Of a stretch of DNA of 64,000 nucleotides, positions 1-64,000 are shown in pieces; position 1 is the first letter of the stretch, and each line of letters begins with the position of its first letter. This DNA comes from Brevibacterium luteolum (lineage in GTDB: Bacteria > Actinomycetota > Actinomycetes > Actinomycetales > Brevibacteriaceae). Below the pieces are notes generated by a model. The model made no database searches. It was not told the DNA's origin and worked only from the letters and a program-made list of their open reading frames with translations. A program made the position numbers and the translations under genes. Location: contig NZ_JABEMC010000002.1 in NCBI RefSeq assembly GCF_013004595.1, positions 124,001 through 188,000 of the forward strand, written 5' to 3'.

Positions 1-1345
1 GGCCTGCGATCGAGCGCGCCAACGTCGTCTTGCCGGAACCGGATTCACCCAGCAGGAGGGTGCACTCCCCGGCCTGCAGGTCGAGGTCGATCGATTTGAG
101 GATCGTCTTCGGCCCGTAGCTCAGGCCCAATCCGCGCACCTGCAGCACCGCATCGAGCGCCGGCGCCGTCGGCTGCGGCTCGCCCACCTGGTTTGCCGTC
201 GTCGCCCCGCCCGTACCCGAGGTGCCTGTCGCTGGGCTCGCGGTACCGGCGGTGCCGGACTCTGGGCTCGCGGTGCCGGTTTCCGAGCCCGAGGCGGTGG
301 CCGCCTCGGCGGCGGGGCTTGCGTGGGTGGCATCGGTGGTGAGCAGGTGGGTCTTCTGGCTCTTCTCAGCGTCCTTGGCTCTGGCTTCGGCGGCGGCCTT
401 CTCGTGCTCTGGCACGTCAGCGCGTTCGAAGTCGCCGATCCGGTTGCGTCCGGCCAGATCCGGCACGGCAGCCAGCAGCGTCTTCGTGTAGTCGTGCTGG
501 GGGCGTTCGAGCACATCGGCGCATGAGCCGTGTTCGACGATGCGCCCGCGCAGCATCACCGCGATTCGGTCGGCGATCTCTGCCACGACGGCGAGGTCGT
601 GGGTGATGTAGAGGCCGGCCACCTTGTTGCGCACGGTCATCTCGCGGATGGTGTCCAGCACCTGCGCCTGGGTGGCGACGTCGAGGCCGGTGGTCGGTTC
701 GTCGAGGACGAGCACATCGGGATACATCGCAAAGGCCATCGCAATCCCGATGCGCTGCTGCTGCCCGCCTGAGAGCTGGTGCGGCCAGCGCCGCTGGTAG
801 GCCTCGTCATCGGGCAGGCCGACTTCGCGCAGCACCTGACGGACCCGCTCGGCGCGTTCCTCGGCGGAGGAGCCGAAGCCGTGGATGTCGAGGACCTCGC
901 TGATCTGCTCGCCGACGCGCATGCCGGGGTTGAGTGAGAGCGCAGGATCCTGCGGAATGTAGGACACCCGCGCTCCGCGCAGCTGCCGCAGCGTGGCATC
1001 GGGCAGGGCGGTCATCTCCGCCGGTTCGTCGGCATCGGAGGGGTAGAGCCACACGGTGCCGCCGGCATGGGTGAGCCCGGTGCGGAAGTGGCCGAGCACC
1101 GCGAGCCCGACGGTCGTCTTGCCCGAGCCGGATTCGCCGACAAGCGCGAGGATCTCCGAGGGTTTGAGGTCGAGGTCGACGTCGGTGATGACGTCGGCTC
1201 CCGAGGCGGTGGCGGTGATGTGCAGATCGTCGATCTCGAGGACGTTGCCGCCCTCCTGTGCCCGCGCGTGCCAGGCTGAGGAGCGGCGCGCAGACGGGCT
1301 GACCGTGGCGATGCTGCCGGTGGAAGTCGTGTCGAAGCTGCTCAT
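1..1345 (-). CDS. Dipeptide/oligopeptide-type ABC transporter ATPase with two NBDs; 3' end runs off the window
   Basis: ATG at 1345 overlaps the permease stop (ATGA). Walker A GESGSGKT occurs twice (~1130 and ~40); LSGGQQQR signature and VLVLDEPTTGLD Walker B present. Confidence 0.9.
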   Translation of the reverse strand, partial: MSSFDTTSTGSIATVSPSARRSSAWHARAQEGGNVLEIDDLHITATASGADVITDVDLDLKPSEILALVGESGSGKTTVGLAVLGHFRTGLTHAGGTVWLYPSDADEPAEMTALPDATLRQLRGARVSYIPQDPALSLNPGMRVGEQISEVLDIHGFGSSAEERAERVRQVLREVGLPDDEAYQRRWPHQLSGGQQQRIGIAMAFAMYPDVLVLDEPTTGLDVATQAQVLDTIREMTVRNKVAGLYITHDLAVVAEIADRIAVMLRGRIVEHGSCADVLERPQHDYTKTLLAAVPDLAGRNRIGDFERADVPEHEKAAAEARAKDAEKSQKTHLLTTDATHASPAAEAATASGSETGTASPESGTAGTASPATGTSGTGGATTANQVGEPQPTAPALDAVLQVRGLGLSYGPKTILKSIDLDLQAGECTLLLGESGSGKTTLARSIAG

Positions 1346-2319
1346 TGCTCACCTACATTCGATGTGGCCGAGGCCCGTGCGATCGAGTCGGCGATGAGGT
1401 TCGTGCCGATGGTCAGCAGTGCGATCGCTGCCACCGGCAGAAGCACACCCCAGGGCTGGATGGACAGTGCGATGCGGTTCTCGTTGATCATCAGGCCCCA
1501 GTCGGCGGTCGGCGGCTGCATGCCCAAACCCAGGAAGGACAGCGAAGCGATCGCACCGATCGAATATGTCAGGCGCAGGCCGGCCTCAACGGCCATCGGG
1601 CCGGTGATGTTGGGCATGATCTCGCGGGTCAGCAGCCGCAGACGCGGCATCGCGTACATTTCGGCCGCCCGGATGTAGTCCTCGTTGATGACTCCGAGAG
1701 TGGCCGAGCGGGCCACGCGTGCGATGCGCGGGGCGTGGGTGATGCCGATGACGGTGATGAGCACCCAGCCCCGAGGCCCGAGCACGGTGATCGCCAGCAG
1801 CGCGAAGACGAGCTGCGGAATCGCCAGCAGTACATCGTTGCTGCGCATGATGAGCGAGTCGAGCCAGCCGCCGGTGTAGGCCGCGGTCATCCCGAAGAGC
1901 ACGCCGAGCACCAGGCCGATGAGGGTGGCGAGCAGCGCGTAGAGGAGGAGCGTCAGGCCGCCGCCGATGAACCGGGTGAAGACATCGCGTCCGAGGTTGT
2001 CGGATCCGGCGATCCCGTCGGGTTGAAAGGGGCGGGCGACGAATTCCGTCGTCGTGTATCCCGTCGCCCAGGGCACGAAGAGCGGGCCGAGGAAGGCCAG
2101 CAGCACGACTGCGGCGGTGATGATGACGCCGATCTTCGCCTGCTTCTGCGCCCAGAACCGGGTGAGCACGGTGTTGCGCTGGCCGGTGTGGGCGTCCTTG
2201 GTCGCCAGGCTCGGGGCCGCCGCCGAGGCAGTGGTCGCCGGGTCGAGGTCGGCGCGCTGTTCGACGGCGGAGCTGTCGCGGTCGGCCGCGCCGGTGTGCG
2301 GAGGCGGGGTGGTGGTCAT
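1342..2319 (-). CDS. Peptide ABC transporter permease (DppC/OppC-like)
   Basis: GSDNLGRDVF motif, EAA loop (YIRAAEMYA), LSFLGLG..PP..DWGLMI. Confidence 0.92.
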   Translation of the reverse strand: MTTTPPPHTGAADRDSSAVEQRADLDPATTASAAAPSLATKDAHTGQRNTVLTRFWAQKQAKIGVIITAAVVLLAFLGPLFVPWATGYTTTEFVARPFQPDGIAGSDNLGRDVFTRFIGGGLTLLLYALLATLIGLVLGVLFGMTAAYTGGWLDSLIMRSNDVLLAIPQLVFALLAITVLGPRGWVLITVIGITHAPRIARVARSATLGVINEDYIRAAEMYAMPRLRLLTREIMPNITGPMAVEAGLRLTYSIGAIASLSFLGLGMQPPTADWGLMINENRIALSIQPWGVLLPVAAIALLTIGTNLIADSIARASATSNVGEQ

Positions 2320-3278
2320 CAGGCGTCACCTCCGGTGCGCAGCTTGGGGTTGGTGAGGATGCCGACGATGTCGGCGAGCAGGTTGACGATGACGTAGATG
2401 AGGGCGACGATCATCGTCACCGCCTGCACGACCTGCACATCGCGGTAGTCGACGGCGTCGATGAGCGCCTGCCCGAGCCCGGGGAAGCGGAAGAGGAACT
2501 CGACGACGACGACACCGCCGGCCATCCAGGCCAGCTGGATGGCGATCACCTGTGCAACCGGGCCGATCGCGTGCGGCAGAGCGTGCCGGAAGATGACGCG
2601 GCGTTCGGGCACCCCTTTGAGGCGGGCCATCTCGACGTAGCCGGAGTCGAGGACTTCGAGCATCGTCGCGCGCATCATGCGCGCGATGTAGGGAGTGACG
2701 ACGAGGACGAGCACCGCAATCGGCAGGATGAGCTGGCTGGGGAAGTCCCACACCTGGCTGCCTGGCGGCCGCATCGTCACCGCCGGCAGGATGGTGAAGA
2801 CGGTCGTGGAGAAGAACGCGACGAGCGCGATGCCGACGACGAACTCCGGCAGCGCGGCAAGCACGAGGGACAGGCCGGTGACGGTGTTGTCGACGGCCTT
2901 GCCGCGGCGCAGTGCGGAGACGATGCCGAGGATGACACCGGCCGGGATGCTGATGAGCGCAGCGGCGACCATGAGCAGCACCGAGGAGCCGACCCGGTCG
3001 CTCAGCAGCTGGCTGACCGGCTGGCCGGTGGCCACCGACGTGCCGAGATCGCCGACGAACAGCCCTCCCAGCCACAGGAAGTAGCGGGTCAGCGGCGGCT
3101 CGTTGAGATTCATCTGCTCGTTGATCGCGGCAATCCGCTCCGGGGTGGCCTGCTGGCCGAGGATCGCGCGGGCCGGGTCCCCGGGCAGCAGCACGGTGGC
3201 GAAGAAGATGATGAGGGAGACGGCAAGCAGGATGACGATGCTGATCGCCAGCCGTTGGAGGATGAGTCTGACGATCAT
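2319..3278 (-). CDS. Peptide ABC transporter permease (DppB/OppB-like)
   Basis: LPGDPARAILG, GDLGTS, YVEMARLKGV, VVEFLFRFPGLG; ATG at 3278 coupled to the upstream stop. Confidence 0.92.
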   Translation of the reverse strand: MIVRLILQRLAISIVILLAVSLIIFFATVLLPGDPARAILGQQATPERIAAINEQMNLNEPPLTRYFLWLGGLFVGDLGTSVATGQPVSQLLSDRVGSSVLLMVAAALISIPAGVILGIVSALRRGKAVDNTVTGLSLVLAALPEFVVGIALVAFFSTTVFTILPAVTMRPPGSQVWDFPSQLILPIAVLVLVVTPYIARMMRATMLEVLDSGYVEMARLKGVPERRVIFRHALPHAIGPVAQVIAIQLAWMAGGVVVVEFLFRFPGLGQALIDAVDYRDVQVVQAVTMIVALIYVIVNLLADIVGILTNPKLRTGGDA

Positions 3279-4861
3279 GCGACGTCTCCGATCCACACGC
3301 GGTGCAGGTTGAAGCCGGAGAGCGGCAGGCCGGTGGCGTTCTCGACGATGCCGCCGAGGTACGACTGGTAGGCGTCGACCTGGTTGGCGAAGCCCCAGAT
3401 GATGAGGCCGCCACGGTCATAGAGGATCCGCTGGGCCTGCTCGACGAGTGCGCTGCGCTTGGCGGTGTCGGTCTCCCGCCGGGCGGCGGCGATGACCTCC
3501 TTGAACTCCTCGTCGTCCCAGTGCGTTTCGTTGAACGGCGCATCGGGCATGGTGCCGGAGTTCGTCTGTCCGAGGAAGTTGCGGGTGTACCAGAACGACT
3601 GCGAGAACGGATAGTTGAGATAGTCGCCCCAGTACGAGGTCAGGTCCATCCGCTTGATGTTGATGGTGATGCCAGCCTCGCTGGCCTGCTCGGCGAACAC
3701 CTGTGCGGCTTCGACGACGCCGGCCTGGATCGGCGCGGTGACGAGCTCGACCTCGAGCCCGTCGGGATGGCCGGCCTCGGCGAGCAGCCGTTTGGCTCCC
3801 TCGATGTCCTGCTGGCGCTGCGGGAACTCCGGGTAGGCGGGGTCGTAGGGCGAGTACATGTCGTTGGCGACGCGGCCGAAGCCCGAGAGCACCTGCTCGA
3901 CCATCTCCTCGCGGTCGATCGCCAGCCGGAAGGCCTGCCGGACGCGTTCGTCGTCGAAGGGCTCGACGTCGACGCGCATGGTGAACGGCAGCCACATGCC
4001 GGTCTCGGAGTTGAGCACCTGCATGCGCGCATCGGCGCTGATGACTTCGGCCAATGCCGCCGGGATCTGGGCCACGGCGTCGACCTGGGTGGACAGCAGC
4101 GCATTGATGAGTGCATCTGTGTCGTTGAAGTTCAGCAGCTGCACCTCGTCGAGGTACGGCCCTTCGTCGCCCCAGTAGTGAGGGTTGGCGCGCAGGATCG
4201 TCGACTGTGCCGGTGTGAAGCTCTCGAGCATGAATGGCCCGGTGCCCACAGGATTCTGCGGGTCGAAGTCGGCGGGCACGATGATGTTCGCGTACTGGCT
4301 GAGGGTGTCGTCGAGCGCGGTATCGGGGGTGCTGAGGTGGATCTCGACGGTATGGTCGTCGATCTCGCGCACTTCTTCGACGGCAGCCAGGGAGGCGGCG
4401 CCGTTCTTCGGATCGTCGGGGTCGACGATGCGTTCGATGCTGGCGCGCACATCGGCAGGCGTCAGCGGCCGGCCGTCGGAGAAGGTCACGCCCTCGCGCA
4501 GGCGCACCGTCCACACAGTCGCATCGTCATTGGAGGTGACCTCGGTGGCGAGCATCGGCACGAGGTTGTAGTCGTCGTCGCGGGTAAGCAGCGAGTCGTA
4601 CATGTTGACCGCCCGGGCAACGTCGCCGAGGTTGGTGGCGACAGCGCCGTCGAGGGTGTCGGCAGCGCCGCCGCCGACGAAGCCGAGCCGCATCGTCCCG
4701 CCCTTCTTCGGCGGCCCTGTGACCTCAGCGGCCGGCCCGACGGCCGGCTGGGTGCCGGTGGCGCAGCCGGCGAGCATGAGGCCCATGCCCATGCCGGCGC
4801 CGCCGAGAACCGCCCGCCTGGTCAGCCCCTGCGGCGGTGCGGGTGGGGGTGGTGCTGTCAT
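3275..4861 (-). CDS. ABC substrate-binding lipoprotein, family 5, Tat-type signal
   Basis: LTRRAVL twin-arginine motif, lipobox LAGC, PVGTGPF, PFDDERVRQA. Confidence 0.92.
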   Translation of the reverse strand: MTAPPPPAPPQGLTRRAVLGGAGMGMGLMLAGCATGTQPAVGPAAEVTGPPKKGGTMRLGFVGGGAADTLDGAVATNLGDVARAVNMYDSLLTRDDDYNLVPMLATEVTSNDDATVWTVRLREGVTFSDGRPLTPADVRASIERIVDPDDPKNGAASLAAVEEVREIDDHTVEIHLSTPDTALDDTLSQYANIIVPADFDPQNPVGTGPFMLESFTPAQSTILRANPHYWGDEGPYLDEVQLLNFNDTDALINALLSTQVDAVAQIPAALAEVISADARMQVLNSETGMWLPFTMRVDVEPFDDERVRQAFRLAIDREEMVEQVLSGFGRVANDMYSPYDPAYPEFPQRQQDIEGAKRLLAEAGHPDGLEVELVTAPIQAGVVEAAQVFAEQASEAGITINIKRMDLTSYWGDYLNYPFSQSFWYTRNFLGQTNSGTMPDAPFNETHWDDEEFKEVIAAARRETDTAKRSALVEQAQRILYDRGGLIIWGFANQVDAYQSYLGGIVENATGLPLSGFNLHRVWIGDVA

Positions 4862-5961
4862 GATGCGGGCTCTCCTTTCGTCCTCGCCGCCCGCGCCGAA
4901 GGAGCGGGCGCGGTGTGCGCGTCGCTTTCCAGCAGGCCGGGAGTCAGGATGGTGTCGGTGAGGTAGCGGTCGATGAGTGTGTGCGGGTGGTCAACAGCCC
5001 CGGCGAGGGTGCGCAGCACGAGTCCGTCGAGGAAGATCGTCAGCTGGCCGGCCGCCTCGGCTGGGCTGGTGAGGTCGAAGGCACCGTCGCGCTGGCCGGC
5101 GGCCAGGCAGGCGGTGAGAATCGCGTCCCAGTCAGCGGCAAGCCCGGCCGCCTGGTTGCGGGAGCCTGCGCCCACGGCGATCTCGGCGTAGTTCTGCAGC
5201 CAGATCGACCAGTCCCCGGCCAAGGGGGTGGCCGCGTCGGCGTCGGTGATGCGCGCCGCGAAGCCGCGAGGGATCTTCATCTCGATGAGTGACTGCAGCA
5301 GTGCGCGGTGCTCGGCTGGTGCGCAGGCGGCTGGGGCGCGGGCCTGCAGGAGGGCGGCGCGCTCGCTGGCCAGCCGCTGGGCGGAGTGCTGGAGGGCTGC
5401 GTCGAAGACCTCTCTCTTGGAGGTGTGGTAGTAGTGCAGGCCGGCTGCGCTGATCCCGGCTTGGCGGGCGATGTCGATCATCCGCACCCGGTGGTAGCCC
5501 CATTCGGAGAACAGCTGCCAGGCCGCCTCAGCGATCCTGGCGCGCATCCGCTGCGCTTTCGCTCCGCCCGGCCGGCTTGACTCGGCTGCGCTGTCCACCG
5601 GGCCCGAGGCGGTGGCTGGGCTGGGTGCCCGCGTCTCCGAGGCGGCGGGGGCGCTGGCCCGCTGTGCGGCGGGCGCGTCCGCGCCAGGTGTGCTGGCGAC
5701 GGTCGGTTCGACTCCGGCGGCGCTGGTGGTCACTCCCCTGCTGAGCCAGTCGAGGGAGACACCGGTGAGCTCAGCAATGGCCGAAAGCTCCTCAATGCGG
5801 AAACGCCGGGCACCGGAGAGCGACTTCGACAGCTTCGTCTTGTCCAGACCGATGTGCCGGGCCGCCTCGACCTGGCTGAACTCACTGTCGCGCAGGGCGC
5901 GCGCAACACGTGCAGCCACCGATGCGGTGGCCGCCGAGGCAGGCAGTGTCGCGGCAGTCAT
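4858..5961 (-). CDS. Transcriptional regulator: N-terminal XRE HTH fused to a TetR/BetI-like domain
   Basis: SQVEAARHIGLDKTKLSKSLSGARR (XRE) and RIAEAAWQLFSEWGY..VRMIDIARQAGIS...LHYY (TetR). -10-like TACGGT lies 6 nt before the ATG (leaderless). Confidence 0.82.
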   Translation of the reverse strand: MTAATLPASAATASVAARVARALRDSEFSQVEAARHIGLDKTKLSKSLSGARRFRIEELSAIAELTGVSLDWLSRGVTTSAAGVEPTVASTPGADAPAAQRASAPAASETRAPSPATASGPVDSAAESSRPGGAKAQRMRARIAEAAWQLFSEWGYHRVRMIDIARQAGISAAGLHYYHTSKREVFDAALQHSAQRLASERAALLQARAPAACAPAEHRALLQSLIEMKIPRGFAARITDADAATPLAGDWSIWLQNYAEIAVGAGSRNQAAGLAADWDAILTACLAAGQRDGAFDLTSPAEAAGQLTIFLDGLVLRTLAGAVDHPHTLIDRYLTDTILTPGLLESDAHTAPAPSARAARTKGEPAS

Positions 5962-6234
5962 GGCCTCACCGTACAGTGAAGTTGCGAGAATCGCTACGTT
6001 GCCGGTCGCCAACCGGTTTGAAACCTGGGTCACAGCGCATCCGCGGCAGCCACACTGACCCCACCGCGCACCTCCGGGCAGCAGCCCGTCTGATGCCCGG
6101 CAATCACGCTGCATCCACTCCCCCGCGCCCACTCCATGACCGGATGCCGAGAGGCTGTTGACGCGCACCGCCGAGCAGGTAAAGTTAGTAAACAATCGTT
6201 CAGCAAGTATTCAAGCGATCTGCCGGGAGGCACC

Positions 6235-6990
6235 ATGAGCCAGCGTTTCACGGGGAAGACTGCGATCGTCACGGGCGCATCGCGCGGCATCGGCTTCGGC
6301 ATCGCCGAACGCCTCGTCGCCGAAGGAGCACGGGTGTGCATCACCGCCCGCGGTGAGGCGGCACTCGCCGAGGCAGCCGAGAAGCTCGGCGGGCCGGACA
6401 AGGCGATCTGCGTCGCCGGCAAAGCCGATCGCCCCGAGCACCAGGATGAGGCGATCGCCAAGACGACCGAGGCCTTCGGGCCGATCGACATCCTCGTCAA
6501 CAACACCGGCATCAATCCCGTCTACGGCCCGATGATCGACCTCGACCTCGATGCCGCCCGCAAGGTCTTCGAGGTCAACGACATCTCCGCACTCTCCTGG
6601 ACCCAGAAGGTCTACGCTGCATCGCTGGCCGAGCGTGGCGGCGCGGTTCTCAACGTCGCCTCGGTCGCAGGCCTCGGCCAGCCCGAGGGCATCGGCTTCT
6701 ACGGATCGTCCAAGGCGATGCTCGTGCACATCACCCGTCAGCTGGCGATGGAGCTCGGACCGGGCATCCGCGTCAACGGCGTGGCTCCGGCCGTCGTCAA
6801 GACCCGGTTTGCCGAGAAGCTCTACGCCCACGACGAAGAGGGGGTGGCCGCGGCCTATCCGCTCAAGCGGCTCGGCACTCCTGAGGACATCGCAGCAGCC
6901 GCAGCCTTCCTGCTCTCCGACGAGGCCGGCTGGATCACCGGCCAGATCCTGACCCTCGACGGCGGCATGACACTGTGCGGCGGCGTCTGA
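6235..6990 (+). CDS. Short-chain dehydrogenase/reductase
   Basis: TGASRGIG, NNTG and YGSSK catalytic motif; RBS GGAGG. Confidence 0.92.
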   Translation: MSQRFTGKTAIVTGASRGIGFGIAERLVAEGARVCITARGEAALAEAAEKLGGPDKAICVAGKADRPEHQDEAIAKTTEAFGPIDILVNNTGINPVYGPMIDLDLDAARKVFEVNDISALSWTQKVYAASLAERGGAVLNVASVAGLGQPEGIGFYGSSKAMLVHITRQLAMELGPGIRVNGVAPAVVKTRFAEKLYAHDEEGVAAAYPLKRLGTPEDIAAAAAFLLSDEAGWITGQILTLDGGMTLCGGV

Positions 6991-7027
6991 CCCAGACCCC
7001 TCAGCCAGCTGCCTGCTGACCCTTCCT

Positions 7028-7066
7028 GCGAACGCCCGGTCGAGCCCGCCTCAGCCGGGCGTTCGC
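7028..7066 (+). terminator. Stem-loop after the SDR gene
   Basis: GCGAACGCCCGG...CCGGGCGTTCGC, 12-bp inverted repeat. Confidence 0.7.
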
Positions 7067-7136
7067 GCTGCCAGCGATCAGCCGGATGTGCTTCGCGTCA
7101 CAAAGCGCCCTGCAAGCATGCGAACCGCCGGGGGAG

Positions 7137-7218
7137 TTAGGTAACATTAGCCTAACGAACTTTGGACACGTTTCCGTTTCGTAAATGGGTGAGCGTAGCC
7201 TTAGTGTGGCTCACCTAA
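7137..7218 (+). promoter_or_regulatory. DtxR/IdeR iron boxes (7137-7155; weaker copies at 7185-7203 and 7200-7218)
   Basis: TTAGGTAACATTAGCCTAA matches the 19-bp TWAGGTWAGSCTWACCTWA consensus, upstream of a siderophore importer. Confidence 0.85.
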
Positions 7219-7317
7219 GCAGTCGGGAGTTCCCGTCTGTCCGAGCCATACCGTTACGCCCCAGCGCGTCACCGGTGAAGTCCACTGGCTGCGCGCACTC
7301 GAAAGGAGCCCTACCTG

Positions 7318-8304
7318 ATGCGGATCAAGCATCGCCGCCTGAGCGCCGTCGCTGCTCTCTCAGCCGTCGCACTCACCCTCAGCGCCTGCGGTTCAGGCAC
7401 CGGCACCTCGGCGGAGGAGACCCCCGAGAACTCCGCGACCGTGACCGTCGAAGACAACAACGGCACGCACGAGATCGCCACGCCGCCCACGAGCGTCGTC
7501 GCCACCGACAACCGCACCTTCCAGACTCTTGATGACTGGGGCGTGGAGCTCAAGGCCGGCGCCGTGGCCCTCATGCCCGAGAGCGTCTCCTACACCCAGA
7601 ACGAGGATGTCATCGACCTCGGCAACCACCGCGAGCCCAACCTCGAAGCCGTCGTCGAAGCCCAGCCGGATCTCATCATCAACGGTCAGCGCTTCGCCCA
7701 GTACCAGGAGGATCTCGCCAAGCTGGCCCCGGATGCCACGATCCTCAACCTCGATCCGCGCGACGACCAGCCCCTCGACGCTGAGCTCAAGCGCCAGACC
7801 GAGGTGCTCGGCGAGGTGTTCGGCAAGCAGGAGGAGGCCAAGCAGCTCAACGAGGACTTCGATGCCTCGATCGAGCGGGTGAAGGAGGCCTACAACTCCG
7901 ATGACAAGGTCATGGGCGTCATCACCTCCGGCGGCGACATCAACTACTCCGCACCGAAGGTCGGCCGCACGCTCGGCCCGGTGTTCGACATCCTCGACCT
8001 GACCCCCTCGATCGAGGCTCCGGAGGGCGCATCGGATGACCACACCGGTGACGATATCTCCGTGGAGGCGATCGCCGACTCGAATCCGGACTGGCTGCTC
8101 GTGATGGACCGCGACACCGCGGTCGAAGACGATGCGAAGCCTGCCCAGAGCATCATCGAGGAGTCCCAGGCGCTCAAGAACGTCAACGCCGTGAAGAACG
8201 GCAACATCGTCTACATGCCCAAGGACACCTACCTTGCCGAGGGCATCCAGACGTACACCACCTTCTTCAACGACCTCGCCGACGCAATGGAGAACTCCCA
8301 GTGA
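7318..8304 (+). CDS. Ferric-siderophore ABC substrate-binding lipoprotein (CeuE/FatB/YclQ-like)
   Basis: Lipobox LSAC, EPNLEAV, NPDWLLVMDRD. Confidence 0.92.
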   Translation: MRIKHRRLSAVAALSAVALTLSACGSGTGTSAEETPENSATVTVEDNNGTHEIATPPTSVVATDNRTFQTLDDWGVELKAGAVALMPESVSYTQNEDVIDLGNHREPNLEAVVEAQPDLIINGQRFAQYQEDLAKLAPDATILNLDPRDDQPLDAELKRQTEVLGEVFGKQEEAKQLNEDFDASIERVKEAYNSDDKVMGVITSGGDINYSAPKVGRTLGPVFDILDLTPSIEAPEGASDDHTGDDISVEAIADSNPDWLLVMDRDTAVEDDAKPAQSIIEESQALKNVNAVKNGNIVYMPKDTYLAEGIQTYTTFFNDLADAMENSQ

Positions 8305-8372
8305 CACCGCGCCGGCGGTGCGGGCCTGCTCCGCGCCGCCGGCGGTCCACCTGATCCCAACCGATTGAGACG

Positions 8373-9473
8373 ATGAGCATCCACGAACGCCACCAGGCAC
8401 ACGCACCAGCTCACGGTGCCGCTGCCGGCGTGCTCGGATCCGCCGGCACGTCCGCCGGGGCACCTGGATCCGCCGGGGCGCCTGCGGCGGCCGCGCCCGA
8501 GGCGGTGGCCGGCACACGTGCATCGTCGCGCCTGTTCTCGTGGCCGCTGCTCATCGGCGTGCTTCTCACCGCAGCGCTGGTCGCCTCCTCGCTGTTCATC
8601 GGCGTCTACGACATCTTCGGCGCTGAAGACGGCTCGGAGATGTTCGCCATCACCCGCGTCCCGCGCACCATCGCCTTGGTGCTCGCCGGAGCGGCGATGG
8701 CAATGTCCGGTCTCGTCATGCAGCTGCTGACGCAGAACCGGTTCGTCGAGCCGACGACGACCGGCACCACCGAATGGGCGGGCCTGGGTCTGCTGCTGGC
8801 CTTCATCGCCTTCCCCGGCGCTCCGCTCATCGTCACCATGAGTGTGGCGATCATCACCGCATTCATCGGCACCCTCATCTTCTTCGCCTTCCTGCGCCGG
8901 GTGACACTGAAGTCCTCGCTCATCGTGCCGATCATCGGGCTCATGCTCGGCGCCGTCGTCGGCGCGGTCTCGACCTTCCTGGCCCTGCAGAACGACCTGC
9001 TGCAGACCGTCGGCATCTGGTTCGCCGGCTCCTTCACCGCGGTGCTGCGCGGCCAGTACGAACCGCTGTGGTTCGTGCTCATCGTCGTCATCGCGGTATT
9101 CATCGTCGCCGACCGGTTCACCGTCGCCGGCCTCGGCCAGGAGATCGCCACGAACGTCGGCCTGAACTACAACCAGGTGCTGCTGCTGGGCACCGGGCTC
9201 ATCGCGATCGCCACCGGCATCGTCACCGTCGTCGTCGGCAACCTGCCGTTCATCGGTCTCATCGTGCCCAACATCGTCTCCCTGTTCCGCGGTGACGACC
9301 TGCGCTCGAACCTGCCGTGGGTGTGTCTGCTCGGCATTGCGATCGTCACCGTCTGCGACATCATCGGCCGCACGATCGTCGCCCCCTTCGAGATCCCCGT
9401 CTCGCTCATCCTCGCTGTCGTCGGTGCAGCGGTCTTCATCACCCTGCTGCTGCGGAGGCGCCGGAATGGCTGA
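8373..9473 (+). CDS. Iron-siderophore ABC permease (CeuB/YclN-like, FecCD family)
   Basis: TRVPRT, MQLLTQNRFVEPTTTGT, LPFIGLIVPN. Confidence 0.92.
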   Translation: MSIHERHQAHAPAHGAAAGVLGSAGTSAGAPGSAGAPAAAAPEAVAGTRASSRLFSWPLLIGVLLTAALVASSLFIGVYDIFGAEDGSEMFAITRVPRTIALVLAGAAMAMSGLVMQLLTQNRFVEPTTTGTTEWAGLGLLLAFIAFPGAPLIVTMSVAIITAFIGTLIFFAFLRRVTLKSSLIVPIIGLMLGAVVGAVSTFLALQNDLLQTVGIWFAGSFTAVLRGQYEPLWFVLIVVIAVFIVADRFTVAGLGQEIATNVGLNYNQVLLLGTGLIAIATGIVTVVVGNLPFIGLIVPNIVSLFRGDDLRSNLPWVCLLGIAIVTVCDIIGRTIVAPFEIPVSLILAVVGAAVFITLLLRRRRNG

Positions 9474-10701
9474 CCTGTACGAAGCGACCTACACCGACCC
9501 GGCCTCGCTGGCCCGCCAAGCCGGCCAGCTCGGCCCGTCCACCCTGCCCGACGTCAGCGGCGCCACCCCCGCCGCCGGCACCGCACAGGCCACCGCCGCC
9601 ACCGCCTCGGGCGCGGCAGACGAGACCGCCGCCACCGCCTCGGGCGCGGCAGCCCGGTCCACCACCGCACGCACCCACTCTCCGGCACCGGCGCCAGACA
9701 CCCGCCACCAGGGCGCCCTGCCGACGCGGGCCGCGCGGGTGCGCTACTTCGCGATCCTGGCCGGGATCGGCGCCTTCGCGCTGGCCGCCTGTTTCGCGCT
9801 GCTGGCCTGGGACAACCCGATGCCGGTCGGCTCGGAGGGGTTCTGGCTCATCGCGAATCTGCGTGCGACGAACATCACCGTCATCGTCATCGTCGCCTTC
9901 TGCCAGGCGATGGCGACCGTGGCCTTCCAGACGGTGACCCACAACCGAATCATCACGCCCTCGATCATGGGCTTCGAGTCGCTGTACACGCTCATCCACA
10001 CCTCGATGGTGTTCTTCTTCGGCACAGCCGGCATCGTCGCGGCCGGGTCGACGAGCATGTTCCTCACCACCGTCGGGATCATGGTCGTCTTCGCGGCCTT
10101 CCTCTACGGCTGGCTGCTCTCGGGCCGGTACGCGAACATGCAGATCATGCTGCTCATCGGCATCATCCTGGGTGCCGGCCTCGGCTCGCTGTCGACGTTC
10201 ATGCAGCGGCTCATGACCCCGGGTGAGTTCGATCTGCTCACCGCTCGGCTCATCGGCTCGATCTCCAACGCCGAGGCCAGCCATCTGTGGATCGCCGCCC
10301 CCATCGTCGCCGTCGCCGGTGGCGCACTCTGGCTGCTGGCACCCAAGCTCAACGTGCTCGCCCTCGGCCATGACACGGCCGTTAACCTCGGGCTCAACCA
10401 GCGGGCCTACAACATCATCGTGCTGCTGCTCGTCTCCGTGCTCATGGCGATCTCGACCGCCCTCATCGGGCCGATGACGTTCTTCGGGTTCCTCGTCGCG
10501 ATGCTGGCCTACCAGCTCGCCGACACTCACGACCACCGGTATGTGTTCCCGCTCGCCTGGATGACGGGTGTGGCGGTGCTGGCCGGGGCGTACTTCGCGC
10601 TCAAGCACCTGTTCTATGCCGAGGGCGCGGTCGGCATCATCATCGAGGTCGTCGGCGGTTCGTTCTTCCTGCTCTACGTCCTGCGAAAGGGCCGCCTGTG
10701 A
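9466..10701 (+). CDS. Iron-siderophore ABC permease (CeuC/YclO-like) with an Ala/Thr-rich N-terminal extension
   Basis: TVAFQTVTHNRIITPSIMGFE, GPMTFFG; ATG overlaps the end of the upstream gene. Confidence 0.9.
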   Translation: MADLYEATYTDPASLARQAGQLGPSTLPDVSGATPAAGTAQATAATASGAADETAATASGAAARSTTARTHSPAPAPDTRHQGALPTRAARVRYFAILAGIGAFALAACFALLAWDNPMPVGSEGFWLIANLRATNITVIVIVAFCQAMATVAFQTVTHNRIITPSIMGFESLYTLIHTSMVFFFGTAGIVAAGSTSMFLTTVGIMVVFAAFLYGWLLSGRYANMQIMLLIGIILGAGLGSLSTFMQRLMTPGEFDLLTARLIGSISNAEASHLWIAAPIVAVAGGALWLLAPKLNVLALGHDTAVNLGLNQRAYNIIVLLLVSVLMAISTALIGPMTFFGFLVAMLAYQLADTHDHRYVFPLAWMTGVAVLAGAYFALKHLFYAEGAVGIIIEVVGGSFFLLYVLRKGRL

Positions 10702-11453
10702 TCACCCTCTCCGCTGTTCGCAAGAGCTACTCGGCCGAGGTCTCGATCGGCCCGGTCGACCTGCAGATCCCCGCCGGCGGCGTCACCGCCCTCGTCGGGC
10801 CCAACGGAGCCGGCAAGTCGACGCTGCTGACGATGATCGGCCGGCTCATGGGCATGGACGAGGGCGCGATCGAGATCGCCGGCTACGACGTCGCGACGAC
10901 GAAGTCGAAAGATCTGGCGAAGATCGTGTCGATCCTGCGGCAGGAGAACCACTTCGTCACCCGGCTCACCGTCCGCCAGCTTGTGGGCTTCGGCCGGTTC
11001 CCCTACTCGCAGGGCCGGCTGACCGCCGCCGATGATGCGATCATCACCCGCTCGATCGATTTCTTGGGCCTCGGGCCGCTGGAGGGCCGGTACCTCGATG
11101 AGCTCTCCGGCGGTCAGCGACAGCGCGCCTACGTCGCGATGGTGCTCGCCCAGGACACCGACTATGTGCTCCTCGACGAGCCGCTGAACAACCTCGACAT
11201 GCGCCATTCGGTGCAGATGATGCAGCACCTCGAGCGCGCCGCCGAGGAGCTCGGACGCACCGTCGTCATCGTGCTGCATGACATCAATTTCGCCGCCCAC
11301 TACGCCAAGCGGATCTGCGCGGTCAAGGACGGGCAGGTCTGCTACTTCGGCACCCCGGGCGAGATCATGCGCCCCGAGGTGCTCTCCGATGTCTTCGACA
11401 CCCCCGTCGACGTCATCGACGGCCCGCGCGGGCCGCTGGCCGTGTACTACTGA
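10698..11453 (+). CDS. Iron-siderophore ABC ATPase (CeuD/YclP-like)
   Basis: GPNGAGKST, LSGGQRQR, LLDEPLNNLD. Confidence 0.93.
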   Translation: MITLSAVRKSYSAEVSIGPVDLQIPAGGVTALVGPNGAGKSTLLTMIGRLMGMDEGAIEIAGYDVATTKSKDLAKIVSILRQENHFVTRLTVRQLVGFGRFPYSQGRLTAADDAIITRSIDFLGLGPLEGRYLDELSGGQRQRAYVAMVLAQDTDYVLLDEPLNNLDMRHSVQMMQHLERAAEELGRTVVIVLHDINFAAHYAKRICAVKDGQVCYFGTPGEIMRPEVLSDVFDTPVDVIDGPRGPLAVYY

Positions 11454-12438
11454 ACCGGGCCCGAGGCGGTGGTTGCGGCAGCGCCGGATGCGGCACTCGC
11501 AGCACCGCCGAGAGCACCCACCACGTCACAAGCCCGAGGGCACACGCCGCCAGGCTCAACGGCAGCATGAATACCGAGACGTCGAACAGCCTGCCGGCGA
11601 CGACACCCGGGACAGCGAACACCAGCATCGACAGCAGCGCCGCCAGACCCGGCTGGGCGGTCGCCGGCTTGAGCGTCCACAGCAGGATGGCCGCGAGGAT
11701 CCCCGGCAGCGCGATGGCGAACAGGCACATCATCACCGTCTTCGTCTCCGTCATGTCAGCGGCCAGGAGCGAACCTGCGCACACCACGCTGTAGGCGAGC
11801 GCGCCGATGAGCATGCTCGTGCCGAGCAGCCGCACGGACGCCGCACTGTCAGCCCCGGCCTGGTCGTCATCACGGGGGCCGTCTGCGCTGACTGCCTCGA
11901 TGCTGCTGGTGTCGGAACCTGCCGTCACTTCGGGCTCATCATCGTCACCGGCTGCAGGCTCCGCGGTGCGGTTGATGTGCCGGCCGGAGAGGAACGCCCG
12001 GATCGCGAGGCCGAGCACCCAGAGCGCGAAGGCGATGAGCAGCGGGGGCAGACCAAAGACGAGCGGATAGTAGTAGTTGCCCAGGCCAGCCAGGGTGAAG
12101 CCCCCTGACCAGAGCGGGCTCTCCAACACGAGCATGGCCGTCCAGATGACCGCATAGACGGTGATGACAGCCGCTGCGATCCACTCCCACTCGGTGCGCC
12201 GAGACAGCAGCGCCACTGCGCCCGCTGCCAAGAGCGAGGGCAGCAGCTCGAAGATGAGGCTGCTGATGAGCGCGGCCGCCTCCGGCAGGCCGCTGCGAAA
12301 GATGGCCTCGATGAGCGACAGAGCAGCGAAGACCACCCCGGCGGCTGCCAGAGCGGCAACGAGCAGCGTGTGGGATCGCGCCCGGAGACCGGCGGCGCGC
12401 ACAACAGGTGGCGGTGTCTGCTGGCGGGAAGATGACAT
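11413..12438 (-). CDS. Hypothetical multi-pass membrane protein
   Basis: Two blocks of ~4 hydrophobic segments separated by an acidic linker; no family recognised. Confidence 0.65.
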   Translation of the reverse strand: MSSSRQQTPPPVVRAAGLRARSHTLLVAALAAAGVVFAALSLIEAIFRSGLPEAAALISSLIFELLPSLLAAGAVALLSRRTEWEWIAAAVITVYAVIWTAMLVLESPLWSGGFTLAGLGNYYYPLVFGLPPLLIAFALWVLGLAIRAFLSGRHINRTAEPAAGDDDEPEVTAGSDTSSIEAVSADGPRDDDQAGADSAASVRLLGTSMLIGALAYSVVCAGSLLAADMTETKTVMMCLFAIALPGILAAILLWTLKPATAQPGLAALLSMLVFAVPGVVAGRLFDVSVFMLPLSLAACALGLVTWWVLSAVLRVPHPALPQPPPRARFSSTRPAARAGRR

Positions 12439-12502
12439 ACTCTCAGCGTCTCATGCCATCCAGACACCGCCTCGACAGCGGTGAGAGGCGAGCACGGGCA
12501 TC

Positions 12503-13357
12503 TCAGCCAGCGGCGCGGCCGTCGGCACCAGGCTGCCGGCGACTGCGGGCGGCTGCGACGGCGAGGAAGATGCGGTGGCCGGTGATGACGACGGTGATCC
12601 AGGCGATCGCGACGAGCCAGGCGGTGAGCACATCGGTCGTCCAGTGCTGGCCGAGATAGATGCGGCTGAGCCCCATGCAGGCGGCGAAGGCCAGGCAGCC
12701 GAGGACGATGAGGATCTTCAGCCACCACTGGCGGATGAGGATGAGCACCAGGTAGGCGATCATGCCGTACAGCGCCAGGGAGTTGAGCGAGTGGCCGCTG
12801 GGAAAGGAGAACCCGCCTTCATACGGCGGAACCGCATCGGCATGCGCTGGGCGCGGACGGCCGATGAGGTTCTTGCCGAGCACCGTGAACGCGACCGAGC
12901 CCAGGGCGGTGATGAGCATGAGCAGCAGCGGTGTGCGGCGCCGGTAGACGATCGTGAGGATGCCGGTGATGATGAGCGCGATGACGGTCATCCCGACGAT
13001 GTCGCCGAGGTTGGTGAAGACGGTGACCGCGCGGTTGAGTGCCGGTGTGCGCAGCTCCTGCATCCAGTGCAGGATCGGCCGGTCGAGGGCGGTGATGCCG
13101 TCACGCGGGTTGTCGAGGCTTTCGTAGATCTCCTCGGCGATGGCCACGCAGCCGAGCATGATGCCCAGGCCGATGCTGGTGAAGAGGATGAGCGCGGTGT
13201 AGGGGCCGAACCAGCGGCCGAGGACCTGGCCGATCTTCCCGAGCAGCTTCCAGCCCGGCAGCAGGCGTTCATGGCGCTGCACGAATTCGGGCGCCTCGCG
13301 GATGAGCGGGTCGTCGGAACCACGCAGCCGATCGGTGCTCGTGTACTTGTCAATCAC
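12503..13357 (-). CDS. PAP2-family membrane phosphatase
   Basis: K...GRPRP, SFPSGH and SRIYLGQHWTTDV motifs; GTG start inferred. Confidence 0.88.
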   Translation of the reverse strand: MIDKYTSTDRLRGSDDPLIREAPEFVQRHERLLPGWKLLGKIGQVLGRWFGPYTALILFTSIGLGIMLGCVAIAEEIYESLDNPRDGITALDRPILHWMQELRTPALNRAVTVFTNLGDIVGMTVIALIITGILTIVYRRRTPLLLMLITALGSVAFTVLGKNLIGRPRPAHADAVPPYEGGFSFPSGHSLNSLALYGMIAYLVLILIRQWWLKILIVLGCLAFAACMGLSRIYLGQHWTTDVLTAWLVAIAWITVVITGHRIFLAVAAARSRRQPGADGRAAG

Positions 13358-13588
13358 CGTTCCATTCTTGCCGATTGCGGCTGCAGACCGCCGGTGCCCC
13401 GCCGCAAGGAGCCCTGCCGGTTGAAAGTCTGAGGAAGCGCTAAGAAACAAGGACTGTTGTCGAAGTGAGCGAGGTGTTAGCGTGAACTCATCCGATGTCA
13501 CTCCGGATACAGCACTTCAGTGCTGACAGGCACCACCCGTTGGGGAAGGGTTCCTCGACGGTGAAACGTCGCACCATAGGAGTTCAGC

Positions 13589-14581
13589 ATGGAAAACATC
13601 GACATCGACCGACTTCGCGGATCCGATCTCTACGATCAGACCGGAAGCAAAATCGGCAGCATCGGGGAGGTCTACCTCGATGACCAGACCAATGAACCAG
13701 CATTCCTGACCGTCAACACCGGTCTCTTCGGCATGAACGAGACTTTCGTTCCGTACCAGAGCGTCTCGCGTGACGGCGACAACCTCGTCGCTCCGTTCGA
13801 GAAGTCCTTCGTCAAGGACGCACCGAACATCGCCGCTGACGGCAGCCTGACGCCGGAGGAAGAGGAAGAGATCTTCCGCTACTACCAGCTCGATTCCGGC
13901 ACCGGCCGTGACCGCGACCGCGATGGCGTGCGCGACCACGACCGCCACGGCAAGCATGATGCCGACCGCGACGGCGTCCGTGACGCCGGTGTGGCCGGCG
14001 CTGCCGGTGGAGTCGCCGGTGCAGCCGGACACGACCGCGACCATGATCGCCACGGCAAGCACGATCTCGATCGTGACGGCGTGCGCGACCACGACCGTGC
14101 TGCTGCTGGTGACCAGCAGCAGGTCGTCGCCCATGAGGAGCGCCTCAACGTCGGCAAGGAGCAGGTCGAGACCGGCAAGGTGCGCCTGCGCAAGCACGTC
14201 GTCACCGAGAACCAGCAGGTTGAGGTTCCGGTGCAGCGCGAGGAGCTCGTCGTCGAGCGCGAGTCGATCGACCCGAACTCCCCCGAAGCCCGCAAGGGCG
14301 GCGGAATCGACGCCGATCGCGGTGCTGTCGATGAGACGGTGACGTTGCGCGAGGAGCGCCCGGTTGTCGACAAGGAGACCGTGGCAACGGAGAAGGTCAA
14401 CGTCGGCAAGCGCGTCGTCGAGGACAAGGAGACCGTCGGCGGTGAGGTCCGCAAGGAGCAGATCGACATTGACGGCGCTGAAGGCCGCGATGCTGCCGGA
14501 CGCGGCGTCGATGGACGCGGCGTGGACGGACGCGGGGTTGACGGCCCGGGTCCCGACGCGGACGGACGCCCGCTGCGCTGA
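13589..14581 (+). CDS. PRC-barrel + DUF2382 (YsnF/AvaK-like) stress protein
   Basis: GSKIGSIGEVYLDD, TGLFGMNETFVP, HEERLNVGKE...GKVRLRKHVVTE; RBS AGGAG. Confidence 0.88.
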   Translation: MENIDIDRLRGSDLYDQTGSKIGSIGEVYLDDQTNEPAFLTVNTGLFGMNETFVPYQSVSRDGDNLVAPFEKSFVKDAPNIAADGSLTPEEEEEIFRYYQLDSGTGRDRDRDGVRDHDRHGKHDADRDGVRDAGVAGAAGGVAGAAGHDRDHDRHGKHDLDRDGVRDHDRAAAGDQQQVVAHEERLNVGKEQVETGKVRLRKHVVTENQQVEVPVQREELVVERESIDPNSPEARKGGGIDADRGAVDETVTLREERPVVDKETVATEKVNVGKRVVEDKETVGGEVRKEQIDIDGAEGRDAAGRGVDGRGVDGRGVDGPGPDADGRPLR

Positions 14582-14781
14582 GCTGTACCTGCTGAGCTTC
14601 AGCACCACCCCGGCCGCCCGGCCGGCTGAGCAGTCAGCGATCGGGTGAGCGATCAGAACACGGCACCCTGCCAGGTGACGGTGCACCTGCATCGGATCCC
14701 GGCAGGGTGCCGCTGTCATGTGCGCACACTGTCACGTCCGCGACATCAAACCGGCCGCCCCGCCCAGGCGTGCGGGTAGGC

Positions 14782-14831
14782 CACCGGCCACCGCCTCGGG
14801 AACGGTCCGTGCCCGAGGCGGTGGGCCGGTG
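14782..14831. terminator. Bidirectional hairpin between convergent genes, built from an inverted pair of the ACCGCCTCGGG 11-mer
   Basis: CACCGGCCACCGCCTCGGG-N11-CCCGAGGCGGTGGGCCGGTG; a second hairpin lies at ~14661-14713. Confidence 0.7.
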
Positions 14832-14837
14832 AGCGTG

Positions 14838-16049
14838 TTACTGAGAGTCTGCCTGCCGGTCGGCTGGATGCTGCAGCCAGGCGCGGATCGCCTCGGAGTC
14901 GGCGCCGAGGGCCGGCGGGGCGAGGTCGTAGCTGACCGGGGTGGCCGAAAGCGTGATCGGGTTCTTCACCGTCGGGATGACGCGGTCGCCGGAGCCGGCG
15001 TTGACGACGGGTTCGAGACCGAGCTCGGCGGCGAGCTGGACGCCCTGTTCGATCGTGTTGATCGGCGCGCACGGCAGACCCGCGTCACTGAGCAGCGTGA
15101 ACCATTCCTGCGCGGACTTCGCTGACAGCGCTTCGATGAGAAGCGGCTCGAGCTCACGCCGGTTGTGGTTGCGGTCAGCGTTGTGGGCAAACCGCGGGTC
15201 GTCGAGCAGCTCGCGGCGGTCGATGACGGTGCACAGGATCTCGAACTGCCGGTTGTTGCCGACGGCGACGATGAGCTCACCATCGCCGGTGGGCATCGGC
15301 TGGTACGGGTACAGGCTCGGGTGCTCGTTGCCCATGCGGTGCGGCACGACACCGCCGGCGACATAGGCGCTCGTCTGGTTCGCCAGGCCCGAGAGGGCTG
15401 AGGACAGCAGGTTCGTGTCGACCTTCTGACCCTCCCCGGTCTGGCTGCGATGCCGCAGCGCGGCGAGGATGCCGATAGTGGTGTGCAGGCCGGTGATGAC
15501 GTCGAAGATCGCGACGCCGGCCCGGTACGGTTTGCCGTCGGCTTCGCCGGTGAGGCTCATGAAGCCCGAGAGTCCCTGGACGAGGAGGTCGTAGCCGGGC
15601 TGCGGGTTCTGCGGGCCGAAGCCGGTGACCGAGGCGTAGATGACCGCCGGGTTGGTCTGCACGACGGTGTCGTAGTCGAGTCCGTACTTCGCAAGTCCGC
15701 CGGGTTTGAAGTTCTCGACGAGCACATCGGCGCGGCGGGCGAGTTCGTGGGCGAGCGCGAGATCGTCGGGGTCCTTGAAGTCGAGGACGACGTCGAACTT
15801 GTTGCGGTTGGCCGACAGGTAGTAGGTGGCGTCGTCTTCGCGGATCGGCGGCTTCCAGGCACGGGTGTCGTCGCCGCCGGGGCTTTCGACCTTGATGACG
15901 GTCGCGCCGAGGTCGGCGAGCATCATGGTGGCGTAGGGGCCTGCGAGCACGCGGGAGAAGTCGGCGACGACGATGCCGGCCAGCGGCCCGGTGCCGGTGC
16001 GCGTCAGCGCCTGGTCAATGCTGCGGTTGTCCTCATGCGGTGCGCTCAT
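14838..16049 (-). CDS. CaiB/BaiF family III CoA-transferase
   Basis: GPLAGIVVADFSRVLAGPYATMMLADLGATVIKVE, NRNK, ADVLVENFKPG. Confidence 0.93.
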   Translation of the reverse strand: MSAPHEDNRSIDQALTRTGTGPLAGIVVADFSRVLAGPYATMMLADLGATVIKVESPGGDDTRAWKPPIREDDATYYLSANRNKFDVVLDFKDPDDLALAHELARRADVLVENFKPGGLAKYGLDYDTVVQTNPAVIYASVTGFGPQNPQPGYDLLVQGLSGFMSLTGEADGKPYRAGVAIFDVITGLHTTIGILAALRHRSQTGEGQKVDTNLLSSALSGLANQTSAYVAGGVVPHRMGNEHPSLYPYQPMPTGDGELIVAVGNNRQFEILCTVIDRRELLDDPRFAHNADRNHNRRELEPLLIEALSAKSAQEWFTLLSDAGLPCAPINTIEQGVQLAAELGLEPVVNAGSGDRVIPTVKNPITLSATPVSYDLAPPALGADSEAIRAWLQHPADRQADSQ

Positions 16050-16215
16050 GCCCCTCGCCCTCCTGCCGCGGCTGCTGTGCGTCCGCGGCCCTCGCCGTGC
16101 TGTTGCTCACAGCCACGGTAGCAAGTCTGTGCTGGCGCCCGGCAGGCGGTTCACGGCCCAGGCTGTTAGCCTGCCAAGCACACCCCGCCTGCCTGATCGG
16201 AAGCGAGCGACCCGC

Positions 16216-16641
16216 ATGCCCTCTGCCGTCCAGCCGTCGAAGCTCATGACGGTGCTGCTCAGCGTCTGCATCGCCGCCGCGTGCGGGGCCGGCGCCGAGG
16301 TGGTCAAACGCCTATTGCGCGGCGACGACGTTACTGCTTCCTGGTGGCTGTGGCTGGCCGGCGCTGCTGTGGCGGCGGTCGTCGTGGCGGTTGTGTTCCG
16401 GTCCCGAGGTGACAGGTTGGCGGCCCTGCCGTTCATCGGCAGTCAGAGTCTGGGTTTCGGCCTCGTGTGTCTCATCGTCATCGGCTATGGGCTGCCCGGC
16501 ATGACCGTGGCCGGATTCGATCCGCTCGATGCAGCCCTCACCGGCATCCTCGCCGTCATCCTCGGGCTGCTCGTGCTGTTCCTGCTCAAGCGCTGGTTCT
16601 ACACTCCCCCGGACACGGCCGAGGGCGGCGAGACCGACTGA
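16216..16641 (+). CDS. Hypothetical membrane protein (~4 TM)
   Basis: Hydrophobic ORF with GC3-rich codons. Confidence 0.6.
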   Translation: MPSAVQPSKLMTVLLSVCIAAACGAGAEVVKRLLRGDDVTASWWLWLAGAAVAAVVVAVVFRSRGDRLAALPFIGSQSLGFGLVCLIVIGYGLPGMTVAGFDPLDAALTGILAVILGLLVLFLLKRWFYTPPDTAEGGETD

Positions 16642-16713
16642 GGCATCAACCGCCTCGGGCCGGTGTCCGCGGCGGGGACTACTATGAGCCATGTCACCGT
16701 CGAAGGAGAACCT

Positions 16714-17937
16714 GTGTCCGAGCCCATCGTCATCTGCGAACCGCTGCGCTCCCCCGTCGGAGGCTACGGCGGCCAGTTCAAGACCACCCCTCCGCAGGAG
16801 CTCGGCCGGCAGGTCGTCGTCGCGCTCGTCGAGCGCACCGGCATCGACCCGAGCGTCATCGACGATGCCGTGTTCGGCCAGTGCTTCCCGCATATGGAAG
16901 CGCCCGCCCTCGGCCGCGTCGTCGCGCTCGATGCCGGACTGCCGACGAGCGTGCCGGGACGGCAGCTCGACCGGCGCTGCGGTTCCGGCCTGCAGGCCGT
17001 CATCGACGCGATGGGCATGATCGCCACTGGTGGTGCTGAGGTCGTCATCGCCGGCGGGGCTGAGTCGATGAGCCGCGCGCCGTACTTCAACGAGGAGATC
17101 CGGTGGGGTGTGCGCGGGCCCGGCATCGATCTCAAGGACAGCCTCGCCCGTGGGCGCGTGACCGCAGGCGGCAAGGACCACCCGGTGCCCGGCGGGATGA
17201 TCGAAACGGCGGAGAATCTGCGCCGCATCTATGAGATCAGCCGTGAGGAGCAGGACGCGTTCGCCGTCGAATCCCACCGGCGGGCAGCCGCGGCGACCGA
17301 GGCCGGACGGTTTGCCGATGAGATCGTGCCGATCCAGATGCCGGCGACCCGCAAGACCGCAGCCTACGAGGTCACCACCGATGAGCACATCCGCCCGGAC
17401 GCCAGTGTCGAGAAGCTCGCGAAGCTCACCCCGATCCGCGCGAAGCTCGATGAGGCCGCGACCGTGACTGCCGGCAACGCCTCCGGACAGAACGACGGCG
17501 CCGCCGCCTGTCTTGTCACCACCGCCTCGAAGGCCGAGCAGCTCGGGCTCAAACCGCTGGCCAAGATCGTGTCGTGGGCAGTGGCCGGGGTGGATCCGGC
17601 TACGATGGGCATCGGCCCGGTGCCGGCGACCGCGCAGGCTCTCGAGCGGGCCGGGCTGACACTTGCCGATATTGATCTCATCGAGCTGAATGAGGCCTTC
17701 GCCGCCCAGGCGCTGGCCTGCACCCGCGAATGGGGCTTCGGAAGGGGCGACTTCGAGCGCGTCAATGTCAACGGCTCCGGCATCTCACTCGGCCACCCGG
17801 TCGGGGCGACCGGTGCGAGGATTCTGGCGACCCTGCTGCGGGAGATGGACCGCCGTCAGGTCCGGTACGGATTGGAGACCATGTGCATCGGCGGCGGGCA
17901 GGGACTGGCCGCGATCGTCGAACGCATCGAAGCCTGA
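16714..17937 (+). CDS. Acetyl-CoA C-acetyltransferase (thiolase)
   Basis: RRCGSGL, NEAFA, GHPVGATG, CIGGGQG; RBS GAAGGAG. Confidence 0.95.
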   Translation: MSEPIVICEPLRSPVGGYGGQFKTTPPQELGRQVVVALVERTGIDPSVIDDAVFGQCFPHMEAPALGRVVALDAGLPTSVPGRQLDRRCGSGLQAVIDAMGMIATGGAEVVIAGGAESMSRAPYFNEEIRWGVRGPGIDLKDSLARGRVTAGGKDHPVPGGMIETAENLRRIYEISREEQDAFAVESHRRAAAATEAGRFADEIVPIQMPATRKTAAYEVTTDEHIRPDASVEKLAKLTPIRAKLDEAATVTAGNASGQNDGAAACLVTTASKAEQLGLKPLAKIVSWAVAGVDPATMGIGPVPATAQALERAGLTLADIDLIELNEAFAAQALACTREWGFGRGDFERVNVNGSGISLGHPVGATGARILATLLREMDRRQVRYGLETMCIGGGQGLAAIVERIEA

Positions 17938-17967
17938 CCGACTGCCGACTGGGCACACGCACGTGGG

Positions 17968-18031
17968 CGACCACGTCCTCGGGACCGGTGACCGGCGCCT
18001 CGGGACCGGCGACCACCACCTCGGGAACGGG
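17968..18031. repeat. Three imperfect 21-bp tandem repeats
   Basis: gaccacgtcctcgggaccggt / gaccggcgcctcgggaccggc / gaccaccacctcgggaacggg. Confidence 0.75.
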
Positions 18032-18341
18032 CGTCACAGCAGGTGACCGTGCTGTCCGGCCAGTGGGCAGGGGCAGGTTTGGGTGCGGCGAATGTGACAT
18101 GAGATACTGGCACTGAACGAGCGATAAGTCGCCGCGTTCGCACCCGACTGCACGCCACATCCCAGACTCGGATAGGCTCACCCTCAACAGTGGCCCACGT
18201 CACTGGGCAGGGGAGTCGGACCAGGCCCCGGCGAACGGCCCCACCGCTGTGAAGTGAGACGGACGCCACTTGGTAACGTTAGAGAAACGACGCCCTGTTT
18301 CGAGGGTGATCCTCGGTTCTCAGGAAGGATGAACTACCCAC

Positions 18342-19136
18342 ATGCGGATTGTCACTTTTGTCAAGTACGTCCCGGATGCTGCCGGTGACCGTACCTTCGA
18401 GTCGGACAACACCGTCGACCGCTCGGTCGACGGCCTGCTGTCGGAGCTCGACGAATACGCTGTTGAAGAAGCTCTCAAGATCGCTGACGGTGACAAGAAG
18501 GGCACGGAGGTCATCGCCCTGACCGTCGGACCCGACGACGCCGTCGACGCTGTGCGCAAGTCCCTCCAGATGGGCGCGAACAAGGGCGTCCACATCTGCG
18601 ACGACAGCCTCGAAGCCTCCTGCGCTGTCGGCACCGCCAAGACTCTGGCCGCCGCCGTCAAGGTCGTCGAAGAGGAAGAGGGCCCGGTCGACCTCATCAT
18701 CACCGGCCTGTCCTCGACTGACGGCGCGATGTCGGTCGTGCCGGTCATGGTCGCCGAGCTGCTCGGCCGCCCGGCTGCCACCCAGGCCTCGCACCTGGAG
18801 GTCTCCGGCGGAGTCGCCAAGATCCGCCGCGACGGCGACACCGCCTCGCAGTACGTCGAGGTGCCGCTGCCGGCTCTCGTGTCGGTGACCGACCAGATCA
18901 ACGAGCCGCGCTACCCGTCGTTCAAGGGCATCATGGCCGCCAAGCGCAAGCCGCTGGACGAGTACGACATCGAAGAGCTCGGCCTCGACGCCGGCGAGGT
19001 CGGCACTGCTGGTGCCACCACCGAAGTCGTCACGCTGACCGAGCGTCCGCCGCGCACCGCCGGTGAGGTCATCACCGACGAAGGCGAGGGCGGCAACCAG
19101 CTCGTCGAGTGGCTGGCCTCGAAGAAGCTCGTCTGA
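18342..19136 (+). CDS. etfB: Electron transfer flavoprotein beta subunit
   Basis: VKYVPD, DEYAVEEAL, NEPRYPSFKGIMAAK. Confidence 0.95.
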   Translation: MRIVTFVKYVPDAAGDRTFESDNTVDRSVDGLLSELDEYAVEEALKIADGDKKGTEVIALTVGPDDAVDAVRKSLQMGANKGVHICDDSLEASCAVGTAKTLAAAVKVVEEEEGPVDLIITGLSSTDGAMSVVPVMVAELLGRPAATQASHLEVSGGVAKIRRDGDTASQYVEVPLPALVSVTDQINEPRYPSFKGIMAAKRKPLDEYDIEELGLDAGEVGTAGATTEVVTLTERPPRTAGEVITDEGEGGNQLVEWLASKKLV

Positions 19137-19173
19137 TCCACTATCTGAACGCAGAGGAAGCGAATACACACTT

Positions 19174-20124
19174 ATGTCTGAAGTTCTCGTTCTCGTAGAC
19201 CATGTGGACGGCGACGTGCGCAAGTCCACCTTCGAACTCCTCACCGCCGCCAAGGCACTCGGTGAGCCGACTGCACTGTTCATCGGCGATGCCGCCAAGG
19301 GCGAGGCCGCTGCCGCCAAGCTCGGCGAATACGGCGCCGAGAAGGTGCTCGTCGCCTCGGACCCGGCATACGATGAGTTCCTCGTCGGCCCGAAGGCCGA
19401 GCTGCTCGCCGAGCTCATCTCCACCCGTCAGCCGGCTGGTGTCCTCGTCCCGGCCAGTGCTGAGGGCAAGGAGATCGCAGGCCTGGCAGCCATCAAGACC
19501 GGTTCAGGCATCCTGACCGACGCCGTCGGCGTGGCTGAGGGCTTTGTCGCCACCCAGTCGGTGTTCGCCGGCGGCTACACCGTCGAGTCGAAGGTCACCC
19601 GCGGCACCCCGATCGTCGCGATCAAGCCGAACTCGGTTGCCGCTGAGCCTTCCCAGGGCGCGGCTGCTGTCGAGTCGGTCAGCTTCGCCCCGAGCGATGC
19701 CGCCAAGACCGCCCGCATCACCGCCACTGAGGAGAAGCCGGCCTCCGGCCGTCCGCAGCTGACCGAGGCCGCCACGGTGGTCTCCGGTGGTCGCGGCACC
19801 GGCGGCGACTTCGCCCCGGTCGAAGCCCTGGCCGATGCTCTCGGCGCTGCCGTCGGCGCCTCGCGTGCCGCCGTCGATGCCGATTGGTACCCGCACTCGG
19901 CGCAGGTCGGCCAGACCGGTAAGACAGTCTCGCCGCAGCTCTACGTCGCCTGCGGCATCTCTGGTGCGATCCAGCACCGGGCCGGCATGCAAACCTCGAA
20001 GAACATCGTCGCGATCAACAAGGACGAAGAGGCTCCGATCTTCGAACTCGCCGACTTCGGCGTGGTCGGCGACCTCTTCTCGGTGTTGCCGCAGGCCACC
20101 GACGCGATCAACGCACGCAAGTGA
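19174..20124 (+). CDS. etfA: Electron transfer flavoprotein alpha subunit
   Basis: [30 protein letters not shown]. Confidence 0.95.
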
Positions 20125-20161
20125 TGTGACCTGCCGCCGGCCTCGGCTGGCTGCAGGATCA

Positions 20162-20205
20162 CATGCGAAAGGGCAGGTGCCGCACGGCACCTGCCCTTTG
20201 GCATG
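20162..20205. terminator. Intrinsic terminator after etfA
   Basis: AAAGGGCAGGTGCCG-CA-CGGCACCTGCCCTTT. Confidence 0.85.
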
Positions 20206-20216
20206 CCCTTGGCCAG

Positions 20217-21650
20217 TCAGGCAGTGGCACCGAGCGGGGTGATCGTGTGCTCGATACCAAGCGCCTCCCATGCCACCCGCGCACACGAGCGCAGCCCGGC
20301 ATCGGCCTCGGCGACCGGCACGATCGGCCGGTCGAGGACGAGTTCAAGGATCTGGCGGATCCCGGGTGAAACGGTCAGTCCGCCGGTGACTGGCAGCGGA
20401 GCGTGAGGGTCAGTGCCGAGGGCAGCGCAGAGCCGTCCGAGGTTGGCGGCGATGCCGGCGGCCAGGCCGGCGTAGAGGTCGGCTGCGGTGGTGGCCGGCT
20501 GGATGCCGGTCAGCGCCCCGGTCGAGACCGCGGTCCCGAGTGCCGGGGTGCGCTCACCGGCGAGCGCGGGATCGCAGGTGAGACCCTGCCACCGGCCGGC
20601 TGCGAGCGCCTCGGTCAGCGCCGCCTCGGCAGCGGCGTGGGCAGCAGGCGCGTGCTCGTCTCCGGCGCTGATGCCGAGCAGCACGCGCCTGCCCCAGGTC
20701 AGGGTGGAGCCGGCGTTGACCATCGCGGCGATCGCCAGCGTCCCGGCCGGGTGGACGAGCCGGTGGAAGTCCGAGGTGGAGCCTGCAAGCGGGCGCGGGG
20801 TCTGCGGGTCGATGTGGGCGATCCAGCCGGAGGTGCCGAGGTAGGCGTAGGCGGCACCGGGTGTGCTGCCGATGATCCCGTCGCTTGCAGCCCCGGCATC
20901 GCCGAGACCGGTGACGACCGGGATGCCTGCGGCCTCCGGGCCGAACCCGAGGTGTCCGGCGGCTGCCGGGGTCAGCGTGCCGATGGTGCCTGGGTCGACG
21001 AGCTCGGGCAGGCGCCAGGCCGCTGCGGGGGATTCGGTGATTGGGCGCGGCAGCATCCAGGCATCGGCTGCCGCGTCGTAGAGCGACGTGGTCGAGGCGC
21101 TCAGCCGGTCGCAGGTGAGGCGCCCGGTGAGCTTCCATCCGAGGAACCCGGCCGCGCTGAGAGCCAGCGCGTCGATGTGAGCTTCTGGGTGGTGGCCGGT
21201 GAGCCAGGCGATCTTGGCCGGCAGGCAGTCCGGGCCCGGTGTGGTCAGCAGCCTGGCTTCCCAGTCGGCATCGGCTGCGCGCAGCTCGGCGAGTTCAGCG
21301 GTGGCGCGGGTGTCGGAGTAGAGGATGACCCGAAGCCCCTCCGCCCCTGCCGGGCTGGAGGTGATGGGCACGAGGTCCTGCATCTGGCCGGTGAGCGCAA
21401 TGGCAGCCGGCAGGCTCCCGTCTGCATCCAGGTGACCATCCGTGCGCAAGGCGCCCACCGCCTCGGCGACGGCCTGCCACCACTGGGCCGGCGACTGCTC
21501 GATCGCCCCGGTCAGCTGCCCATCCTCACCGCAGTGGCGGGTGTCGATCGCAGTCTGCGCGGAGGCGAGCGTGCGGCCGGTCGTGTCGATGAGCGCGGCC
21601 TTGAGGGTGCTGGTGCCGAGGTCGAGGCAGAGGACGTGCATGGTCGTCAC
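20217..21650 (-). CDS. FGGY-family carbohydrate kinase (xylulokinase-like)
   Basis: LDLGTSTLKA, TGQMQ, YSDTRA, GDAGA, YLGTSGW, GERTP. Confidence 0.85.
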   Translation of the reverse strand: MTTMHVLCLDLGTSTLKAALIDTTGRTLASAQTAIDTRHCGEDGQLTGAIEQSPAQWWQAVAEAVGALRTDGHLDADGSLPAAIALTGQMQDLVPITSSPAGAEGLRVILYSDTRATAELAELRAADADWEARLLTTPGPDCLPAKIAWLTGHHPEAHIDALALSAAGFLGWKLTGRLTCDRLSASTTSLYDAAADAWMLPRPITESPAAAWRLPELVDPGTIGTLTPAAAGHLGFGPEAAGIPVVTGLGDAGAASDGIIGSTPGAAYAYLGTSGWIAHIDPQTPRPLAGSTSDFHRLVHPAGTLAIAAMVNAGSTLTWGRRVLLGISAGDEHAPAAHAAAEAALTEALAAGRWQGLTCDPALAGERTPALGTAVSTGALTGIQPATTAADLYAGLAAGIAANLGRLCAALGTDPHAPLPVTGGLTVSPGIRQILELVLDRPIVPVAEADAGLRSCARVAWEALGIEHTITPLGATA

Positions 21651-21695
21651 TGTAGCTGCTGCGCAGGTCAGGGTGCCCTGCCGTAGACTCGGAGT

Positions 21696-22718
21696 GTGAC
21701 CCGGAAGAAGAACCTGTCTCCAGCGGCGTGGCGCTATGTGTGGGAGCGGACGATCATGTCGTTCGCCCGCAGCCGGCGCACCGATACGGCGGCGACGCTG
21801 TCGTTCTACTTCCTGCTCGCCCTGCTGCCAGCACTCACCGCGATCCTGTCGATCCTCAACGTCTTCGGCGAAGGCCCGGACACCGTGTCGAAGGTGCTGA
21901 ACTGGGCGCAGCAGGCCGGGGCCGGTGAGAACGTTACGCAGCTGGAGGAGCCGCTGCAGGATCTGGCGAAGTCACCGGCCGGTGGGCCGTTCTTCGTCGT
22001 CGGCATCCTCGTGGCGATGTGGTCGGCCTCGAAGTTCGTCAACGCCTTCGGCCATGCCGTCAACGAGATCTACGCGATGACCGAGGGCCGGCCGGCCTGG
22101 AAGCAGCGCCTGCAGACCTATCTCGTCACCATCGTCGTCATCCTGCTCACCGTCGCTGCGGTGCTCAGCCTGGTGAGCTCGCCGAGCATCATCCTGCCCT
22201 TCGGCCTCGGTGAGCAGTTCGTCGCTGTGTGGGCTTGGGTGCGGTTCCCGCTCGCGGCGATCTTCATCCTGCTCATCACCACGCTGCTCTACATCGCCAC
22301 GAGCAACGTCAAGCGCGCGCACGTCACACTGTCGTCCCTCGGTGCGCTCATCGCGCTGGTCGCCTGGGTGCTCTTGAGCGTTGGCATCTACCTCTACGCG
22401 GTCGTGTTCGGCGGGTTCGAGTCGACCTACGGTTCGCTGGCCGGCGTGCTCATCGCGCTGTTCTGGGTGTGGCTGTCGAATATGGCGCTGCTGTTCGGCG
22501 TGCACTTCGACGCCGAGGTCGAACGCGCCCGCCAGCTGCGCGACGGGATCCGCGCCGATGACGTCCTCCAGGTGCCCCCGCGTGACACCCGCCGGATCGT
22601 CTCCGATGCCCGGATCCAGGCCCGCATGCGCCGCAAGGCCCATGCCCTGTGGCGCAGTCGCGGAGAGACCGATGACGAGCCGGTAGCCGATCCCGAGGCG
22701 CCGCGGCCCCTGCCGTGA
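21696..22718 (+). CDS. YihY/BrkB-family membrane protein
   Basis: AATLSFYFLLAL, EGRPAWK, TYGSLAGVLIALFWVW; -10 TAGACT 6 nt before the GTG. Confidence 0.9.
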   Translation: MTRKKNLSPAAWRYVWERTIMSFARSRRTDTAATLSFYFLLALLPALTAILSILNVFGEGPDTVSKVLNWAQQAGAGENVTQLEEPLQDLAKSPAGGPFFVVGILVAMWSASKFVNAFGHAVNEIYAMTEGRPAWKQRLQTYLVTIVVILLTVAAVLSLVSSPSIILPFGLGEQFVAVWAWVRFPLAAIFILLITTLLYIATSNVKRAHVTLSSLGALIALVAWVLLSVGIYLYAVVFGGFESTYGSLAGVLIALFWVWLSNMALLFGVHFDAEVERARQLRDGIRADDVLQVPPRDTRRIVSDARIQARMRRKAHALWRSRGETDDEPVADPEAPRPLP

Positions 22719-22874
22719 CCGCGCGCAGGTGAGGACAGCTCATCCCACCTGGGAAATCGCATCGTGACAGCACGGCCTGCCGGTATATGATGTGGGTAAC
22801 AGCCTCAGCCAGTCATACCCGCCCGCGCGGGAGACAATGTGGCTTGCTGGAATCGACTCCCACAGGAGGGGATT

Positions 22875-23336
22875 ATGAAGAAGCGTCTGACTCTGCTCGT
22901 TGGAATTGGCATCGGTTTCGTTCTCGGTTCGCGCGCCGGCCGCCAGAGCTACGAGCGCCTCAAGACCCAGGTCGAAGAATTCTGGCAGAACCCACGCGTC
23001 CAGGAGGGCGTCCAGCAGGCAACCGACACCGTCAAGGAGAAGGCCCCCGAGGTCGCCGAGATGGTCAAGGACAAGGCTCCTGAGGTTGCCGGCAAGGTCC
23101 AGTCCGCCGCCACCTCGGCTGCGGGTGCCGCACAGGCCAAGGCCGACGACGTGAAGTCGAATGTGCAGCAGAAGAAGGCTGAGAAGGATGCCCAGAAAGC
23201 AGCCGACAAGGCTTCGTCGCAGGCTGAGAAGGATGCGAAGAACGCCGGCGCTGTCGAGGATCCGGTCGTTCTCAACGACGCGGTCGCCGATCCGTCGCAG
23301 GATCCGCTGTCTGAGGGCGGCAACCCGAAGCGCTGA
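22875..23336 (+). CDS. YtxH-like membrane-anchored stress protein
   Basis: GIGIGFVLGSRAGRQSYE followed by Lys/Ala helical repeats (VKEKAPEVA twice); RBS GGAGG. Confidence 0.75.
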   Translation: MKKRLTLLVGIGIGFVLGSRAGRQSYERLKTQVEEFWQNPRVQEGVQQATDTVKEKAPEVAEMVKDKAPEVAGKVQSAATSAAGAAQAKADDVKSNVQQKKAEKDAQKAADKASSQAEKDAKNAGAVEDPVVLNDAVADPSQDPLSEGGNPKR

Positions 23337-23364
23337 TTCCTGACTCGACACTCCAGCTGTAGTG

Positions 23365-23394
23365 AATGCGCGCCGGCAGATGCCGGCGCGCATT
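23365..23394 (+). terminator. Stem-loop after the YtxH-like gene
   Basis: AATGCGCGCCGGCA-GA-TGCCGGCGCGCATT. Confidence 0.8.
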
Positions 23395-23526
23395 TGCGTT
23401 GCCTGGGGTGGGCGCTGGCTGGGTGGCTGCCGACAAGGGCCGGTCGTTGCCCGAGTCGGCTACTCTCTGGGGCCGGCCCAATGGCGGGCGGCTGGGCCCG
23501 GCAGAAGCTGGCCTCACGCGCCGAGC

Positions 23527-23636
23527 GCGTTCAGTGCAAAATCCGCGCTCGTCGATATTGCACTCAACGACTATGAATCGGGGGTTTGATAGTCGCTGAC
23601 TGCAAAAATCAGACGTCTCGATATTGCACTGAACGC
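23527..23636. repeat. 110-bp four-armed palindromic element (REP/BIME- or MITE-like)
   Basis: Terminal inverted repeats GCGTTCAGTGCAAAATC / GATATTGCACTGAACGC plus two internal related arms. Confidence 0.75.
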
Positions 23637-23701
23637 ACACACTGCCGGAAAGCTGGCGTCTAGAGCCGGCCCTGCCCCCAGCCCCAGCTCGCACCCGCCC
23701 C

Positions 23702-25189
23702 TTACAGCAGCGAGCTCGTCAGCCGGCAGACGTTTTCCAAGTACTTCTGTCCCAACGAGCGCTCCATCCACTCCCGCCGGTCGACCTTGACGCTGTTGGT
23801 TCGGTAGTCGGCAGCCTCGAGGTCGTACATCGCCTGCGTGAAGTCGCGGTCGACGATGAACATCGAGACCTCGAGATTCATCGCAAAGGACCTGGCGTCC
23901 ATGTTCGACGAACCGATGATCGTGACCTCGTCGTCGATGAGCAGGAACTTCGAGTGCAGCACGGTCGGCTCGTGGTACTGGAAGATCTGCACGCCGGCGT
24001 CGAGCAGGTCGGCGTAGTAGGACTCCTGTGCCTTCTGCGCCACCCAGTGATCGCTGGTGGCCCCGACGTAGATGCGCACGTCGACCCCGGAGTGGGCCTC
24101 GGTGACGAGCGCGTGCATGAGCGACTCATCGGGTACGAAGTACGGCGAGCAGATGACGATCTGCTCATTGGCGTTGTAGATGAGGTGGTTGAACAGCCGC
24201 AGGTTGTTCTCCAGGTCGAAGCCCGGGCCGCTGGGCACCACCTGAGCCATCGCCCCGCCCTCGTGGACTGGGTCGAGTTCGGTGTCGAACTCCTCGAACA
24301 GGATGACCTCAGTCTCGGAGTACCAGTCGGAGGCGAACACGGCGTTGAGCTCGGCGACGATCGGGCCGGTGCAGCGCACTGACAGGTCCTTCCACTGGAA
24401 TCCCTTGCGCAGGTTCGTGCGCTTGTTGTACGAGCGGTGGATGACGTTCTGGCTGCCGGTGTAGGCGATCTCACCGTCGATGACGAGGATCTTGCGGTGG
24501 TTGCGCAGGTCCGGGCGCTGGTATTCGCCCTTCCACGGCCGCAGCGGCAGGCTGCGCCGCCACGGCACTCCCGAGGCGTCGAGCTCCTTGACGAGATCGG
24601 AGTAGCCGGGGTAGCCGAGCGAGCCGACGTGGTCGATGAGGATACGCACCGTCACCCCGCGCGCATGGGCGCGCAGCAGCGCATCGAGCAGCGGGCGGGA
24701 GGCGTCGTCGATGGCGACGATGTAGAACTCGAAGTGCACGTACTTCTGGGCCTGGTCGACCTCGCGGGCCATATCGAGCATGCACTGGTGGTTGTCGCCT
24801 TCGAGGGTGAACTCATTGCCGTGGACCATCGGCAGGGCACCGAGCGAGTAGTTCAGCTGGGCAGCCGTTGACAGCGGCTCGGGCAGGTGGTCGTCGCGGC
24901 CGAGGATCGACTGGCCGCCGGTCTCATGCTTGATGAGCCGGTTGATCTCCGTCTGCATCTCCCGGCGCTTGCGCGGCAGCTTCGAGGATCCGAACATCCA
25001 GAATGCCAGCAGCCCGATATAGGGGATGAGGAAGATCGCCAGCAGCCAGCCGAGGGCCACCGAGGGCTTGCGGCGGTAGGGGATCGCACCCAGCGCAACG
25101 ACGCGGATGACGAAGTCGACGGTGATGAGCGCGATGGTCACCCACAGCGGCCATCCCGGTTCGAAGGGGATGAAGGTGAAGAAGTTCAC
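23702..25189 (-). CDS. cls: Cardiolipin synthase
   Basis: Two HKD motifs (NHRKILVIDG, LHSKFLLIDD), N-terminal TM pair, GSSNMDARSF. Confidence 0.93.
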   Translation of the reverse strand: MNFFTFIPFEPGWPLWVTIALITVDFVIRVVALGAIPYRRKPSVALGWLLAIFLIPYIGLLAFWMFGSSKLPRKRREMQTEINRLIKHETGGQSILGRDDHLPEPLSTAAQLNYSLGALPMVHGNEFTLEGDNHQCMLDMAREVDQAQKYVHFEFYIVAIDDASRPLLDALLRAHARGVTVRILIDHVGSLGYPGYSDLVKELDASGVPWRRSLPLRPWKGEYQRPDLRNHRKILVIDGEIAYTGSQNVIHRSYNKRTNLRKGFQWKDLSVRCTGPIVAELNAVFASDWYSETEVILFEEFDTELDPVHEGGAMAQVVPSGPGFDLENNLRLFNHLIYNANEQIVICSPYFVPDESLMHALVTEAHSGVDVRIYVGATSDHWVAQKAQESYYADLLDAGVQIFQYHEPTVLHSKFLLIDDEVTIIGSSNMDARSFAMNLEVSMFIVDRDFTQAMYDLEAADYRTNSVKVDRREWMERSLGQKYLENVCRLTSSLL

Positions 25190-25274
25190 CGCTCCATCCT
25201 ACTGGCCGCCACTGCAGCCGCGCTGGCGCGTCCGGCCCCGTGACGGCGGTCCCGTTCCCGAGGCGGTGCTCGTC

Positions 25275-26912
25275 TTAGTGCCGATGGCCGGCGATCCGGG
25301 CGGCCCACACCTCGGGTTCGGGCAGGGCGGCCCGGTTGAGGGAGTCGTTGCCGATCGTCCAGTCCTCTGTCGCCCGGCCGATCGCCGAGAGGCCGGGCAC
25401 CGGCTGGCCGTCGGCGCCGACAAGCTGGAGGGAACCGGTGACCTGGATGCCGCGCTGGACGGCCGGCTTGGCGACGATCCCCTCGGCGATGAGCGAGTCG
25501 ATGACCTCAGTGCGGGCATGCACGGCACCCGGCGGGGCAAGCACGGCGAGCACATGCAGGTCCGGGTGGCCGAACATGTGCGCGTCCTTCTCCCCCGGGC
25601 CCGGGCTCATCATCTCCAGGTCGATGACTCCGGCGCGGATGAGGGCGAGCAGCTTCTCGGCGTTCACCAGCGGCGGGCCCTCGGCAAAGCGCACGAGCTT
25701 CGTGCTCAGCGCCAGGAACTCCTCCCACTGCTGAGGATCGTGGGCGCGGAAGGACAGCACCTGGCGGATGCGGGGCAGCAGGCCCGTCCAGGCCTGGCCG
25801 AGAGCGCACTCGGCATCGGGGGCCTGCAGCCCGCGGGCGATGAGCACCGAACGCTCCAAGGCGGCCTTCGCCGAGGTCGCCAGACCCGGACCCCAGCCGG
25901 ACTCGGCGGTCTCGTCGACCGCAGCGACCACCTCGGCGCTGGCAGGCTCCTGCCAGGCACCGGCCCGGCCGCTGAGGATGTCGGCAGCCAGGTGGCGCAG
26001 CGCGGCAGCGACATCGCGGGGGCTCGCGTCCTCGGCGAGTGCGGCGGCGTGGTGGCCGGTGAGCTCGTCGAGGTCGGCCTGCTGCTGGCCGCCGTCGGCG
26101 GGGATGTAGATGCTCGGCGGTTTGGCGTTGTAGAAGCGGCCGGACAGGCAGGTCGGCAGCAGCACCGGCTCTGCTCCGCAGGCGCGGTAGATGACATCGC
26201 CGGTGACGACGTTGCGCTCGAAGTGCCCGCAGCGGTTCTCGGTGACCATGAGCGCGAAGTCGATGAACGTCAGCGCCGCCCCGCTGGTGAGCACCCGCTG
26301 ACCGGGTGAGATGCGGGCGACGGTCGAGTAGTCGTCGTGGCTGAGCGTGCCGGTCTCATCGTGGACCTCGCGGGTGGTCAGCGCCCGGCTGTGGCGGCGG
26401 GCGTGGCCGGTGGCCAGCAGCACCTCGTCATACGGTTCCCGTACCTCGGGCCCGGCGTGGACCTGCCAGCCGTCACCGGCACGGCACAGGCGGCGCACCC
26501 GTGCGGGCACGACGGTGACGGTCATCGTTTCGGGCAGCTCGGCGATGACGGTCTCGAACGCCCAGGCAAGGTAGGCGCCGACGGCCGCGCGCGGCGGGAA
26601 CGGGTCGAGGCGGTGTTTGGAGGCGTGGGCCTCAGCCCAGGCGGAGAAGGACTTGCGGGCCTTGCTGGCGGCACTGCGGGAGGCTGGCCAGACGCTGACG
26701 ATCGCCGAGGTGACGTTGAGGACGAAGCAGCTGGGCTGGTCGGTGCGCCAGATGCGCCCGGCACCTGGGGTGTCCTGTTCGTAGATGTCGACGTGGAGGT
26801 GCGGCCGGTCGGCAACCGGGTGATCGCGCACAGCTGCCGACAGGCTTTCCAGGGCGAAAAGACCCTTGGGGCCTCCGCCGACGATCGCGACTCTCAGTGC
26901 TGTGGAGTTCAC
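25275..26912 (-). CDS. FAD/NAD(P)-binding oxidoreductase of unknown function
   Basis: VAIVGGGPKG, PGAGRIW, FPPRA, DEVLLATGH, GAALTFID. Confidence 0.8.
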   Translation of the reverse strand: MNSTALRVAIVGGGPKGLFALESLSAAVRDHPVADRPHLHVDIYEQDTPGAGRIWRTDQPSCFVLNVTSAIVSVWPASRSAASKARKSFSAWAEAHASKHRLDPFPPRAAVGAYLAWAFETVIAELPETMTVTVVPARVRRLCRAGDGWQVHAGPEVREPYDEVLLATGHARRHSRALTTREVHDETGTLSHDDYSTVARISPGQRVLTSGAALTFIDFALMVTENRCGHFERNVVTGDVIYRACGAEPVLLPTCLSGRFYNAKPPSIYIPADGGQQQADLDELTGHHAAALAEDASPRDVAAALRHLAADILSGRAGAWQEPASAEVVAAVDETAESGWGPGLATSAKAALERSVLIARGLQAPDAECALGQAWTGLLPRIRQVLSFRAHDPQQWEEFLALSTKLVRFAEGPPLVNAEKLLALIRAGVIDLEMMSPGPGEKDAHMFGHPDLHVLAVLAPPGAVHARTEVIDSLIAEGIVAKPAVQRGIQVTGSLQLVGADGQPVPGLSAIGRATEDWTIGNDSLNRAALPEPEVWAARIAGHRH

Positions 26913-27139
26913 GGGTCTCTCGCAATCTGCGTTGCGGCGCTCCGGCCGGCGCAGACCGGGCGCTCAAGTGTCAGCTGGTGAACGAGCTGCTGCACTCCTG
27001 AGGCTACAGGCGTCGGCTGACAAAGACATGAGCGTGAGACGAACGAGCGGCGACGCTGAGGACGCAGCTGCGCGCGCATCGGCCCGCAGAAGCCGGATGC
27101 GGACTGGGCTTCCATGCCGCCGGCACCCGATGGAGAATT

Positions 27140-27171
27140 GAAGCCAGACGTGTGGGAAGCCAGACGTGTGG
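27140..27171. repeat. Perfect 16-bp tandem duplication just before the antitoxin RBS
   Basis: GAAGCCAGACGTGTGG twice. Confidence 0.85.
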
Positions 27172-27183
27172 AAGGAGGAAACC

Positions 27184-27426
27184 GTGCCCGCGATCTCGGA
27201 TCAGGATTTCAGCGCAGACGTCCGCGCTGCGATGCGTGCTGCAGGACTCGAGCCGGTCACGGTGACCGATGACGGCAGGCCGGCTTACGCCCTGCTCAGC
27301 ATTGACGACTACCGGCGTCTGACGCGGCAGAGCAGTGAGTCGTTCCTTGCCGCAATGAGCATGGACGACCACGCTACCATCGACTTCCAGCGGCCTGACT
27401 CCACACCGCGGGACCCTGGATTCTGA
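27184..27426 (+). CDS. Phd/YefM-type antitoxin, orphan (no adjacent toxin)
   Basis: PVTVTDDGRPAYALLSIDDYRRL resembles the Phd core; RBS AAGGAGG. Confidence 0.75.
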   Translation: MPAISDQDFSADVRAAMRAAGLEPVTVTDDGRPAYALLSIDDYRRLTRQSSESFLAAMSMDDHATIDFQRPDSTPRDPGF

Positions 27427-27430
27427 CGCC

Positions 27431-28513
27431 TTACCCTGCGGCGTGCTGGGCTTGGACGGCGGTGACGGCGACGGTCGTGACGATGTCCTCGACCGTGCAG
27501 CCGCGCGAGAGGTCGTTGACCGCCTTCGCCAACCCCTGCAGAACCGGGCCGACGGCGACGGCGCCGGAGGACTGCTGGACGGCCTTGTAGGTAATGTTGC
27601 CGGCTTCCAGGCTGGGGAAGATGAGCACATTGGCCCGGCCTGCGACCTCGTCGCCGGGCAGCTTCTGCGCGGCGATGTCGGGGTGGACGGCGGCGTCGTA
27701 CTGGATCGGCCCGACGACCGGCAGGTCCGGGTGGGCCCGGCGCACCGCAGCGGTCGCCTCGCTCACGGCGTCGACGGCCTCGCCCGCGCCCGAGGCGCCG
27801 GTCGCGTAGCTGAGCATCGCCACCTTGGGCTCGAGGCCGAAGCTGCGTGCGGTGGCCGCCGATTCGGCGGCGATCTCAGCCAGCTGATCCGGGCCGGGCT
27901 GCGGGTTGACGGCGCAGTCGCCGAACACGAGCGCGCCGTGGCCGAAGAGCATGAGGAACACCGAGGACACTGAGGCGACCCCTTCGCGGGTGCCGATGAC
28001 CTCGAGTGCCGGGCGGATCGTCTCGGCGGTCGTGTGCCGGGCGCCGGAGACGAAGCCGTCGGCGTGGCCGAGTTCGACGAGCATCGTCGCGGCATAGGCC
28101 GGGGCGGCAACGCGTTCGGCGGCTTCGGCTTCGCTGATGCCCTTGTGCTTGCGCGCTGCGTAGTAGCCGGCGGCCAGTTCGCCTGCCAGCTCCTGGTTGT
28201 CTGCCGCAGACAGGTCGAGGGTGCGCACGCGGTCGAGGTCGAGGGCGAGGTCGTGTTCGCCGGCCAGTGCCGCGATCGCCTCGCGCTCACCGAGGATCGT
28301 GAGGTCGCAGAAGTCGCGCTTGGCGATCCGTGCGGCAGCGGTGAGCACGCGCACATCGTCGCCTTCGGGCAGGATGATGTGCTTGGGGTTCGCGGCCGCC
28401 TGATCGATGAGACCGGCGAGGAACCGCTCGGGGAAGTCACCAGGCGAGGCGGCTGGGCTGGTCTCCGGGGCCGAGGCCGTGGCGACGGTCGGCTGGGGTG
28501 GTGCGGTGGTCAT
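27431..28513 (-). CDS. pta: Phosphate acetyltransferase
   Basis: IILPEGDD, ADGFVSGA, FGDCAVNP, GPIQYDAA, GNITYKAVQ, NDLSRG. Confidence 0.93.
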   Translation of the reverse strand: MTTAPPQPTVATASAPETSPAASPGDFPERFLAGLIDQAAANPKHIILPEGDDVRVLTAAARIAKRDFCDLTILGEREAIAALAGEHDLALDLDRVRTLDLSAADNQELAGELAAGYYAARKHKGISEAEAAERVAAPAYAATMLVELGHADGFVSGARHTTAETIRPALEVIGTREGVASVSSVFLMLFGHGALVFGDCAVNPQPGPDQLAEIAAESAATARSFGLEPKVAMLSYATGASGAGEAVDAVSEATAAVRRAHPDLPVVGPIQYDAAVHPDIAAQKLPGDEVAGRANVLIFPSLEAGNITYKAVQQSSGAVAVGPVLQGLAKAVNDLSRGCTVEDIVTTVAVTAVQAQHAAG

Positions 28514-28653
28514 AATGGCCGGCTCCCTTCGGATGTTTTCGGGCGCACTCGGGGCACCGACCGGCCGGGATGACTCCCGGCCGATCGTGCCGTGCGGTTG
28601 TGGTGGTGTGCTGTGTTGCGGTTGTGGGCGGGTGGCTCAGCTGTCCGGGTGGC

Positions 28654-30261
28654 TCAGCTGGCCGTCGTGCTGGACGGGCGGCGCAGGAACTCCGGACGCG
28701 GCCCGCCGAGCACGGCCTCGTCGACGTAGTGGTCGCTGAGGGTGCGGTTGTGGCTGCGGCGCAGGAGGTAGAACACGACGCCGACGAGGATCCAGATGCC
28801 CATCGCGATCATCGACGGCAGCGTCAGCTGGGCCGGTGAGCCGGGCACGAGCAGCAGCAGGCAGAAGGCGATCGCGACGACGACGCCGGCGGCGGCCATG
28901 ATCTTGCGCGGGGTCGACCGGGCGCCTTCGACATCGGCGTGGTCCTCCTGGTGCGACCAGCGGAAGAGTTTGAAGGCGCACGCACACGTGTAGAGGAACG
29001 CGAAGGTGAAGCCGATCGAGGCCATGTCGACGATCCAGCTGAGCGCGGTGCGCCCGAACCACGGGGCGACGAGGCAGAAGGCCATGACGAAGAAGATGCC
29101 GATGTGCGGGGTGCCGTGTTTGCGGTGCACGCGGGAGAACACGGCCGGGATCATCTCGGCACGCCCCATCGCCAGCAGCACGCGGGAGCCGGAGACGAAG
29201 AAGCCGTTGAGGCCGGTGAAGATGCCCATCGAGGCGGCGATGACGAGCAGCACGAGGCCGAACACGCCCATCGAGGCCATGATCGCGTCAGCGGTCGCCC
29301 ACACGCGGTCGGTGCCCATGAGGTCCTGCCACGGGTAGGCCGAGGCGGTCGCGAGGATCATCGCGCAGTACAGGCCGGTGGCAGCCAGCAGCGACCAGAC
29401 GATGAGGCTGAAGGCCTTCTTGGCCGGGAAGTCAAACTCCTCTGCCGCCTGCGGGATGTTGTCGAAGCCGATGTAGGCCCAGGGGGCGATCGCGACGATG
29501 GCCATGATGCCGGCCAGCGGGTTGATGTCGGGGTGGAAGACCGGCTCGGCATTCGACAGCTGCCCGGCCGGGGAGACGATGACGCCGATAAGGACGATGA
29601 TGACGGCCGAGACCATGATGACGCAGAAGATGAACTGCGCGCGGCCGGAGAAGCTGGCGCCGGTGATGTTGATGAACGCGAAGACGACGAGAGCGACGGT
29701 GGCGATCATCACCTCACCGAAGTACACATCCCAGCCGGCGACGTTGTAGAGGTAGCCGAGTTCGGCGACCTGTGGGAACACGCGCCTGCCGAGCAGGGCA
29801 AGCGCGGAGGCGTTGAGGGCGACGATCGAGGTGTAGCCCAGGGTCATGAACCACGCGCAGATGAAGGCGTGTGTGCGCCCGAAGCCCACGAGCGTGTAGG
29901 CGAAGGCGCCGCCGGAGACGGGGAAGGTGCGGGCGAGGAAGCCGTAGCTGACGCCGACGAGGATCATGAGCCCGCCGCCGATCGCCAGGCCGAGCAGCGC
30001 ACCCATCGGGCCGGCTGCGGCCATCCAGTCCGTCGGCAGCACGAAGGCGCCCCAGCCGACAGCTGAGCCGAGGGCGATCGCCCACACCCAGTGCGGTTTG
30101 AGGTTCTTCTGCAGGCGGGTAATCTCGCCGGTCTCGGTGGGGCCTGCGAGGTTGGCGGCGGTGTCAGCGCCGGTGGCCGGGGCCTGTCCGTGCGTCGTTG
30201 CAGCGGAGGCGCCGGGGCCGGTCGCTCGGGTGGTGCTCATATTCGGGTCGCGGGCAGTCAT
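28654..30261 (-). CDS. APC-family amino acid permease, putative taurine transporter
   Basis: GSAVGWGAF, FPVSGG, YIGFD, ~12 TM; lies between tpa and pta with a MocR-type box upstream. Confidence 0.85.
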   Translation of the reverse strand: MTARDPNMSTTRATGPGASAATTHGQAPATGADTAANLAGPTETGEITRLQKNLKPHWVWAIALGSAVGWGAFVLPTDWMAAAGPMGALLGLAIGGGLMILVGVSYGFLARTFPVSGGAFAYTLVGFGRTHAFICAWFMTLGYTSIVALNASALALLGRRVFPQVAELGYLYNVAGWDVYFGEVMIATVALVVFAFINITGASFSGRAQFIFCVIMVSAVIIVLIGVIVSPAGQLSNAEPVFHPDINPLAGIMAIVAIAPWAYIGFDNIPQAAEEFDFPAKKAFSLIVWSLLAATGLYCAMILATASAYPWQDLMGTDRVWATADAIMASMGVFGLVLLVIAASMGIFTGLNGFFVSGSRVLLAMGRAEMIPAVFSRVHRKHGTPHIGIFFVMAFCLVAPWFGRTALSWIVDMASIGFTFAFLYTCACAFKLFRWSHQEDHADVEGARSTPRKIMAAAGVVVAIAFCLLLLVPGSPAQLTLPSMIAMGIWILVGVVFYLLRRSHNRTLSDHYVDEAVLGGPRPEFLRRPSSTTAS

Positions 30262-30375
30262 GCAGGCGACCTCCTTCCGTATCCATGGGGTGATGTCGGA
30301 TGCGCGTCTCGGCTGCTTCCCAGCCTGCCGGTTCGCACCCTCATCACCTATGTGATGTGCATCACTGCATCGGCT

Positions 30376-30435
30376 ACATTACCGACACCTGTCGCCGGGC
30401 CTCAGTGCCAGACGGCGACCATTCGCTGGGTCCAC
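30376..30435 (-). promoter_or_regulatory. TauR-like (MocR) operator plus -10 of the APC permease
   Basis: Minus strand GTGGACCCAGC-N13-CTGGCACT (30435-30404), -10 TAATGT (30381-30376); CRP-like TGTGA-N6-TCACT at 30351-30366. Confidence 0.7.
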
Positions 30436-30540
30436 GCCACCGCCTCGGCGACGGGCCCAGCCCGGGCTGCGGCACAGCCCGCGGGTACGCACAGGGGGAG
30501 GGGCATTGATGCACCCCTCCCCCAGTGCGATCGCTGTCGA

Positions 30541-31944
30541 TCAGCCGATCGCGGCCTCGACATCGCTGAGCATGCCATCGATGCCGTGGACGAGCTCCGA
30601 AAGCTCCTCGTCGCCGGCAACCAGCGGCGGGGAGACCATGAGCATCGTCGCGCCGCGGTCGTCGCCGCGCAGGATCACGCCGGTGCGCTCGAAAGAGGCC
30701 GGCAGGATCTCGCGCAGCACCTTGAGCGACTCCTCGTCGGTGAGATCGCGGCCGGAGGCGCGGTCGGCCATGAGCTCGATAGCGTAGAAGTAGCCGGTGC
30801 CACGGACGTCCTTGACGCAGCGGTGGGCTTCAGCGAGCTTGTCGATGTCGGCGCGCAGGCCCGGCCCGCGGCGCTGGACGTTGCCGAGCACGTCCTCATC
30901 GCGCATCGCCGAGATGTTCGCGTGCGCGACGGCGGTGGCGACAGGGTGGCCGCCCCAGGTGGCACCGTGGGTGAAGACGCCGCCCTGCTCGGAGGCGTAG
31001 AGCTGGTCGACGAGCTCCTCACGGACGATCATGCCGCCGAGCGGCGCGTAGCCCGAGGTCGAGCCCTTGGCGAAGGTGATGATGTCGGGCACGACACCGG
31101 TCAGACCCTCACCGAACCAGTAGCCGAGGCGGCCGAAGGAGCAGATGACCTCATCGGAGACGAGCAGGATGCCGTACTTGTCGCAGATCGCGCGCAGGGC
31201 CTTCCAGTAGCCGTCCGGGGCGACGAGTGCGCCGCGGCCGTTCTGGACCGGCTCGGCGAAGATCGCCGCGATCGTCTCCGGGCCCTCCTCCTGGATGACC
31301 TTCTCGTAGGCCTGGATGATGTCGAGCTCCTCAGCCGGGCCGCAGTCGCCGGTGTAGCCGAGCGTGTTTGGCACCGAGCGCACACCGTCGAGCAGCGGCT
31401 CGAACGGGGCCTTGATCTTCGGCAGCTGGGTGACCGACAGGGCGCCCATCGTCACGCCGTGGTAGGCCATCTCACGCGAGATGAACTTCGTCCGCTGCGG
31501 CTGGCCCTGGCTGCGGTGGTACTGGCGGGCGAACTTGATCGCCGTCTCGACGGCCTCGGAGCCGGAGTTGACGAAGAAGGTGGTGCCCAGGTCGCCGGGG
31601 GCGAGCTCGGCGATCAGCTCAGCAGCGGCGACAGCCGGCTCGTGGACCATGCCCCAGTTCGAGGCGTAGGCGAGCTGGTGGATCTGCTTGGCACCGGCGT
31701 CGGCGATGTCGGTGCGGCCGTGACCCATGTTGACGCAGAACAGGCCGGCGAGCCCGTCGAGGTAGCGCTTGCCGTCGGTCGAGTACAGGTGGCAGCCGTC
31801 AGCGCGGGTGAAGACGGGGAAGTCGGCGTCGCGCTGGTCGCGGCGGGTGAAGTGCTGGAAGAGGTGGCGGCGGGCGCTGTCGCGCAGGCGGCCGGTGTCG
31901 GCTCCCGTCGCCGAGGTGGTGGTCGACGTGTCCATAGTCGTCAT
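30541..31944 (-). CDS. tpa: Class III aminotransferase, putative taurine:pyruvate aminotransferase
   Basis: YLDGLAGLFC, NSGSEAVE, AYHG, DEVICSFGRLG, PDIITFAKG; neighbours ald, MocR and xsc. Substrate inferred from context. Confidence 0.8.
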   Translation of the reverse strand: MTTMDTSTTTSATGADTGRLRDSARRHLFQHFTRRDQRDADFPVFTRADGCHLYSTDGKRYLDGLAGLFCVNMGHGRTDIADAGAKQIHQLAYASNWGMVHEPAVAAAELIAELAPGDLGTTFFVNSGSEAVETAIKFARQYHRSQGQPQRTKFISREMAYHGVTMGALSVTQLPKIKAPFEPLLDGVRSVPNTLGYTGDCGPAEELDIIQAYEKVIQEEGPETIAAIFAEPVQNGRGALVAPDGYWKALRAICDKYGILLVSDEVICSFGRLGYWFGEGLTGVVPDIITFAKGSTSGYAPLGGMIVREELVDQLYASEQGGVFTHGATWGGHPVATAVAHANISAMRDEDVLGNVQRRGPGLRADIDKLAEAHRCVKDVRGTGYFYAIELMADRASGRDLTDEESLKVLREILPASFERTGVILRGDDRGATMLMVSPPLVAGDEELSELVHGIDGMLSDVEAAIG

Positions 31945-32051
31945 GAGTGTCTCCTTAGCTGCTGGGCAGGTGCGGCAGGTGTGCCGCGGCTTCTGCGGGT
32001 GGCGCTGGGGCGCGGGCTAAGTCGGCGCTGACCGTGCCCATCTGTCCCTCG

Positions 32052-32172
32052 AGCCTAGAGACCGGCGTCACACTGCGGGAGAGCCAGATGCCGACGACTT
32101 CGGGGATCCAGCGTGGACCCCTCACCCGGGCACAATCTGGTGCTGGCGCAGACGCCGACCGGGGCAGACGCT
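32052..32172. promoter_or_regulatory. Divergent tpa/ald control region with back-to-back TauR-like operators
   Basis: Minus: CTGGATCCCCG-N13-CTGGCTCT (32111-32080), -10 TAGGCT (32057-32052). Plus: GTGGACCCCTC-N13-CTGGTGCT (32113-32144). Confidence 0.72.
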
Positions 32173-32297
32173 TCGAAGAGCAGGTGCCGCTCAGCGCTGA
32201 GCGGCACACCCGCGCCCGCGCCTACGGCACGGGCGCCGCCCCAGTCAGCGCTTGTGCCCCGGGCACGGCGGCCATATCCCAGACAAGGAGGATCAGC

Positions 32298-33416
32298 ATG
32301 AAGATCGGCGTCCCAAAGGAACTGAAGAACAACGAACACCGGGTCGGCTCCACGCCTGCCGGTGTCCACGAACTCGTCAGCCGCGGCCATGAGGTCGTCG
32401 TCGAATCCGGCGCCGGCACAGGCTCGGCGATGACCGATGAGGACTTCCGCGCAGCCGGGGCGACGGTCCTCGCCACCGCCGACGAGGTGTGGGAGGCCGC
32501 TGAGCTCATCCTCAAGGTCAAGGAGCCGGTGGCTGAGGAGTTCCACCGGATGCGGCCGGGCCAAGCGCTGTTCACCTTCCTGCATTTGGCCGCCAGCCAG
32601 GAGTGCACACGTGCGCTGATGGACAAGCAGGTCGATTCGATCGCCTATGAGCTCGTCCGTTCCCCCACTGGTGCGCTGCCCCTGCTGTTCCCCATGTCCG
32701 AGGTCGCCGGGCGGCTGGCACCGCTGGTCGGCACGCAGGCGCTCATGAGCCCGGCCGGTGGGCCGGGCAAGCTCATCGGCGGGGTCTCCGGGGTCCGGCC
32801 CACCCGCGTCGTCGTCATCGGTGCGGGGGTCTCGGGCATGAACGCGGTCGCAGTGGCCGTCGGTCTGTGGGCCGATGTCGTACTGCTGGACAAGGACATC
32901 GACAAGCTGCGCGCAGCCGACCGGATGTACCAAGGCCGCATCCGGACCGTCGCCTCGACGGCGTTCACGCTCGAGCAGGAGGTGCTCGAGGCCGACCTCG
33001 TCATCGGCTGTGTGCTCATTCCCGGCTCCCGCGCCCCGAAGCTCGTCACCAACGACATGGTCCGGCGGATGAAGCCCGGTTCGGTGCTCGTCGACATCGC
33101 CATCGACCAGGGCGGCTGCTTCGAGGACTCGAAACCCACCACGCATGCGGATCCGACGTTCACCGTTCATGACTCGATCTTCTACTGTGTGACCAACATG
33201 CCCGGCGCGGTCGCGCACACCTCGACGGTGGCGCTCAACAACGTCACCAGCCCGTATGCCACGCTCATCGCTGATCACGGTGTCGCCGAGGCCGCCAAGC
33301 GCAGCGAGGCGCTGCGCGCCGGCCTGTCGACCTACCAGGGCACGCTCACCAGCCCGCCGGTCGGCGCCGACCTCGGCATCGACTCGGTCACCCCTGAGGA
33401 GGCACTCGGCATGTGA
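32298..33416 (+). CDS. ald: Alanine dehydrogenase
   Basis: MKIGVPKELKNNEHRV, KVKEP, LFTFLHLA, PMSEVAGR, DIAIDQGGC, NMPGAV. Confidence 0.95.
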   Translation: MKIGVPKELKNNEHRVGSTPAGVHELVSRGHEVVVESGAGTGSAMTDEDFRAAGATVLATADEVWEAAELILKVKEPVAEEFHRMRPGQALFTFLHLAASQECTRALMDKQVDSIAYELVRSPTGALPLLFPMSEVAGRLAPLVGTQALMSPAGGPGKLIGGVSGVRPTRVVVIGAGVSGMNAVAVAVGLWADVVLLDKDIDKLRAADRMYQGRIRTVASTAFTLEQEVLEADLVIGCVLIPGSRAPKLVTNDMVRRMKPGSVLVDIAIDQGGCFEDSKPTTHADPTFTVHDSIFYCVTNMPGAVAHTSTVALNNVTSPYATLIADHGVAEAAKRSEALRAGLSTYQGTLTSPPVGADLGIDSVTPEEALGM

Positions 33417-33631
33417 GACCGCGCCTGGGCCTCACCAGGGCGGGGCCCGCCGGCCCAATCCCGGGTACGCTGCACTCCTGCCCGCAGGGGAGCCGTCCAG
33501 CCTGCAGTCAGGCGAGGCCGCGGCGGCGCGGCTGGCATAGACTGTCAACCACGCCGCGGCACCGGTCTGCCCTCTTCGGCACGCCTCTTGCGGCGGGACG
33601 TCACCGTTGACGGCAGGCATAGGAGGGACCG

Positions 33632-35173
33632 ATGGCCGAAACACTCATCAGGATCGACCCGTCCTCGCCCACCGCTCTGTACCGGCAGGTGCAGGAGGCG
33701 ATCGTGGCCGGCATCGCCGCCGGCGTCTTCGATGTCAAGCGCCGCCTGCCCAGCTCCCGCGAGCTCGCCGCCGAGCTCGAAGTCTCGCGCAACACCATCA
33801 ACCTCGCCTACCAGGAGCTGCTCGCCCAGGGCCTGCTCATCAGCCAGGAGCGGCGGGGAATCTTCGTCAATCCCGACCTGACCCCCGACCAGCTCGAGGC
33901 TTTCACCGCCTCGGCGACGGACACCGGGCCCAACGCGCCGGTCGCGCGGATCGACTGGGCCTCCCGCCTGGCTCCGGCCGGGGATGCCAGCCTGCCGGAG
34001 CTCATCAAGCCGCCGGACTGGAGTCAGTACCCGTTCCCGTTCCTGCCCGGGCAGATCGAGCTTGCCCAGTTCCCGGCGCGCTCGTGGACCCGGTGTCTGC
34101 GCGAGGCACTGTTCCAGCCGCACCTGGCCCATGCGCTGCAGGACTCCGCCGGCTGCGATGACGACATGCTCGTCGAGATGATCCGCACCCGGCTGCTGCC
34201 CTCGCGCGGGGTGCATGTGCAGCCTGAGGAGATCATGATCACGCTGGGCACCCAGCACGGCCTCGACCTCATCGCCGAGGCGCTGCTGAAACCCGGTGAC
34301 CGTGTCCTCATGGAGGACCCCGGCTACCTCGACATCCGGCACATCTTGACCCGCCACCAGGCCGAGGTAGGCGAGATGCCCGTCGATGCCGACGGTGCGA
34401 TCGTGCCCGCCGACCTCACCGGGGTGCAGGCGGTGTTCCTCACCCCGAGTCACCACCATCCGACGAATGTGACGATGTTGATGGACCGGCGGCAGGCCGC
34501 ACTCGAGGCGGCCGCCGCCTCGGGCACGGTCGTCGTCGAAGACGACTACGATGCGGAGTTCCGCTACTCCGGCCAGCCCTCCCCTTCACTCAAGGCGATC
34601 GACCCGAGCGGCGACGTCGTGCACCTGGGGTCGTTCTCGAAGTTCCTCGCCCCAGGCCTGAGGCTGGGGTTCCTCGTCGGGCCCGCCGAGCTCATCGCCG
34701 CGCTGCGCCACTCGACTCGGTACACGGTGCGGCATGCGCCGGGGGTACTGCAGCGGGCGATGGCGCTGTTCCTCGACTCTGGTGACTATCACCGTACGCT
34801 GCGACTCAACCGGGAGCGGATGCGCAAGAAGTTCACGCTGATGTGCGAGGGCGTGGCCGAGCTGCTGCCGTTCGAGTCGCGGTGCCGGTTCCCGTCCGGT
34901 GGAGTGAGCCTGTGGTTCGAGGGCCCGGCCGAGCTCGATGCGCGCGTACTGCAGGAGGCGGCCTGCCAGCGCGGGGTGCTCGTGGAGCCGGGTGACTACT
35001 TCTTCGCCGCGACTGCTGAGCACGGGTTCGGCTCACGCGAGGTGCCGGGGCATCCGGGCGGGATCGAGCGCTACCCGTGGGCGACCCTACGGCTGGGCTA
35101 CGCCGCGATCCCGACCCGGGCGATCCGGCCCGGGCTCGAGCTCCTCGCCGAGGTCGCCCGAGAGGTGCTGTAG
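33632..35173 (+). CDS. tauR: MocR-family (GntR + PLP aminotransferase domain) regulator, TauR-like
   Basis: RLPSSRELAAELEVSRNT HTH, ITLGTQ, EDPGY, EDDYDAEF, GSFSKFLAPGLRLG; taurine gene context. Confidence 0.82.
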   Translation: MAETLIRIDPSSPTALYRQVQEAIVAGIAAGVFDVKRRLPSSRELAAELEVSRNTINLAYQELLAQGLLISQERRGIFVNPDLTPDQLEAFTASATDTGPNAPVARIDWASRLAPAGDASLPELIKPPDWSQYPFPFLPGQIELAQFPARSWTRCLREALFQPHLAHALQDSAGCDDDMLVEMIRTRLLPSRGVHVQPEEIMITLGTQHGLDLIAEALLKPGDRVLMEDPGYLDIRHILTRHQAEVGEMPVDADGAIVPADLTGVQAVFLTPSHHHPTNVTMLMDRRQAALEAAAASGTVVVEDDYDAEFRYSGQPSPSLKAIDPSGDVVHLGSFSKFLAPGLRLGFLVGPAELIAALRHSTRYTVRHAPGVLQRAMALFLDSGDYHRTLRLNRERMRKKFTLMCEGVAELLPFESRCRFPSGGVSLWFEGPAELDARVLQEAACQRGVLVEPGDYFFAATAEHGFGSREVPGHPGGIERYPWATLRLGYAAIPTRAIRPGLELLAEVAREVL

Positions 35174-35192
35174 CGGTTGGGCGCCGGGCGCC

Positions 35193-35282
35193 GCGCGTGA
35201 GGCACCCGCAGTCGGGGGCGGCGCGTGAGGCACCCACAGTCGGGGCGTGGCGCGTGAGGCACCCGCAGTCGGGGGCGGCGCG
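35193..35282. repeat. Three 28-29-bp tandem repeats
   Basis: GCGCGTGAGGCACCCRCAGTCGGGG.. at 35193, 35221 and 35250. Confidence 0.85.
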
Positions 35283-35299
35283 GCTGGAACGCCGCGATT

Positions 35300-35366
35300 G
35301 GGAAAGTTAGCAAAGTTATTCACGGTTTGTGGGCTTCAAACCGTCATTTACTTTGCTAACTTTCCC
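35300..35366. repeat. AT-rich 67-bp hairpin between convergent tauR and xsc
   Basis: Perfect 17-bp IR GGGAAAGTTAGCAAAGT/ACTTTGCTAACTTTCCC with an inner 8-bp IR ACGGTTTG/CAAACCGT. Confidence 0.8.
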
Positions 35367-35568
35367 GACGGGCTGCCGGAAACGCCAGCGCCTTCAGACG
35401 CCGCGACTCGTCACCAGAAGAGGCGCAGCGCCGGCCCCCTCACGGGAGTCGACGCTGCGCCTGAAGTGTGTCAGCGGGACCGCGCGGCCCAGCAGCCGGT
35501 TTCCGGCTGATCACGCGTGGTCACTGCTTCAGCACAGAGATCACACATGCCGGATCACACCTAGCGGA

Positions 35569-37371
35569 TCACACGTAGTCCTTGTACTTGTCGAGCAGGC
35601 GGACTGGCTTCTTGAGCGCGTCGCGGCGGAACGGGTCGCCGAGCTCACGGTTGCACATGATCTCGATGACGGTCGTCTTGCCTTCGTTCATCTGCGCATC
35701 GATCGCGGCCTTGAGTGCGGGGCCGACCTCGTCGAGCTGGTCGACGGTGACGCCCTCAGCGCCCATCGCGCGGGCGATCTCAGCGTAGGAGTCGGTGTCG
35801 ATCTCGGCGGCGACGAAGCGGCGATTGTAGAACTCGACCTGGTTCTTCTTCTCCGCACCCCACTGGCGGTTGTGGAACACGACCGCGGTGACCGGGATGT
35901 CGTGGCGCACAGCTGTCATCACCTCGACCATCGACATGCCCCAGGCGCCGTCGCCGGCGTAGGCGATCGCCGGGCGCTCCGGGCAGGCCTTCTTGGCGCC
36001 GATGATCGTCGGCAGGGCGTAGCCGCAGTTGCCGAACGACATCGGGGCGAAGAACGACCGCGGCTCTTCGAAGCGCAGGTAGGAGTGGGCCACCGAGTTG
36101 ATGTTGCCGATGTCAGTGGAGACCATGACGCGTTCGGGCATGGCCTCCTCAAGAGCGCGCAGCACCTGGCGCGGGTGCAGCCAGTTGCCCTCTTCCTCTT
36201 CAGCTTCGGCGATCATGTCCTGCGAGAAGTCGTCGCGCTCCTCGGTCCACTCCGAAAGCTCCTTCTCCCAAGCGTCCTTCTCAGACCGGATCCGCTCAGC
36301 GCGCTCATCCTTGGTCTTGTCCGAGGCGACGTCGAGGCTGTTCAGCCGCTCGAGCAGCGCTGAGGCTGCCTGCTTGGCATCGCCGAGCACGCCGACCTCG
36401 ATCTTCTTCACGAGTCCGAGCATGTCGGCATCGGCGTCGACCTGGATGATCTTGGCGTCCTCCGGCCAATAGTTCAGGCCGTGCTGCGGCAGGGTGCCGA
36501 AGGGGCCCAGCCGGGTGCCGAGGGCGAGGACGACGTCGGCGTCCTTGATGAGCTTCATGCCGGCCTTTGAACCCTGGTAGCCCAGCGGCCCGCACCACAG
36601 CGGGTGAGAGGCGGGGAAGGAGTCGTTGTGCTGGTAGGAGTTGACGACCGGGGCGCCGAGGCGCTCGGCCAGGGCCTTGCATTCCTCGACTCCATCGGCG
36701 AACACGACGCCGCCGCCGGAGACTATGACGGGGAACTCCGCCTCGGCCAGCAGCGCGGCGGCACGGTCGAGAGACTCGGGCCCCCCGGGGCCGCGGTCGA
36801 TGATGGCCGGTTCGCGGATCTCGGTCTCGATCTCGCCGTAGAAGTAGTCGCGCGGGATGTTGAGCTGGGTCGGGCCCATCTCCGCCTTGGCGCGGTCGAA
36901 GCAGCGGGCGGTGAACTCGGCCATGCGGGCCGGGTTGGACACATGCCCCTGGTACTTGGTGAATTCCTGGAACATCGGCAGCTGGTTGGCTTCCTGGAAG
37001 CCGCCGAGGCCGATGCCGTTGGTGCCGGCTTCCGGGGTGACGATGACGACCGGGCTGTGGGCCCAGTAGGCGGCGGCGATCGCGGTCACGCAGTTCGAGA
37101 TGCCCGGGCCGTTCTGCCCGATGACCACGCCGTGGCGGCCGGAGGCGCGCGAGTAGCCGTCGGCCATGTGGGCCGCGCCCTGCTCGTGCACGACGGGCAC
37201 CAGCTCGATGCCGGCCGGGGCGAAGATGTCCATCGCATCCATGAATGCCGATCCCATGATGCCGAAGATCGTCTCAACGTCGTTGGCGACGAGGGTCTCG
37301 ACGAAGGCCTCCGACGGTGTCATCCGCTGTACGCCCTTGACGACCTCGCGTCCTGTCTTGGTCGAAGCCAT
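35569..37371 (-). CDS. xsc: Sulfoacetaldehyde acetyltransferase (ThDP enzyme)
   Basis: MTPSEAFVE, FGIMGSAFMDA, HEQGAAHMADG, FGNCGYA, GDGAWGMS...NRQWGAEKKNQ, ELGDPFRRDAL. Confidence 0.93.
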   Translation of the reverse strand: MASTKTGREVVKGVQRMTPSEAFVETLVANDVETIFGIMGSAFMDAMDIFAPAGIELVPVVHEQGAAHMADGYSRASGRHGVVIGQNGPGISNCVTAIAAAYWAHSPVVIVTPEAGTNGIGLGGFQEANQLPMFQEFTKYQGHVSNPARMAEFTARCFDRAKAEMGPTQLNIPRDYFYGEIETEIREPAIIDRGPGGPESLDRAAALLAEAEFPVIVSGGGVVFADGVEECKALAERLGAPVVNSYQHNDSFPASHPLWCGPLGYQGSKAGMKLIKDADVVLALGTRLGPFGTLPQHGLNYWPEDAKIIQVDADADMLGLVKKIEVGVLGDAKQAASALLERLNSLDVASDKTKDERAERIRSEKDAWEKELSEWTEERDDFSQDMIAEAEEEEGNWLHPRQVLRALEEAMPERVMVSTDIGNINSVAHSYLRFEEPRSFFAPMSFGNCGYALPTIIGAKKACPERPAIAYAGDGAWGMSMVEVMTAVRHDIPVTAVVFHNRQWGAEKKNQVEFYNRRFVAAEIDTDSYAEIARAMGAEGVTVDQLDEVGPALKAAIDAQMNEGKTTVIEIMCNRELGDPFRRDALKKPVRLLDKYKDYV

Positions 37372-37405
37372 TGCTCCCGACCTCCTTCTGGTCCGTGGAC
37401 TCCAA

Positions 37406-37481
37406 TGTTCCCGATAACGGAACAGTCCGTTCCGATTACTGTTGCGTGCTTCACTCTAGAGACCGAGCCCCCGATCGTCAA
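37406..37481 (-). promoter_or_regulatory. xsc sigma-A-type promoter with a downstream palindromic (probable IclR) operator
   Basis: Minus strand TTGACG (37481-37476), 17 bp, TAGAGT (37458-37453); palindrome TGTTCC-CGATAAC-GGAACA at 37406-37424. Confidence 0.7.
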
Positions 37482-37572
37482 CACATATTCCAAAATTGCG
37501 AACAGTCTGCAATACTTTTCGAGACAGAACGTTCGCTGGCGTCGCCGATCCGGGGCGCAGACTGGAGGAATC

Positions 37573-38445
37573 GTGAGCACCGCAGAGATCGTGGGGACCG
37601 CCGCCCATCCCGCCGCCGAGGCGGTGGAGACCGGCCGCGGACTCATCGGTGACACCCCGGTCCAGCGGCATCTGTCCCTCCTCGAGCTCATCGCCACCCG
37701 CGAGACGCCCTCGACCCTGCAGGGCCTGACGGAGGAGACGGGGCTGCCGAAGCCCACCCTGCACCGGATGCTCCAACAGCTCGAAGACGCCGGAATGGTC
37801 CTGCGCGACGGTGACGGCCGCCGGTTCCGCACCGGCCCGCGCATGCGCCGGATGGCTGAGCGGACCCTGCTGACCGATGTGCACTTCGGCAACCGCAACC
37901 GGATCCTCGCCGAGCTCGTCGCCGAGATCGGCGAGAGCTGCAACATCACCGCCCTGTCCGGTCACGAGGTCGTCTACCTCGACCGCGTCGAAACCCCCGA
38001 ACCCCTGCGCGTGACCCTGGCGCCCGGCTCGCGCGTGCCGGCCCACGCCTCGGCCTCGGGCAAGCTGCTGCTCTCCCAGCTGCGTCCGGCTGCCCGCCGC
38101 CAGCTGCTCGGCACCGCCCCGCTGCGCAGCTTCACCCCGAATACGATCACCGATCCCGAAGCGGTTGATGCTGAGGTGGCGCGCGCCGCTGAGCTCGGCT
38201 ACGGGATCGACAACGAGGAGTACCTCGCCGGGCTCGTGTGCGCCGCCGTGCTCATCCCGGATCCGTCCGGGGTCTCAAACCTCTGCGTGGCCGTGCAGGC
38301 CCCGGCCCTGCGGCTGAGCACCGCCGACTGCGTCGACCTGGTGCCGGTGCTGCGCCGGGCCGCCGAGCAGATCGCCACCCACAGCCACCCGACCGACGAC
38401 AGCAGCGCCGATCAGAGCAGCGACGATGCTGCCGCCACAACCTGA
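37573..38445 (+). CDS. IclR-family regulator divergent from xsc
   Basis: TGLPKPTLHRML HTH, GSRVPAHASASGKLLL, DNEEYLAGLVC; RBS GGAGG. Confidence 0.9.
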   Translation: MSTAEIVGTAAHPAAEAVETGRGLIGDTPVQRHLSLLELIATRETPSTLQGLTEETGLPKPTLHRMLQQLEDAGMVLRDGDGRRFRTGPRMRRMAERTLLTDVHFGNRNRILAELVAEIGESCNITALSGHEVVYLDRVETPEPLRVTLAPGSRVPAHASASGKLLLSQLRPAARRQLLGTAPLRSFTPNTITDPEAVDAEVARAAELGYGIDNEEYLAGLVCAAVLIPDPSGVSNLCVAVQAPALRLSTADCVDLVPVLRRAAEQIATHSHPTDDSSADQSSDDAAATT

Positions 38446-38455
38446 GGAGGCTCCC

Positions 38456-39448
38456 ATGACCCCGACGACACCGGACCTGACCGACACCTCATGCGTCCCG
38501 GACACCACCGTCAGCGCCCGCGAGGTCTTCGGCATCGACCGCGACATCGAGGTCCCGGCGTTCTCCGAGCCCAATGAGCTCGTCCCGGCGATCGATCCGG
38601 CCCACCACTTCGACCCGGATGTGACCCTGGCGATCCTCTCCGGCTACGCGAAGAACCGCCGCGTCCTCGTCCAGGGCCTGCACGGCACCGGCAAGTCCAG
38701 CCACATCGAGCAGGTCGCCGCCCGCTTGAACTGGCCGTGCATGCGCGTCAACCTCGACGGACAGATCTCGCGCCTCGACCTCATCGGCCGTGATGTCGTC
38801 ACCCTCGAAGACGGCAAGCAGATCACCGAGTTCCGTGAGGGCATCCTGCCGTGGGCCGTCCGCCGCCCGGTCGCGCTGCTGCTCGATGAGTACGATGCCG
38901 GACGGCCGGACATCATGTTCGTCATCCAGCGCCTGCTCGAACGCGAAGGCCGGCTGACCCTGCTCGACCAGTCCACCGTCATCGCCCCGCACCCGGCCTT
39001 CCGGCTCTTCGCGACTGCCAACACCGTAGGGCTGGGCAATGTCACCGGCATGTACCACGGCGTCCAGCGGCTCAACCACGCCCAACTCGATCGCTGGTCG
39101 GTCGTCGCCCACCTCTCGGCCCTCGACCCGGAGGTCGAGGTCTCGATCGTCGCCGCCCGCGTCCCGGGCCTGGAGCCGGAGACGATCGAGGCGATGGTGC
39201 GCCTGGCCAACCTCACCCGCGAGGGCTTCAGGGTCGGCGACCTCTCCACCCTCATGTCCCCGCGCACCGTGGTGACCTGGGCGGAGAACATCGAGATCTT
39301 CGGCGAGCGCGAACGCGCCTTCCGCCTGTCCTTCCTCAACCGCTGCGATGAGTACGAGAAGGGCATCGTCGCCGAATACTACCAGCGCTGCTTCGACGCC
39401 GAGATCACCGAGGCGGCACCCGGGTCGCTGACCCCAGCCGGAGCCTGA
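38456..39448 (+). CDS. CobS-like AAA+ ATPase (MoxR/CbbQ/NorQ clade)
   Basis: GLHGTGKSSHIEQVAARLNWPC, Walker B LLLDEYDAGRPD, FATANTVGLG, AQLDRW, MSPRTV. Confidence 0.9.
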   Translation: MTPTTPDLTDTSCVPDTTVSAREVFGIDRDIEVPAFSEPNELVPAIDPAHHFDPDVTLAILSGYAKNRRVLVQGLHGTGKSSHIEQVAARLNWPCMRVNLDGQISRLDLIGRDVVTLEDGKQITEFREGILPWAVRRPVALLLDEYDAGRPDIMFVIQRLLEREGRLTLLDQSTVIAPHPAFRLFATANTVGLGNVTGMYHGVQRLNHAQLDRWSVVAHLSALDPEVEVSIVAARVPGLEPETIEAMVRLANLTREGFRVGDLSTLMSPRTVVTWAENIEIFGERERAFRLSFLNRCDEYEKGIVAEYYQRCFDAEITEAAPGSLTPAGA

Positions 39449-39450
39449 GC

Positions 39451-41247
39451 ATGAGCACCCAGCCGACCACCTCCTCGGGCGCGGGTGCCCCGCTGACCGC
39501 CGACCCGACGACCGCGACCGGCGGGCCGCCGCCGGGTGCCCAGGAGAGCCCGCGGACCACGCGGCGGCGCGAGCACTTCCGCGAGCTCGCCGACGCCCAG
39601 GCTCGCGCTGCGACCGGCCGGCCGGGCCTGCATCACCGCGGCGGCAGGCTCTACGACGGGCCCAAGCGGCTGGCGGTGCCGGCCCTGCACCTCAATCCTG
39701 CACCCGAGGCGTCCCTTGCCTCCCTGCGCGGAGTCGCCGATGCCGTGTGGCTGCGGTGGGAGGCCTCGGACCGGCAGCTGCACCGGCGGCTGCGCCCGGC
39801 CGAACCTGCCGCCCGGACGGTGTTCGATCTGCTCGAGCAGCTGCGGGTCGAGTCGCTTGTGCCGGATTCAGCACCGGGAGCCCGGCGGAATCTGGCGCTG
39901 CGCTTCGGTGAGTGGTCTGATGAGTTCCTCGCCTCGGGTCTCATCGACACGAAGGTCGGGCTCATCATCTTCGCCCTCGCCCACACCGCCCGCTCGAGGA
40001 TCCTCGCTGTACCGATCCCAGCGCACCTGGAGGATCTGCTCGAGCACACGCGCTTCGATCTGGCCGAGAAGATCGGTGCGCCGCTGCTGCAGCTGCGGCG
40101 GGCCCGCCATGACCAAGGATCTTTCGCCGGCCCGGCTCGTGAGCTGGCGGGCATCGTCGCGGCCCTGGCCGAGGAGGCTGCAGCTGAGGATGAGCTGGCC
40201 CGCGGCGGGCGGAGCGGGCGCGCCCCGGAACTGGCGCTCTTCGATGAGGAGCGTGAGGCCGAAGACGACGATGACGACGGTGCGGTCGCAGGGCTCGGGC
40301 AGTCGCAGACGCTCAGTGCCGCCGCCGGGCAGTATGCGGTTTTCACCCGCGTCTATGACGAGACGACGACCGCCCTCACGCTCGTGCGCCCGGTCAGGCT
40401 GCGGGAGCTGCGCCGCCGGCTCGATGAGGCGATCAGCGAACGTGGGCTCTCAGTTCACCGGCTGACCCACCGGCTTGAGCGTGAGCTCGCCCGCGCCGGC
40501 AGTGACGGCTTCGATGCCGGGCAGCCAGAGGGCCGGCTCGATCGGCGCCGGCTCGCCCAGCTCATCGCCGCTCCGAGCCAGACGCTGGTCTTCGAGTCCG
40601 AGCGGATCGTCCCGCGGACCGAACTTGCCCTCTCTGTGCTCATCGACTGCTCCGGTTCGATGCGCACCCACCAGTTCGCCATTGCCTCAGCGGTCGACAC
40701 CTTCGCCCGGGCTGGTGATGCGCTCGGCATGAGTGTCGAGGTGCTCGGCTTCACCACCCGGTCGTGGACCGGTGGGCGGGCGAAGAAGGACTGGCAGCGG
40801 GCCGGTTCACCCCTGGGTGCCGGCCGAATCGCCGAACGCCGGCACATCGTGCTCCTCGACGCTGACGCCGGCTACCGGCGCGGGCGGGCAGGGCTCGCGG
40901 CACTGCTGCGCTCGGACCTGTACAAGGAGGGTCTCGACGGGGAGGCGCTCGACTGGGCGGCTGCCCGGCTGGCCCGCCGCGAAGCCGAGCGCAGGGTCGT
41001 ACTCGTCATCTCCGACGGGAGCCCCTCGGATGCGGTGACGGCCAACGCCAATGACGATGAGTACCTCGGCGCCCACCTGCGCCGCACCGTCGATCAGTGG
41101 ACGGCCAGCGGCCAGGTCGAGATCGCCGGCTTGGGCGTCGGGCTCGATCTGAGCGTCTTCTACGACCGGCACCAGACCGTCGACATCGACGCCGGAGACG
41201 CCAACGCCGTCATCACCGGGATGGTCGAGCTGCTCTCCCGGCGCTGA
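39451..41247 (+). CDS. CobT-like von Willebrand factor A domain protein
   Basis: YAVFTRVYDE, EGRLDRRRL, MIDAS LIDCSGSM, EVLGFTTRSW, KEGLDGEAL, VISDGSP. Confidence 0.88.
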   Translation: MSTQPTTSSGAGAPLTADPTTATGGPPPGAQESPRTTRRREHFRELADAQARAATGRPGLHHRGGRLYDGPKRLAVPALHLNPAPEASLASLRGVADAVWLRWEASDRQLHRRLRPAEPAARTVFDLLEQLRVESLVPDSAPGARRNLALRFGEWSDEFLASGLIDTKVGLIIFALAHTARSRILAVPIPAHLEDLLEHTRFDLAEKIGAPLLQLRRARHDQGSFAGPARELAGIVAALAEEAAAEDELARGGRSGRAPELALFDEEREAEDDDDDGAVAGLGQSQTLSAAAGQYAVFTRVYDETTTALTLVRPVRLRELRRRLDEAISERGLSVHRLTHRLERELARAGSDGFDAGQPEGRLDRRRLAQLIAAPSQTLVFESERIVPRTELALSVLIDCSGSMRTHQFAIASAVDTFARAGDALGMSVEVLGFTTRSWTGGRAKKDWQRAGSPLGAGRIAERRHIVLLDADAGYRRGRAGLAALLRSDLYKEGLDGEALDWAAARLARREAERRVVLVISDGSPSDAVTANANDDEYLGAHLRRTVDQWTASGQVEIAGLGVGLDLSVFYDRHQTVDIDAGDANAVITGMVELLSRR

Positions 41248-41285
41248 AGGCTGGTATGCCAAGCCGCCCGGCTCAGCCATGGGCG

Positions 41286-41339
41286 GCGTGCGGTTCAGGG
41301 TCAGCGCGTGCGGTTCAGGGTCAGCGCGTGCGGTTCAGC
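41286..41339. repeat. 20-bp tandem repeat (~2.7 copies) between convergent genes
   Basis: GCGTGCGGTTCAGGGTCAGC. Confidence 0.85.
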
Positions 41340-42197
41340 TCAGAGTTCGACCTGACGGTTGACGTCCTTGTACAGCAGGTACCGGAACGGTTCCGGTCCG
41401 CCGGCGTAGCAGGCCTGGGGGCAGAACGCGCGCAGTGCGAGGAAGTCGCCTTCCTGCACCTCGACCCAATCGTCGTTGAGCCGGTAGACACCCTTGCCCT
41501 GCAGAATGTAGAGCCCGTGTTCCATCTCGTGCGTCTCGGCGAACGGAATGGAGGCACCGGGTTCGAAGGTGACGATGTTGACATGCATGTCGTAGGCGAG
41601 ATCGGCCGGATCGATCATCCGGGTCGTCCGCCAGCGACCCTCGGTTCCCGGCATCGGAGAGGGCTCGATGTCGTTCTCGTTGCCGAACAGCGGCGCAGGC
41701 GTGTGGCCTGCGAGCGGCTGGTAGCGCTTGCGCAGCCAATGCAGCCGGGCCGCCTCGCCACCCACAGACGTCAGCGTCCACTGCGCACCTGCTGGCAGGA
41801 ACGCATACCCGCCGGGCCCGAGGCGGTGGGTCTCGTCATCAAGGGTCACCTGGACCTCACCCTCCATGAGGAAGAGGAAGCCCTCAACCTCCGGCTGGAG
41901 CTCCGGGGCGTCCGATCCGCCGCCAGGGGCGACTTCGAGGATCGTCTGCGAGAAGGTCACGGGGCCGCCGTGGGCCGGGCGGTTGAGCACCCACGCGCGG
42001 GTGTCGCGCCACTCCGGCAGCACGGTGGTGACGATATCGCGCAGCACCCCACGGGGGATGACACTATAGGCTGTGCGGATGACCGCCCGGTCGGTGAGCA
42101 GGTCGGTCTGCGGCGGGTGCCCGCCGTGCGGCGCATAGTAGGTGGCACCGGTGCCGGCGTGCGCCTGCTGTGCGGTGAGTTCAGCGTCATTCATCAT
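41340..42197 (-). CDS. allE: (S)-ureidoglycine aminohydrolase-family bicupin, possibly bifunctional allantoicase
   Basis: YYAPHGGHPPQ, DMHVNIVTFEPG, ETHEMEHGLY, LRAFCPQACYAGG, YLLYKDVNR. Confidence 0.88.
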   Translation of the reverse strand: MMNDAELTAQQAHAGTGATYYAPHGGHPPQTDLLTDRAVIRTAYSVIPRGVLRDIVTTVLPEWRDTRAWVLNRPAHGGPVTFSQTILEVAPGGGSDAPELQPEVEGFLFLMEGEVQVTLDDETHRLGPGGYAFLPAGAQWTLTSVGGEAARLHWLRKRYQPLAGHTPAPLFGNENDIEPSPMPGTEGRWRTTRMIDPADLAYDMHVNIVTFEPGASIPFAETHEMEHGLYILQGKGVYRLNDDWVEVQEGDFLALRAFCPQACYAGGPEPFRYLLYKDVNRQVEL

Positions 42198-42274
42198 TGA
42201 ACCTGCCTTTCTCAAGTCCGTCGTTGAATTCGTGGGAGTGCTCGCGCGGCGATCGCTCGCCTGCCGATCTCACC

Positions 42275-43645
42275 TTAGTTCTCCTGGGCAGACAGCTGCC
42301 CGGTGCGGGCCAGTCCACGCAGCTGAGCCAGCGCGATGCCGGCAGCGGTGTTCACCTCGGCTGCGGAGACAGCTCCGCAGGCCAGGGCCCGCTCGAGGTA
42401 TCGGGCCAGCGCCTTGGCTGTGGCCGGCTCGTCGAGCACAGCGGAGTCCGTCCCGTAGACGTAGTTGCGCAACCGCTGGGCTGCGGAGCCGAAGCCTTCG
42501 CGGTAGAAGTGAAACGTCGCCAGGAAGCGGGTGGGCAGCTGGTGCGGATGCAGATCCCACCCCTGGTAGATGCCGTGCTGCAGGTGGCGGCGCACGAGCC
42601 GGGCATGCAGATCCCAGGCGGCATGCACCGCCTGCGGCTGGCCGATCGGCAGGATGTTCGTCGACCCGTCCGAGACGTGTACCCCGGTGCCGGCAGTCGC
42701 CAGCAGCATCTGCTGTTTGGCGAAGTCGGCGACCGGGTGGTCCATCGCCTGGTAGGCCGCGGCGATGCCAAGGGAAGCCGAGTAGTCGTAGGTGCCGTAG
42801 TGCAGCGAGGTCACGCGTCCCTCACCGGCGTCGAGCACCGCCCCGAGCGGAACAGTGCCGTCGGCAGCCTGGATGATCTGCGGGGTCTCGACCTGCACTT
42901 CGAAGCCGATCGCACCCTCGGAGAGCCCGAGGCTCGATTCGATCGTCCGGCAGGCGGCGACCATCGCGGTCACCTGATCCGGCGTGCTGACCTTGGGCAG
43001 CGTGAGGACGAGCTGCTCGGGCACTGATCCCCAGCTGGTGACGAGCCGCGAGACGAACAGGTCAAGCGTGCGCAGTCCGCGGTGCCGGGTCGCAGCTTCG
43101 AGGCACTTGAAGCGGATGCCGATGTAGGCAGGCGCGGTCTCGACCCTGAGCCCGGCTACCGCCTCGTCTGCGGTCTGCTGCGCCCAGCGGTCCTCCTCGT
43201 CATCGGGGCGGTCGCCGAAGCCGTCTTCGAAGTCGATGCGCAGATCCTCGATGGGTTCGGTGCTCAGCTTCTTCTCCACCGCGGCAGCCAGCGCCTCGGC
43301 TTCGGCAGCCCGTGCGCTACCGTCGTCAGCGCCACCGGGCGAGGCGTCGGCGCGTGCGACGGGTCCGAGTGCGCTGCCGGCTGCGGTGATGACCTGTTCG
43401 GCCAGGCGGCGCATACCGCCGTGCTGCTCGACGGCCTCGAGGGCCTGCTGACCCCAGCGCGCCGGAAGCTCCGGGGTGTAGCTGTCGGCGGGAACGTAGA
43501 CGGTGTGCACGGCCTGCCGGATGTCCCGCTCGCCGGGGTATCGGCGTTCCAGCAGCTCGTCGGTGGCGGCCAGGCTTGCGTCGATGGAAGTCAGCACCTC
43601 GTCGGTGAGGGCTGCAGCGCCATCGGTCCTCTGTACTCCGCTCAT
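42275..43645 (-). CDS. CitE/HpcH-HpaI/malate-synthase-like TIM-barrel lyase (DUF6986-like), function unknown
   Basis: RQAVHTVYVPAD, DLRIDFEDG, LTLPKV, QVETP, HYGTYDY, QGWDLHPHQL. Confidence 0.78.
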   Translation of the reverse strand: MSGVQRTDGAAALTDEVLTSIDASLAATDELLERRYPGERDIRQAVHTVYVPADSYTPELPARWGQQALEAVEQHGGMRRLAEQVITAAGSALGPVARADASPGGADDGSARAAEAEALAAAVEKKLSTEPIEDLRIDFEDGFGDRPDDEEDRWAQQTADEAVAGLRVETAPAYIGIRFKCLEAATRHRGLRTLDLFVSRLVTSWGSVPEQLVLTLPKVSTPDQVTAMVAACRTIESSLGLSEGAIGFEVQVETPQIIQAADGTVPLGAVLDAGEGRVTSLHYGTYDYSASLGIAAAYQAMDHPVADFAKQQMLLATAGTGVHVSDGSTNILPIGQPQAVHAAWDLHARLVRRHLQHGIYQGWDLHPHQLPTRFLATFHFYREGFGSAAQRLRNYVYGTDSAVLDEPATAKALARYLERALACGAVSAAEVNTAAGIALAQLRGLARTGQLSAQEN

Positions 43646-43671
43646 GCGGGAACTCCTTCCGTTGCAGAGTC

Positions 43672-45060
43672 TCAATCTGCAGCCAATGCGGCTTCGACAA
43701 CGGCCTGTGCCACCTTCTCGGCGACCTCGGGGTCGAACACTGAGGGAATGATATACCCAGCATGCAGCTGGTCTGATGGGATGCACGCAGCAATCGCCTC
43801 AGCTGCTCCGACGAGCATGGCGTCGGTGATGTCGGGGGTCTCGGCGTCGAGGAGCCCGCGGAAGAAGCCAGGGAAGGCGAGGACGTTGTTGATCTGGTTC
43901 GGGAAGTCGCTGCGCCCGGTGGCGACGACGGCGGCGTGGCGGCCGGCTTCGACCGGATCGACCTCGGGATCCGGGTTCGACATCGCGAAGACGATGGCGT
44001 CGCCGTTCATGGCGGCGATGTCATCGCCGTCGAGCAGGTTGGGCGCCGAGACGCCGATGAAGACGTCAGCACCGGCGACGGCCTCCTTGAGCGTGCCGGT
44101 GAAGCCGTCGGCGTTGGTATTCTCGGCGATCCATGCCCGGTGCTCGTCGCGTTGCTCACGGCTGCGGTCAATCGCGCCGTCGCGGCCGCAGGCCACGATG
44201 TGCTGGGCACCGGAGGCGATGAGCAGGCGGATGATCGCATGACCGGCTGCGCCGACCCCGGAGACGACGATCTTCACGTCCTCGATGCGCTTGCCGACGA
44301 CGCGCAGGGCGTTCTCCAGTGCGGCGAGGGTGACGATGGCGGTGCCGTGCTGGTCATCGTGGAAAACCGGGATGTCGAGCTCTTCGCGCAGTCGCGCTTC
44401 GATCTCGAAGCAGCGCGGAGCGGAGATGTCTTCGAGGTTGATGCCGCCGTAGGCCGGGGCGATGGCCTTGCAGATGCTGATGATCTCCTCGGTGTCCTGA
44501 GTGTCCAGCGCCACCGGCCAGGCGTCGACGCCGGCGAACTGCTTGAACAGCACAGCCTTGCCCTCCATCACCGGCATGGCGGCTTCTGGGCCGATGTTGC
44601 CCAAACCGAGGACGGCTGAGCCGTCAGTGACGACGGCGACTGTGTTGCGCTTGATGGTGAGCCGGCGGGCATCCCGTCGATCAGCAGCGATAGCCTGGCA
44701 GACGCGGGCCACGCCGGGGGTGTAGGCACGGGATAGGTCATCGCGGTTGCGCAGCGGCGCCTTCGCCACCACTTCGAGCTTCCCGCCCAGGTGCAGGAGG
44801 AAGGTGCGGTCTGAGACCTTGTGGACGTCAACGCCATCGAGAGCGCCGAGAGCGCCTGCGACTTCGTCGGCGTGGGCAGCGTCGCGGGTATCGCAGCTGA
44901 CGTCGACGATGAGTGCGTGCGGGGTCGAGTCTGCAACGTCGAGTGCCGTCAGGACCGCTCCGGCATCCGCGACCGCCCTGACAAGATCAGAGGAGGCGGT
45001 CAGCCCAGCCGGTGCAGCCACCCGCAGTGTGATCGAGTATCCGGGGCTCGGTGCGGCCAT
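43672..45060 (-). CDS. NAD(P)-dependent malic enzyme with an N-terminal ACT-like domain
   Basis: [49 protein letters not shown]. Confidence 0.92.
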
Positions 45061-45084
45061 AGGAGTCCTTCCGTAGGGTTGAAG

Positions 45085-45120
45085 TTTCGTATGCCGAACA
45101 ATACCTTCTGTTATACGAAA
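45085..45120. promoter_or_regulatory. Paired 15-bp AllR/IclR-type boxes
   Basis: TTTCGTATGCCGAAC and TTCTGTTATACGAAA, starts 21 bp apart. Confidence 0.65.
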
Positions 45121-45236
45121 AAGCGACTAGCCGATAGACTCATCTCATAATCTTTTTCGCAGGCACGCCGAGCCCCGCCCCGCCGTTGAGCTCACCGGGA
45201 TCTCGGCCGACTTCTCCCCAGGAGGGACCTCGCACC

Positions 45237-46019
45237 ATGTCGCGCAACGCAGACGAAAAACCGCCCAATCGCCCCGCCAGGGGCGGCGTCCAGTCCGTCG
45301 AGCGCGCCTTTGACCTGCTGAACCTCATCGCAGACGCCGGAGGCCACACCACACTCAGCGAACTGGGCGCGGCCGTCGACCTGCCTATGCCCACGATCCA
45401 CCGCCTACTCAAGACCCTCGTGGGTCTCGGCGCAGTCCGCCAGCTCCCCGATCGAGGCTACGCCCTGGGCCCTGGCCTCATCCGCCTCGGGAACCTGGCC
45501 GGCGAGCAGCTCGGCGCCATCGCCCGCCCCTACCTACGCGTCCTCGCCCAGGACCTAGGCGAAAGCGCCAATGCCGCAGTGCTCGATGGTGACATGGTTG
45601 TCTATGCAGACCAGGTGCCGTCGCAGCAGCAGATGCGGATGTTCACCGAGGTCGGGCGCCGGACGCACACTCATGACACCGGAGTGGGCAAGGCGATCCT
45701 TGCCGGACTTCCCGCCGAGCAGGTCCGCCGTATCGTCGAGACCGCCGGCATGCCCACGCCGACGTCGCACAGCATCGGCACGATCGAGGAGCTCGAAGCC
45801 GAGCTGGAGCGGATCCGCCAGCAGGGCTATGCCGTCGATGAGCAGGAGCAGGAGCTCGGCGTCCGCTGCTTTGCCGTCGCCGTACCCGAGGCGCCGACAC
45901 CTATGGCGATCTCGGTCTCCGGGCCGACGAGCCGGGTGGATCAGAAGTTCGCTGACAAGGCGGTTCCGCTGTTGCAGGCCGCTGCCGCCAAGATCGCTGA
46001 GGAACTTCGGACCGATTGA
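45237..46019 (+). CDS. IclR-family regulator of the allantoin/glyoxylate cluster (AllR-like)
   Basis: GGVQSVERAF, PTIHRLL, MRMFTEVGRR, GVGKAIL, DEQEQELGVRC. Confidence 0.88.
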   Translation: MSRNADEKPPNRPARGGVQSVERAFDLLNLIADAGGHTTLSELGAAVDLPMPTIHRLLKTLVGLGAVRQLPDRGYALGPGLIRLGNLAGEQLGAIARPYLRVLAQDLGESANAAVLDGDMVVYADQVPSQQQMRMFTEVGRRTHTHDTGVGKAILAGLPAEQVRRIVETAGMPTPTSHSIGTIEELEAELERIRQQGYAVDEQEQELGVRCFAVAVPEAPTPMAISVSGPTSRVDQKFADKAVPLLQAAAAKIAEELRTD

Positions 46020-46136
46020 CCCCTTGACTCCCCATCCGGAGATGGCGGAAACTTGTAGCCACAAAGCGGAATAATAATTTCTCTTTGCGGAAGCTCAGCA
46101 GAGTCGTCGCTTCCTGCCACTGGAATGGAGAGTCCA

Positions 46137-46313
46137 ATGAATCCAACCACACCTGATCGCGCTGTCTCACCGGAAACGGCCCGCACGGCCGCTGAGGAGT
46201 TCGTCGTCGGCAGCGAGGACCCGGATTTCGTCCTGCGGCCGGCGGGCACTCCGCAGCGCCCGTTTGTCTGCTACGTGCCTGTCATCGGCGGCATGCTTCC
46301 GCAGTGCCGCTGA
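46137..46313 (+). CDS. Putative 58-aa small protein with a C-terminal two-Cys segment
   Basis: RBS GGAGAG, AT-rich upstream region, downstream hairpin; no family recognised. Confidence 0.45.
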   Translation: MNPTTPDRAVSPETARTAAEEFVVGSEDPDFVLRPAGTPQRPFVCYVPVIGGMLPQCR

Positions 46314-46373
46314 GGCAGCCGAGACGACGAGTAGCTGGTCAGACACTGCCACTCAGCGCAGAGCCGGCACAGA

Positions 46374-46412
46374 ACTGTGGCCCTTCCCGACAACTTCGGG
46401 AAGGGCCACAGT
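46374..46412. terminator. Perfect 17-bp stem-loop
   Basis: ACTGTGGCCCTTCCCGA-CAACT-TCGGGAAGGGCCACAGT. Confidence 0.75.
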
Positions 46413-46718
46413 GCATTCGGAACATGTCGCGCACGCGGCAGACGATCCTGGCGCTGCCCTTCGGCACGCTGCCCATCGACACCTCGGGACACCTCGGGAG
46501 CGGCTCCAGCCAGAAATGATTCCAACCCGGAGCGGCGCGCGAGCCCGTGACAGCCGGAAGCGCCCGGTCGCGGCACCGATGTGTCTGGCGAAGAGCTGAC
46601 AAGGCGACGAAGCGGCGCCGATCGACGAGGCACCCACACCGTAGCAGCCCATACAGATCCGCGACCCTCCCTGGAAGAGTCGGGGAGAACCGCGGTGCGC
46701 GAGGAGGACGCGGCCGGC

Positions 46719-47603
46719 TCAGCAGAATCCGGCGATGCCCATCCAGGCCTCAGGGACGTCCGGTGCGGAGTCGCGCACGATACTGGCCTCGATCAGGCCG
46801 TACGGGCGATCGGCTGCGTAGAACACCTCGTTGGGATTCTCCAGGCCGAAGGGCGAGAGATCCTGTACGAAGTGATGCTTGTTCGGGCAGGAGAATCGGA
46901 TCTCGTCGATCTCGGGCACCTCAGCGATGACCCTCTCACCCATCTTGTACAGCGTCTGCTGCAGGGCGTGGGAATAGTGGTCGGTGAAGGTCGAGAGGAT
47001 GAGCTCCTTGACGCGTGCGTACTGGGCCTCGAAGTCCAACGAGGTGGTGTTGTAGCGCCACCGGGTCGCGATATCGGTGGCCAGGATCCGGTCCTCGGTC
47101 TCCGGCAGGGTGGTATACGTGTCCTTCGGGTAGCCGACGAAGCCCGAGCCGGTTGATTTGAGGACGGTCAGTCCGTAGAAGCCGGAGATGAGATGATCGA
47201 CGTCGCCGTCACGGGTCAGCACTGCGGTGCGCACCTCGGGGGCGGAGCGGTAGAAGGAGTGATCGTGGTCGTTGATCCGCGACCAGCCGTATTCCTCAGC
47301 TGCCCAGCGGCCGCCGGAGACCCAGTCGAAACCGGAGGTGAAGTGCTCGGCGAGCACCTTGAGGAAGTCCTCCGGGGAGGCGATGCCCTCTTCCTTCGCC
47401 TTGGCGAAGACGGTGTTCTTCTGCGTGTCGGTCGGCACGACGTGCTCGTTGTTGCCCTCGGTGTGGGCAGTTGTGAAGTCGCCCCACAGCTGGGAGGTGA
47501 CGTTGAGATCGCGGATCTCATGGCGGTCGGTGTCGCGGTAGACGCGCACGACGCGATTTTCTGCCTTGCCGAACTGATTCTTGCCGAGTCGGACTGCGGT
47601 CAT
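46719..47603 (-). CDS. pucL: Cofactor-independent urate oxidase (uricase)
   Basis: GKAENR, VPTDTQKNTV, VLKSTGSGF, SHALQQTLY, PNKHHF, PYGLIEA. Confidence 0.95.
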   Translation of the reverse strand: MTAVRLGKNQFGKAENRVVRVYRDTDRHEIRDLNVTSQLWGDFTTAHTEGNNEHVVPTDTQKNTVFAKAKEEGIASPEDFLKVLAEHFTSGFDWVSGGRWAAEEYGWSRINDHDHSFYRSAPEVRTAVLTRDGDVDHLISGFYGLTVLKSTGSGFVGYPKDTYTTLPETEDRILATDIATRWRYNTTSLDFEAQYARVKELILSTFTDHYSHALQQTLYKMGERVIAEVPEIDEIRFSCPNKHHFVQDLSPFGLENPNEVFYAADRPYGLIEASIVRDSAPDVPEAWMGIAGFC

Positions 47604-47664
47604 GATGATCTCCTGTCAGAAAAGTTTGAGCTCGGTTGACGGGGGTGGATTGGGGAGGTCGCGT

Positions 47665-47991
47665 TCAACTGCCGCGGTAAGTCGTGTAGGCGAAGGGGCT
47701 TAACAGCAGGGGGATGTGGTAGTGCGCCTCGCCTGCCCTGACGCTGAAGTCGATCGTGACCGAGGGATGGAAGTGATCCTGTCCGCGACGGCGGAAGTAG
47801 TCCCCGACTGCGAAGACGATCCGGTAGTCACCCGGATCGAGGGCCTCTGGACCCAGTTCGCCAACGCGGCCGTCGTCGTTGGTCGTCGCGGTGGCGATCC
47901 GGTCTCCGGACGCAGTCATGAGGGTGACCTCGACGCCGCGCGCCGGCACGCCGAGCATCGAGTCGAGAACGTGGGCGGTAATATGACTCAC
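47665..47991 (-). CDS. uraH: 5-hydroxyisourate hydrolase
   Basis: HVLD...G.PA, TNDDGR, HYHIPLLLSPFAYTTYRGS. Confidence 0.95.
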   Translation of the reverse strand: MSHITAHVLDSMLGVPARGVEVTLMTASGDRIATATTNDDGRVGELGPEALDPGDYRIVFAVGDYFRRRGQDHFHPSVTIDFSVRAGEAHYHIPLLLSPFAYTTYRGS

Positions 47992-48482
47992 CTGAGGATC
48001 CCTTCCAGTCTGAGGGCGGCGATCTGCTCCAGCTGCTCGCCCGTCTCCGCGAGCTCGTCTTCAGGGGAGTTCTGCATCCGCCGTTCGAGCTCGGCGAGGA
48101 TCTCCTCGGGAGTGCGTCCGGCGGCACGGATGAGGAAGACGCGGTCGAAACGCTCCTCATAGGCTTTGTTGCCTTCTGCGAGGCGCTCGCTGACGGAGCC
48201 TTCGAGGGAGCCGAGGCCGGCCTGCTCCTGGCGCGACTGCTTCGCCTCGACCGAATCACCGCCGGCGCGTTCGCCGATGCGCGGATGATGAGCCATCGCC
48301 GCCTCGATCTCCCCGGGACTCAGCGGATGGGCTCCGGCGCGTGCGACACTCAGGCATGCATCGACATCGGCGTAGGGGCGCCCCTGCGCCACGGCATCGA
48401 TCCATCGGTCCACATCAAGACAGGGCCGCAGCAGCGATCGCACCTCCTCGCCAGAGAGCCGGTTGAAGTCTTCCAGATCCAC
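47988..48482 (-). CDS. uraD: OHCU decarboxylase
   Basis: HHPRIG, SRQEQAG, GNKAYEERFDRVFLIRA, QIAALRL; RBS GAGGAGG. Confidence 0.93.
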   Translation of the reverse strand: MDLEDFNRLSGEEVRSLLRPCLDVDRWIDAVAQGRPYADVDACLSVARAGAHPLSPGEIEAAMAHHPRIGERAGGDSVEAKQSRQEQAGLGSLEGSVSERLAEGNKAYEERFDRVFLIRAAGRTPEEILAELERRMQNSPEDELAETGEQLEQIAALRLEGILR

Positions 48483-48502
48483 ACAACCTCCTCGTTGCCC
48501 GA

Positions 48503-48731
48503 TTTCGCACTACGGAATACACATTCCGTGTTGCGTGAAAGTGTGACCCAGGACTCCATTTCCTGTCAACCGAGCAGCCCTGAGGCGAGACCCCCTGCTC
48601 ATCGTTATCGAAACCGCCCGCACCGCACAACTGGACGCACGGCATACAGATGGCGACCCCGCATCCGCCAGCATTCTTATCCACACACTGAATTTATCCA
48701 TACACTGGACTTTTATTTTCACATATCGGAT
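48503..48731. promoter_or_regulatory. Two pairs of AllR/IclR-type boxes in the uraD/glxK divergent region
   Basis: TTTCGCACTACGGAA (48503) + TTCCGTGTTGCGTGA (48524); ATCCATACACTGGAC (48696) + TTTCACATATCGGAT (48717); each pair 21 bp apart. Confidence 0.65.
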
Positions 48732-48986
48732 AATTCCTCTATCGGATTGCACCCCACCTGCAGCATTGCCCGCCTGGAGGAACACGATGAGCATCGCGAG
48801 CACGCAGGCGCATGGTGCCAGCAGCGGATCCCCGAGGGAGCGCTCCGCCGGAGCGCTCAAGCTCCCCACCGTGCCGGCACGATGCGCCCCGGGTGCTCGA
48901 CGCGACAGCATGGACTGCCATGGCAGAACCGCGCGCGCTGCACGCCGCTGGCGACTACCGCACCGCAACTCACAGAGGATTCTCCG

Positions 48987-50192
48987 ATGACCGCTTCGCC
49001 CCCGCACATCGTCTGCGTCCCGGACTCCTTCAAGGGCTCTGCCTCGGCTGCGGAAGCTGCTGCAGCCCTGGCCCGCGGGGCCCGGCAGGTTTTCCCCACC
49101 GCCGAGGTAGTCGAGTTGCCGTTCGCCGATGGCGGTGAGGGGACGCTGGAGGCATTGCTGGCCGCGTGGGGCACCGAGCCCGAGGAAGCCCGTGTGGTCG
49201 ACGCCATCGGACGTCCGGCGATTGCTCGCTTCGGTCGTTCGGCTGACGGCCGCGCGGCTGTCATCGAAGCGGCCCAGGCCAACGGCCTGCCCCAGGTCTC
49301 CGATGTCGAGCTGCAGCCGCTGCGGGCTGATACCTACGGCGTGGGGTTGATCGCCGCAGGCGTACTTGACGAGGTCGACGAGATCCTGCTGTGCATCGGC
49401 GGCTCGGCCAGCACGGATGGCGGCACCGGTCTGCTGCGCGCCCTCGGCGCACGGTTTATCGACTCAGCCGGTCAGGAGGTGGAGGCAGGCGGCCAGGGAT
49501 TGGCCGACATCGCCGAGATCGACGTGTCCGGCCTGCACCCACGCGCCGGGCTGGTGCGGTGGCGGATCGCCGTGGATGTCGACAATCCGCTGACCGGACC
49601 CCGCGGCGCAGCAGCCGTCTTCGGGCCGCAGAAGGGAGCCACCAGCGACGACATCACGACTCTGGACGCCGGCCTGACCCAGCTTGCCCAGGTGCTGAGC
49701 ACCCACCTCGGCAGCGGCTCCGACGCCGGCGCTGCCGAACGGCTCCGCGCCCGCGCGGGATTCGGCGCCGCCGGGGGAATCCCCATCACGATGACGACCC
49801 TACTGGGTGCAGAGACAGTGCCCGGTTCGCAGCTGGTCGCCGAGGCGGTCGGCCTAGCCGAAGTGCTGGCGCCGGCGGATCTGGTGCTCACCGGTGAAGG
49901 GTCGCTGGATTCGCAGTCGCTGGCCGGCAAGGTCGTCGACGCCGTGCTGCACCACACCCCGCAGGGGGTTCCGGTCATCGCAGTGGCCGGAACCGTGAAG
50001 CTCTCCCCCGCCGAATGCCGTGAAGCCAGGCTGGCCGCTGCGTTCTCCATCGCACCCGGAGCCGCATCATTGGAGGACCTGCGGACAGAGGCGGAGTCGC
50101 TGATCGAAGACACCGCGGCCCACGTCTGCGCCCTGGCGGCCCTCGGACACACCTCAGCTGAAACCGAATCAGAGACACGATTCTCCAACTAA
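48987..50192 (+). CDS. glxK: Glycerate kinase (GlxK/GarK family)
   Basis: PDSFKGS, ADGGEGT, IGGSASTDGG, FGPQKGA, GAAGG, TGEGSLD. Confidence 0.93.
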   Translation: MTASPPHIVCVPDSFKGSASAAEAAAALARGARQVFPTAEVVELPFADGGEGTLEALLAAWGTEPEEARVVDAIGRPAIARFGRSADGRAAVIEAAQANGLPQVSDVELQPLRADTYGVGLIAAGVLDEVDEILLCIGGSASTDGGTGLLRALGARFIDSAGQEVEAGGQGLADIAEIDVSGLHPRAGLVRWRIAVDVDNPLTGPRGAAAVFGPQKGATSDDITTLDAGLTQLAQVLSTHLGSGSDAGAAERLRARAGFGAAGGIPITMTTLLGAETVPGSQLVAEAVGLAEVLAPADLVLTGEGSLDSQSLAGKVVDAVLHHTPQGVPVIAVAGTVKLSPAECREARLAAAFSIAPGAASLEDLRTEAESLIEDTAAHVCALAALGHTSAETESETRFSN

Positions 50193-50242
50193 TGGATGCT
50201 CGGTGGGCGCTCTCACGCCCCCGTTCTCAGGAAGGATGGACC

Positions 50243-50710
50243 ATGACCCGTCATCTCACCGCAGGCGACACCGCACCTGATTTCACCCTCAGCGACGCCG
50301 AGGGACGCAGTGTCTCGCTCGCCGACTACTCCGGCACAAGCGTCATCGTGTACTTCTACCCGAAGGCGGCGACGCCTGGATGCACCACCGAAGCCTGCGA
50401 CTTCCGCGACAACCTGGGTTCCCTGCAGTCCGCCGGATACCAGGTGCTGGGCATCTCCCCGGATGATCAGGACGCGATCCGCGCCTTCGCCGCAGCCGAG
50501 AGCCTGCCCTTCCCCCTGCTGTCGGATCCCGGGAACGCCACGGCCAAGGCCTTCGGTGCCTTCGGTGAGAAGACGCTCCAGGGCCGCACTGTGAAGGGCA
50601 CGCTGCGTTCGACCTTCGCCATCGATGCCGAAGGCATGCTGACCTACGCCGAGTACGACGTCGATCCCGAAGGCCACGTCAGCCGCCTCCGCAGCGCGAT
50701 CGAAGGCTGA
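50243..50710 (+). CDS. bcp: Peroxiredoxin Q (Bcp)
   Basis: YFYPKAATPGCTTEACDFRD, GISPD, LRSTF. Confidence 0.92.
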   Translation: MTRHLTAGDTAPDFTLSDAEGRSVSLADYSGTSVIVYFYPKAATPGCTTEACDFRDNLGSLQSAGYQVLGISPDDQDAIRAFAAAESLPFPLLSDPGNATAKAFGAFGEKTLQGRTVKGTLRSTFAIDAEGMLTYAEYDVDPEGHVSRLRSAIEG

Positions 50711-50797
50711 GCACACCCGAGGGCGGCACGTTTTCGAAGGCTGAGCGAACTCACCCCTGAGCTGCGACAGTGAGCGCGGTTCGGCTTGGCGCAAACG

Positions 50798-50840
50798 GTC
50801 GAAGGCCCGGAATCCTCTCTCCTGGCTCCGGGCCTTCGAC
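50798..50840. terminator. Stem-loop between convergent bcp and allB
   Basis: GTCGAAGGCCCGGA...TCCGGGCCTTCGAC. Confidence 0.7.
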
Positions 50841-51004
50841 ATGCGGTGGCACAGTCAGGGGTGGTCGCCGCACCGCAGGACACCCCGAACTCCGCGGCGG
50901 TCGTCTCCAGCGTGTGAGCGGTCGTCTCCGGCATGTGAATTGCCTCTGATCCCGCACGGGCGGTATCGGAGGCCATGTCGGGAGTTTGCGGGCCGCTCTC
51001 CGGC

Positions 51005-51118
51005 GGCAGGTTCAGCCCTGCCGGCAGACTCAGCCTTGGCGGCAGACTCAGCCTTGGCGGCAGGCTCAGCCCTGAGGGCAGGCTCAGCCCTGAGGGCAGA
51101 CAGTCAGCCCTGGCGGCG
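51005..51118. repeat. 18-bp tandem repeat (~6 imperfect copies) abutting the allB stop
   Basis: GGCAG(A/G)(C/T)TCAGCC(C/T)TG.. units. Confidence 0.85.
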
Positions 51119-52498
51119 GAGAAGCTGACCGTGTGGGTTCGTGAAGTCCACGCGCTGACCGCGCAGGATGGTCTGCTCGACCTTCCCGAGCACCTCGCGA
51201 GTCTCATAGGCAGTGATCGGGTTGCGGTGCCAGAGATCCTCAGCCCGGACTTCCCAGCGGCACTCCGGGTCGAAGACGGCGAAGTCAGCCGACGCGCCTG
51301 CAGCGATCCGGCCCTTGCCCTCGACGCCGGCGACCCGGGCTGGCGCCTCAGACATCCAGCCGACGACCTCGGCGAGGTCGATGCCCTGCTGCCGGGCTTC
51401 GGTCCAGAGCAGTGAGAGGCCGAGCTGCAGAGATGAGATGCCGCCCCAGGCTGCGCCGAAATCGCCACTGTCGAGCAGCTTGAGCTCCGCCGTCGACGGC
51501 GAGTGATCCGAGACCACGCAGTCGATGATGCCGCTGCGCAGCCCCTCCCATAACGCTGTCCGGTTCGACTCCTCGCGGATCGGCGGGCAGCACTTGAAGG
51601 TCGTCGCTCCTCCGGGGATGTCCTCGGCGGCAAGCACCAGGTAGTGCGGACAGGTCTCGACCGTCAGCCGGACGCCGTCTTCGCGTGCCGCCGCGATCTC
51701 CTTCAGCGCTGCTGCTGAGGACAGATGGAGGATGTGTGCGCGGCAGCCGGTGCGACGGGCGGCTTCGATAACGGTGCGGATGGCCTCGTCTTCGGCTTCC
51801 TGCGGCCGTGAGCTGAGGAAGCTGCTGTATTCCCGGCCCTGTGCCTGGGGAGCGGCCTCCAGCACCCCGGAGGCTTCGGCGTGCACGATCATGACCGAGT
51901 CGACCTCGGCCAGGATTGCCATGTCACGTTCGAGCTCGTCGGCCGTCAGCGGCGGGAACTCCTCGACTCCGGAATCGGCGAGGAAGCTCTTGAAGCCGTA
52001 GACGCCCTGACGATGCAGCGGCACGAGGTGCTCGCTGTTGCCCGGGATCGCCCCGCCCCAGAATCCGACGTCAACGAAGGCCGCAGGAGCTGCAACCTCA
52101 CGCTTCGCCTCCAGGGCCTCGGCGTCGACGGTGGGCGGCAGCGAATTGAGCGGCATGTCGACGATCGTCGTAACGCCACCGGCTGCGGCTGCCCGGGTGG
52201 CCGTGCCGAAGCCCTCCCACTCCGTGCGTCCCGGGTCGTTGACGTGGACGTGGCTGTCGACGAGGCCGGGCAGCAGCACCTGGCCTGCGGGAATGTCGAT
52301 GACCTCGGCAGCTGCGAGGCCGGAGCCGAGGTCGGCCACGGCGACGATGACGCCGTCCCTGACTCCGACCTCGGCTGCGGACCACCCGTCTGGCAGCAGC
52401 ACGCGCTCGGCACGGATCACCAGATCCAGCGACCCGTGCGCACCGGGCTCACCAGTCGTGCTCTGTGAATACGGAGCCTGTCCAGGCTGAGAGTTCAA
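51104..52498 (-). CDS. allB: Allantoinase
   Basis: [52 protein letters not shown] start coupled to the gcl stop. Confidence 0.95.
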
Positions 52499-54321
52499 CG
52501 GACCTCCTCGAGTTCGCGCTCCACCTCCGGCGTCTGTGCCGGAGCGGCGAGCGGAGTCAGCGCGGTGGGCGCCTCGCCAGCAGTCTGGGCGAGGGCCTCG
52601 AACTCCTCGATGCTATCAATGGCCTTGCCCATGGCGATATTGGTCACGCGCTCGAGGATGACCTCGACGACGACCGGCACCTGGTGCTCGCGCATGAGGT
52701 CAAGCCCCTGACGCAGCCCGTCAGCGATCTGCTCAGGATCCTCAACACGCAGCGCCTTGCAGCCCAGCCCCTCGGCGACAGCGACGTGATCGACGCCGTA
52801 GCCTGCCGCCTCACCGGTGCTGTTGATGTTCTCGAAGGCCAGCGATACTTCGTAGTCCATCTCGAATCCGCGCTGGGACTGGCGGATCAGTCCGAGGTAG
52901 GAGTTGTTGACGACGACATGCAGGTACGGGATCCGGTGCTGGGCGCCGACGGCCAGCTCTTCGATCATGAACTGGAAGTCGTAGTCGCCTGACAGCGCGA
53001 CGACCGTCTCGTCCGGTTTGGCGCGGGCCACACCGATGGCAGCCGGGCCGGTCCAGCCGAGCGGGCCCGCCTGCCCGGCGTTGATCCAGTGGCGCGGACG
53101 GTAGACGTGGAGCATCTGGGCGCCGGCGATCTGGCTCAGACCAATAGTCGTGACGTAGGTGACGTCCTTGCCGAAGACGGAGTTCATCTCCTGGTAGACG
53201 CGCTGCGGTTTGATCGGCTTGTCGGTGAACGACGTCTTGCGGTGCAGCGTGCCCTTGCGCTGCTCGCAGGCATCAGACCAGGCGGAGAAGTCCGGCAGGC
53301 CGGAGTCCTCGCGGCGCCGTCGGGCGACGCGCAGAAGTGTTTGCAGTGCAGCACCGGCGTCGGAAACGACGCTGTAGTCGGGGGCGAAGACGCGCCCGAT
53401 CTGGGTCGGTTCGATATCGATGTGGATGAACCTGCGCCCGCGGCGGTAGACCTCGAGGTCGCCGGTGTGGCGGTTGGCCCAGCGGTTGCCGATGCCGATG
53501 ACGAGGTCGGACTCCAGGAAGGAGGCGTTGCCGTAGCGGGTGTGGGTCTGGATGCCGACCATGCCTGACATCAGGCGGTGGTCATCCGGGATAGCTCCCC
53601 AGCCCATGAGGGTCGGTGAGACCGGGATGTCGAGCAGCTCGGCGAATTCGACGAGCGCGTCCTCGGCAGCGGCATTGAGGATTCCGCCGCCGGCAACGAT
53701 GATCGGGTGCTCGGCGGCGGCGATCATGTCGAGGATCTTCTCCGCCTGGGCATCCGTGGCCTCCGGCTTGCCGACCGGCAGCGGCTCGTAGGTGTCGATG
53801 TCGAAGTCGATCTCGGTCAGCTGCACATCCAGCGGCAGGTCGATGAGCACCGGACCCGGGCGGGAGGAGCGCATGAGCTGGAACGCCTTCTGGAAGGTGC
53901 CCGGCACCTGGCCGGCCTCCAGCACTGTCTTGGCCATCTTCGTCAGGGGCGCGGCCACGGCGGCGATGTCGACGGCCTGGAAGTCCTCCTTGTCGAGCAC
54001 GGCCACCGGCGCCTGGCCGGTGATGCACAGGATCGGCTGGGAGTCAGCCTGTGCGGCATACAGGCCGGTGATCATGTCGGTGCCGGCCGGGCCGGAGGTG
54101 CCGATGCACACTCCGATGTTGCCGGGCGCCGAACGGGTGTACCCGTCGGCCATGTGCGAGGCCCCTTCGACGTGGCGGGCGAGGGTGTGACGGATGCCGC
54201 CATGCGCCTTCATCGCCGAGTACAGGGGGTTGATGGCCGCGCCGGGCAGTCCGAAAGTCTCTGCGGCGCCTTCCTTCTCGAGGATGAGGGCCACCGCGTC
54301 GACTGCACGCATGCGGGTCAT
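52495..54321 (-). CDS. gcl: Glyoxylate carboligase
   Basis: [51 protein letters not shown]. Confidence 0.96.
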
Positions 54322-54359
54322 GATGGTTTCTCCTTTGATCTGAGGGATGAGGTGGACGC

Positions 54360-55253
54360 TCAGTCCTGCGCCCTGTTGCGCCCGGAGAGCTGCTCGACCA
54401 CGGTGAGCAGACCGGAGTGGTCGAGGCCGCCGTTGCCCTGCTGGACGGTCGAGGCGATGAACTGGGCCACCGCGCTGGCCAGGGGCGTGACGACGCCGGC
54501 CTCGCGCGCGGCGGCGGTGACGATGCCCATGTCCTTGTGATGGAGTTCGAGGCGGAAGCCGGGTTCGAAGGAGCGTTCGAGCATCTTCTGGCCCTTCTGG
54601 TCGAGCACCTTCGAGCCGGCCAGGCCGCCGCCGAGGACCGTGAGGGCGGATTCCATGTCGACGCCGTAGGCCTCGAGGAAGATGACGGCCTCGGCCAGCA
54701 TCTGGATGTTGCCGGCGACGATGAGCTGGTTGGCGGCCTTGACGGTCTGCCCCGAGCCGGCTGGCCCGACGTGGATGATGGTCTTGCCGACTGCATCGAA
54801 GACATCGCTCACGGAGTCGAAGTCGGCCTTCTCGCCGCCGACCATGATCGACAGGGTGGCGTCGATCGCACCCTGCTCACCACCGGAGACCGGTGCGTCG
54901 AGCGGACGCAGCCCGGCGTCGCGGGCCTGCTCGGCGAGCTCCCGGGCGACGTCGGGGCGGATGGTCGAGTTGTCGATCCAGACGGCGCCCTTCTCAGCGT
55001 TGGCGAGCACGCCGTCGTCTCCGGTCAGCACTGCCTCGACGTCAGGTGAGTCGGGCACCATGGTGATGATGACATCGGCACCCGTGACCGCCTCGGCGAC
55101 GGATGCGGCAGCGGTGCCGCCGGCCTCGGCGAGCTTCTGGGCCTTGGCGGGTGTGCGATTGTAGCCGGTGACGGAGAATCCGGCGGCCTGGAGGTTCTTG
55201 GCCATGGGCAGTCCCATGATTCCGAGTCCGATGAAGGCGATCTTCTTGCTCAT
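54360..55253 (-). CDS. glxR: Tartronate semialdehyde reductase (2-hydroxy-3-oxopropionate reductase)
   Basis: [38 protein letters not shown]. Confidence 0.93.
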
Positions 55254-55353
55254 GTTCGCGTTCCTTTCTATGTGTCCCGGTCCAGGCGGCTGTGCCTGCA
55301 GGTCTGCGGGACGGGGTTGTTCGGGTGGCCGTGGCGGGGCCTGTCCGGCCGGG

Positions 55354-56169
55354 TCAGCTGGACAGCCAGTCGAAGGCGGTGTCCTTGTCCTGCTTGTACT
55401 CGAGGGCGATCCGGCCGGTGTAGCCGAGCTCGTAGGTGCGGTTGATCCACTGTTTAAGGGGCAGCTCGCCGGTGCCGGGAGCTCCGCGGCCGGGAGCGTC
55501 GGCGATCTGGACGTGGGCGAATTCGGCGGCGTGCGCCTCGATGACGGCGGCGACGTCGTCGCCGTTGACATGCAGGTGGAAGAAGTCGGCGAGCAGGCCG
55601 ATGTTGTCGACGCCCTGCTCCTTGACCCGGCGGACGACGTCGAGGGCGTCGGCTGCGGTCGTGAGCGGGTAGCCGTCGGCACCGGAGACCGGCTCGACGA
55701 GAACGGTGCCGCCGACAGCGGCGGCCCTCTCAGCAGCCAGGTGCAGATTCTCCACCGCGACCCGGTCCTGGGTCTTTGCGCTCTCGGAGTTCTGGCGCAG
55801 GCCGTACAGAGCGTTGAACGCCGCGCATCCGGTGCGCTCGCCGATGGAGACGGCGAGTTCGACGTTGGCGGCGAAGTCGCTGCGGGCGCTTTCGATCGAG
55901 ACCATGCCGCGGTCGCCGCCGGCCATGTCGCCGGCCCAGAAGTTAAGGCCGCGCAAGGCCACGCCGGCCTCATCGAGTGCGGCGACGAACTGGTCGACGT
56001 CACCTGATGACGGTGCAGGCTGGCCGTCGAAGGGCCACCAGAACTCCACCTGGGTGAAGCCGGCTGCACGTGCGGCGGCGGGGCGCTCCATGACGGGCAG
56101 CTCGGTCAGCAGGGTCGAGCAGTTGAGCACGTAGCTGTCGGGCGAGGTAAAGGTGAACGGCGTCGGCAT
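55354..56169 (-). CDS. hyi: Hydroxypyruvate isomerase
   Basis: VEFWWPF, FNALYG, HVQIADAPGRGAPGTGEL, ALEY; next to glxR and gcl. Confidence 0.9.
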   Translation of the reverse strand: MPTPFTFTSPDSYVLNCSTLLTELPVMERPAAARAAGFTQVEFWWPFDGQPAPSSGDVDQFVAALDEAGVALRGLNFWAGDMAGGDRGMVSIESARSDFAANVELAVSIGERTGCAAFNALYGLRQNSESAKTQDRVAVENLHLAAERAAAVGGTVLVEPVSGADGYPLTTAADALDVVRRVKEQGVDNIGLLADFFHLHVNGDDVAAVIEAHAAEFAHVQIADAPGRGAPGTGELPLKQWINRTYELGYTGRIALEYKQDKDTAFDWLSS

Positions 56170-56202
56170 CGGATTCCTCCTGCACAGGTTCGATCAATAT
56201 AG

Positions 56203-56441
56203 TTTCATCATGCGGAAGTATTAATCCGCATCCTGGAAACTAGGGTAGCCGCGCATCCAGGCCGCGTCAACACGCACCCCCCTTCCGGGGCGTCGGCGCA
56301 GGCAGCGCCACATCGCTCGCGCGAGGAAGCGGAAGAGGCGACGGGAAAAGCTCACTAGGCACTTGACACCGCAACTGTGACTGGGGTTACATTGCTCTCA
56401 TTGCCGTTCCTGAAATGGAACGATTTATCCGCAATACGGTA
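56203..56441. promoter_or_regulatory. hyi/permease divergent promoters with paired AllR-type boxes and a CRP-like site
   Basis: Box pairs at 56203+56224 and 56406+56427 (21 bp apart); hyi promoter TTGACG-17-TACCCT (minus, 56270-56242); TGTGA-N6-TTACA at 56376-56391. Confidence 0.7.
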
Positions 56442-56474
56442 TTCGTTCTGCTGTCGGACTGAAGGGCTCTCACG

Positions 56475-58145
56475 ATGAGTCACAAGACCACCCCCAAGAA
56501 TCAACGAGCGGTCACGACCGTCCCCCGCGGCTCCGACCGCCCCGAGGACGAATGGCTGCCGATACCGCAGCTAGCCACCTACGGTCTGCAGCATGTCCTG
56601 ACCATGTACGGCGGCATCATCGCCGTCCCGCTCATCATCGGCAATGCCGCCGGCGCCACCCCTGAGCAGATCGTCATGCTCGTGACCGCCAGCCTGTTCG
56701 TCGGCGGTTTCGCGACCATCCTGCAGAGCATCGGCCTGCCGTTCTTCGGCTCGAAGCTGCCGCTGGTCCAAGGCGTCTCCTTCGCCGGCGTCGCCACGAT
56801 GCTCGCCATCCTGTCCGGGCCGGGCAACGACCTCACCACCGTCTTCGGCGCAGTCATCGTCGCCTCGCTCATCGGCTTGGTGATCGCGCCGTTCTTCGCC
56901 CGCATCATCCGGTTCTTCCCGCCGGTGGTCACCGGTGTCGTCATCACCGCGATCGGGCTGACCCTCATCCCGGTGGCGGCGAACTGGGCGATGGGCGGCA
57001 ACGCAGAAGCCGATGACTACGGTTCACTCACCAACATCCTGCTCGCCTTCATCACCTTCGCCGTGATCCTCATCTTCAGCAAGGTCGGCTCGGCCACACT
57101 GTCGCGGCTGTCGATCCTGCTCGGCCTCGTGGTGGGCACCATCGTCGGCGCGGTGATGGGCGTGGCGGACTTCTCGAAGGTCGGCTCGGGCGCACCGGTC
57201 GCCTTCCCCGACTTCCTCGGCTTCGGCGCCCCGAGCTTCGACGTCGCGGCGATCATCTCGATGTTCATCGTCGTCCTCGTCATCAAGACCGAGACGGCCG
57301 CCGACATCATCGCCGTCGGCGAGATCGTCGGCTCGCCGGTCGACCGCAAGCGCATCGCCAGCGGTCTGCGCGCCGACATGATCTCCTCGGCCGTGGCCCC
57401 GCTGTTCGGCGGATTCACCCAGTCGGCTTTCGCCCAGAACGTCGGACTGGTGGCGCTGACCGGCATCCGCAGCCGTTTCGTCGTCGCCGCCAGCGGCGTC
57501 ATCATGGTGCTGCTCGGACTGCTGCCGATCCTCGGTGAGGTCATCGCCGCCGTCCCGATGCCCGTGCTGGGCGGTGCCGGCATGATCCTCTTCGGCACCG
57601 TCGGCGGTTCGGGCATCAGGAACCTCAAGAACGTCTCCTACCAGGGCAACATGAACCTCGTCATCGTCTCGGCCTCGCTGGCCTTCGCGATGATCCCGGT
57701 GGTCAAGGAGGACTTCTACCACTCGTTCCCCGAATGGTTCCAGACGATCTTCCACTCCGGCATCTCCTCGGCAGCGGTCATGGCCGTGCTGCTCAACATC
57801 CTGTTCAACGAACTGAAGTTCGGAAACACGAAGAACCCATCGGTGTTCGCCGCCAAGCCGGTGCGCATCCTCACCCCGACCGACCTGCGCGAGCTTCGAG
57901 AGGGCGATGTGTTCATCGACGGCCGGTTCCTCGACCCCGACGGCGAGGAGATCCCGGTCGTGCCCGACGAGAAAGTCGAGGAGATCCGCGAGGCCATCGA
58001 ATGCGGAGAGATCACCGACACCGCCGAGGTGAAGGCGATCGCCGAAGGCGAGAAACCGCTGCCACGGCAGAACGGCACGTCAGCCGGAACTGCGCCCCGG
58101 AAGGACGCTGCCACGCGCGAGAACGGAGCCTCGCACACCAGCTGA
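56475..58145 (+). CDS. NCS2 (NAT) urate/xanthine permease with a long C-terminal tail
   Basis: GLQHVLTMYG, FPPVVTG, NAT signature AQNVGLVALTG, PVLGGAG. Confidence 0.92.
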   Translation: MSHKTTPKNQRAVTTVPRGSDRPEDEWLPIPQLATYGLQHVLTMYGGIIAVPLIIGNAAGATPEQIVMLVTASLFVGGFATILQSIGLPFFGSKLPLVQGVSFAGVATMLAILSGPGNDLTTVFGAVIVASLIGLVIAPFFARIIRFFPPVVTGVVITAIGLTLIPVAANWAMGGNAEADDYGSLTNILLAFITFAVILIFSKVGSATLSRLSILLGLVVGTIVGAVMGVADFSKVGSGAPVAFPDFLGFGAPSFDVAAIISMFIVVLVIKTETAADIIAVGEIVGSPVDRKRIASGLRADMISSAVAPLFGGFTQSAFAQNVGLVALTGIRSRFVVAASGVIMVLLGLLPILGEVIAAVPMPVLGGAGMILFGTVGGSGIRNLKNVSYQGNMNLVIVSASLAFAMIPVVKEDFYHSFPEWFQTIFHSGISSAAVMAVLLNILFNELKFGNTKNPSVFAAKPVRILTPTDLRELREGDVFIDGRFLDPDGEEIPVVPDEKVEEIREAIECGEITDTAEVKAIAEGEKPLPRQNGTSAGTAPRKDAATRENGASHTS

Positions 58146-58297
58146 GCTGCCCGCCTGACACCCAGCCGGCCCGGCGACCCACGGTCGCCCGGCCGGCTGT
58201 CGTCATTCCGCAAGCCGGGTGAGACGACACGCGAGCCGCACCTGCCAGTGAACCACCGCCTCGGGAACGGGATGCGGACTCATGCGCCCGGGAGCAT

Positions 58298-58339
58298 CTG
58301 GACTCATCAACACCGGTTGATCTGGCGCTTGCCACCAGC
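58298..58339 (+). promoter_or_regulatory. TauR-like (MocR) operator upstream of the amidohydrolase
   Basis: CTGGACTCATC-N13-CTGGCGCTTGCCACCAGC. Confidence 0.72.
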
Positions 58340-58419
58340 CCGTGCAGATGGTGAACTGGCGGCTGGTGCCCGAACCGCGCCGTGATGTCAGCGTCCTCAT
58401 CAGCGTCGATAGGAGAACG

Positions 58420-60105
58420 ATGGAACCGACGGTCGTCTACCCTGCCTGCATTGTCCGCACGATGGATCCCGCTCGGCCCACTGCGGAGGCGATCGCCGTG
58501 CGCGGCGACCGGATCCGGGCAGTGGGCACGGTCGAGGAGCTGCTGACCTACCCGAACGCGGTCATCGACGACCGCTACGCCGAGGCGGTGCTGCTGCCCG
58601 GCTTCGTCGAGGCCCATTCTCATGCCGGCTCGGGCAATGTGTGGGCCTCGACGTACGTGGGTCTCGTCGACCGGATCGACCCCGATGGCCGCCGGTGGCC
58701 CGGTTGCCGCAGCATCGAGGCGGTGCTCGAGCGGCTGCGCGAGGCCGAGGCGGAGCTGACCGGCCCGGAAGAGCCGCTGCTGGCCTGGGGCCTCGACCCG
58801 ATCTACTTCACCGGCGACCGGCTCGTCGCCGCCCACCTCGACCGCGTCTCGACGACCCGGCCGATCCACGTCACCCACACCAGCGGGCACGTCTCGACGG
58901 TCAACTCCGCTGCCATGGCCCGCTGCGGCATCGACGCCTCGACCGAGGTCACCGGCGTCGTCAAGGACGAAGACGGCAACCCGAACGGCGAGCTGCAGGA
59001 GTTCGCCGCGATGGCACTCGCAGGTGAGCTGACCGAAGGCGCCGGGCTGCTGAACATCGATGCGGCCGCCCTGCACAGATTCAGCCAGGAGGGCATCAAC
59101 ACCGGCACCACGACGCTGACCGACCTCGGCACCACGATCCTCATGGAAGACGAAGGTGTTGAGCTCTTCCGCTCGACTGTCGGCGACGACTTCCCGGCCC
59201 GCATCAACGTCTTCCACTTCGGTGCAGGCGTCGGCGAGGTCGCCCTGTCCCTGCCCGAGGCCGCCGAAAGGCTTATCGAGCTGCGGGCGACCTCGACCGA
59301 CCGGCTGCGCTTCGGCAACGTCAAGCTCATGCTCGACGGTTCGATCCAGGGCTTCACCGCCCGGATGATGGAGCCGGGCTACTTCGGCGACGAGCCCAAC
59401 GGCATCTGGGGCGTCGCCCCGGAGGAGTTCATCGAGGCCTTCCGCATCTTCCACGAAGCCGGCCTGCTCATCCATGTCCACTGCAACGGCGACCAGACCA
59501 CGCAGCTGTTCCTCGACGCCCTCGAAGCCGCGCTCATCGCCCACCCGCGTCCGGATCATAGGCACACGTGCACGCACTCGCAGCTGACGACGCAGGCGCA
59601 GTACAAGCGGATGAAGGCCCTGGGTGCCGGGGCGAACATCTTCGCCAACCACATCTGGGCGTGGGGCGACCAGCACATGGATATCACCGTCGGGCCCGAC
59701 CGGGCTGCGCGGATGAACGCGGCGGCGACCGCACTGCGGATCGGGGTGCCGATCACCCTGCATTCGGACACCCCGGTCACCCCGCTCGGGCCGCTGCAGA
59801 CGGTCAAGCACGCTGTCACCCGGCTGACGGTCTCCGGGCGGGTGATGGGCGAGTACGAGCGCATCAGCCTCGATGACGCGCTCGAGGCCGTCACGCTCGG
59901 GGCGGCGTACCTGCTGAAGATGGATCATGAGGTTGGTTCGCTCGAGGCCGGCAAGTTCGCCGATGTCGCCGTTCTCGACGCCGACCCCTATGAGGTCGCG
60001 CCCGAGGCGGTCGGCGAGATCCATGTCCGCGGCACCATGGTCGGCGGGCAGCACTACGCCTCTGTCGTCGAGCCAGCCGGCACCTCGGGAGCGGATGGCC
60101 AGTGA
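58420..60105 (+). CDS. Metal-dependent amidohydrolase (YtcJ-like), putative N-acetyltaurine amidohydrolase (NaaS-like)
   Basis: PGFVEAHSH, SGHVSTVNS, KLMLDGSIQGFTA, HVHCNGD, HSDTPV, GSLEAGKFAD; 561 aa. Substrate inferred from synteny and operator. Confidence 0.82.
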   Translation: MEPTVVYPACIVRTMDPARPTAEAIAVRGDRIRAVGTVEELLTYPNAVIDDRYAEAVLLPGFVEAHSHAGSGNVWASTYVGLVDRIDPDGRRWPGCRSIEAVLERLREAEAELTGPEEPLLAWGLDPIYFTGDRLVAAHLDRVSTTRPIHVTHTSGHVSTVNSAAMARCGIDASTEVTGVVKDEDGNPNGELQEFAAMALAGELTEGAGLLNIDAAALHRFSQEGINTGTTTLTDLGTTILMEDEGVELFRSTVGDDFPARINVFHFGAGVGEVALSLPEAAERLIELRATSTDRLRFGNVKLMLDGSIQGFTARMMEPGYFGDEPNGIWGVAPEEFIEAFRIFHEAGLLIHVHCNGDQTTQLFLDALEAALIAHPRPDHRHTCTHSQLTTQAQYKRMKALGAGANIFANHIWAWGDQHMDITVGPDRAARMNAAATALRIGVPITLHSDTPVTPLGPLQTVKHAVTRLTVSGRVMGEYERISLDDALEAVTLGAAYLLKMDHEVGSLEAGKFADVAVLDADPYEVAPEAVGEIHVRGTMVGGQHYASVVEPAGTSGADGQ

Positions 60106-61148
60106 CCGCACCTGCGGCAGGCCGTCCGGCGACCAGCCCGGCGAGTGATCCTCGTTCCGGTGCCGGCCGTTCCGCTGCGCGGCTAGGGATCATCGGCGGC
60201 TACCTGGGCGCCGGGAAGTCGACGCTGGTCAACCGCCTGCTGGCCGGGATCCTGCCTGGACGCACCGCGGTCGTCGTCAACGATTTCGGGGCCGTTAACA
60301 TCGACGCTGCACTCATCGCCGCAGCCAGTGACGACACCATCGAGCTGACGAACGGCTGCATCTGCTGCCAGATCAGCGACGACGCGCTGCGCACCATGAG
60401 CGCACTGGCCGCCCGGGATGACCTCGACCACGTGCTGTGCGAGGTCAGCGGGGTCGGCGATCCCGGTCAGCTGGCCGGCTGGCGCAGCTATCCCGGCTTC
60501 ACAGCAGGCCCCGTGCTCGTGTGCGCCGATGCAACCGCGATCGTGCGCCAGCTGGGTGACGTCTATGTCGGCGATGCCGTCGCAGGCCAGCTCGCCGCCG
60601 CCGAGGTGGTGCTCGTGACGAAGACGGACCTCGCCTCCCCCGCTCAGGTCGACGCGGCGGTTGCCGCCTGCCGTCGGGCCGCCGGGCAGGCCGTCATCGT
60701 CGTCCAGGATCCAGATGATCCCGATGCCACCGCCGCCGAGGCGCTGCGCACCCCCGTGCCGCAGGCAGCTGAGGCGAGCGCCCCGGACACGGCTGGGGGA
60801 TCCGCACCGGGAGCGAGCGCACCCCACCGGCGAGTCCATGACGCCGCGGCGTCGAGTCATGCGGCTGCGCACGCCACGGCCACCGTCGACATCACCGGCC
60901 CTGTCGACGTCGAGGCGCTCACCGGCGTGCTCGATACCCTCGCCGGCACCCTCGTGCGCGCGAAGGGGATCGTGCCCACCGCCTCGGGAACGGCGCACTC
61001 CGTGCAGCTCTCCGGGCGCCGCATCGACGTGCGCCCCACCGACCGGCCGGCCACCGGAGGCTTCGTGCTCATCGCCGCCGGGTCCGACCCCCAGGCCGCC
61101 ATCGACGCGGCGGCCGCCGCGCTCGCACCTGTGCTTACCGGTGACTGA
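60102..61148 (+). CDS. COG0523/CobW-family G3E GTPase metallochaperone (NaaT-like)
   Basis: GYLGAGKST, VNDFG, ELTNGCICC, EVSG, TKTDL, RAKG; start overlaps the amidohydrolase stop. Confidence 0.9.
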   Translation: MTAPAAGRPATSPASDPRSGAGRSAARLGIIGGYLGAGKSTLVNRLLAGILPGRTAVVVNDFGAVNIDAALIAAASDDTIELTNGCICCQISDDALRTMSALAARDDLDHVLCEVSGVGDPGQLAGWRSYPGFTAGPVLVCADATAIVRQLGDVYVGDAVAGQLAAAEVVLVTKTDLASPAQVDAAVAACRRAAGQAVIVVQDPDDPDATAAEALRTPVPQAAEASAPDTAGGSAPGASAPHRRVHDAAASSHAAAHATATVDITGPVDVEALTGVLDTLAGTLVRAKGIVPTASGTAHSVQLSGRRIDVRPTDRPATGGFVLIAAGSDPQAAIDAAAAALAPVLTGD

Positions 61149-61170
61149 GCGCACCGACTCCAGCGCAGTG

Positions 61171-61212
61171 CTGGACCCATCGGGAGTGACGGAACTGGTC
61201 CTAGCCACCAGC
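61171..61212 (+). promoter_or_regulatory. TauR-like (MocR) operator upstream of the symporter
   Basis: CTGGACCCATC-N13-CTGGTCCTAGCCACCAGC. Confidence 0.72.
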
Positions 61213-61292
61213 AACGATCGCCGGAATGGTGAGGGAGTACGCACTCATCAATGATGATGGAATTCATCAACGGGGATGGAGAATCTGCGCCC

Positions 61293-62885
61293 ATGAACTG
61301 GTATCTCGTATGGATCATCGGCTTCCTTCTGCTGCTGCTCGTCATCAGCGTCGTGGCCACGACCCGCGTCAAGAGCGCTGACGGCTATGTCATGGCCGAC
61401 TTCAGACTCGGGTTCTTCCCCATCTGCGGTTCGGTCATCGCCACCGTCACCGGTTCGGCCGCCCTCATCGGCGGTGCGGGCAAGGGCTTCGAGATGGGAC
61501 TGTCGTACAACATCACCGGTGTGGCCTACGCCAGCTTCACCATCGCCGCTGTGCTGCTGCTCGGCCCGGTCATCCGCCGGCTGCGGCTCTACACCGTGCC
61601 TGAGCTCTTCGCCCGCCGCTTCGGCAAAGTCGCAGCCCTCATCCCCGCCCTTATCGTCGGGCTGCTGTACATGACCCCGACGTTCGGCATGCAGCTGGTG
61701 GGCATGGGCGCGATCCTCGCCTCGATCACCGACCTCACCGTGTTCTGGGGCATCCTCGCTGGCTTCGTCGTCACCTTGGCATTCACCCTCGTCGGCGGGA
61801 TGCCGAGTGTCGCCTGGACGGATGCGATCCAGACCTTCGTCATCCTCGCCGGTGTCATCATCACGCTCATCATGGGCATCAACTATGTCGGCGGAATCGG
61901 CACGATCATCGAAAACACCCCGGCCGATCACTTCTCCTTCACCTCAATCGGCGGCATCGAGCTGCTCAACTGGTTCCTCATCTTCGGCCCGTTCTACATC
62001 GTCTGGCAGACGACCTGGCAGCGGCTCACCGCGGCCAAGAGCGACCGGGTCGGCATCTGGGCGGTCGTCATCGGCTTTGCCGTCTCCGTACTCATCGGCG
62101 CAGCAGCGATCATCATCGGCATCGCCGCACTGCAGATGTTCCCCGCAGACACCATGCCCGATGTCATCTACACCTCGTTCATCGCCGAGATCTTCCACGG
62201 CTCGATCGGCGGGCTGCTGATGGTCTCGCTGCTGGCCGCACTGCTGACCGGAGCGACGTCGTTCCTGCTCTCGGGTGCGATCAACATCTCCAAGGACATC
62301 TACCAGGGCTGGGTCAACCCGCGCGCCACCGACGACCAGATCCTCACCGTGTCCCGAATCTCGGTCGCGGCGATGGCGGTCATCGGGCTGGGGATCGCCC
62401 TGGTCATCAAGGACATCATCGCGATCTACCAGGTGGCTCTGTCCTTCACCGCGACCACGCTCGTCATGCCGGTACTGGCGGCGATGTTCTGGAAGCGGGC
62501 GACGAAGCGCGGGGTCGTGTGGTCGATGATCGCTGCGATGGCCGTCTCGCTCGTGTGGCGCTTCTCCGGCCAGCCTTTCGGCATCCACGAGATCCTGCCC
62601 GGTCTCATCACCTCGGCGATCGTGCTCATCGCGGTGAGCCTGGCGACTCGCCACTCCGATGACGAGGTCGTCGTCGCCTACTACCACGCCTACCGGGCCG
62701 GTGAGCTGCGCACGCACGGTGTCGATGAGGAGCCGGCTGCGCCTGGGGACGTCCCCGCGGGGACGTCGACGGCAGCAGGTCAGGCCACCGCGCCCGAGGC
62801 GGAGGTCGCCGCTGGCACGCAACCGGCACGGACGGCTGAGGCTGCGTCACCCGGCGTTGAGCAGCAGCGGCCGCAGGCGGAGTGA
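61293..62885 (+). CDS. Sodium:solute symporter (SSS family, NaaP-like)
   Basis: YTVPELFARRFG, GGMPSVAWTDAIQ, WQRLTAAKS, KDIY, ~13 TM. Confidence 0.9.
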   Translation: MNWYLVWIIGFLLLLLVISVVATTRVKSADGYVMADFRLGFFPICGSVIATVTGSAALIGGAGKGFEMGLSYNITGVAYASFTIAAVLLLGPVIRRLRLYTVPELFARRFGKVAALIPALIVGLLYMTPTFGMQLVGMGAILASITDLTVFWGILAGFVVTLAFTLVGGMPSVAWTDAIQTFVILAGVIITLIMGINYVGGIGTIIENTPADHFSFTSIGGIELLNWFLIFGPFYIVWQTTWQRLTAAKSDRVGIWAVVIGFAVSVLIGAAAIIIGIAALQMFPADTMPDVIYTSFIAEIFHGSIGGLLMVSLLAALLTGATSFLLSGAINISKDIYQGWVNPRATDDQILTVSRISVAAMAVIGLGIALVIKDIIAIYQVALSFTATTLVMPVLAAMFWKRATKRGVVWSMIAAMAVSLVWRFSGQPFGIHEILPGLITSAIVLIAVSLATRHSDDEVVVAYYHAYRAGELRTHGVDEEPAAPGDVPAGTSTAAGQATAPEAEVAAGTQPARTAEAASPGVEQQRPQAE

Positions 62886-62905
62886 CCTCAATCCGGTTCG
62901 GTGCG

Positions 62906-63514
62906 TCAGGACTCGAGCACGGCAGCGGTGCTGGCAGCCGGTGAGAGGTCGAGACGGCGCAGCAGCTGCGCGTTGAGCGCCACCACGACTGTGGAGGCGG
63001 ACATGAGAATCGCGCCGATGCTCATCGGCAGCACGAAGCCGACCGGTGCCAGCACGCCGGCGGCAAGTGGAACCGAGATGAGGTTGTAGCCGGCAGCCCA
63101 CCACAGGTTCTGCTTCATCTTCCGATACGTCGCACGCGAGAGCTCGAAGACCGAGAGCACCGAACGCGGATCTGACGAGGCGAGGATGACACCAGCGGAG
63201 CCGATCGCCACATCAGTGCCCGCTCCGATCGCGATACCGACATCCGCCTGGGCGAGCGCGGGAGCATCGTTGACGCCGTCGCCGACCATCGCCACGCGCC
63301 TGCCCTCACGCTGAAGCTCCTCAACCTTGGCGGCCTTGTCCTCGGGCCTGACGCCGGCGAACACCCGGTCGATGCCGAGCTGCCCTGCGACGGAGCCGGC
63401 GACTGCCTGCGCGTCACCGGTGATCATCACGACCTGCACCCCGGCTGCATGCAGGGCAGCGACGGCATCGTGCGATTCCGCGCGGATCTCATCGGCCAGC
63501 CGCAGCGCACCGAT
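62906..63514 (-). pseudogene. 3' remnant of a heavy-metal (probably Cu) P1B-type ATPase
   Basis: MITGD, GDGVNDAPALAQAD, YNLISVPLAAG and MSAS are present. DKTGT and the N-terminal part are absent, replaced by IS sequence. Confidence 0.88.
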
Positions 63515-63516
63515 GT

Positions 63517-63634
63517 CGGCGCCGTCGGCAAGCCCGGTTGGGCCGATTGACACCTGTCGAGTACGAAGCAATTACTGACTCACCTGCAGCCGCAGCGTGA
63601 CACCCTGATTGTCACCTCCCCTTGCATCAGTCCC
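63517..63634 (+). mobile_element. Right-end remnant of an IS3-family element
   Basis: Reads RRRRQARLGRLTPVEYEAITDSPAAAA* (OrfB C-terminus pattern), followed by an IR-like end TGTCACCTCCCCTTGCATCAGTCCC. Confidence 0.72.
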
Positions 63635-64000
63635 AACGCAAGATCTTCTTCACCCGGGGACGGCCGTATACGAAGAACGACCAGGCCACGATCGAGTCGA
63701 AGAACAACCATCTCGTGCGTCGGTACGGGTTCTACTACCGCTACGACACCCCGGCTGAACTCGAGTTGCTGCAACGCCTGTGGCCGCTGGTCAATGATCG
63801 GTTGAACTACTTCACTCCGACGAAGAAACCGACCGGGTACTCCACCGACCGTGCGGGAAGGCGCAAACGCGTCTATGACGCCCCGAAGACCCCGTACCAG
63901 CGACTGCTCGATTCCGGCATTCTCAGCGTCGAGCAGAAGGCCGAGCTTCAGCAGTATCGGGCACGCCTGGACTTGGTCGACCTCGCCGAGAAAATCGACC
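63635..64000 (+). mobile_element. 5'-truncated DDE integrase-type transposase (ISNCY/IS481-like); runs off the window
   Basis: RKIFFTRGRPYTKNDQATIESKNNHLVRRYGFYYRYDT...YDAPKTPYQRLL, with no start codon. Confidence 0.78.

Follow-up and report, generated by a model that had tools for sequence, protein, structure and literature searches.

The 64,000-nucleotide stretch of the Brevibacterium luteolum genome analysed here (the window) carries, next to xsc, a pair of genes resembling cobS and cobT of the cobaltochelatase CobNST. Since this pair lies on a separate branch of the family and travels with one subtype of Xsc, its products probably serve this Xsc as an ATP-driven helper: judging from the sequences, a motor and an adaptor in the style of CbbQO and NorQD, which would mature or reactivate the linked Xsc subtype.

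The iclR-cobS-like-cobT-like operon and its neighbours

The xsc gene (35569-37371, minus strand) codes for a sulfoacetaldehyde acetyltransferase of 600 aa, which scored 1047.4 bits against TIGR03457 (cut-off 676.4) and contains the three ThDP-enzyme domains TPP_enzyme_N, _M and _C of Pfam, together with the GDG..N ThDP motif. Divergently from it, iclR, cobS-like and cobT-like genes form a tight operon (37573-41247, plus strand). The 201-bp spacer between xsc and iclR (37372-37572) holds a putative promoter-like site for xsc (37481-37453, minus strand) and candidate operators for IclR in the form of inverted repeats around 37407-37434; both were recognized by consensus match only.

The first gene of the operon (37573-38445, plus strand) encodes an IclR-family regulator, with matches to IclR_C (117.9 bits) and HTH_IclR (43.1 bits), and its likely start is the GTG at 37573, preceded by GGAGGA. 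The second (38456-39448, plus strand) encodes a CobS-like AAA+ ATPase of 330 aa with the Pfam domains CobS_N, AAA_5 and CbbQ_C. This reading frame could alternatively open at the ATG at 38426; the ATG at 38456 is the likelier start, since a GAGGAGG sequence overlapping the iclR stop lies ahead of it and the resulting length fits that of the 330-aa Brevibacterium otitidis protein P0001. The third gene starts 2 nt after the CobS-like stop (39448) and encodes a CobT-like adaptor of 598 aa (39451-41247, plus strand; Pfam CobT and CobT_C) composed of an N-domain, an acidic linker and a VWA domain.

The operon layout and the intact catalytic motifs, which had been noticed in an earlier sequence-only reading of the window, were confirmed by the coordinates and by alignment. 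GTGKS of Walker A (38675-38698, plus strand) and DE of Walker B (38885-38890, plus strand) are invariant in 12/12 aligned homologues. The MIDAS motif of the VWA domain, D399-C-S401-G-S403 (40645-40659, plus strand), lies in the stretch LIDCSGSM, and the residues D399-x-S401-x-S403, T436 and D522 are invariant in 19/19 CobT sequences from clade A, that of the window-type pair.

On the other side of xsc lies a taurine-dissimilation block (27431-35173), identified by NCBIfam and Pfam matches: pta (27431-28513, minus strand), an APC permease gene (28654-30261, minus strand), a class-III, Tpa-like aminotransferase gene (30541-31944, minus strand), the alanine dehydrogenase gene ald (32034-33416, plus strand) and a gene for a MocR-type regulator (33632-35173, plus strand). 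Three other Brevibacterium genomes likewise have these taurine genes beside the module. Among the RNA libraries of one study, iclR-cobS-cobT (37444-41277) is spanned by one contig of 3,943 nt and xsc is found on separate contigs, a weak hint that the operon and xsc are expressed.

IclR is the probable regulator of xsc: many loci have a homologue of 53-61% identity placed between xsc and cobS, and homologues of 45-51% identity adjoin several of 20 xsc genes without nearby CobS/CobT. In many loci iclR opens the same operon as the pair, with overlapping or abutting reading frames, which could mean that the pair itself is a regulatory device, remodelling the IclR repressor or otherwise controlling xsc transcription. 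We consider this very improbable: in many clade-A loci no iclR lies beside the pair (L005, L011, L015, L019, L025, L040, L042, L071 and L079), the divergent iclR occurs next to xsc genes that have no pair, and the known AAA+/VWA pairs act, to our knowledge, on enzymes and not on repressors.

Relation of the pair to the cobaltochelatase motor

Both proteins show clear homology to the cobaltochelatase subunits. The CobS-like protein scored 438 bits against the solved CobS 9ujv_A and is 60-65% identical to alphaproteobacterial CobS; the CobT-like protein scored 228 bits against the solved CobT 9uka_G. The pair has the features of the CobS/CobT structural superfamily, namely CobS_N, AAA_5 and Walker A/B in one protein and the CobT N-domain, VWA and MIDAS (DxSxS..T..D) in the other. 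It could thus be a genuine CobNST motor for cobalamin synthesis or corrinoid remodelling, located beside xsc by chance, but the probability of this is close to nil. Both proteins fell short of the NCBIfam equivalog cut-offs, the CobS-like one with 475.2-475.6 bits against TIGR01650 (cut-off 558.55) and the CobT-like one with 263.4 bits against TIGR01651 (cut-off 759.05). The lack of cobN, seen previously within the window, extends to the entire genome (2.97 Mb, 100% complete), in which neither cobN (TIGR02257) nor CbiC/CobH (PF02570), the single corrin-ring pathway marker searched, gave a match. The window locus is the sole CobS/CobT locus of this genome. The pair is therefore unable to serve B12 synthesis there, and a cobaltochelatase role in B. 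luteolum is refuted, barring a cobN in unassembled DNA.

Other genomes argue against this role as well. Three of five tested clade-A genomes have a cobN, which is part of a cobW-cobN-ChlI-like-VWA operon and is immediately followed by AAA (ChlI-like) and VWA genes of its own; no cobN was found in the Castellaniella and Aromatoleum genomes carrying the pair. Moreover, the linkage to xsc recurs across phyla, which is not chance.

Phylogenetic analysis placed the pair apart from canonical CobS and CobT in both trees. The CobS tree (91 rows) separated 36 sequences of clade A from 55 of clade B, the alphaproteobacterial-type pair, with an SH-aLRT of 100, and the neighbourhoods followed this division, as the sequence-only reading had anticipated for an xsc-linked clade distinct from the canonical one. 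The CobT tree (46 rows) separated 21 from 25 sequences with the same support and a long branch (0.89 + 1.7). Identity between the clades was 0.24-0.41 for CobT and 0.50-0.75 for CobS; as far as the sequences tell, the divergence lies in the adaptor and not in the motor.

The genes cobS and cobT serve as markers of aerobic B12 synthesis, and clade A would be miscounted wherever genomes or metagenomes are surveyed for B12 producers. JGI records give its members the name 'cobaltochelatase CobS', and on a Caballeronia plasmid the label is 'cobalt chelatase'.

Association with one Xsc subclade

In two phyla, clade A and one Xsc subclade occur together and their genes lie close to each other. All 26 clade-A genome loci come from genomes with xsc, which lies within 10 kb of the pair in 22 of them, whereas none of the 55 clade-B genome loci is linked to xsc; among 80 genome loci, xsc was present within the fetched stretch in 21, all of clade A. 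In the four other clade-A genome loci xsc is elsewhere in the genome, and two of these pairs have TauXY, TauR and transporter genes around them. The metagenome loci, a set independent of the genome loci, gave a similar division: xsc in 13/28 clade-A loci, with only other taurine-type genes in 8 more, and in 0/51 clade-B loci. No taurine gene was seen on the clade-A contigs L126 (16.5 kb) and L137 (7.3 kb) of the metagenome set. The pair thus behaves as client-linked AAA+/VWA genes do, being kept next to xsc across taxa.

Of 24 further Brevibacterium genomes, xsc is present in three and the pair in the same three, at a distance of about 1 kb; neither was found in 16 genomes from elsewhere in the order, and the pair was found in 0/400 other Actinomycetota. 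In 301 Burkholderiales genomes (a count that includes the unpublished G615, xsc-positive with no CobS-like gene, on which no conclusion depends), Xsc of at least 1020 bits occurred in 12, of which 11 have a CobS-like gene, within 4 kb of xsc in 10. By contrast, 33 of 35 genomes with a lower-scoring Xsc have no CobS-like gene, and CobS fragments were found in 1/254 genomes without xsc. The two exceptions among the 35 are G659, which has its CobS-like gene on another contig and an Xsc gene truncated by a contig end, and G555, with a CobS above the canonical cut-off.

The one genome of the 12 without a CobS-like gene, G575, has no CobS by TIGR01650 although its Xsc belongs to the linked subclade and shows both the loop and the Asn residue described below, so the helper is dispensable at least there and dependence on it is not absolute. 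The proposal that the pair is an Xsc activase or chaperone, made in the sequence-only reading, is supported in part; its genomic predictions (an own clade, linkage to xsc and no cobN) agree with what was found, and neither a cobN served by the pair in B12 synthesis nor a lack of xsc linkage among the homologues was encountered.

The linkage could in part reflect a single mobile module transferred as a block. Xsc identity across phyla is very high, 74-81%, as block transfer would produce, and co-inheritance inflates the linkage counts. This identity, the patchy spread noted above (3/24 Brevibacterium, 0/400 other Actinomycetota) and the ability of G575 to manage without the pair could even suggest a mere passenger of the module with no role for Xsc, for example a pair of ATPase genes for stress or defence unconnected with Xsc, or genes that are decaying. 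Such a passenger seems most unlikely to us: every clade-A member examined has intact reading frames and invariant catalytic motifs, and the association persists through variable gene orders, whether the pair diverges from xsc, lies convergently behind pta-xsc or is 19-29 kb away, which favours selection over hitch-hiking.

The Xsc proteins linked to the pair form a clade of their own (21 linked rows and L105; SH-aLRT 100), and the window Xsc is placed in this 22-row subclade, distinguished by an extra acidic loop and by changes beside the ThDP motif. In the window the loop reads AEAEEEEGNW (residues 388-397; 36181-36210, minus strand); it is subclade-specific, with E393 and G395 invariant (E393 in 18/18), and its indel columns are occupied in 22/22 subclade rows vs 0/19 other Xsc. 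Loop length is 14 or 18 residues in the linked subclade and 9-10 in the others, the linked Xsc having in common an insertion of 5-9 residues with an invariant Glu. The position of Asn425, within TDIGNI-N-SV (36097-36099, minus strand), is occupied by Asn in 39/39 pair-linked Xsc and by Cys in Xsc without the pair (19/19 Burkholderiales Xsc that are unlinked and belong to other subclades, and 10/10 readable alphaproteobacterial Xsc). In addition, Ala replaces Val before GDG in linked Xsc (Ala472 in the window). Presence of the pair matched these sequence features in 39/39. The specificity for one subclade with its own loop and ThDP-motif changes points to Xsc itself as the client, and the acidic loop around E393 is a candidate docking site for the adaptor.

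Other steps of sulfonate metabolism were also considered as the target of the pair, namely sulfite handling (the exporter TauE, or maturation of a sulfite dehydrogenase of the SoeABC type), Pta or the taurine dehydrogenase TauXY. TauE directly follows cobT in several loci (L023, L030, L042, L079, L125 and L127-L130), a SoeABC-like molybdoenzyme gene precedes cobS in L138, and the pair has TauXY genes beside it in L012, L073, L114, L122 and L131. None of these neighbours is constant, however: the window takes the aminotransferase route and lacks TauXY and TauE in the vicinity, and the Variovorax loci contain just ackA-xsc / iclR-cobS-cobT. Xsc of the other subclades likewise releases sulfite and, in the Burkholderiales counts given above, mostly does so without the pair, whose presence follows the Xsc sequence features. 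A role in one of these steps is therefore unlikely.

Proposed function and comparison with known systems

The preferred reading, a helper of Xsc, can be set out as a repurposed CobS/CobT motor. A hexameric CobS-like AAA+ ATPase would drive the CobT-like VWA/MIDAS adaptor, whose client would be Xsc of one subclade and not CobN. If the pair works as CobSTN, CbbQO and NorQD do, the adaptor would dock through its MIDAS face, possibly on the acidic loop, and ATP hydrolysis in the ring would remodel Xsc. This remodelling may load ThDP-Mg2+ during maturation, or may expel a dead-end or damaged cofactor formed in turnover. IclR would co-regulate the helper with xsc. Against this reading, the Xsc of Castellaniella defragrans has reportedly been purified as an active enzyme with no helper present.

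A more specific reading, possible but rather doubtful, is that of an ATP-driven cofactor-exchange reactivase. The MIDAS face of the CobT-like protein would grip the loop at E393, and the CobS-like ring would pry open the altered ThDP site (Asn425, Ala472) and eject a cofactor damaged during sulfite-releasing turnover; extra copies of ThiG and of a ThiO-like protein in some modules would resupply the thiazole half. The modules of Castellaniella, Paralcaligenes, Aromatoleum and P. fluorescens contain an extra ThiG copy; two copies each were counted in the three checked genomes among these, and one copy each in two module genomes without a local ThiG. This hints at a thiamine connection. Sulfite cleavage, the rationale for repair offered in the sequence-only reading, would however use up the pyrimidine half of thiamine, whereas the extra genes of some loci (ThiG, ThiO-like) serve the thiazole half.

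Xsc is the common desulfonation step in the breakdown of taurine, isethionate, sulfoacetate and part of sulfoquinovose. A required helper, if there is one, would matter for predicting and engineering sulfonate pathways and for heterologous expression of the linked Xsc subtype. The Asn-type, long-loop Xsc with the pair and the Cys-type, short-loop Xsc without it provide a clean experimental handle. If Xsc is the client, a ThDP enzyme joins the clients of AAA+/VWA pairs (Rubisco, NO reductase, CO dehydrogenase and the chelatases), and the cobaltochelatase motor would have been re-aimed by a change of adaptor only. We know of no AAA+ helper for a ThDP enzyme, and a literature search found no paper on one and none linking a CobS/CobT-like pair with Xsc. 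Should the reactivase reading hold, this would be the first ATP-driven cofactor-exchange reactivase for a ThDP enzyme, and CobS/CobT would represent an enzyme-maintenance motor that can be re-targeted quite generally, with cobalt chelation as one job among several.

The reactivases of diol and glycerol dehydratases are ATP-driven factors that free a damaged cofactor so that a fresh one can bind. The likeness is in concept only: the families are unrelated and the cofactor is B12 rather than ThDP.

CobNST, whose structure is known (9ujv and 9uka among other entries; described in 10.64898/2026.07.21.739949 and in 10.64898/2026.10.09.757910, both preprints), has the same domain set: CobS_N and AAA_5 in the motor, and an N-domain, an acidic linker and a VWA domain with MIDAS in the adaptor. 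In the former preprint, CobN is described as held between the N and C domains of CobT, next to the MIDAS. From the shared domains and the matches to the solved proteins, the expected architecture is a CobS hexamer, one CobT and, between the CobT N and C domains and close to the MIDAS, the client. Unlike CobNST, the pair occurs without CobN or a corrin pathway, scores below the cut-offs, forms a separate clade and is tied to xsc; its adaptor is 24-41% identical to canonical CobT and its motor 50-75% to canonical CobS.

CobSTN is itself likened to pairs of the CbbQO/NorQD type in 10.64898/2026.07.21.739949. CbbQ/CbbO (Rubisco activase) and NorQ/NorD (iron insertion into NO reductase) differ from the present pair in being distant in sequence, and the client proposed for the latter is a ThDP enzyme. 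The CobS-like protein nevertheless matches NorQ (E = 3e-11) and CbbQ (about 1e-10) and has the CbbQ_C domain, and the three systems have in common the logic of motor, adaptor and client, a VWA/MIDAS adaptor and genes adjacent to that of the client, which for the present pair is the proposed one.

Genes of the window locus and their expression

Four genes occupy window positions 35569-41247: xsc, iclR and genes for a CobS-like and a CobT-like protein. The product of xsc (35569-37371, minus strand) scored 1047.4 bits against TIGR03457 (cut-off 676.4) and contains three ThDP-enzyme domains. The IclR-family regulator is encoded on the plus strand, 201 bp from xsc, with a likely GTG start at 37573 behind GGAGGA and its end at 38445. 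The next gene on this strand codes for the CobS-like AAA+ ATPase; its ORF opens at 38426, and the ATG at 38456 is the likelier start because it is preceded by GAGGAGG, which overlaps the iclR stop codon, and matches the 330-aa Brevibacterium otitidis protein, to which the CobS-like protein is 97% identical. The cobT-like gene (39451-41247, plus strand) begins 2 nt past the cobS stop codon. The sequence-only reading had described an iclR-cobS-cobT operon divergent from xsc, with intact Walker and MIDAS motifs, and it was right in both respects: Walker A (GTGKS) and Walker B (DE) were unchanged in 12 of 12 aligned CobS homologues, and the MIDAS residues D399, S401, S403, T436 and D522 in all 19 CobT sequences of the window-type pair (clade A, see below).

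Upstream of xsc are found pta and genes for an APC permease, a class-III aminotransferase, an alanine dehydrogenase and a MocR-type regulator, a set that makes up a route from taurine to acetyl-phosphate. Downstream, cobT adjoins a purine/ureide catabolism cluster on the other strand (41340-50192) with genes for ureidoglycine aminohydrolase, a DUF6986 protein (HpcH-like fold), malic enzyme, a second IclR regulator, urate oxidase and glycerate kinase; this cluster has no relation to the pair and is not a conserved neighbour of it in other loci. Also unrelated is a siderophore- or corrinoid-type ABC importer at 7318-11453, composed of a binding protein, two FecCD/BtuC-like permeases and an ATPase.

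The spacer between xsc and iclR contains a promoter-like site for xsc at 37481-37453 and overlapping inverted repeats of the GTTCC..GGAAC type at 37407-37434. A GC-rich hairpin (41264-41288) separates cobT from the next gene, which converges on it; close by, at 41277, is the end of a 3,943-nt RNA-library contig that spans 37444-41277 (iclR through cobT). Separate contigs cover xsc. All these contigs come from a single study (four runs) and a relative ~96% identical; they cannot prove transcription or a single transcript and give a weak hint of two expression units, iclR-cobS-cobT and xsc.

A divergent iclR (45-51% identical) was also found beside several of 20 xsc genes unlinked to a CobS/CobT pair; IclR is therefore probably the regulator of xsc, and cobS-cobT would have been set behind iclR in the linked subclade. 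A regulatory role of the pair together with IclR, with which it shares an operon in the window, appears very improbable.

Comparison with cobaltochelatase

The lack of cobN that the sequence-only reading had remarked on in the window extends to the whole genome (2.97 Mb, 21 contigs, completeness 100), in which CbiC/CobH and a second CobS or CobT were likewise not found. Both proteins scored below the equivalog cut-offs of their families: 475.6 bits against 558.55 for CobS and 263.4 against 759.05 for CobT. The pair is not a cobaltochelatase in this genome. The search for cobN was extended to five proteobacterial genomes that carry such a pair. Castellaniella and Aromatoleum were without it; in Variovorax, P. 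fluorescens and Paraburkholderia (L084, L085, L086) it lies in an operon cobW-cobN-[ChlI-like AAA]-[small VWA], so that cobN has its own motor. The cobalt chelatase of these three uses a motor of the Mg-chelatase type and not CobS/CobT. A plasmid of Caballeronia carries the pair under the labels 'AAA family ATPase' and 'cobalt chelatase'; two IclR genes separate it from xsc-pta, ~2 kb away. That the pair is a true cobaltochelatase has, in our view, next to no likelihood.

In the control genome of Caulobacter vibrioides, CobS and CobT exceeded their family cut-offs, yet no cobN match was obtained. This hints that pairs of the canonical type may exist without CobN, with a non-B12 role in Alphaproteobacteria.

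Linkage of the pair to one subclade of Xsc

A pattern scan of genome contigs, with one genome per species, identified at least 80 loci, all in Proteobacteria among the matches listed. The CobS tree of 91 rows (the window, the 80 listed loci and 10 proteins of unknown context) split with SH-aLRT 100 into clade A, the window type (36 rows), and clade B, the canonical type (55 rows, mostly Alphaproteobacteria). The sequence-only reading had expected an xsc-linked clade of CobS homologues, and clade A is such a clade: among the loci listed, 21 had xsc in the fetched stretch, all of them in clade A and with an Xsc 74-80% identical to that of the window, and xsc was found at none of the 55 clade-B loci. 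Four listed clade-A loci had no xsc in the flank; their genomes have xsc elsewhere, and two of the four loci lie among TauXY-like, TauR-like and transporter genes. Among these four, Modicisalibacter has xsc ~19 kb from the pair, apparently on the same contig, and one MAG has only a piece of xsc, where a contig ends. For the CobT tree, rows with a full-length ORF were picked, 21 from clade A and 25 of the 55 from clade B; it repeated the split with SH-aLRT 100, with a branch much longer than in the CobS tree.

A second, independent set, of 80 metagenome loci, was classed by a FastTree of the C-terminal half of CobT. Thirteen of the 28 clade-A loci had xsc, eight more had only other taurine-type genes and seven had neither, five of these on contigs under 4 kb; the 51 clade-B loci had no xsc and no taurine-type gene. 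The two longer exceptions, with clade-A-like pairs, are L126 (16.5 kb), with a family-III CoA-transferase, a NUDIX protein and PpnN as neighbours, and L137 (7.3 kb), with arginase and a BBE-type oxidase; for these pairs xsc may lie elsewhere or the client may be a different one. One locus, L138, fell in neither CobT clade and has mocR, pta and xsc nearby.

Other neighbours were seen locally. In L138 a SoeABC-like set (molybdopterin subunit, 4Fe-4S subunit and NrfD/DmsC anchor; L138:1878-6586) lies just upstream of cobS-cobT. Immediately behind cobT, Azoarcus, Aromatoleum and a metagenome locus (L005:6041-6725; L015:12768-13452; L125:~9748) have one or two tandem genes of the Lin0512 family (PF09585/TIGR02058), whose function is unknown.

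Xsc and the CobS-like gene occur together in three of 24 other Brevibacterium genomes, ~1 kb apart, in the layout mocR-tpa-pta-permease-(cobT, cobS, iclR), then xsc; the rest of the 24 have neither. Two of the Brevibacterium CobS-like matches were flagged for two internal TGA codons; these were the genes' own double stop codon, and both genes are intact. Neither xsc nor the CobS-like gene was found in 16 other genomes of the order, and the latter was found in none of 400 other Actinomycetota sampled; the module of xsc, iclR-cobS-cobT and neighbouring taurine genes is therefore rare and patchy. Actinobacterial homologues outside Brevibacterium occur in Rhodococcus jostii, Amycolatopsis, Mycolicibacterium and Saccharopolyspora; two metagenome loci (L113, L118) that share the window layout ald-mocR-xsc, then iclR-cobS-cobT, may stand in for their neighbourhoods. 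Xsc identity of 74-81% across phyla suggests that the module may move as a block. Such movement would suit a pair that is a passenger of a mobile module, an explanation to which we give very little weight.

The Burkholderiales sample comprised 301 genomes, among them the unpublished G615, on which no claim depends; relatives in it are not independent. In this sample, xsc was over the cut-off in 47 genomes and a CobS-like match at E ≤ 1e-60 was found in 14. Where Xsc scored at least 1020 bits, 11 of 12 genomes had the CobS-like gene, ten within 4 kb of xsc and one at 29 kb, and the twelfth, G575, had no CobS; where it scored lower, 33 of 35 had none. The remaining two are G659, in which a contig end truncates the Xsc gene and the CobS-like gene scores under the cut-off, and G555, in which a CobS over the canonical cut-off lies on a different contig. 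Pieces of CobS turned up in one of the 254 genomes that lack xsc, a fragmented assembly.

A tree of 41 Xsc sequences, made without one partial sequence, placed all 21 pair-linked Xsc together with that of the Burkholderiales genome G575 in one clade (SH-aLRT 100); 19 unlinked Burkholderiales Xsc fell outside it. Members of this clade carry 5-9 extra residues in the linker that leads into the C-terminal ThDP domain (~388-397 in the window's Xsc, AEAEEEEGNW); the insertion includes a Glu, E393, that does not vary. They also have Asn in place of Cys in TDIGNI-N/C-SV (N425), Ala in place of Val directly ahead of the GDG of the ThDP motif (A472) and, shortly past the motif, A521 and E523, where other Xsc have Gly and Asn (Asn in 16 of 19). 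Across all Xsc compared, 39 of 39 that share their locus with a CobS gene have Asn and the long loop, and all 19 Burkholderiales Xsc of other subclades have Cys and Val. In the Alphaproteobacteria sample, 33 of 251 genomes had xsc, and none scored above 971 bits. Neither the Asn nor the long-loop type was found among the 30 alphaproteobacterial Xsc fetched, of which ten read Cys and 20 are more distant (~47% identity) and were not parsed by the patterns. The PDB contained no solved Xsc structure, the best match being BbmA with 219 bits. From their places next to GDG and within the PP domain, we infer that the subclade-specific residues line the cofactor pocket.

Proposed role of the pair

Identity was compared by region, with L014, a long branch, excluded. 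For three regions of CobS it was 0.50, 0.75 and 0.59 between the clades, 0.59, 0.84 and 0.69 within clade A and 0.54, 0.87 and 0.67 within clade B. For CobT, the values between clades, within A and within B were 0.24, 0.48 and 0.39 in the N-domain, 0.31, 0.54 and 0.64 in the pre-VWA helices and 0.41, 0.58 and 0.80 in the VWA domain. In the solved CobSTN holoenzyme, according to the accessible part of its description (10.64898/2026.07.21.739949), the N and C domains of CobT hold CobN next to the MIDAS and CobN makes no contact with CobS. If the client had changed, one would predict this very pattern, in which the motor is conserved and the adaptor has diverged strongly. The accessible part of a second CobST structure preprint (10.64898/2026.10.09.757910) makes no mention of CobS/CobT without CobN, of Rickettsia or of phage. 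A complex prediction for Xsc with the VWA domain of the CobT-like protein (residues 375-598) gave scores of 0.00 and 0.00 without controls, which speak neither for nor against binding.

The sequence-only reading had proposed that the pair repairs ThDP damaged by sulfite. A ThiG gene lies inside the module in Castellaniella, Paralcaligenes, Aromatoleum and P. fluorescens (L014:6995-9071; L010:6896-8986; L015:5586-6407; L071:7084-8124), beside a ThiO-like glycine oxidase (233.6 bits, just under the cut-off) in Castellaniella and Paralcaligenes, both Alcaligenaceae. Three checked genomes with ThiG in the module have two full ThiG copies each, and two module genomes without local ThiG have one. 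Sulfite cleavage of thiamine destroys the pyrimidine half and spares the thiazole; extra thiazole synthesis, and with it the extra ThiG, therefore accords better with a general loss of cofactor than with cleavage by sulfite in particular. Degradation of thiamine in solution by sulfite is described in the accessible part of PMC11206890.

The pair is associated with Xsc. We consider it reasonably probable, by analogy with CbbQO and NorQD, that the two proteins, a motor and an adaptor derived from CobS/CobT, serve a single Xsc subclade and would mature or reactivate Xsc; Xsc would then be the client on which the pair acts. An absolute need for the pair is argued against by G575, whose Xsc belongs to the linked subclade, has both Asn and the long loop and is encoded in a cluster xsc-pta-yeiH-tauY (L105, G575:C1:1493969-1511723), with no CobS in the whole 3.2-Mb genome; this genome is a natural test case for the dispensability of the pair. 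The Xsc of a Castellaniella strain has reportedly been purified in active form, which also counts against an absolute requirement. Another client within the sulfonate pathway is unlikely, though the least so of the alternatives to Xsc as the client.

No paper tying Xsc to CobS/CobT or to any AAA+/VWA pair was found in a search of titles and abstracts, with older subscription literature outside its range. As proposed here, the pair is the known motor-adaptor design of CbbQO and NorQD with a new class of client.

Follow-up and report, generated by a model that had tools for sequence, protein, structure and literature searches.

N-acetyltaurine is a mammalian signalling metabolite. The primary paper on the N-acetyltaurine cluster of Cupriavidus necator, naaROPST, is reportedly that of Denger and co-workers of 2011, and the gene order of this cluster is presumably the one that we found in two C. 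necator genomes (not of strain H16), namely a LysR regulator gene beside a 68-aa membrane ORF followed by SSS symporter, amidohydrolase and COG0523 genes. The function of NaaS and NaaT in N-acetyltaurine use by C. necator is cited in passages of PMC4334477 and PMC13335735. In Ruegeria pomeroyi, naaST is described together with naaR and the genes of an ABC transporter, naaABB'CC' (PMC4334477, relevant passage). In Comamonadaceae, Rhodobacterales and Rhizobiales, COG1574 and COG523 genes have been assigned, alongside Opp transporters, to predicted TauR and TauR2 regulons, and the actinobacterial (Nocardiaceae) TauR regulons are listed without COG1574 or COG523 genes in the part of the same source that deals with them (PMC5320631). 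Metal-dependent, taurine-selective bile salt hydrolases of the PF07969 family have also been described in two 2026 preprints, excerpts of which report that taurine-conjugated bile acids were cleaved and N-acetyltaurine was not (PMC13081988), the Bilophila enzymes being secreted and carrying an extra C-terminal domain (PMC13081988; PMC13081902). Since both N-acetyltaurine, recently noticed as a mammalian metabolite (PMC11374699), and the PF07969 hydrolases of taurine conjugates have gained attention, their microbial consumers are of some current interest.

The locus described here belongs to an actinobacterium, Brevibacterium luteolum, and lies in a window of 64,000 nucleotides (the whole stretch of DNA that was analysed). 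It consists of three intact ORFs and two sites of TauR type:

58298..58339, plus strand: TauR-type operator 1, 42 bp, exact pattern match, ending 81 bp before the amidohydrolase ATG
58420..60105, plus strand: NaaS-like metal-dependent amidohydrolase, 561 aa, PF07969/COG1574 (Pfam E 5.5e-74, residues 56-544)
60102..61148, plus strand: NaaT-like COG0523 protein (G3E GTPase), putative metallochaperone (PF02492 and PF07683, cobW)
61171..61212, plus strand: TauR-type operator 2, 42 bp, exact pattern match, ending 39 bp before the SSS ATG
61251..62885, plus strand: PutP/PanF-like SSS (solute:sodium symporter), candidate taurine-amide importer (PF00474, E 3.2e-37)

Databases name the three genes only "amidohydrolase", "CobW family GTP-binding protein" and "sodium:solute symporter", as the initial annotation had anticipated, so that a function in taurine metabolism would turn three generically named genes into a testable pathway step. 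The amidohydrolase ATG (58420) has an AGGAG ribosome-binding site upstream, and the metal ligands H66, H68, K302, H354, H386 and D450 show no variation in a 29-row alignment. The enzyme is similar to the PF07969 bile salt hydrolases, as far as the excerpts of both preprints describe them, in Pfam family and dinuclear-metal scaffold, and may be so in the kinds of residue at corresponding motifs (Ser-x-His, Gln, Asn, His); unlike the Bilophila enzymes, it lacks an additional C-terminal domain (the Pfam match ends at residue 544 of 561) and any signal peptide evident by eye, and it has a COG0523 partner, whereas none is mentioned in those excerpts. The partner contains the motifs GGYLGAGKST and GCICC. 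Its GTG at 60102 overlaps the amidohydrolase TGA at 60103-60105, which makes the translational coupling proposed initially plausible; the start codon is nonetheless uncertain, because homologues align only from about residue 25, and the real start may be as much as about 70 nt further downstream, the two genes then being separated by a gap of at most that length instead of overlapping.

The two 42-bp sites have indeed the identical architecture claimed for them. Operator 1 comprises the direct repeats CTGGACTC and ATCTGGCGCT with a phasing of 24 bp, and operator 2 the boxes CTGGACCC and AACTGGTCCT; the 42-bp pattern gives these two exact matches only, no further match even when 3 mismatches are allowed, and no match in any of 100 shuffles. 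The sister genomes G066 and G072 have identical boxes in operator 1 and a conserved operator 2, the differences at the module sites lying outside both boxes; this conservation is uninformative, because it concerns only two sisters in which the entire intergenic region is 94% identical. According to the initial annotation, the direct-repeat core of the module sites recurs upstream of tpa, ald and the APC permease. These sites are real and lie 26-28 kb away, but they are degenerate and lack the GCCACCAGC tail, which only the two module sites have and which differs in sister genomes (GCCGCCGGC). They are found in the taurine catabolic locus of the same window:

27431..28513, minus strand: phosphate acetyltransferase, pta
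28654..30261, minus strand: APC-family permease, candidate taurine importer
30394..30435, minus strand: TauR-type site before the APC permease-pta operon (core 30404-30435, consensus match)
30541..31944, minus strand: Tpa-like aminotransferase (NF005102, 621 bits)
32070..32111, minus strand: TauR-type site before tpa (core 32080-32111, consensus match)
32113..32154, plus strand: TauR-type site before ald (core 32113-32144, consensus match)
32298..33416, plus strand: alanine dehydrogenase, ald (TIGR00518; ATG with ribosome-binding site)
33632..35173, plus strand: MocR-family regulator, TauR by context (NCBIfam hits; between ald and xsc)
35569..37371, minus strand: sulfoacetaldehyde acetyltransferase, xsc (TIGR03457, 1047 bits)
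37573-38445: IclR-family gene, divergent from xsc

A consensus, STGGAYCC-N14-RTCTGGNNCT, was derived from the tpa, ald and APC-permease sites alone, the module sites being left out. Across the 2.97-Mb genome it finds its three sources as exact matches and four further matches at one mismatch, two of which are the amidohydrolase and SSS sites, while the remaining two fall inside ORFs. These seven matches compare with 0-1 for each of ten control patterns and with means of 0.5-0.7 (maximum 2) in 80 block shuffles, and all five intergenic sites are oriented toward their gene, which upholds a common operator type for the module and the taurine genes and gives this small genome a clean set of five candidate TauR operators. 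The bare skeleton CTGG-N20-CTGG or STGGAY-N18-CTGG is uninformative, with 63 occurrences genome-wide against 103 for the reversed control. The CTGGAC half-site agrees with CTGGACYTAA, the TauR consensus that a passage of PMC5320631 quotes for Rhodobacter capsulatus. The MocR regulator has no other close copy in the genome; the module sites are assigned to it, rather than to another MocR, by best fit only, because pdxS, beside a second MocR, is also preceded by an operator of this architecture (with 3 mismatches, against 1 at the module sites), and another species has one beside a 51%-identical MocR facing a different YtcJ amidohydrolase. The consensus scan yielded no TauR-type site before xsc, which has palindromes upstream and appears to be itself under an IclR-type regulator.

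The amidohydrolase and the enzyme of the C. necator cluster are reciprocal best hits at 47-49% identity (461 bits at 47%). The latter is the single strong match in each of the two C. necator genomes, as is its counterpart in one Delftia genome; a second match exists only in one C. necator genome (8e-31), with none at E <= 1e-20 in the other or in Delftia, and the next match in the reverse search is at 6e-29. Phylogenetically, an actinobacterial clade (SH-aLRT 98) and a Burkholderiales clade (98) are nested within one clade of 56 rows (99), set apart by a long branch (100) from paralogues of about 30% identity, and one cluster inside it was named "N-acetyltaurine amidohydrolase" by its submitter. 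Thus, the enzyme groups with the C. necator amidohydrolase and not with unrelated YtcJ clades. The co-orthologue on contig C5 is its equal, matching the C. necator enzyme no less closely (521 vs 514 bits); it lies in a paralogous amidohydrolase-(partial COG0523)-SSS module with no taurine genes nearby and no TauR-type site in the genome-wide consensus scan.

The likeness to the C. necator cluster extends to a COG0523 gene directly downstream (37% identity to its C. necator partner), to the presence of a sodium symporter in the gene set and to products expected to feed taurine catabolism. The initial statement that the same three families are encoded is right for the amidohydrolase, COG0523 and an SSS, but the symporters belong to different subfamilies (PutP/PanF-like here, MctP-like in C. 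necator) and are not orthologous (22% identity over 147 residues, E 0.034). The symporter gene here also follows the enzyme genes and has its own operator; the module has no small membrane ORF, no LysR regulator gene was seen among the neighbours scanned, and the host is an actinobacterium, extending N-acetyltaurine-type catabolism, if this is the function, to Actinobacteria. With R. pomeroyi naaST, as annotated in the passage available, the module shares the amidohydrolase and putative metallochaperone, and differs in having an SSS in place of an ABC importer. The regulons in the part of PMC5320631 considered here resemble it in the MocR-type TauR, the CTGGAC-type direct repeats and the association of an amidohydrolase/COG0523 pair with taurine genes; the differences are the Brevibacterium-like host, the 21-28 kb separating the module from tauR, and xsc apparently under an IclR-type regulator. 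In this sense, the rewiring of control to the MocR regulator, as initially proposed, is consistent with the site match but loses its novelty to the proteobacterial TauR/TauR2 regulons in that source: Comamonadaceae already have published regulons of this sort with COG1574 and COG523 genes, and this locus offers a sensible new annotation, not a new kind of system.

Further information comes from gene contexts in relatives. The COG0523 gene is adjacent to the amidohydrolase gene in 76/80 and 57/80 homologous loci, so this partnership is conserved; the metagenome contig L146 shows the order SSS-amidohydrolase-COG0523. Among ten orthologous loci of the same genus, the amidohydrolase gene comes directly after xsc in five, one of which (G009) has a 69%-identical SSS orthologue between the two, and in the other five no taurine gene lies within some 10 kb. 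The xsc-linked relatives have IclR-type palindromes instead of a TauR-type site before the operon, and the same enzyme pair is thus found, in one genus, either in an IclR-associated xsc operon or behind TauR-type sites. In Advenella, the amidohydrolase gene is divergent from xsc-pta and beside a tauR homologue. Furthermore, 19 of 80 Burkholderiales loci have xsc at a distance of no more than 8 kb, and none of 80 metagenome loci has it within 5 kb.

All the computational checks suggested with the initial annotation turned out favourably for it. The module is well supported by computation, through sites beyond chance, reciprocal best hits, a shared clade and xsc-linked orthologues, and we put at roughly 60% the probability that it serves the import and hydrolysis of a taurine amide (most likely N-acetyltaurine) under TauR. 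Since both units carry the direct-repeat operator of the tpa/ald/APC type, they would be switched on together with taurine catabolism, the inducer probably being taurine itself, the product of hydrolysis. The PutP-like sodium symporter, a separate transcription unit, would import a small N-acyl-taurine, and a cytoplasmic NaaS-type amidohydrolase, presumably co-transcribed with its NaaT-type metallochaperone, would cleave it into the acid and taurine; Tpa (with Ald) would deaminate taurine to sulfoacetaldehyde, which Xsc and Pta would convert into acetyl-CoA and sulfite.

The fold alone does not fix the acyl group, as taurine-conjugated bile acids are cleaved by related enzymes. The same genes and regulation could then serve a longer N-acyl-taurine, a taurine-containing peptide (glutamyl-taurine, for example) or a bile acid conjugated with taurine, which we consider an unlikely alternative. 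PF07969 enzymes with similar sulfonate residues have bile acid conjugates and not N-acetyltaurine as substrates, according to the excerpts of PMC13081988 and PMC13081902, and the residues S155-G-H157, Q310, N356 and H411 appear to correspond in type, and roughly in order and spacing, to the Ser/Gln/Asn/His set to which sulfonate binding is ascribed there; this resemblance counts equally for the main reading. The modest identity to the C. necator enzyme also favours the alternative, as does at least one xsc-linked orthologue of the genus (G036), where the amidohydrolase/COG0523 pair is followed by an Opp-type peptide ABC system of two permeases and two ATPases, an arrangement resembling R. pomeroyi naaST as annotated in PMC4334477; DNA of close relatives is also found in animal-associated metagenomes, among those listed. 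Nevertheless, the reciprocal best hit, the domain architecture lacking the Bilophila features, a PutP/PanF-like symporter of small solutes and a neighbourhood in which the scan found no bile-acid transporter or steroid genes argue for N-acetyltaurine.

It is less probable still that these genes form a generic amide module unrelated to taurine (e.g., linked to purines or allantoin), with sites bound by PdxR or non-functional. The module stands directly 3' of pbuX and allantoin (purine catabolism) genes, a xanthine/uracil-family permease lies 6 kb upstream at the C. necator locus too, and both the C5 paralogue and the five genus loci without taurine context fit such a role, as does the similar architecture of the PdxR operator. 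However, an inverted repeat (58166-58199) after pbuX separates it from the module, the module sites are closer to the tpa/ald/APC type than the pdxS site is, and the actinobacterial clade has two separate branches in which orthologues belong to xsc operons. Residues Q310, N356, N410 and H411 are invariant in the clade, and Q310, N356 and H411, which appear to occupy positions where relatives bind sulfonate, are present in 56/56 clade rows, whereas most of the 9 outgroup rows have other residues there. The most improbable explanation is that of an unexpressed insert, recently acquired or in decay, in which the likeness of sites would reflect a duplicated promoter cassette and not selection. Sister species aside, the closest named relatives of both proteins belong to other families (Paeniglutamicibacter, Kocuria and Arthrobacter), with 75-80% identity for the enzyme against at most 71% within the genus; a truncated P-type ATPase gene follows directly downstream, and the two module sites share more than the consensus. 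Against this, all three ORFs are intact (GC3 0.88-0.89 for amidohydrolase and SSS), the module proteins are 93-98% identical in the sister species with site differences outside both boxes, and a duplication leaves unexplained why the module sites resemble those of tpa, ald and the APC permease.

As a more speculative extension, which we hold only tentatively, PF07969 may contain, in the NaaS/COG0523 clade, a broad branch of sulfonate-recognising enzymes whose chemistry is sister to that of the newly found metal-dependent bile salt hydrolases, and the present copy may be a cassette with its own TauR operators, horizontally acquired by an animal- and food-associated Brevibacterium lineage for harvesting host N-acyl-taurines, either host-derived N-acetyltaurine or lipid N-acyl-taurines. 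Taurine acting through TauR would then provide product-induced feed-forward, and the COG0523 protein would be a dedicated metal inserter binding the enzyme directly. As to the partnership proposed in the main reading, a complex of both proteins is weakly supported by structure prediction, with a score of 0.50 against 0.00 for the best of 3 controls; the mark applied is reached by 116/157 solved complexes and 2/215 mismatched pairs, 18 of the 157 complexes and both passing mismatches reaching it at <=0.60. At least 28% of contacts recur between runs, with a partner pLDDT of at least 67.

The regulator gene, finally, holds an annotation trap: no TauR model appeared in the NCBIfam scan, and this protein of GntR plus aminotransferase type, the candidate taurine regulator, scores as PdxR with 345.8 bits (cut-off 320).

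The initial annotation had joined a YtcJ-like amidohydrolase, a COG0523 gene and an SSS symporter to the distant taurine genes through shared upstream sites; this observation is confirmed as a whole, and its interpretation, that the organism would import and hydrolyse N-acetyltaurine or another N-acyl-taurine under control of the MocR regulator TauR, is supported, as a predicted function, by all available computation. The module, in a genome of 2.97 Mb and about 68% GC, comprises:

58298-58339, first 42-bp site
58420-60105, amidohydrolase of 561 aa, PF07969 (Amidohydro_3, YtcJ/COG1574)
60102-60105, GTGA, where the GTG start of the cobW/COG0523 ORF (PF02492 and PF07683) overlaps the amidohydrolase stop
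61171-61212, second 42-bp site, ending 39 bp before the symporter
61251-62885, sodium:solute symporter (SSS) of 544 aa

The amidohydrolase ATG, preceded by an AGGAG ribosome-binding site, lies 81 bp past the end of the first site. The true start of the COG0523 gene may be slightly downstream, because its homologues align only from near residue 25 of the window ORF. None of the three proteins reached the cut-off of any NCBIfam model, and the public names of their relatives are restricted to “amidohydrolase”, “YtcJ” or “CobW family GTP-binding protein”. A simple pattern scan of 58000-63100 found neither sigma-70 promoters nor terminators. Three metatranscriptome libraries and one metagenome supplied contigs that span the module at 90-99% likeness; as contigs, they are silent on transcription, starts and levels.

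For comparison with the N-acetyltaurine cluster of Cupriavidus necator, species-representative genomes were scanned with a query alignment led by a Burkholderia homologue. This gave 80 Burkholderiales loci, with two C. necator genomes and Delftia acidovorans represented. The C. necator order is a divergent LysR gene, a 68-aa hydrophobic ORF, SSS, amidohydrolase and COG0523, which we take to be the R / O-P-S-T layout of naaROPST. According to two sources, NaaS has been characterised in C. necator, naaT encodes a putative metallochaperone and naaR a LysR regulator (PMC4334477, PMC13335735). Compared pairwise with the C. necator proteins, the window amidohydrolase has a full-length identity of 47% (461 bits) and the COG0523 protein one of 37%; the symporter is non-orthologous (22% over 147 residues, E 0.034) and of a different type, PutP/PanF-like in the window vs. 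MctP-like in C. necator. Searched with the window enzyme, both C. necator genomes and that of Delftia each give one strong hit (47-49%); a further hit stands at 8e-31 in one C. necator genome, with no second hit at E <= 1e-20 in the others. In the reverse search, the C. necator enzyme retrieves from the source genome the window copy at 514 bits and, at 521 bits, a paralogue encoded on contig C5, the next hit standing only at 6e-29. A quick IQ-TREE phylogeny with SH-aLRT support only was built on 80 rows of our own choosing (genus loci, 13 of the 80 Burkholderiales loci, 15 named proteins and 26 of 150 representatives), retaining alignments of at least 400 residues and leaving out the short-contig loci L005 and L008. 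Actinobacterial (98) and Burkholderiales (98) sequences share one 56-row clade (99), set apart by a long branch (100) from paralogues of about 30% identity. One 90% cluster within this clade carries the submitter label “N-acetyltaurine amidohydrolase”, a label and not a test. The solved structures matched were limited to 3ICJ and 3IGH, both of them distant hydrolases that are uncharacterised.

PF07969 enzymes selectively hydrolysing taurine-conjugated bile acids are described in two 2026 preprints, which name as sulfonate ligands a Ser (in Ser-x-His), Gln, Asn and His that are wanting in other amidohydrolases (PMC13081988, PMC13081902). Mapped by motif only, the window residues S155-G-H157, Q310, N356 and H411 are alike in motif and spacing to those ligands. 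Q310, N356, N410 and H411 are invariant throughout the clade (56/56 rows), with other residues in most of the nine outgroup rows, and such clade-specific residues would fit a sulfonate-bearing substrate. They do not fix its acyl part, because the related taurine-selective enzymes had no action on N-acetyltaurine. We favour as predicted substrate a small conjugate such as N-acetyltaurine, because the enzyme is linked to that of C. necator by reciprocal best hits, lacks an extra C-terminal domain and has a cytoplasmic-looking N-terminus, and because the symporter is of a small-solute type.

A COG0523 gene follows the amidohydrolase in 76/80 Burkholderiales loci and in 57/80 metagenome loci, 60 of the latter having at least 700 nt downstream. 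This near-universal adjacency, together with the GCICC and P-loop motifs, would fit a dedicated metallochaperone. The amidohydrolase-COG0523 complex was predicted with a score of 0.50 (best of three controls, 0.00), on a mark passed by 116/157 solved complexes and 2/215 mismatched pairs, of which only 18/157 solved complexes and both passing mismatches lie at 0.60 or under. At least 28% of contacts agree among runs, partner pLDDT being at least 67, and the model lends weak support to the putative enzyme-chaperone pairing.

The taurine genes to which the module would be wired lie at 27-37 kb:

27-37 kb, pta, APC permease, Tpa-like aminotransferase, ald, MocR regulator and xsc
33632-35173, the MocR regulator
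35569-41247, xsc / IclR regulator, AAA_5 (CobS-like) and VWA (CobT-like) genes
37573-38445, the IclR-family gene; xsc (TIGR03457, 1047 bits) is divergent from it and from the CobS/CobT-like genes

The claim of two 42-bp sites of identical architecture holds: the pattern is exact at both module positions, with nothing else at <=3 mismatches and none in 100 shuffles. Its GCCACCAGC tail is variable among sister genomes. The bare skeleton STGGAY-N18-CTGG proved uninformative (63 matches genome-wide vs. 103 for its reversed control), and a consensus, STGGAYCC-N14-RTCTGGNNCT, was therefore taken only from the three sites beside tauR, those before tpa, ald and the APC permease. A position weight matrix built from three full-length sites, which ranked the amidohydrolase site 13th and left the SSS site outside the top 20, was abandoned for this conserved-column consensus because spacer noise dominated it. 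Over the whole genome, the consensus has three exact matches, its own sources, and four at one mismatch, two being the amidohydrolase and SSS sites and two lying inside ORFs; none of ten control patterns (reversed, boxes swapped and eight other spacers) exceeded one match at <=1 mismatch, and 80 genome block shuffles gave means of 0.7 and 0.48 and a maximum of 2, against seven observed. The core that the initial annotation had noted before tpa, ald and the APC permease recurs at the module with one mismatch, and all five intergenic sites face the gene behind them. The window half-site agrees with the CTGGACYTAA direct repeats of Rhodobacter capsulatus TauR, as quoted in PMC5320631. The five sites are all present in the sister genome G066, and those of the module in the sister G072 as well; this says little, given 94% identity across the entire intergenic region in the sisters. 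Upstream of the amidohydrolase site, an imperfect third repeat, GCGGACTCATGC (58274-58285), is spaced exactly 24 bp from box 1, so that three units stand in phase; it has no counterpart before SSS.

The regulator beside these genes, by its position, would be TauR; its NCBIfam PdxR score (345.8 vs. a cut-off of 320) is an annotation trap. A second MocR gene of the source genome, on contig C21 (region 9660-12206) and divergent from pdxS, falls just under that cut-off (319.3), and the pdxS operator beside it, CTGGACTA-N14-ATCTGGACCA, has the TauR-type architecture with three mismatches, a likeness through which cross-talk could arise. In a further species of the genus (G091, L226:9911-13120), a MocR with 51% identity to the window TauR is divergent from the gene of a different YtcJ-type amidohydrolase, which shares 32% identity with that of the window and stands behind a one-mismatch TauR-type site; no taurine genes lie nearby. 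Because the pdxS and G091 sites are similar, the module sites are assigned to TauR, as predicted operators, by best fit and not by exclusion.

The link with taurine recurs among orthologues. In 5/10 same-genus orthologous loci the gene stands directly after xsc, within a tauR-tpa-pta-permease ... IclR / xsc cluster. One locus reads xsc-SSS-amidohydrolase-COG0523, and its SSS and that of the window share 69% identity; the other four have xsc-amidohydrolase, with COG0523 downstream in 2/2 where downstream ORFs were scanned; in G036, an Opp-type ABC system follows the amidohydrolase-COG0523 pair. Within the actinobacterial clade, these xsc-linked genes lie on two distinct branches, with the window's branch between them. 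Around the remaining five loci and the C5 paralogue, taurine genes are absent. An xsc gene is found within the flank of 19/80 Burkholderiales loci vs. 0/80 metagenome loci. The TauR-type motif is absent before the gene at 10/10 same-genus orthologous loci and at the C5 paralogue, no site match precedes the amidohydrolase gene in the 80 metagenome loci, and in the xsc-linked relatives no TauR-type site precedes xsc. These relatives carry there IclR-type palindromes, as does the window xsc (of the TTCCG...CGGAA type), and their tpa promoter bears a related but different repeat, CTGGTACC-N17-CTGGGAC. From these contexts, one genus holds the same enzyme pair either in an xsc operon or, in the window's lineage, as a separate unit with TauR-type operators. 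The arrangement of xsc / IclR regulator, CobS-like and CobT-like genes is kept in the window and in all three other annotated genus genomes (L032, L037 and L039).

The paralogous module lies on the minus strand at ~31.8-38.1 kb of contig C5 (L041:7272-13566) and encodes a DUF885 protein, an amidohydrolase 68% identical to that of the window, a COG0523 match restricted to residues 5-177 and an SSS, with no TauR-type site and no taurine genes; one TGA is flagged within the extended match of the genome search, and the same paralogue is also present in G072. In an order-level search of 401 genomes, strong orthologues were confined to the genus. Sister genomes aside, the nearest named relatives are from Paeniglutamicibacter, Kocuria, Arthrobacter, Prauserella and Janibacter (amidohydrolase 75-80%, COG0523 59-64%), other same-genus amidohydrolase orthologues reaching 71% at best. 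Because relatives from other genera are the closer ones, there is a hint that the amidohydrolase-COG0523 pair (58420-61148) may have been acquired by horizontal transfer.

NaaST is known in Proteobacteria. Literature searches retrieved no relevant report for N-acetyltaurine with COG0523, nor for naaROPST, NaaP or NaaT; among the papers listed for N-acetyltaurine together with actinobacterial genera, none contained the compound. PMC5320631 assigns COG1574 and COG523 genes to TauR regulons in Comamonadaceae as well as to TauR2 regulons, and lists for actinobacterial (Nocardiaceae) TauR regulons only tpa, pta, gabP, ald, thiG, pdxS and tauE. Within these searches and that source, no report of an N-acetyltaurine module in Actinobacteria was found. 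What is new here is a non-orthologous transporter and a lineage-specific regulatory change in a known type of module.

Upstream, the module neighbours a xanthine permease and a purine/allantoin catabolism block, which separates it from the taurine genes:

41340-58145, ureidoglycine aminohydrolase, uricase, glycerate kinase, allantoinase, glyoxylate carboligase, tartronate semialdehyde reductase, an ORF (55354-56169) and the pbuX xanthine permease
62906-63571 (-), 221-aa ORF directly after SSS, whose match to copper/heavy-metal P-type ATPases is confined to their C-terminal third (model 358-542)

A few kb upstream, the C. necator locus (L126:446-4153) likewise carries genes for a xanthine/uracil-family permease, an Amidohydro_1 protein and a TauE exporter; the purine-type neighbours at both loci are probably a coincidence. 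The truncated P-type ATPase gene, also present in G066, suggests a rearrangement or insertion boundary. In contigs of ~95% relatives (four runs), the match to the window ends at 58278, just upstream of the first site, and 62773 is joined to 58252 across 37 intervening letters; those relatives may have SSS ahead of the amidohydrolase, or a different context for the module.
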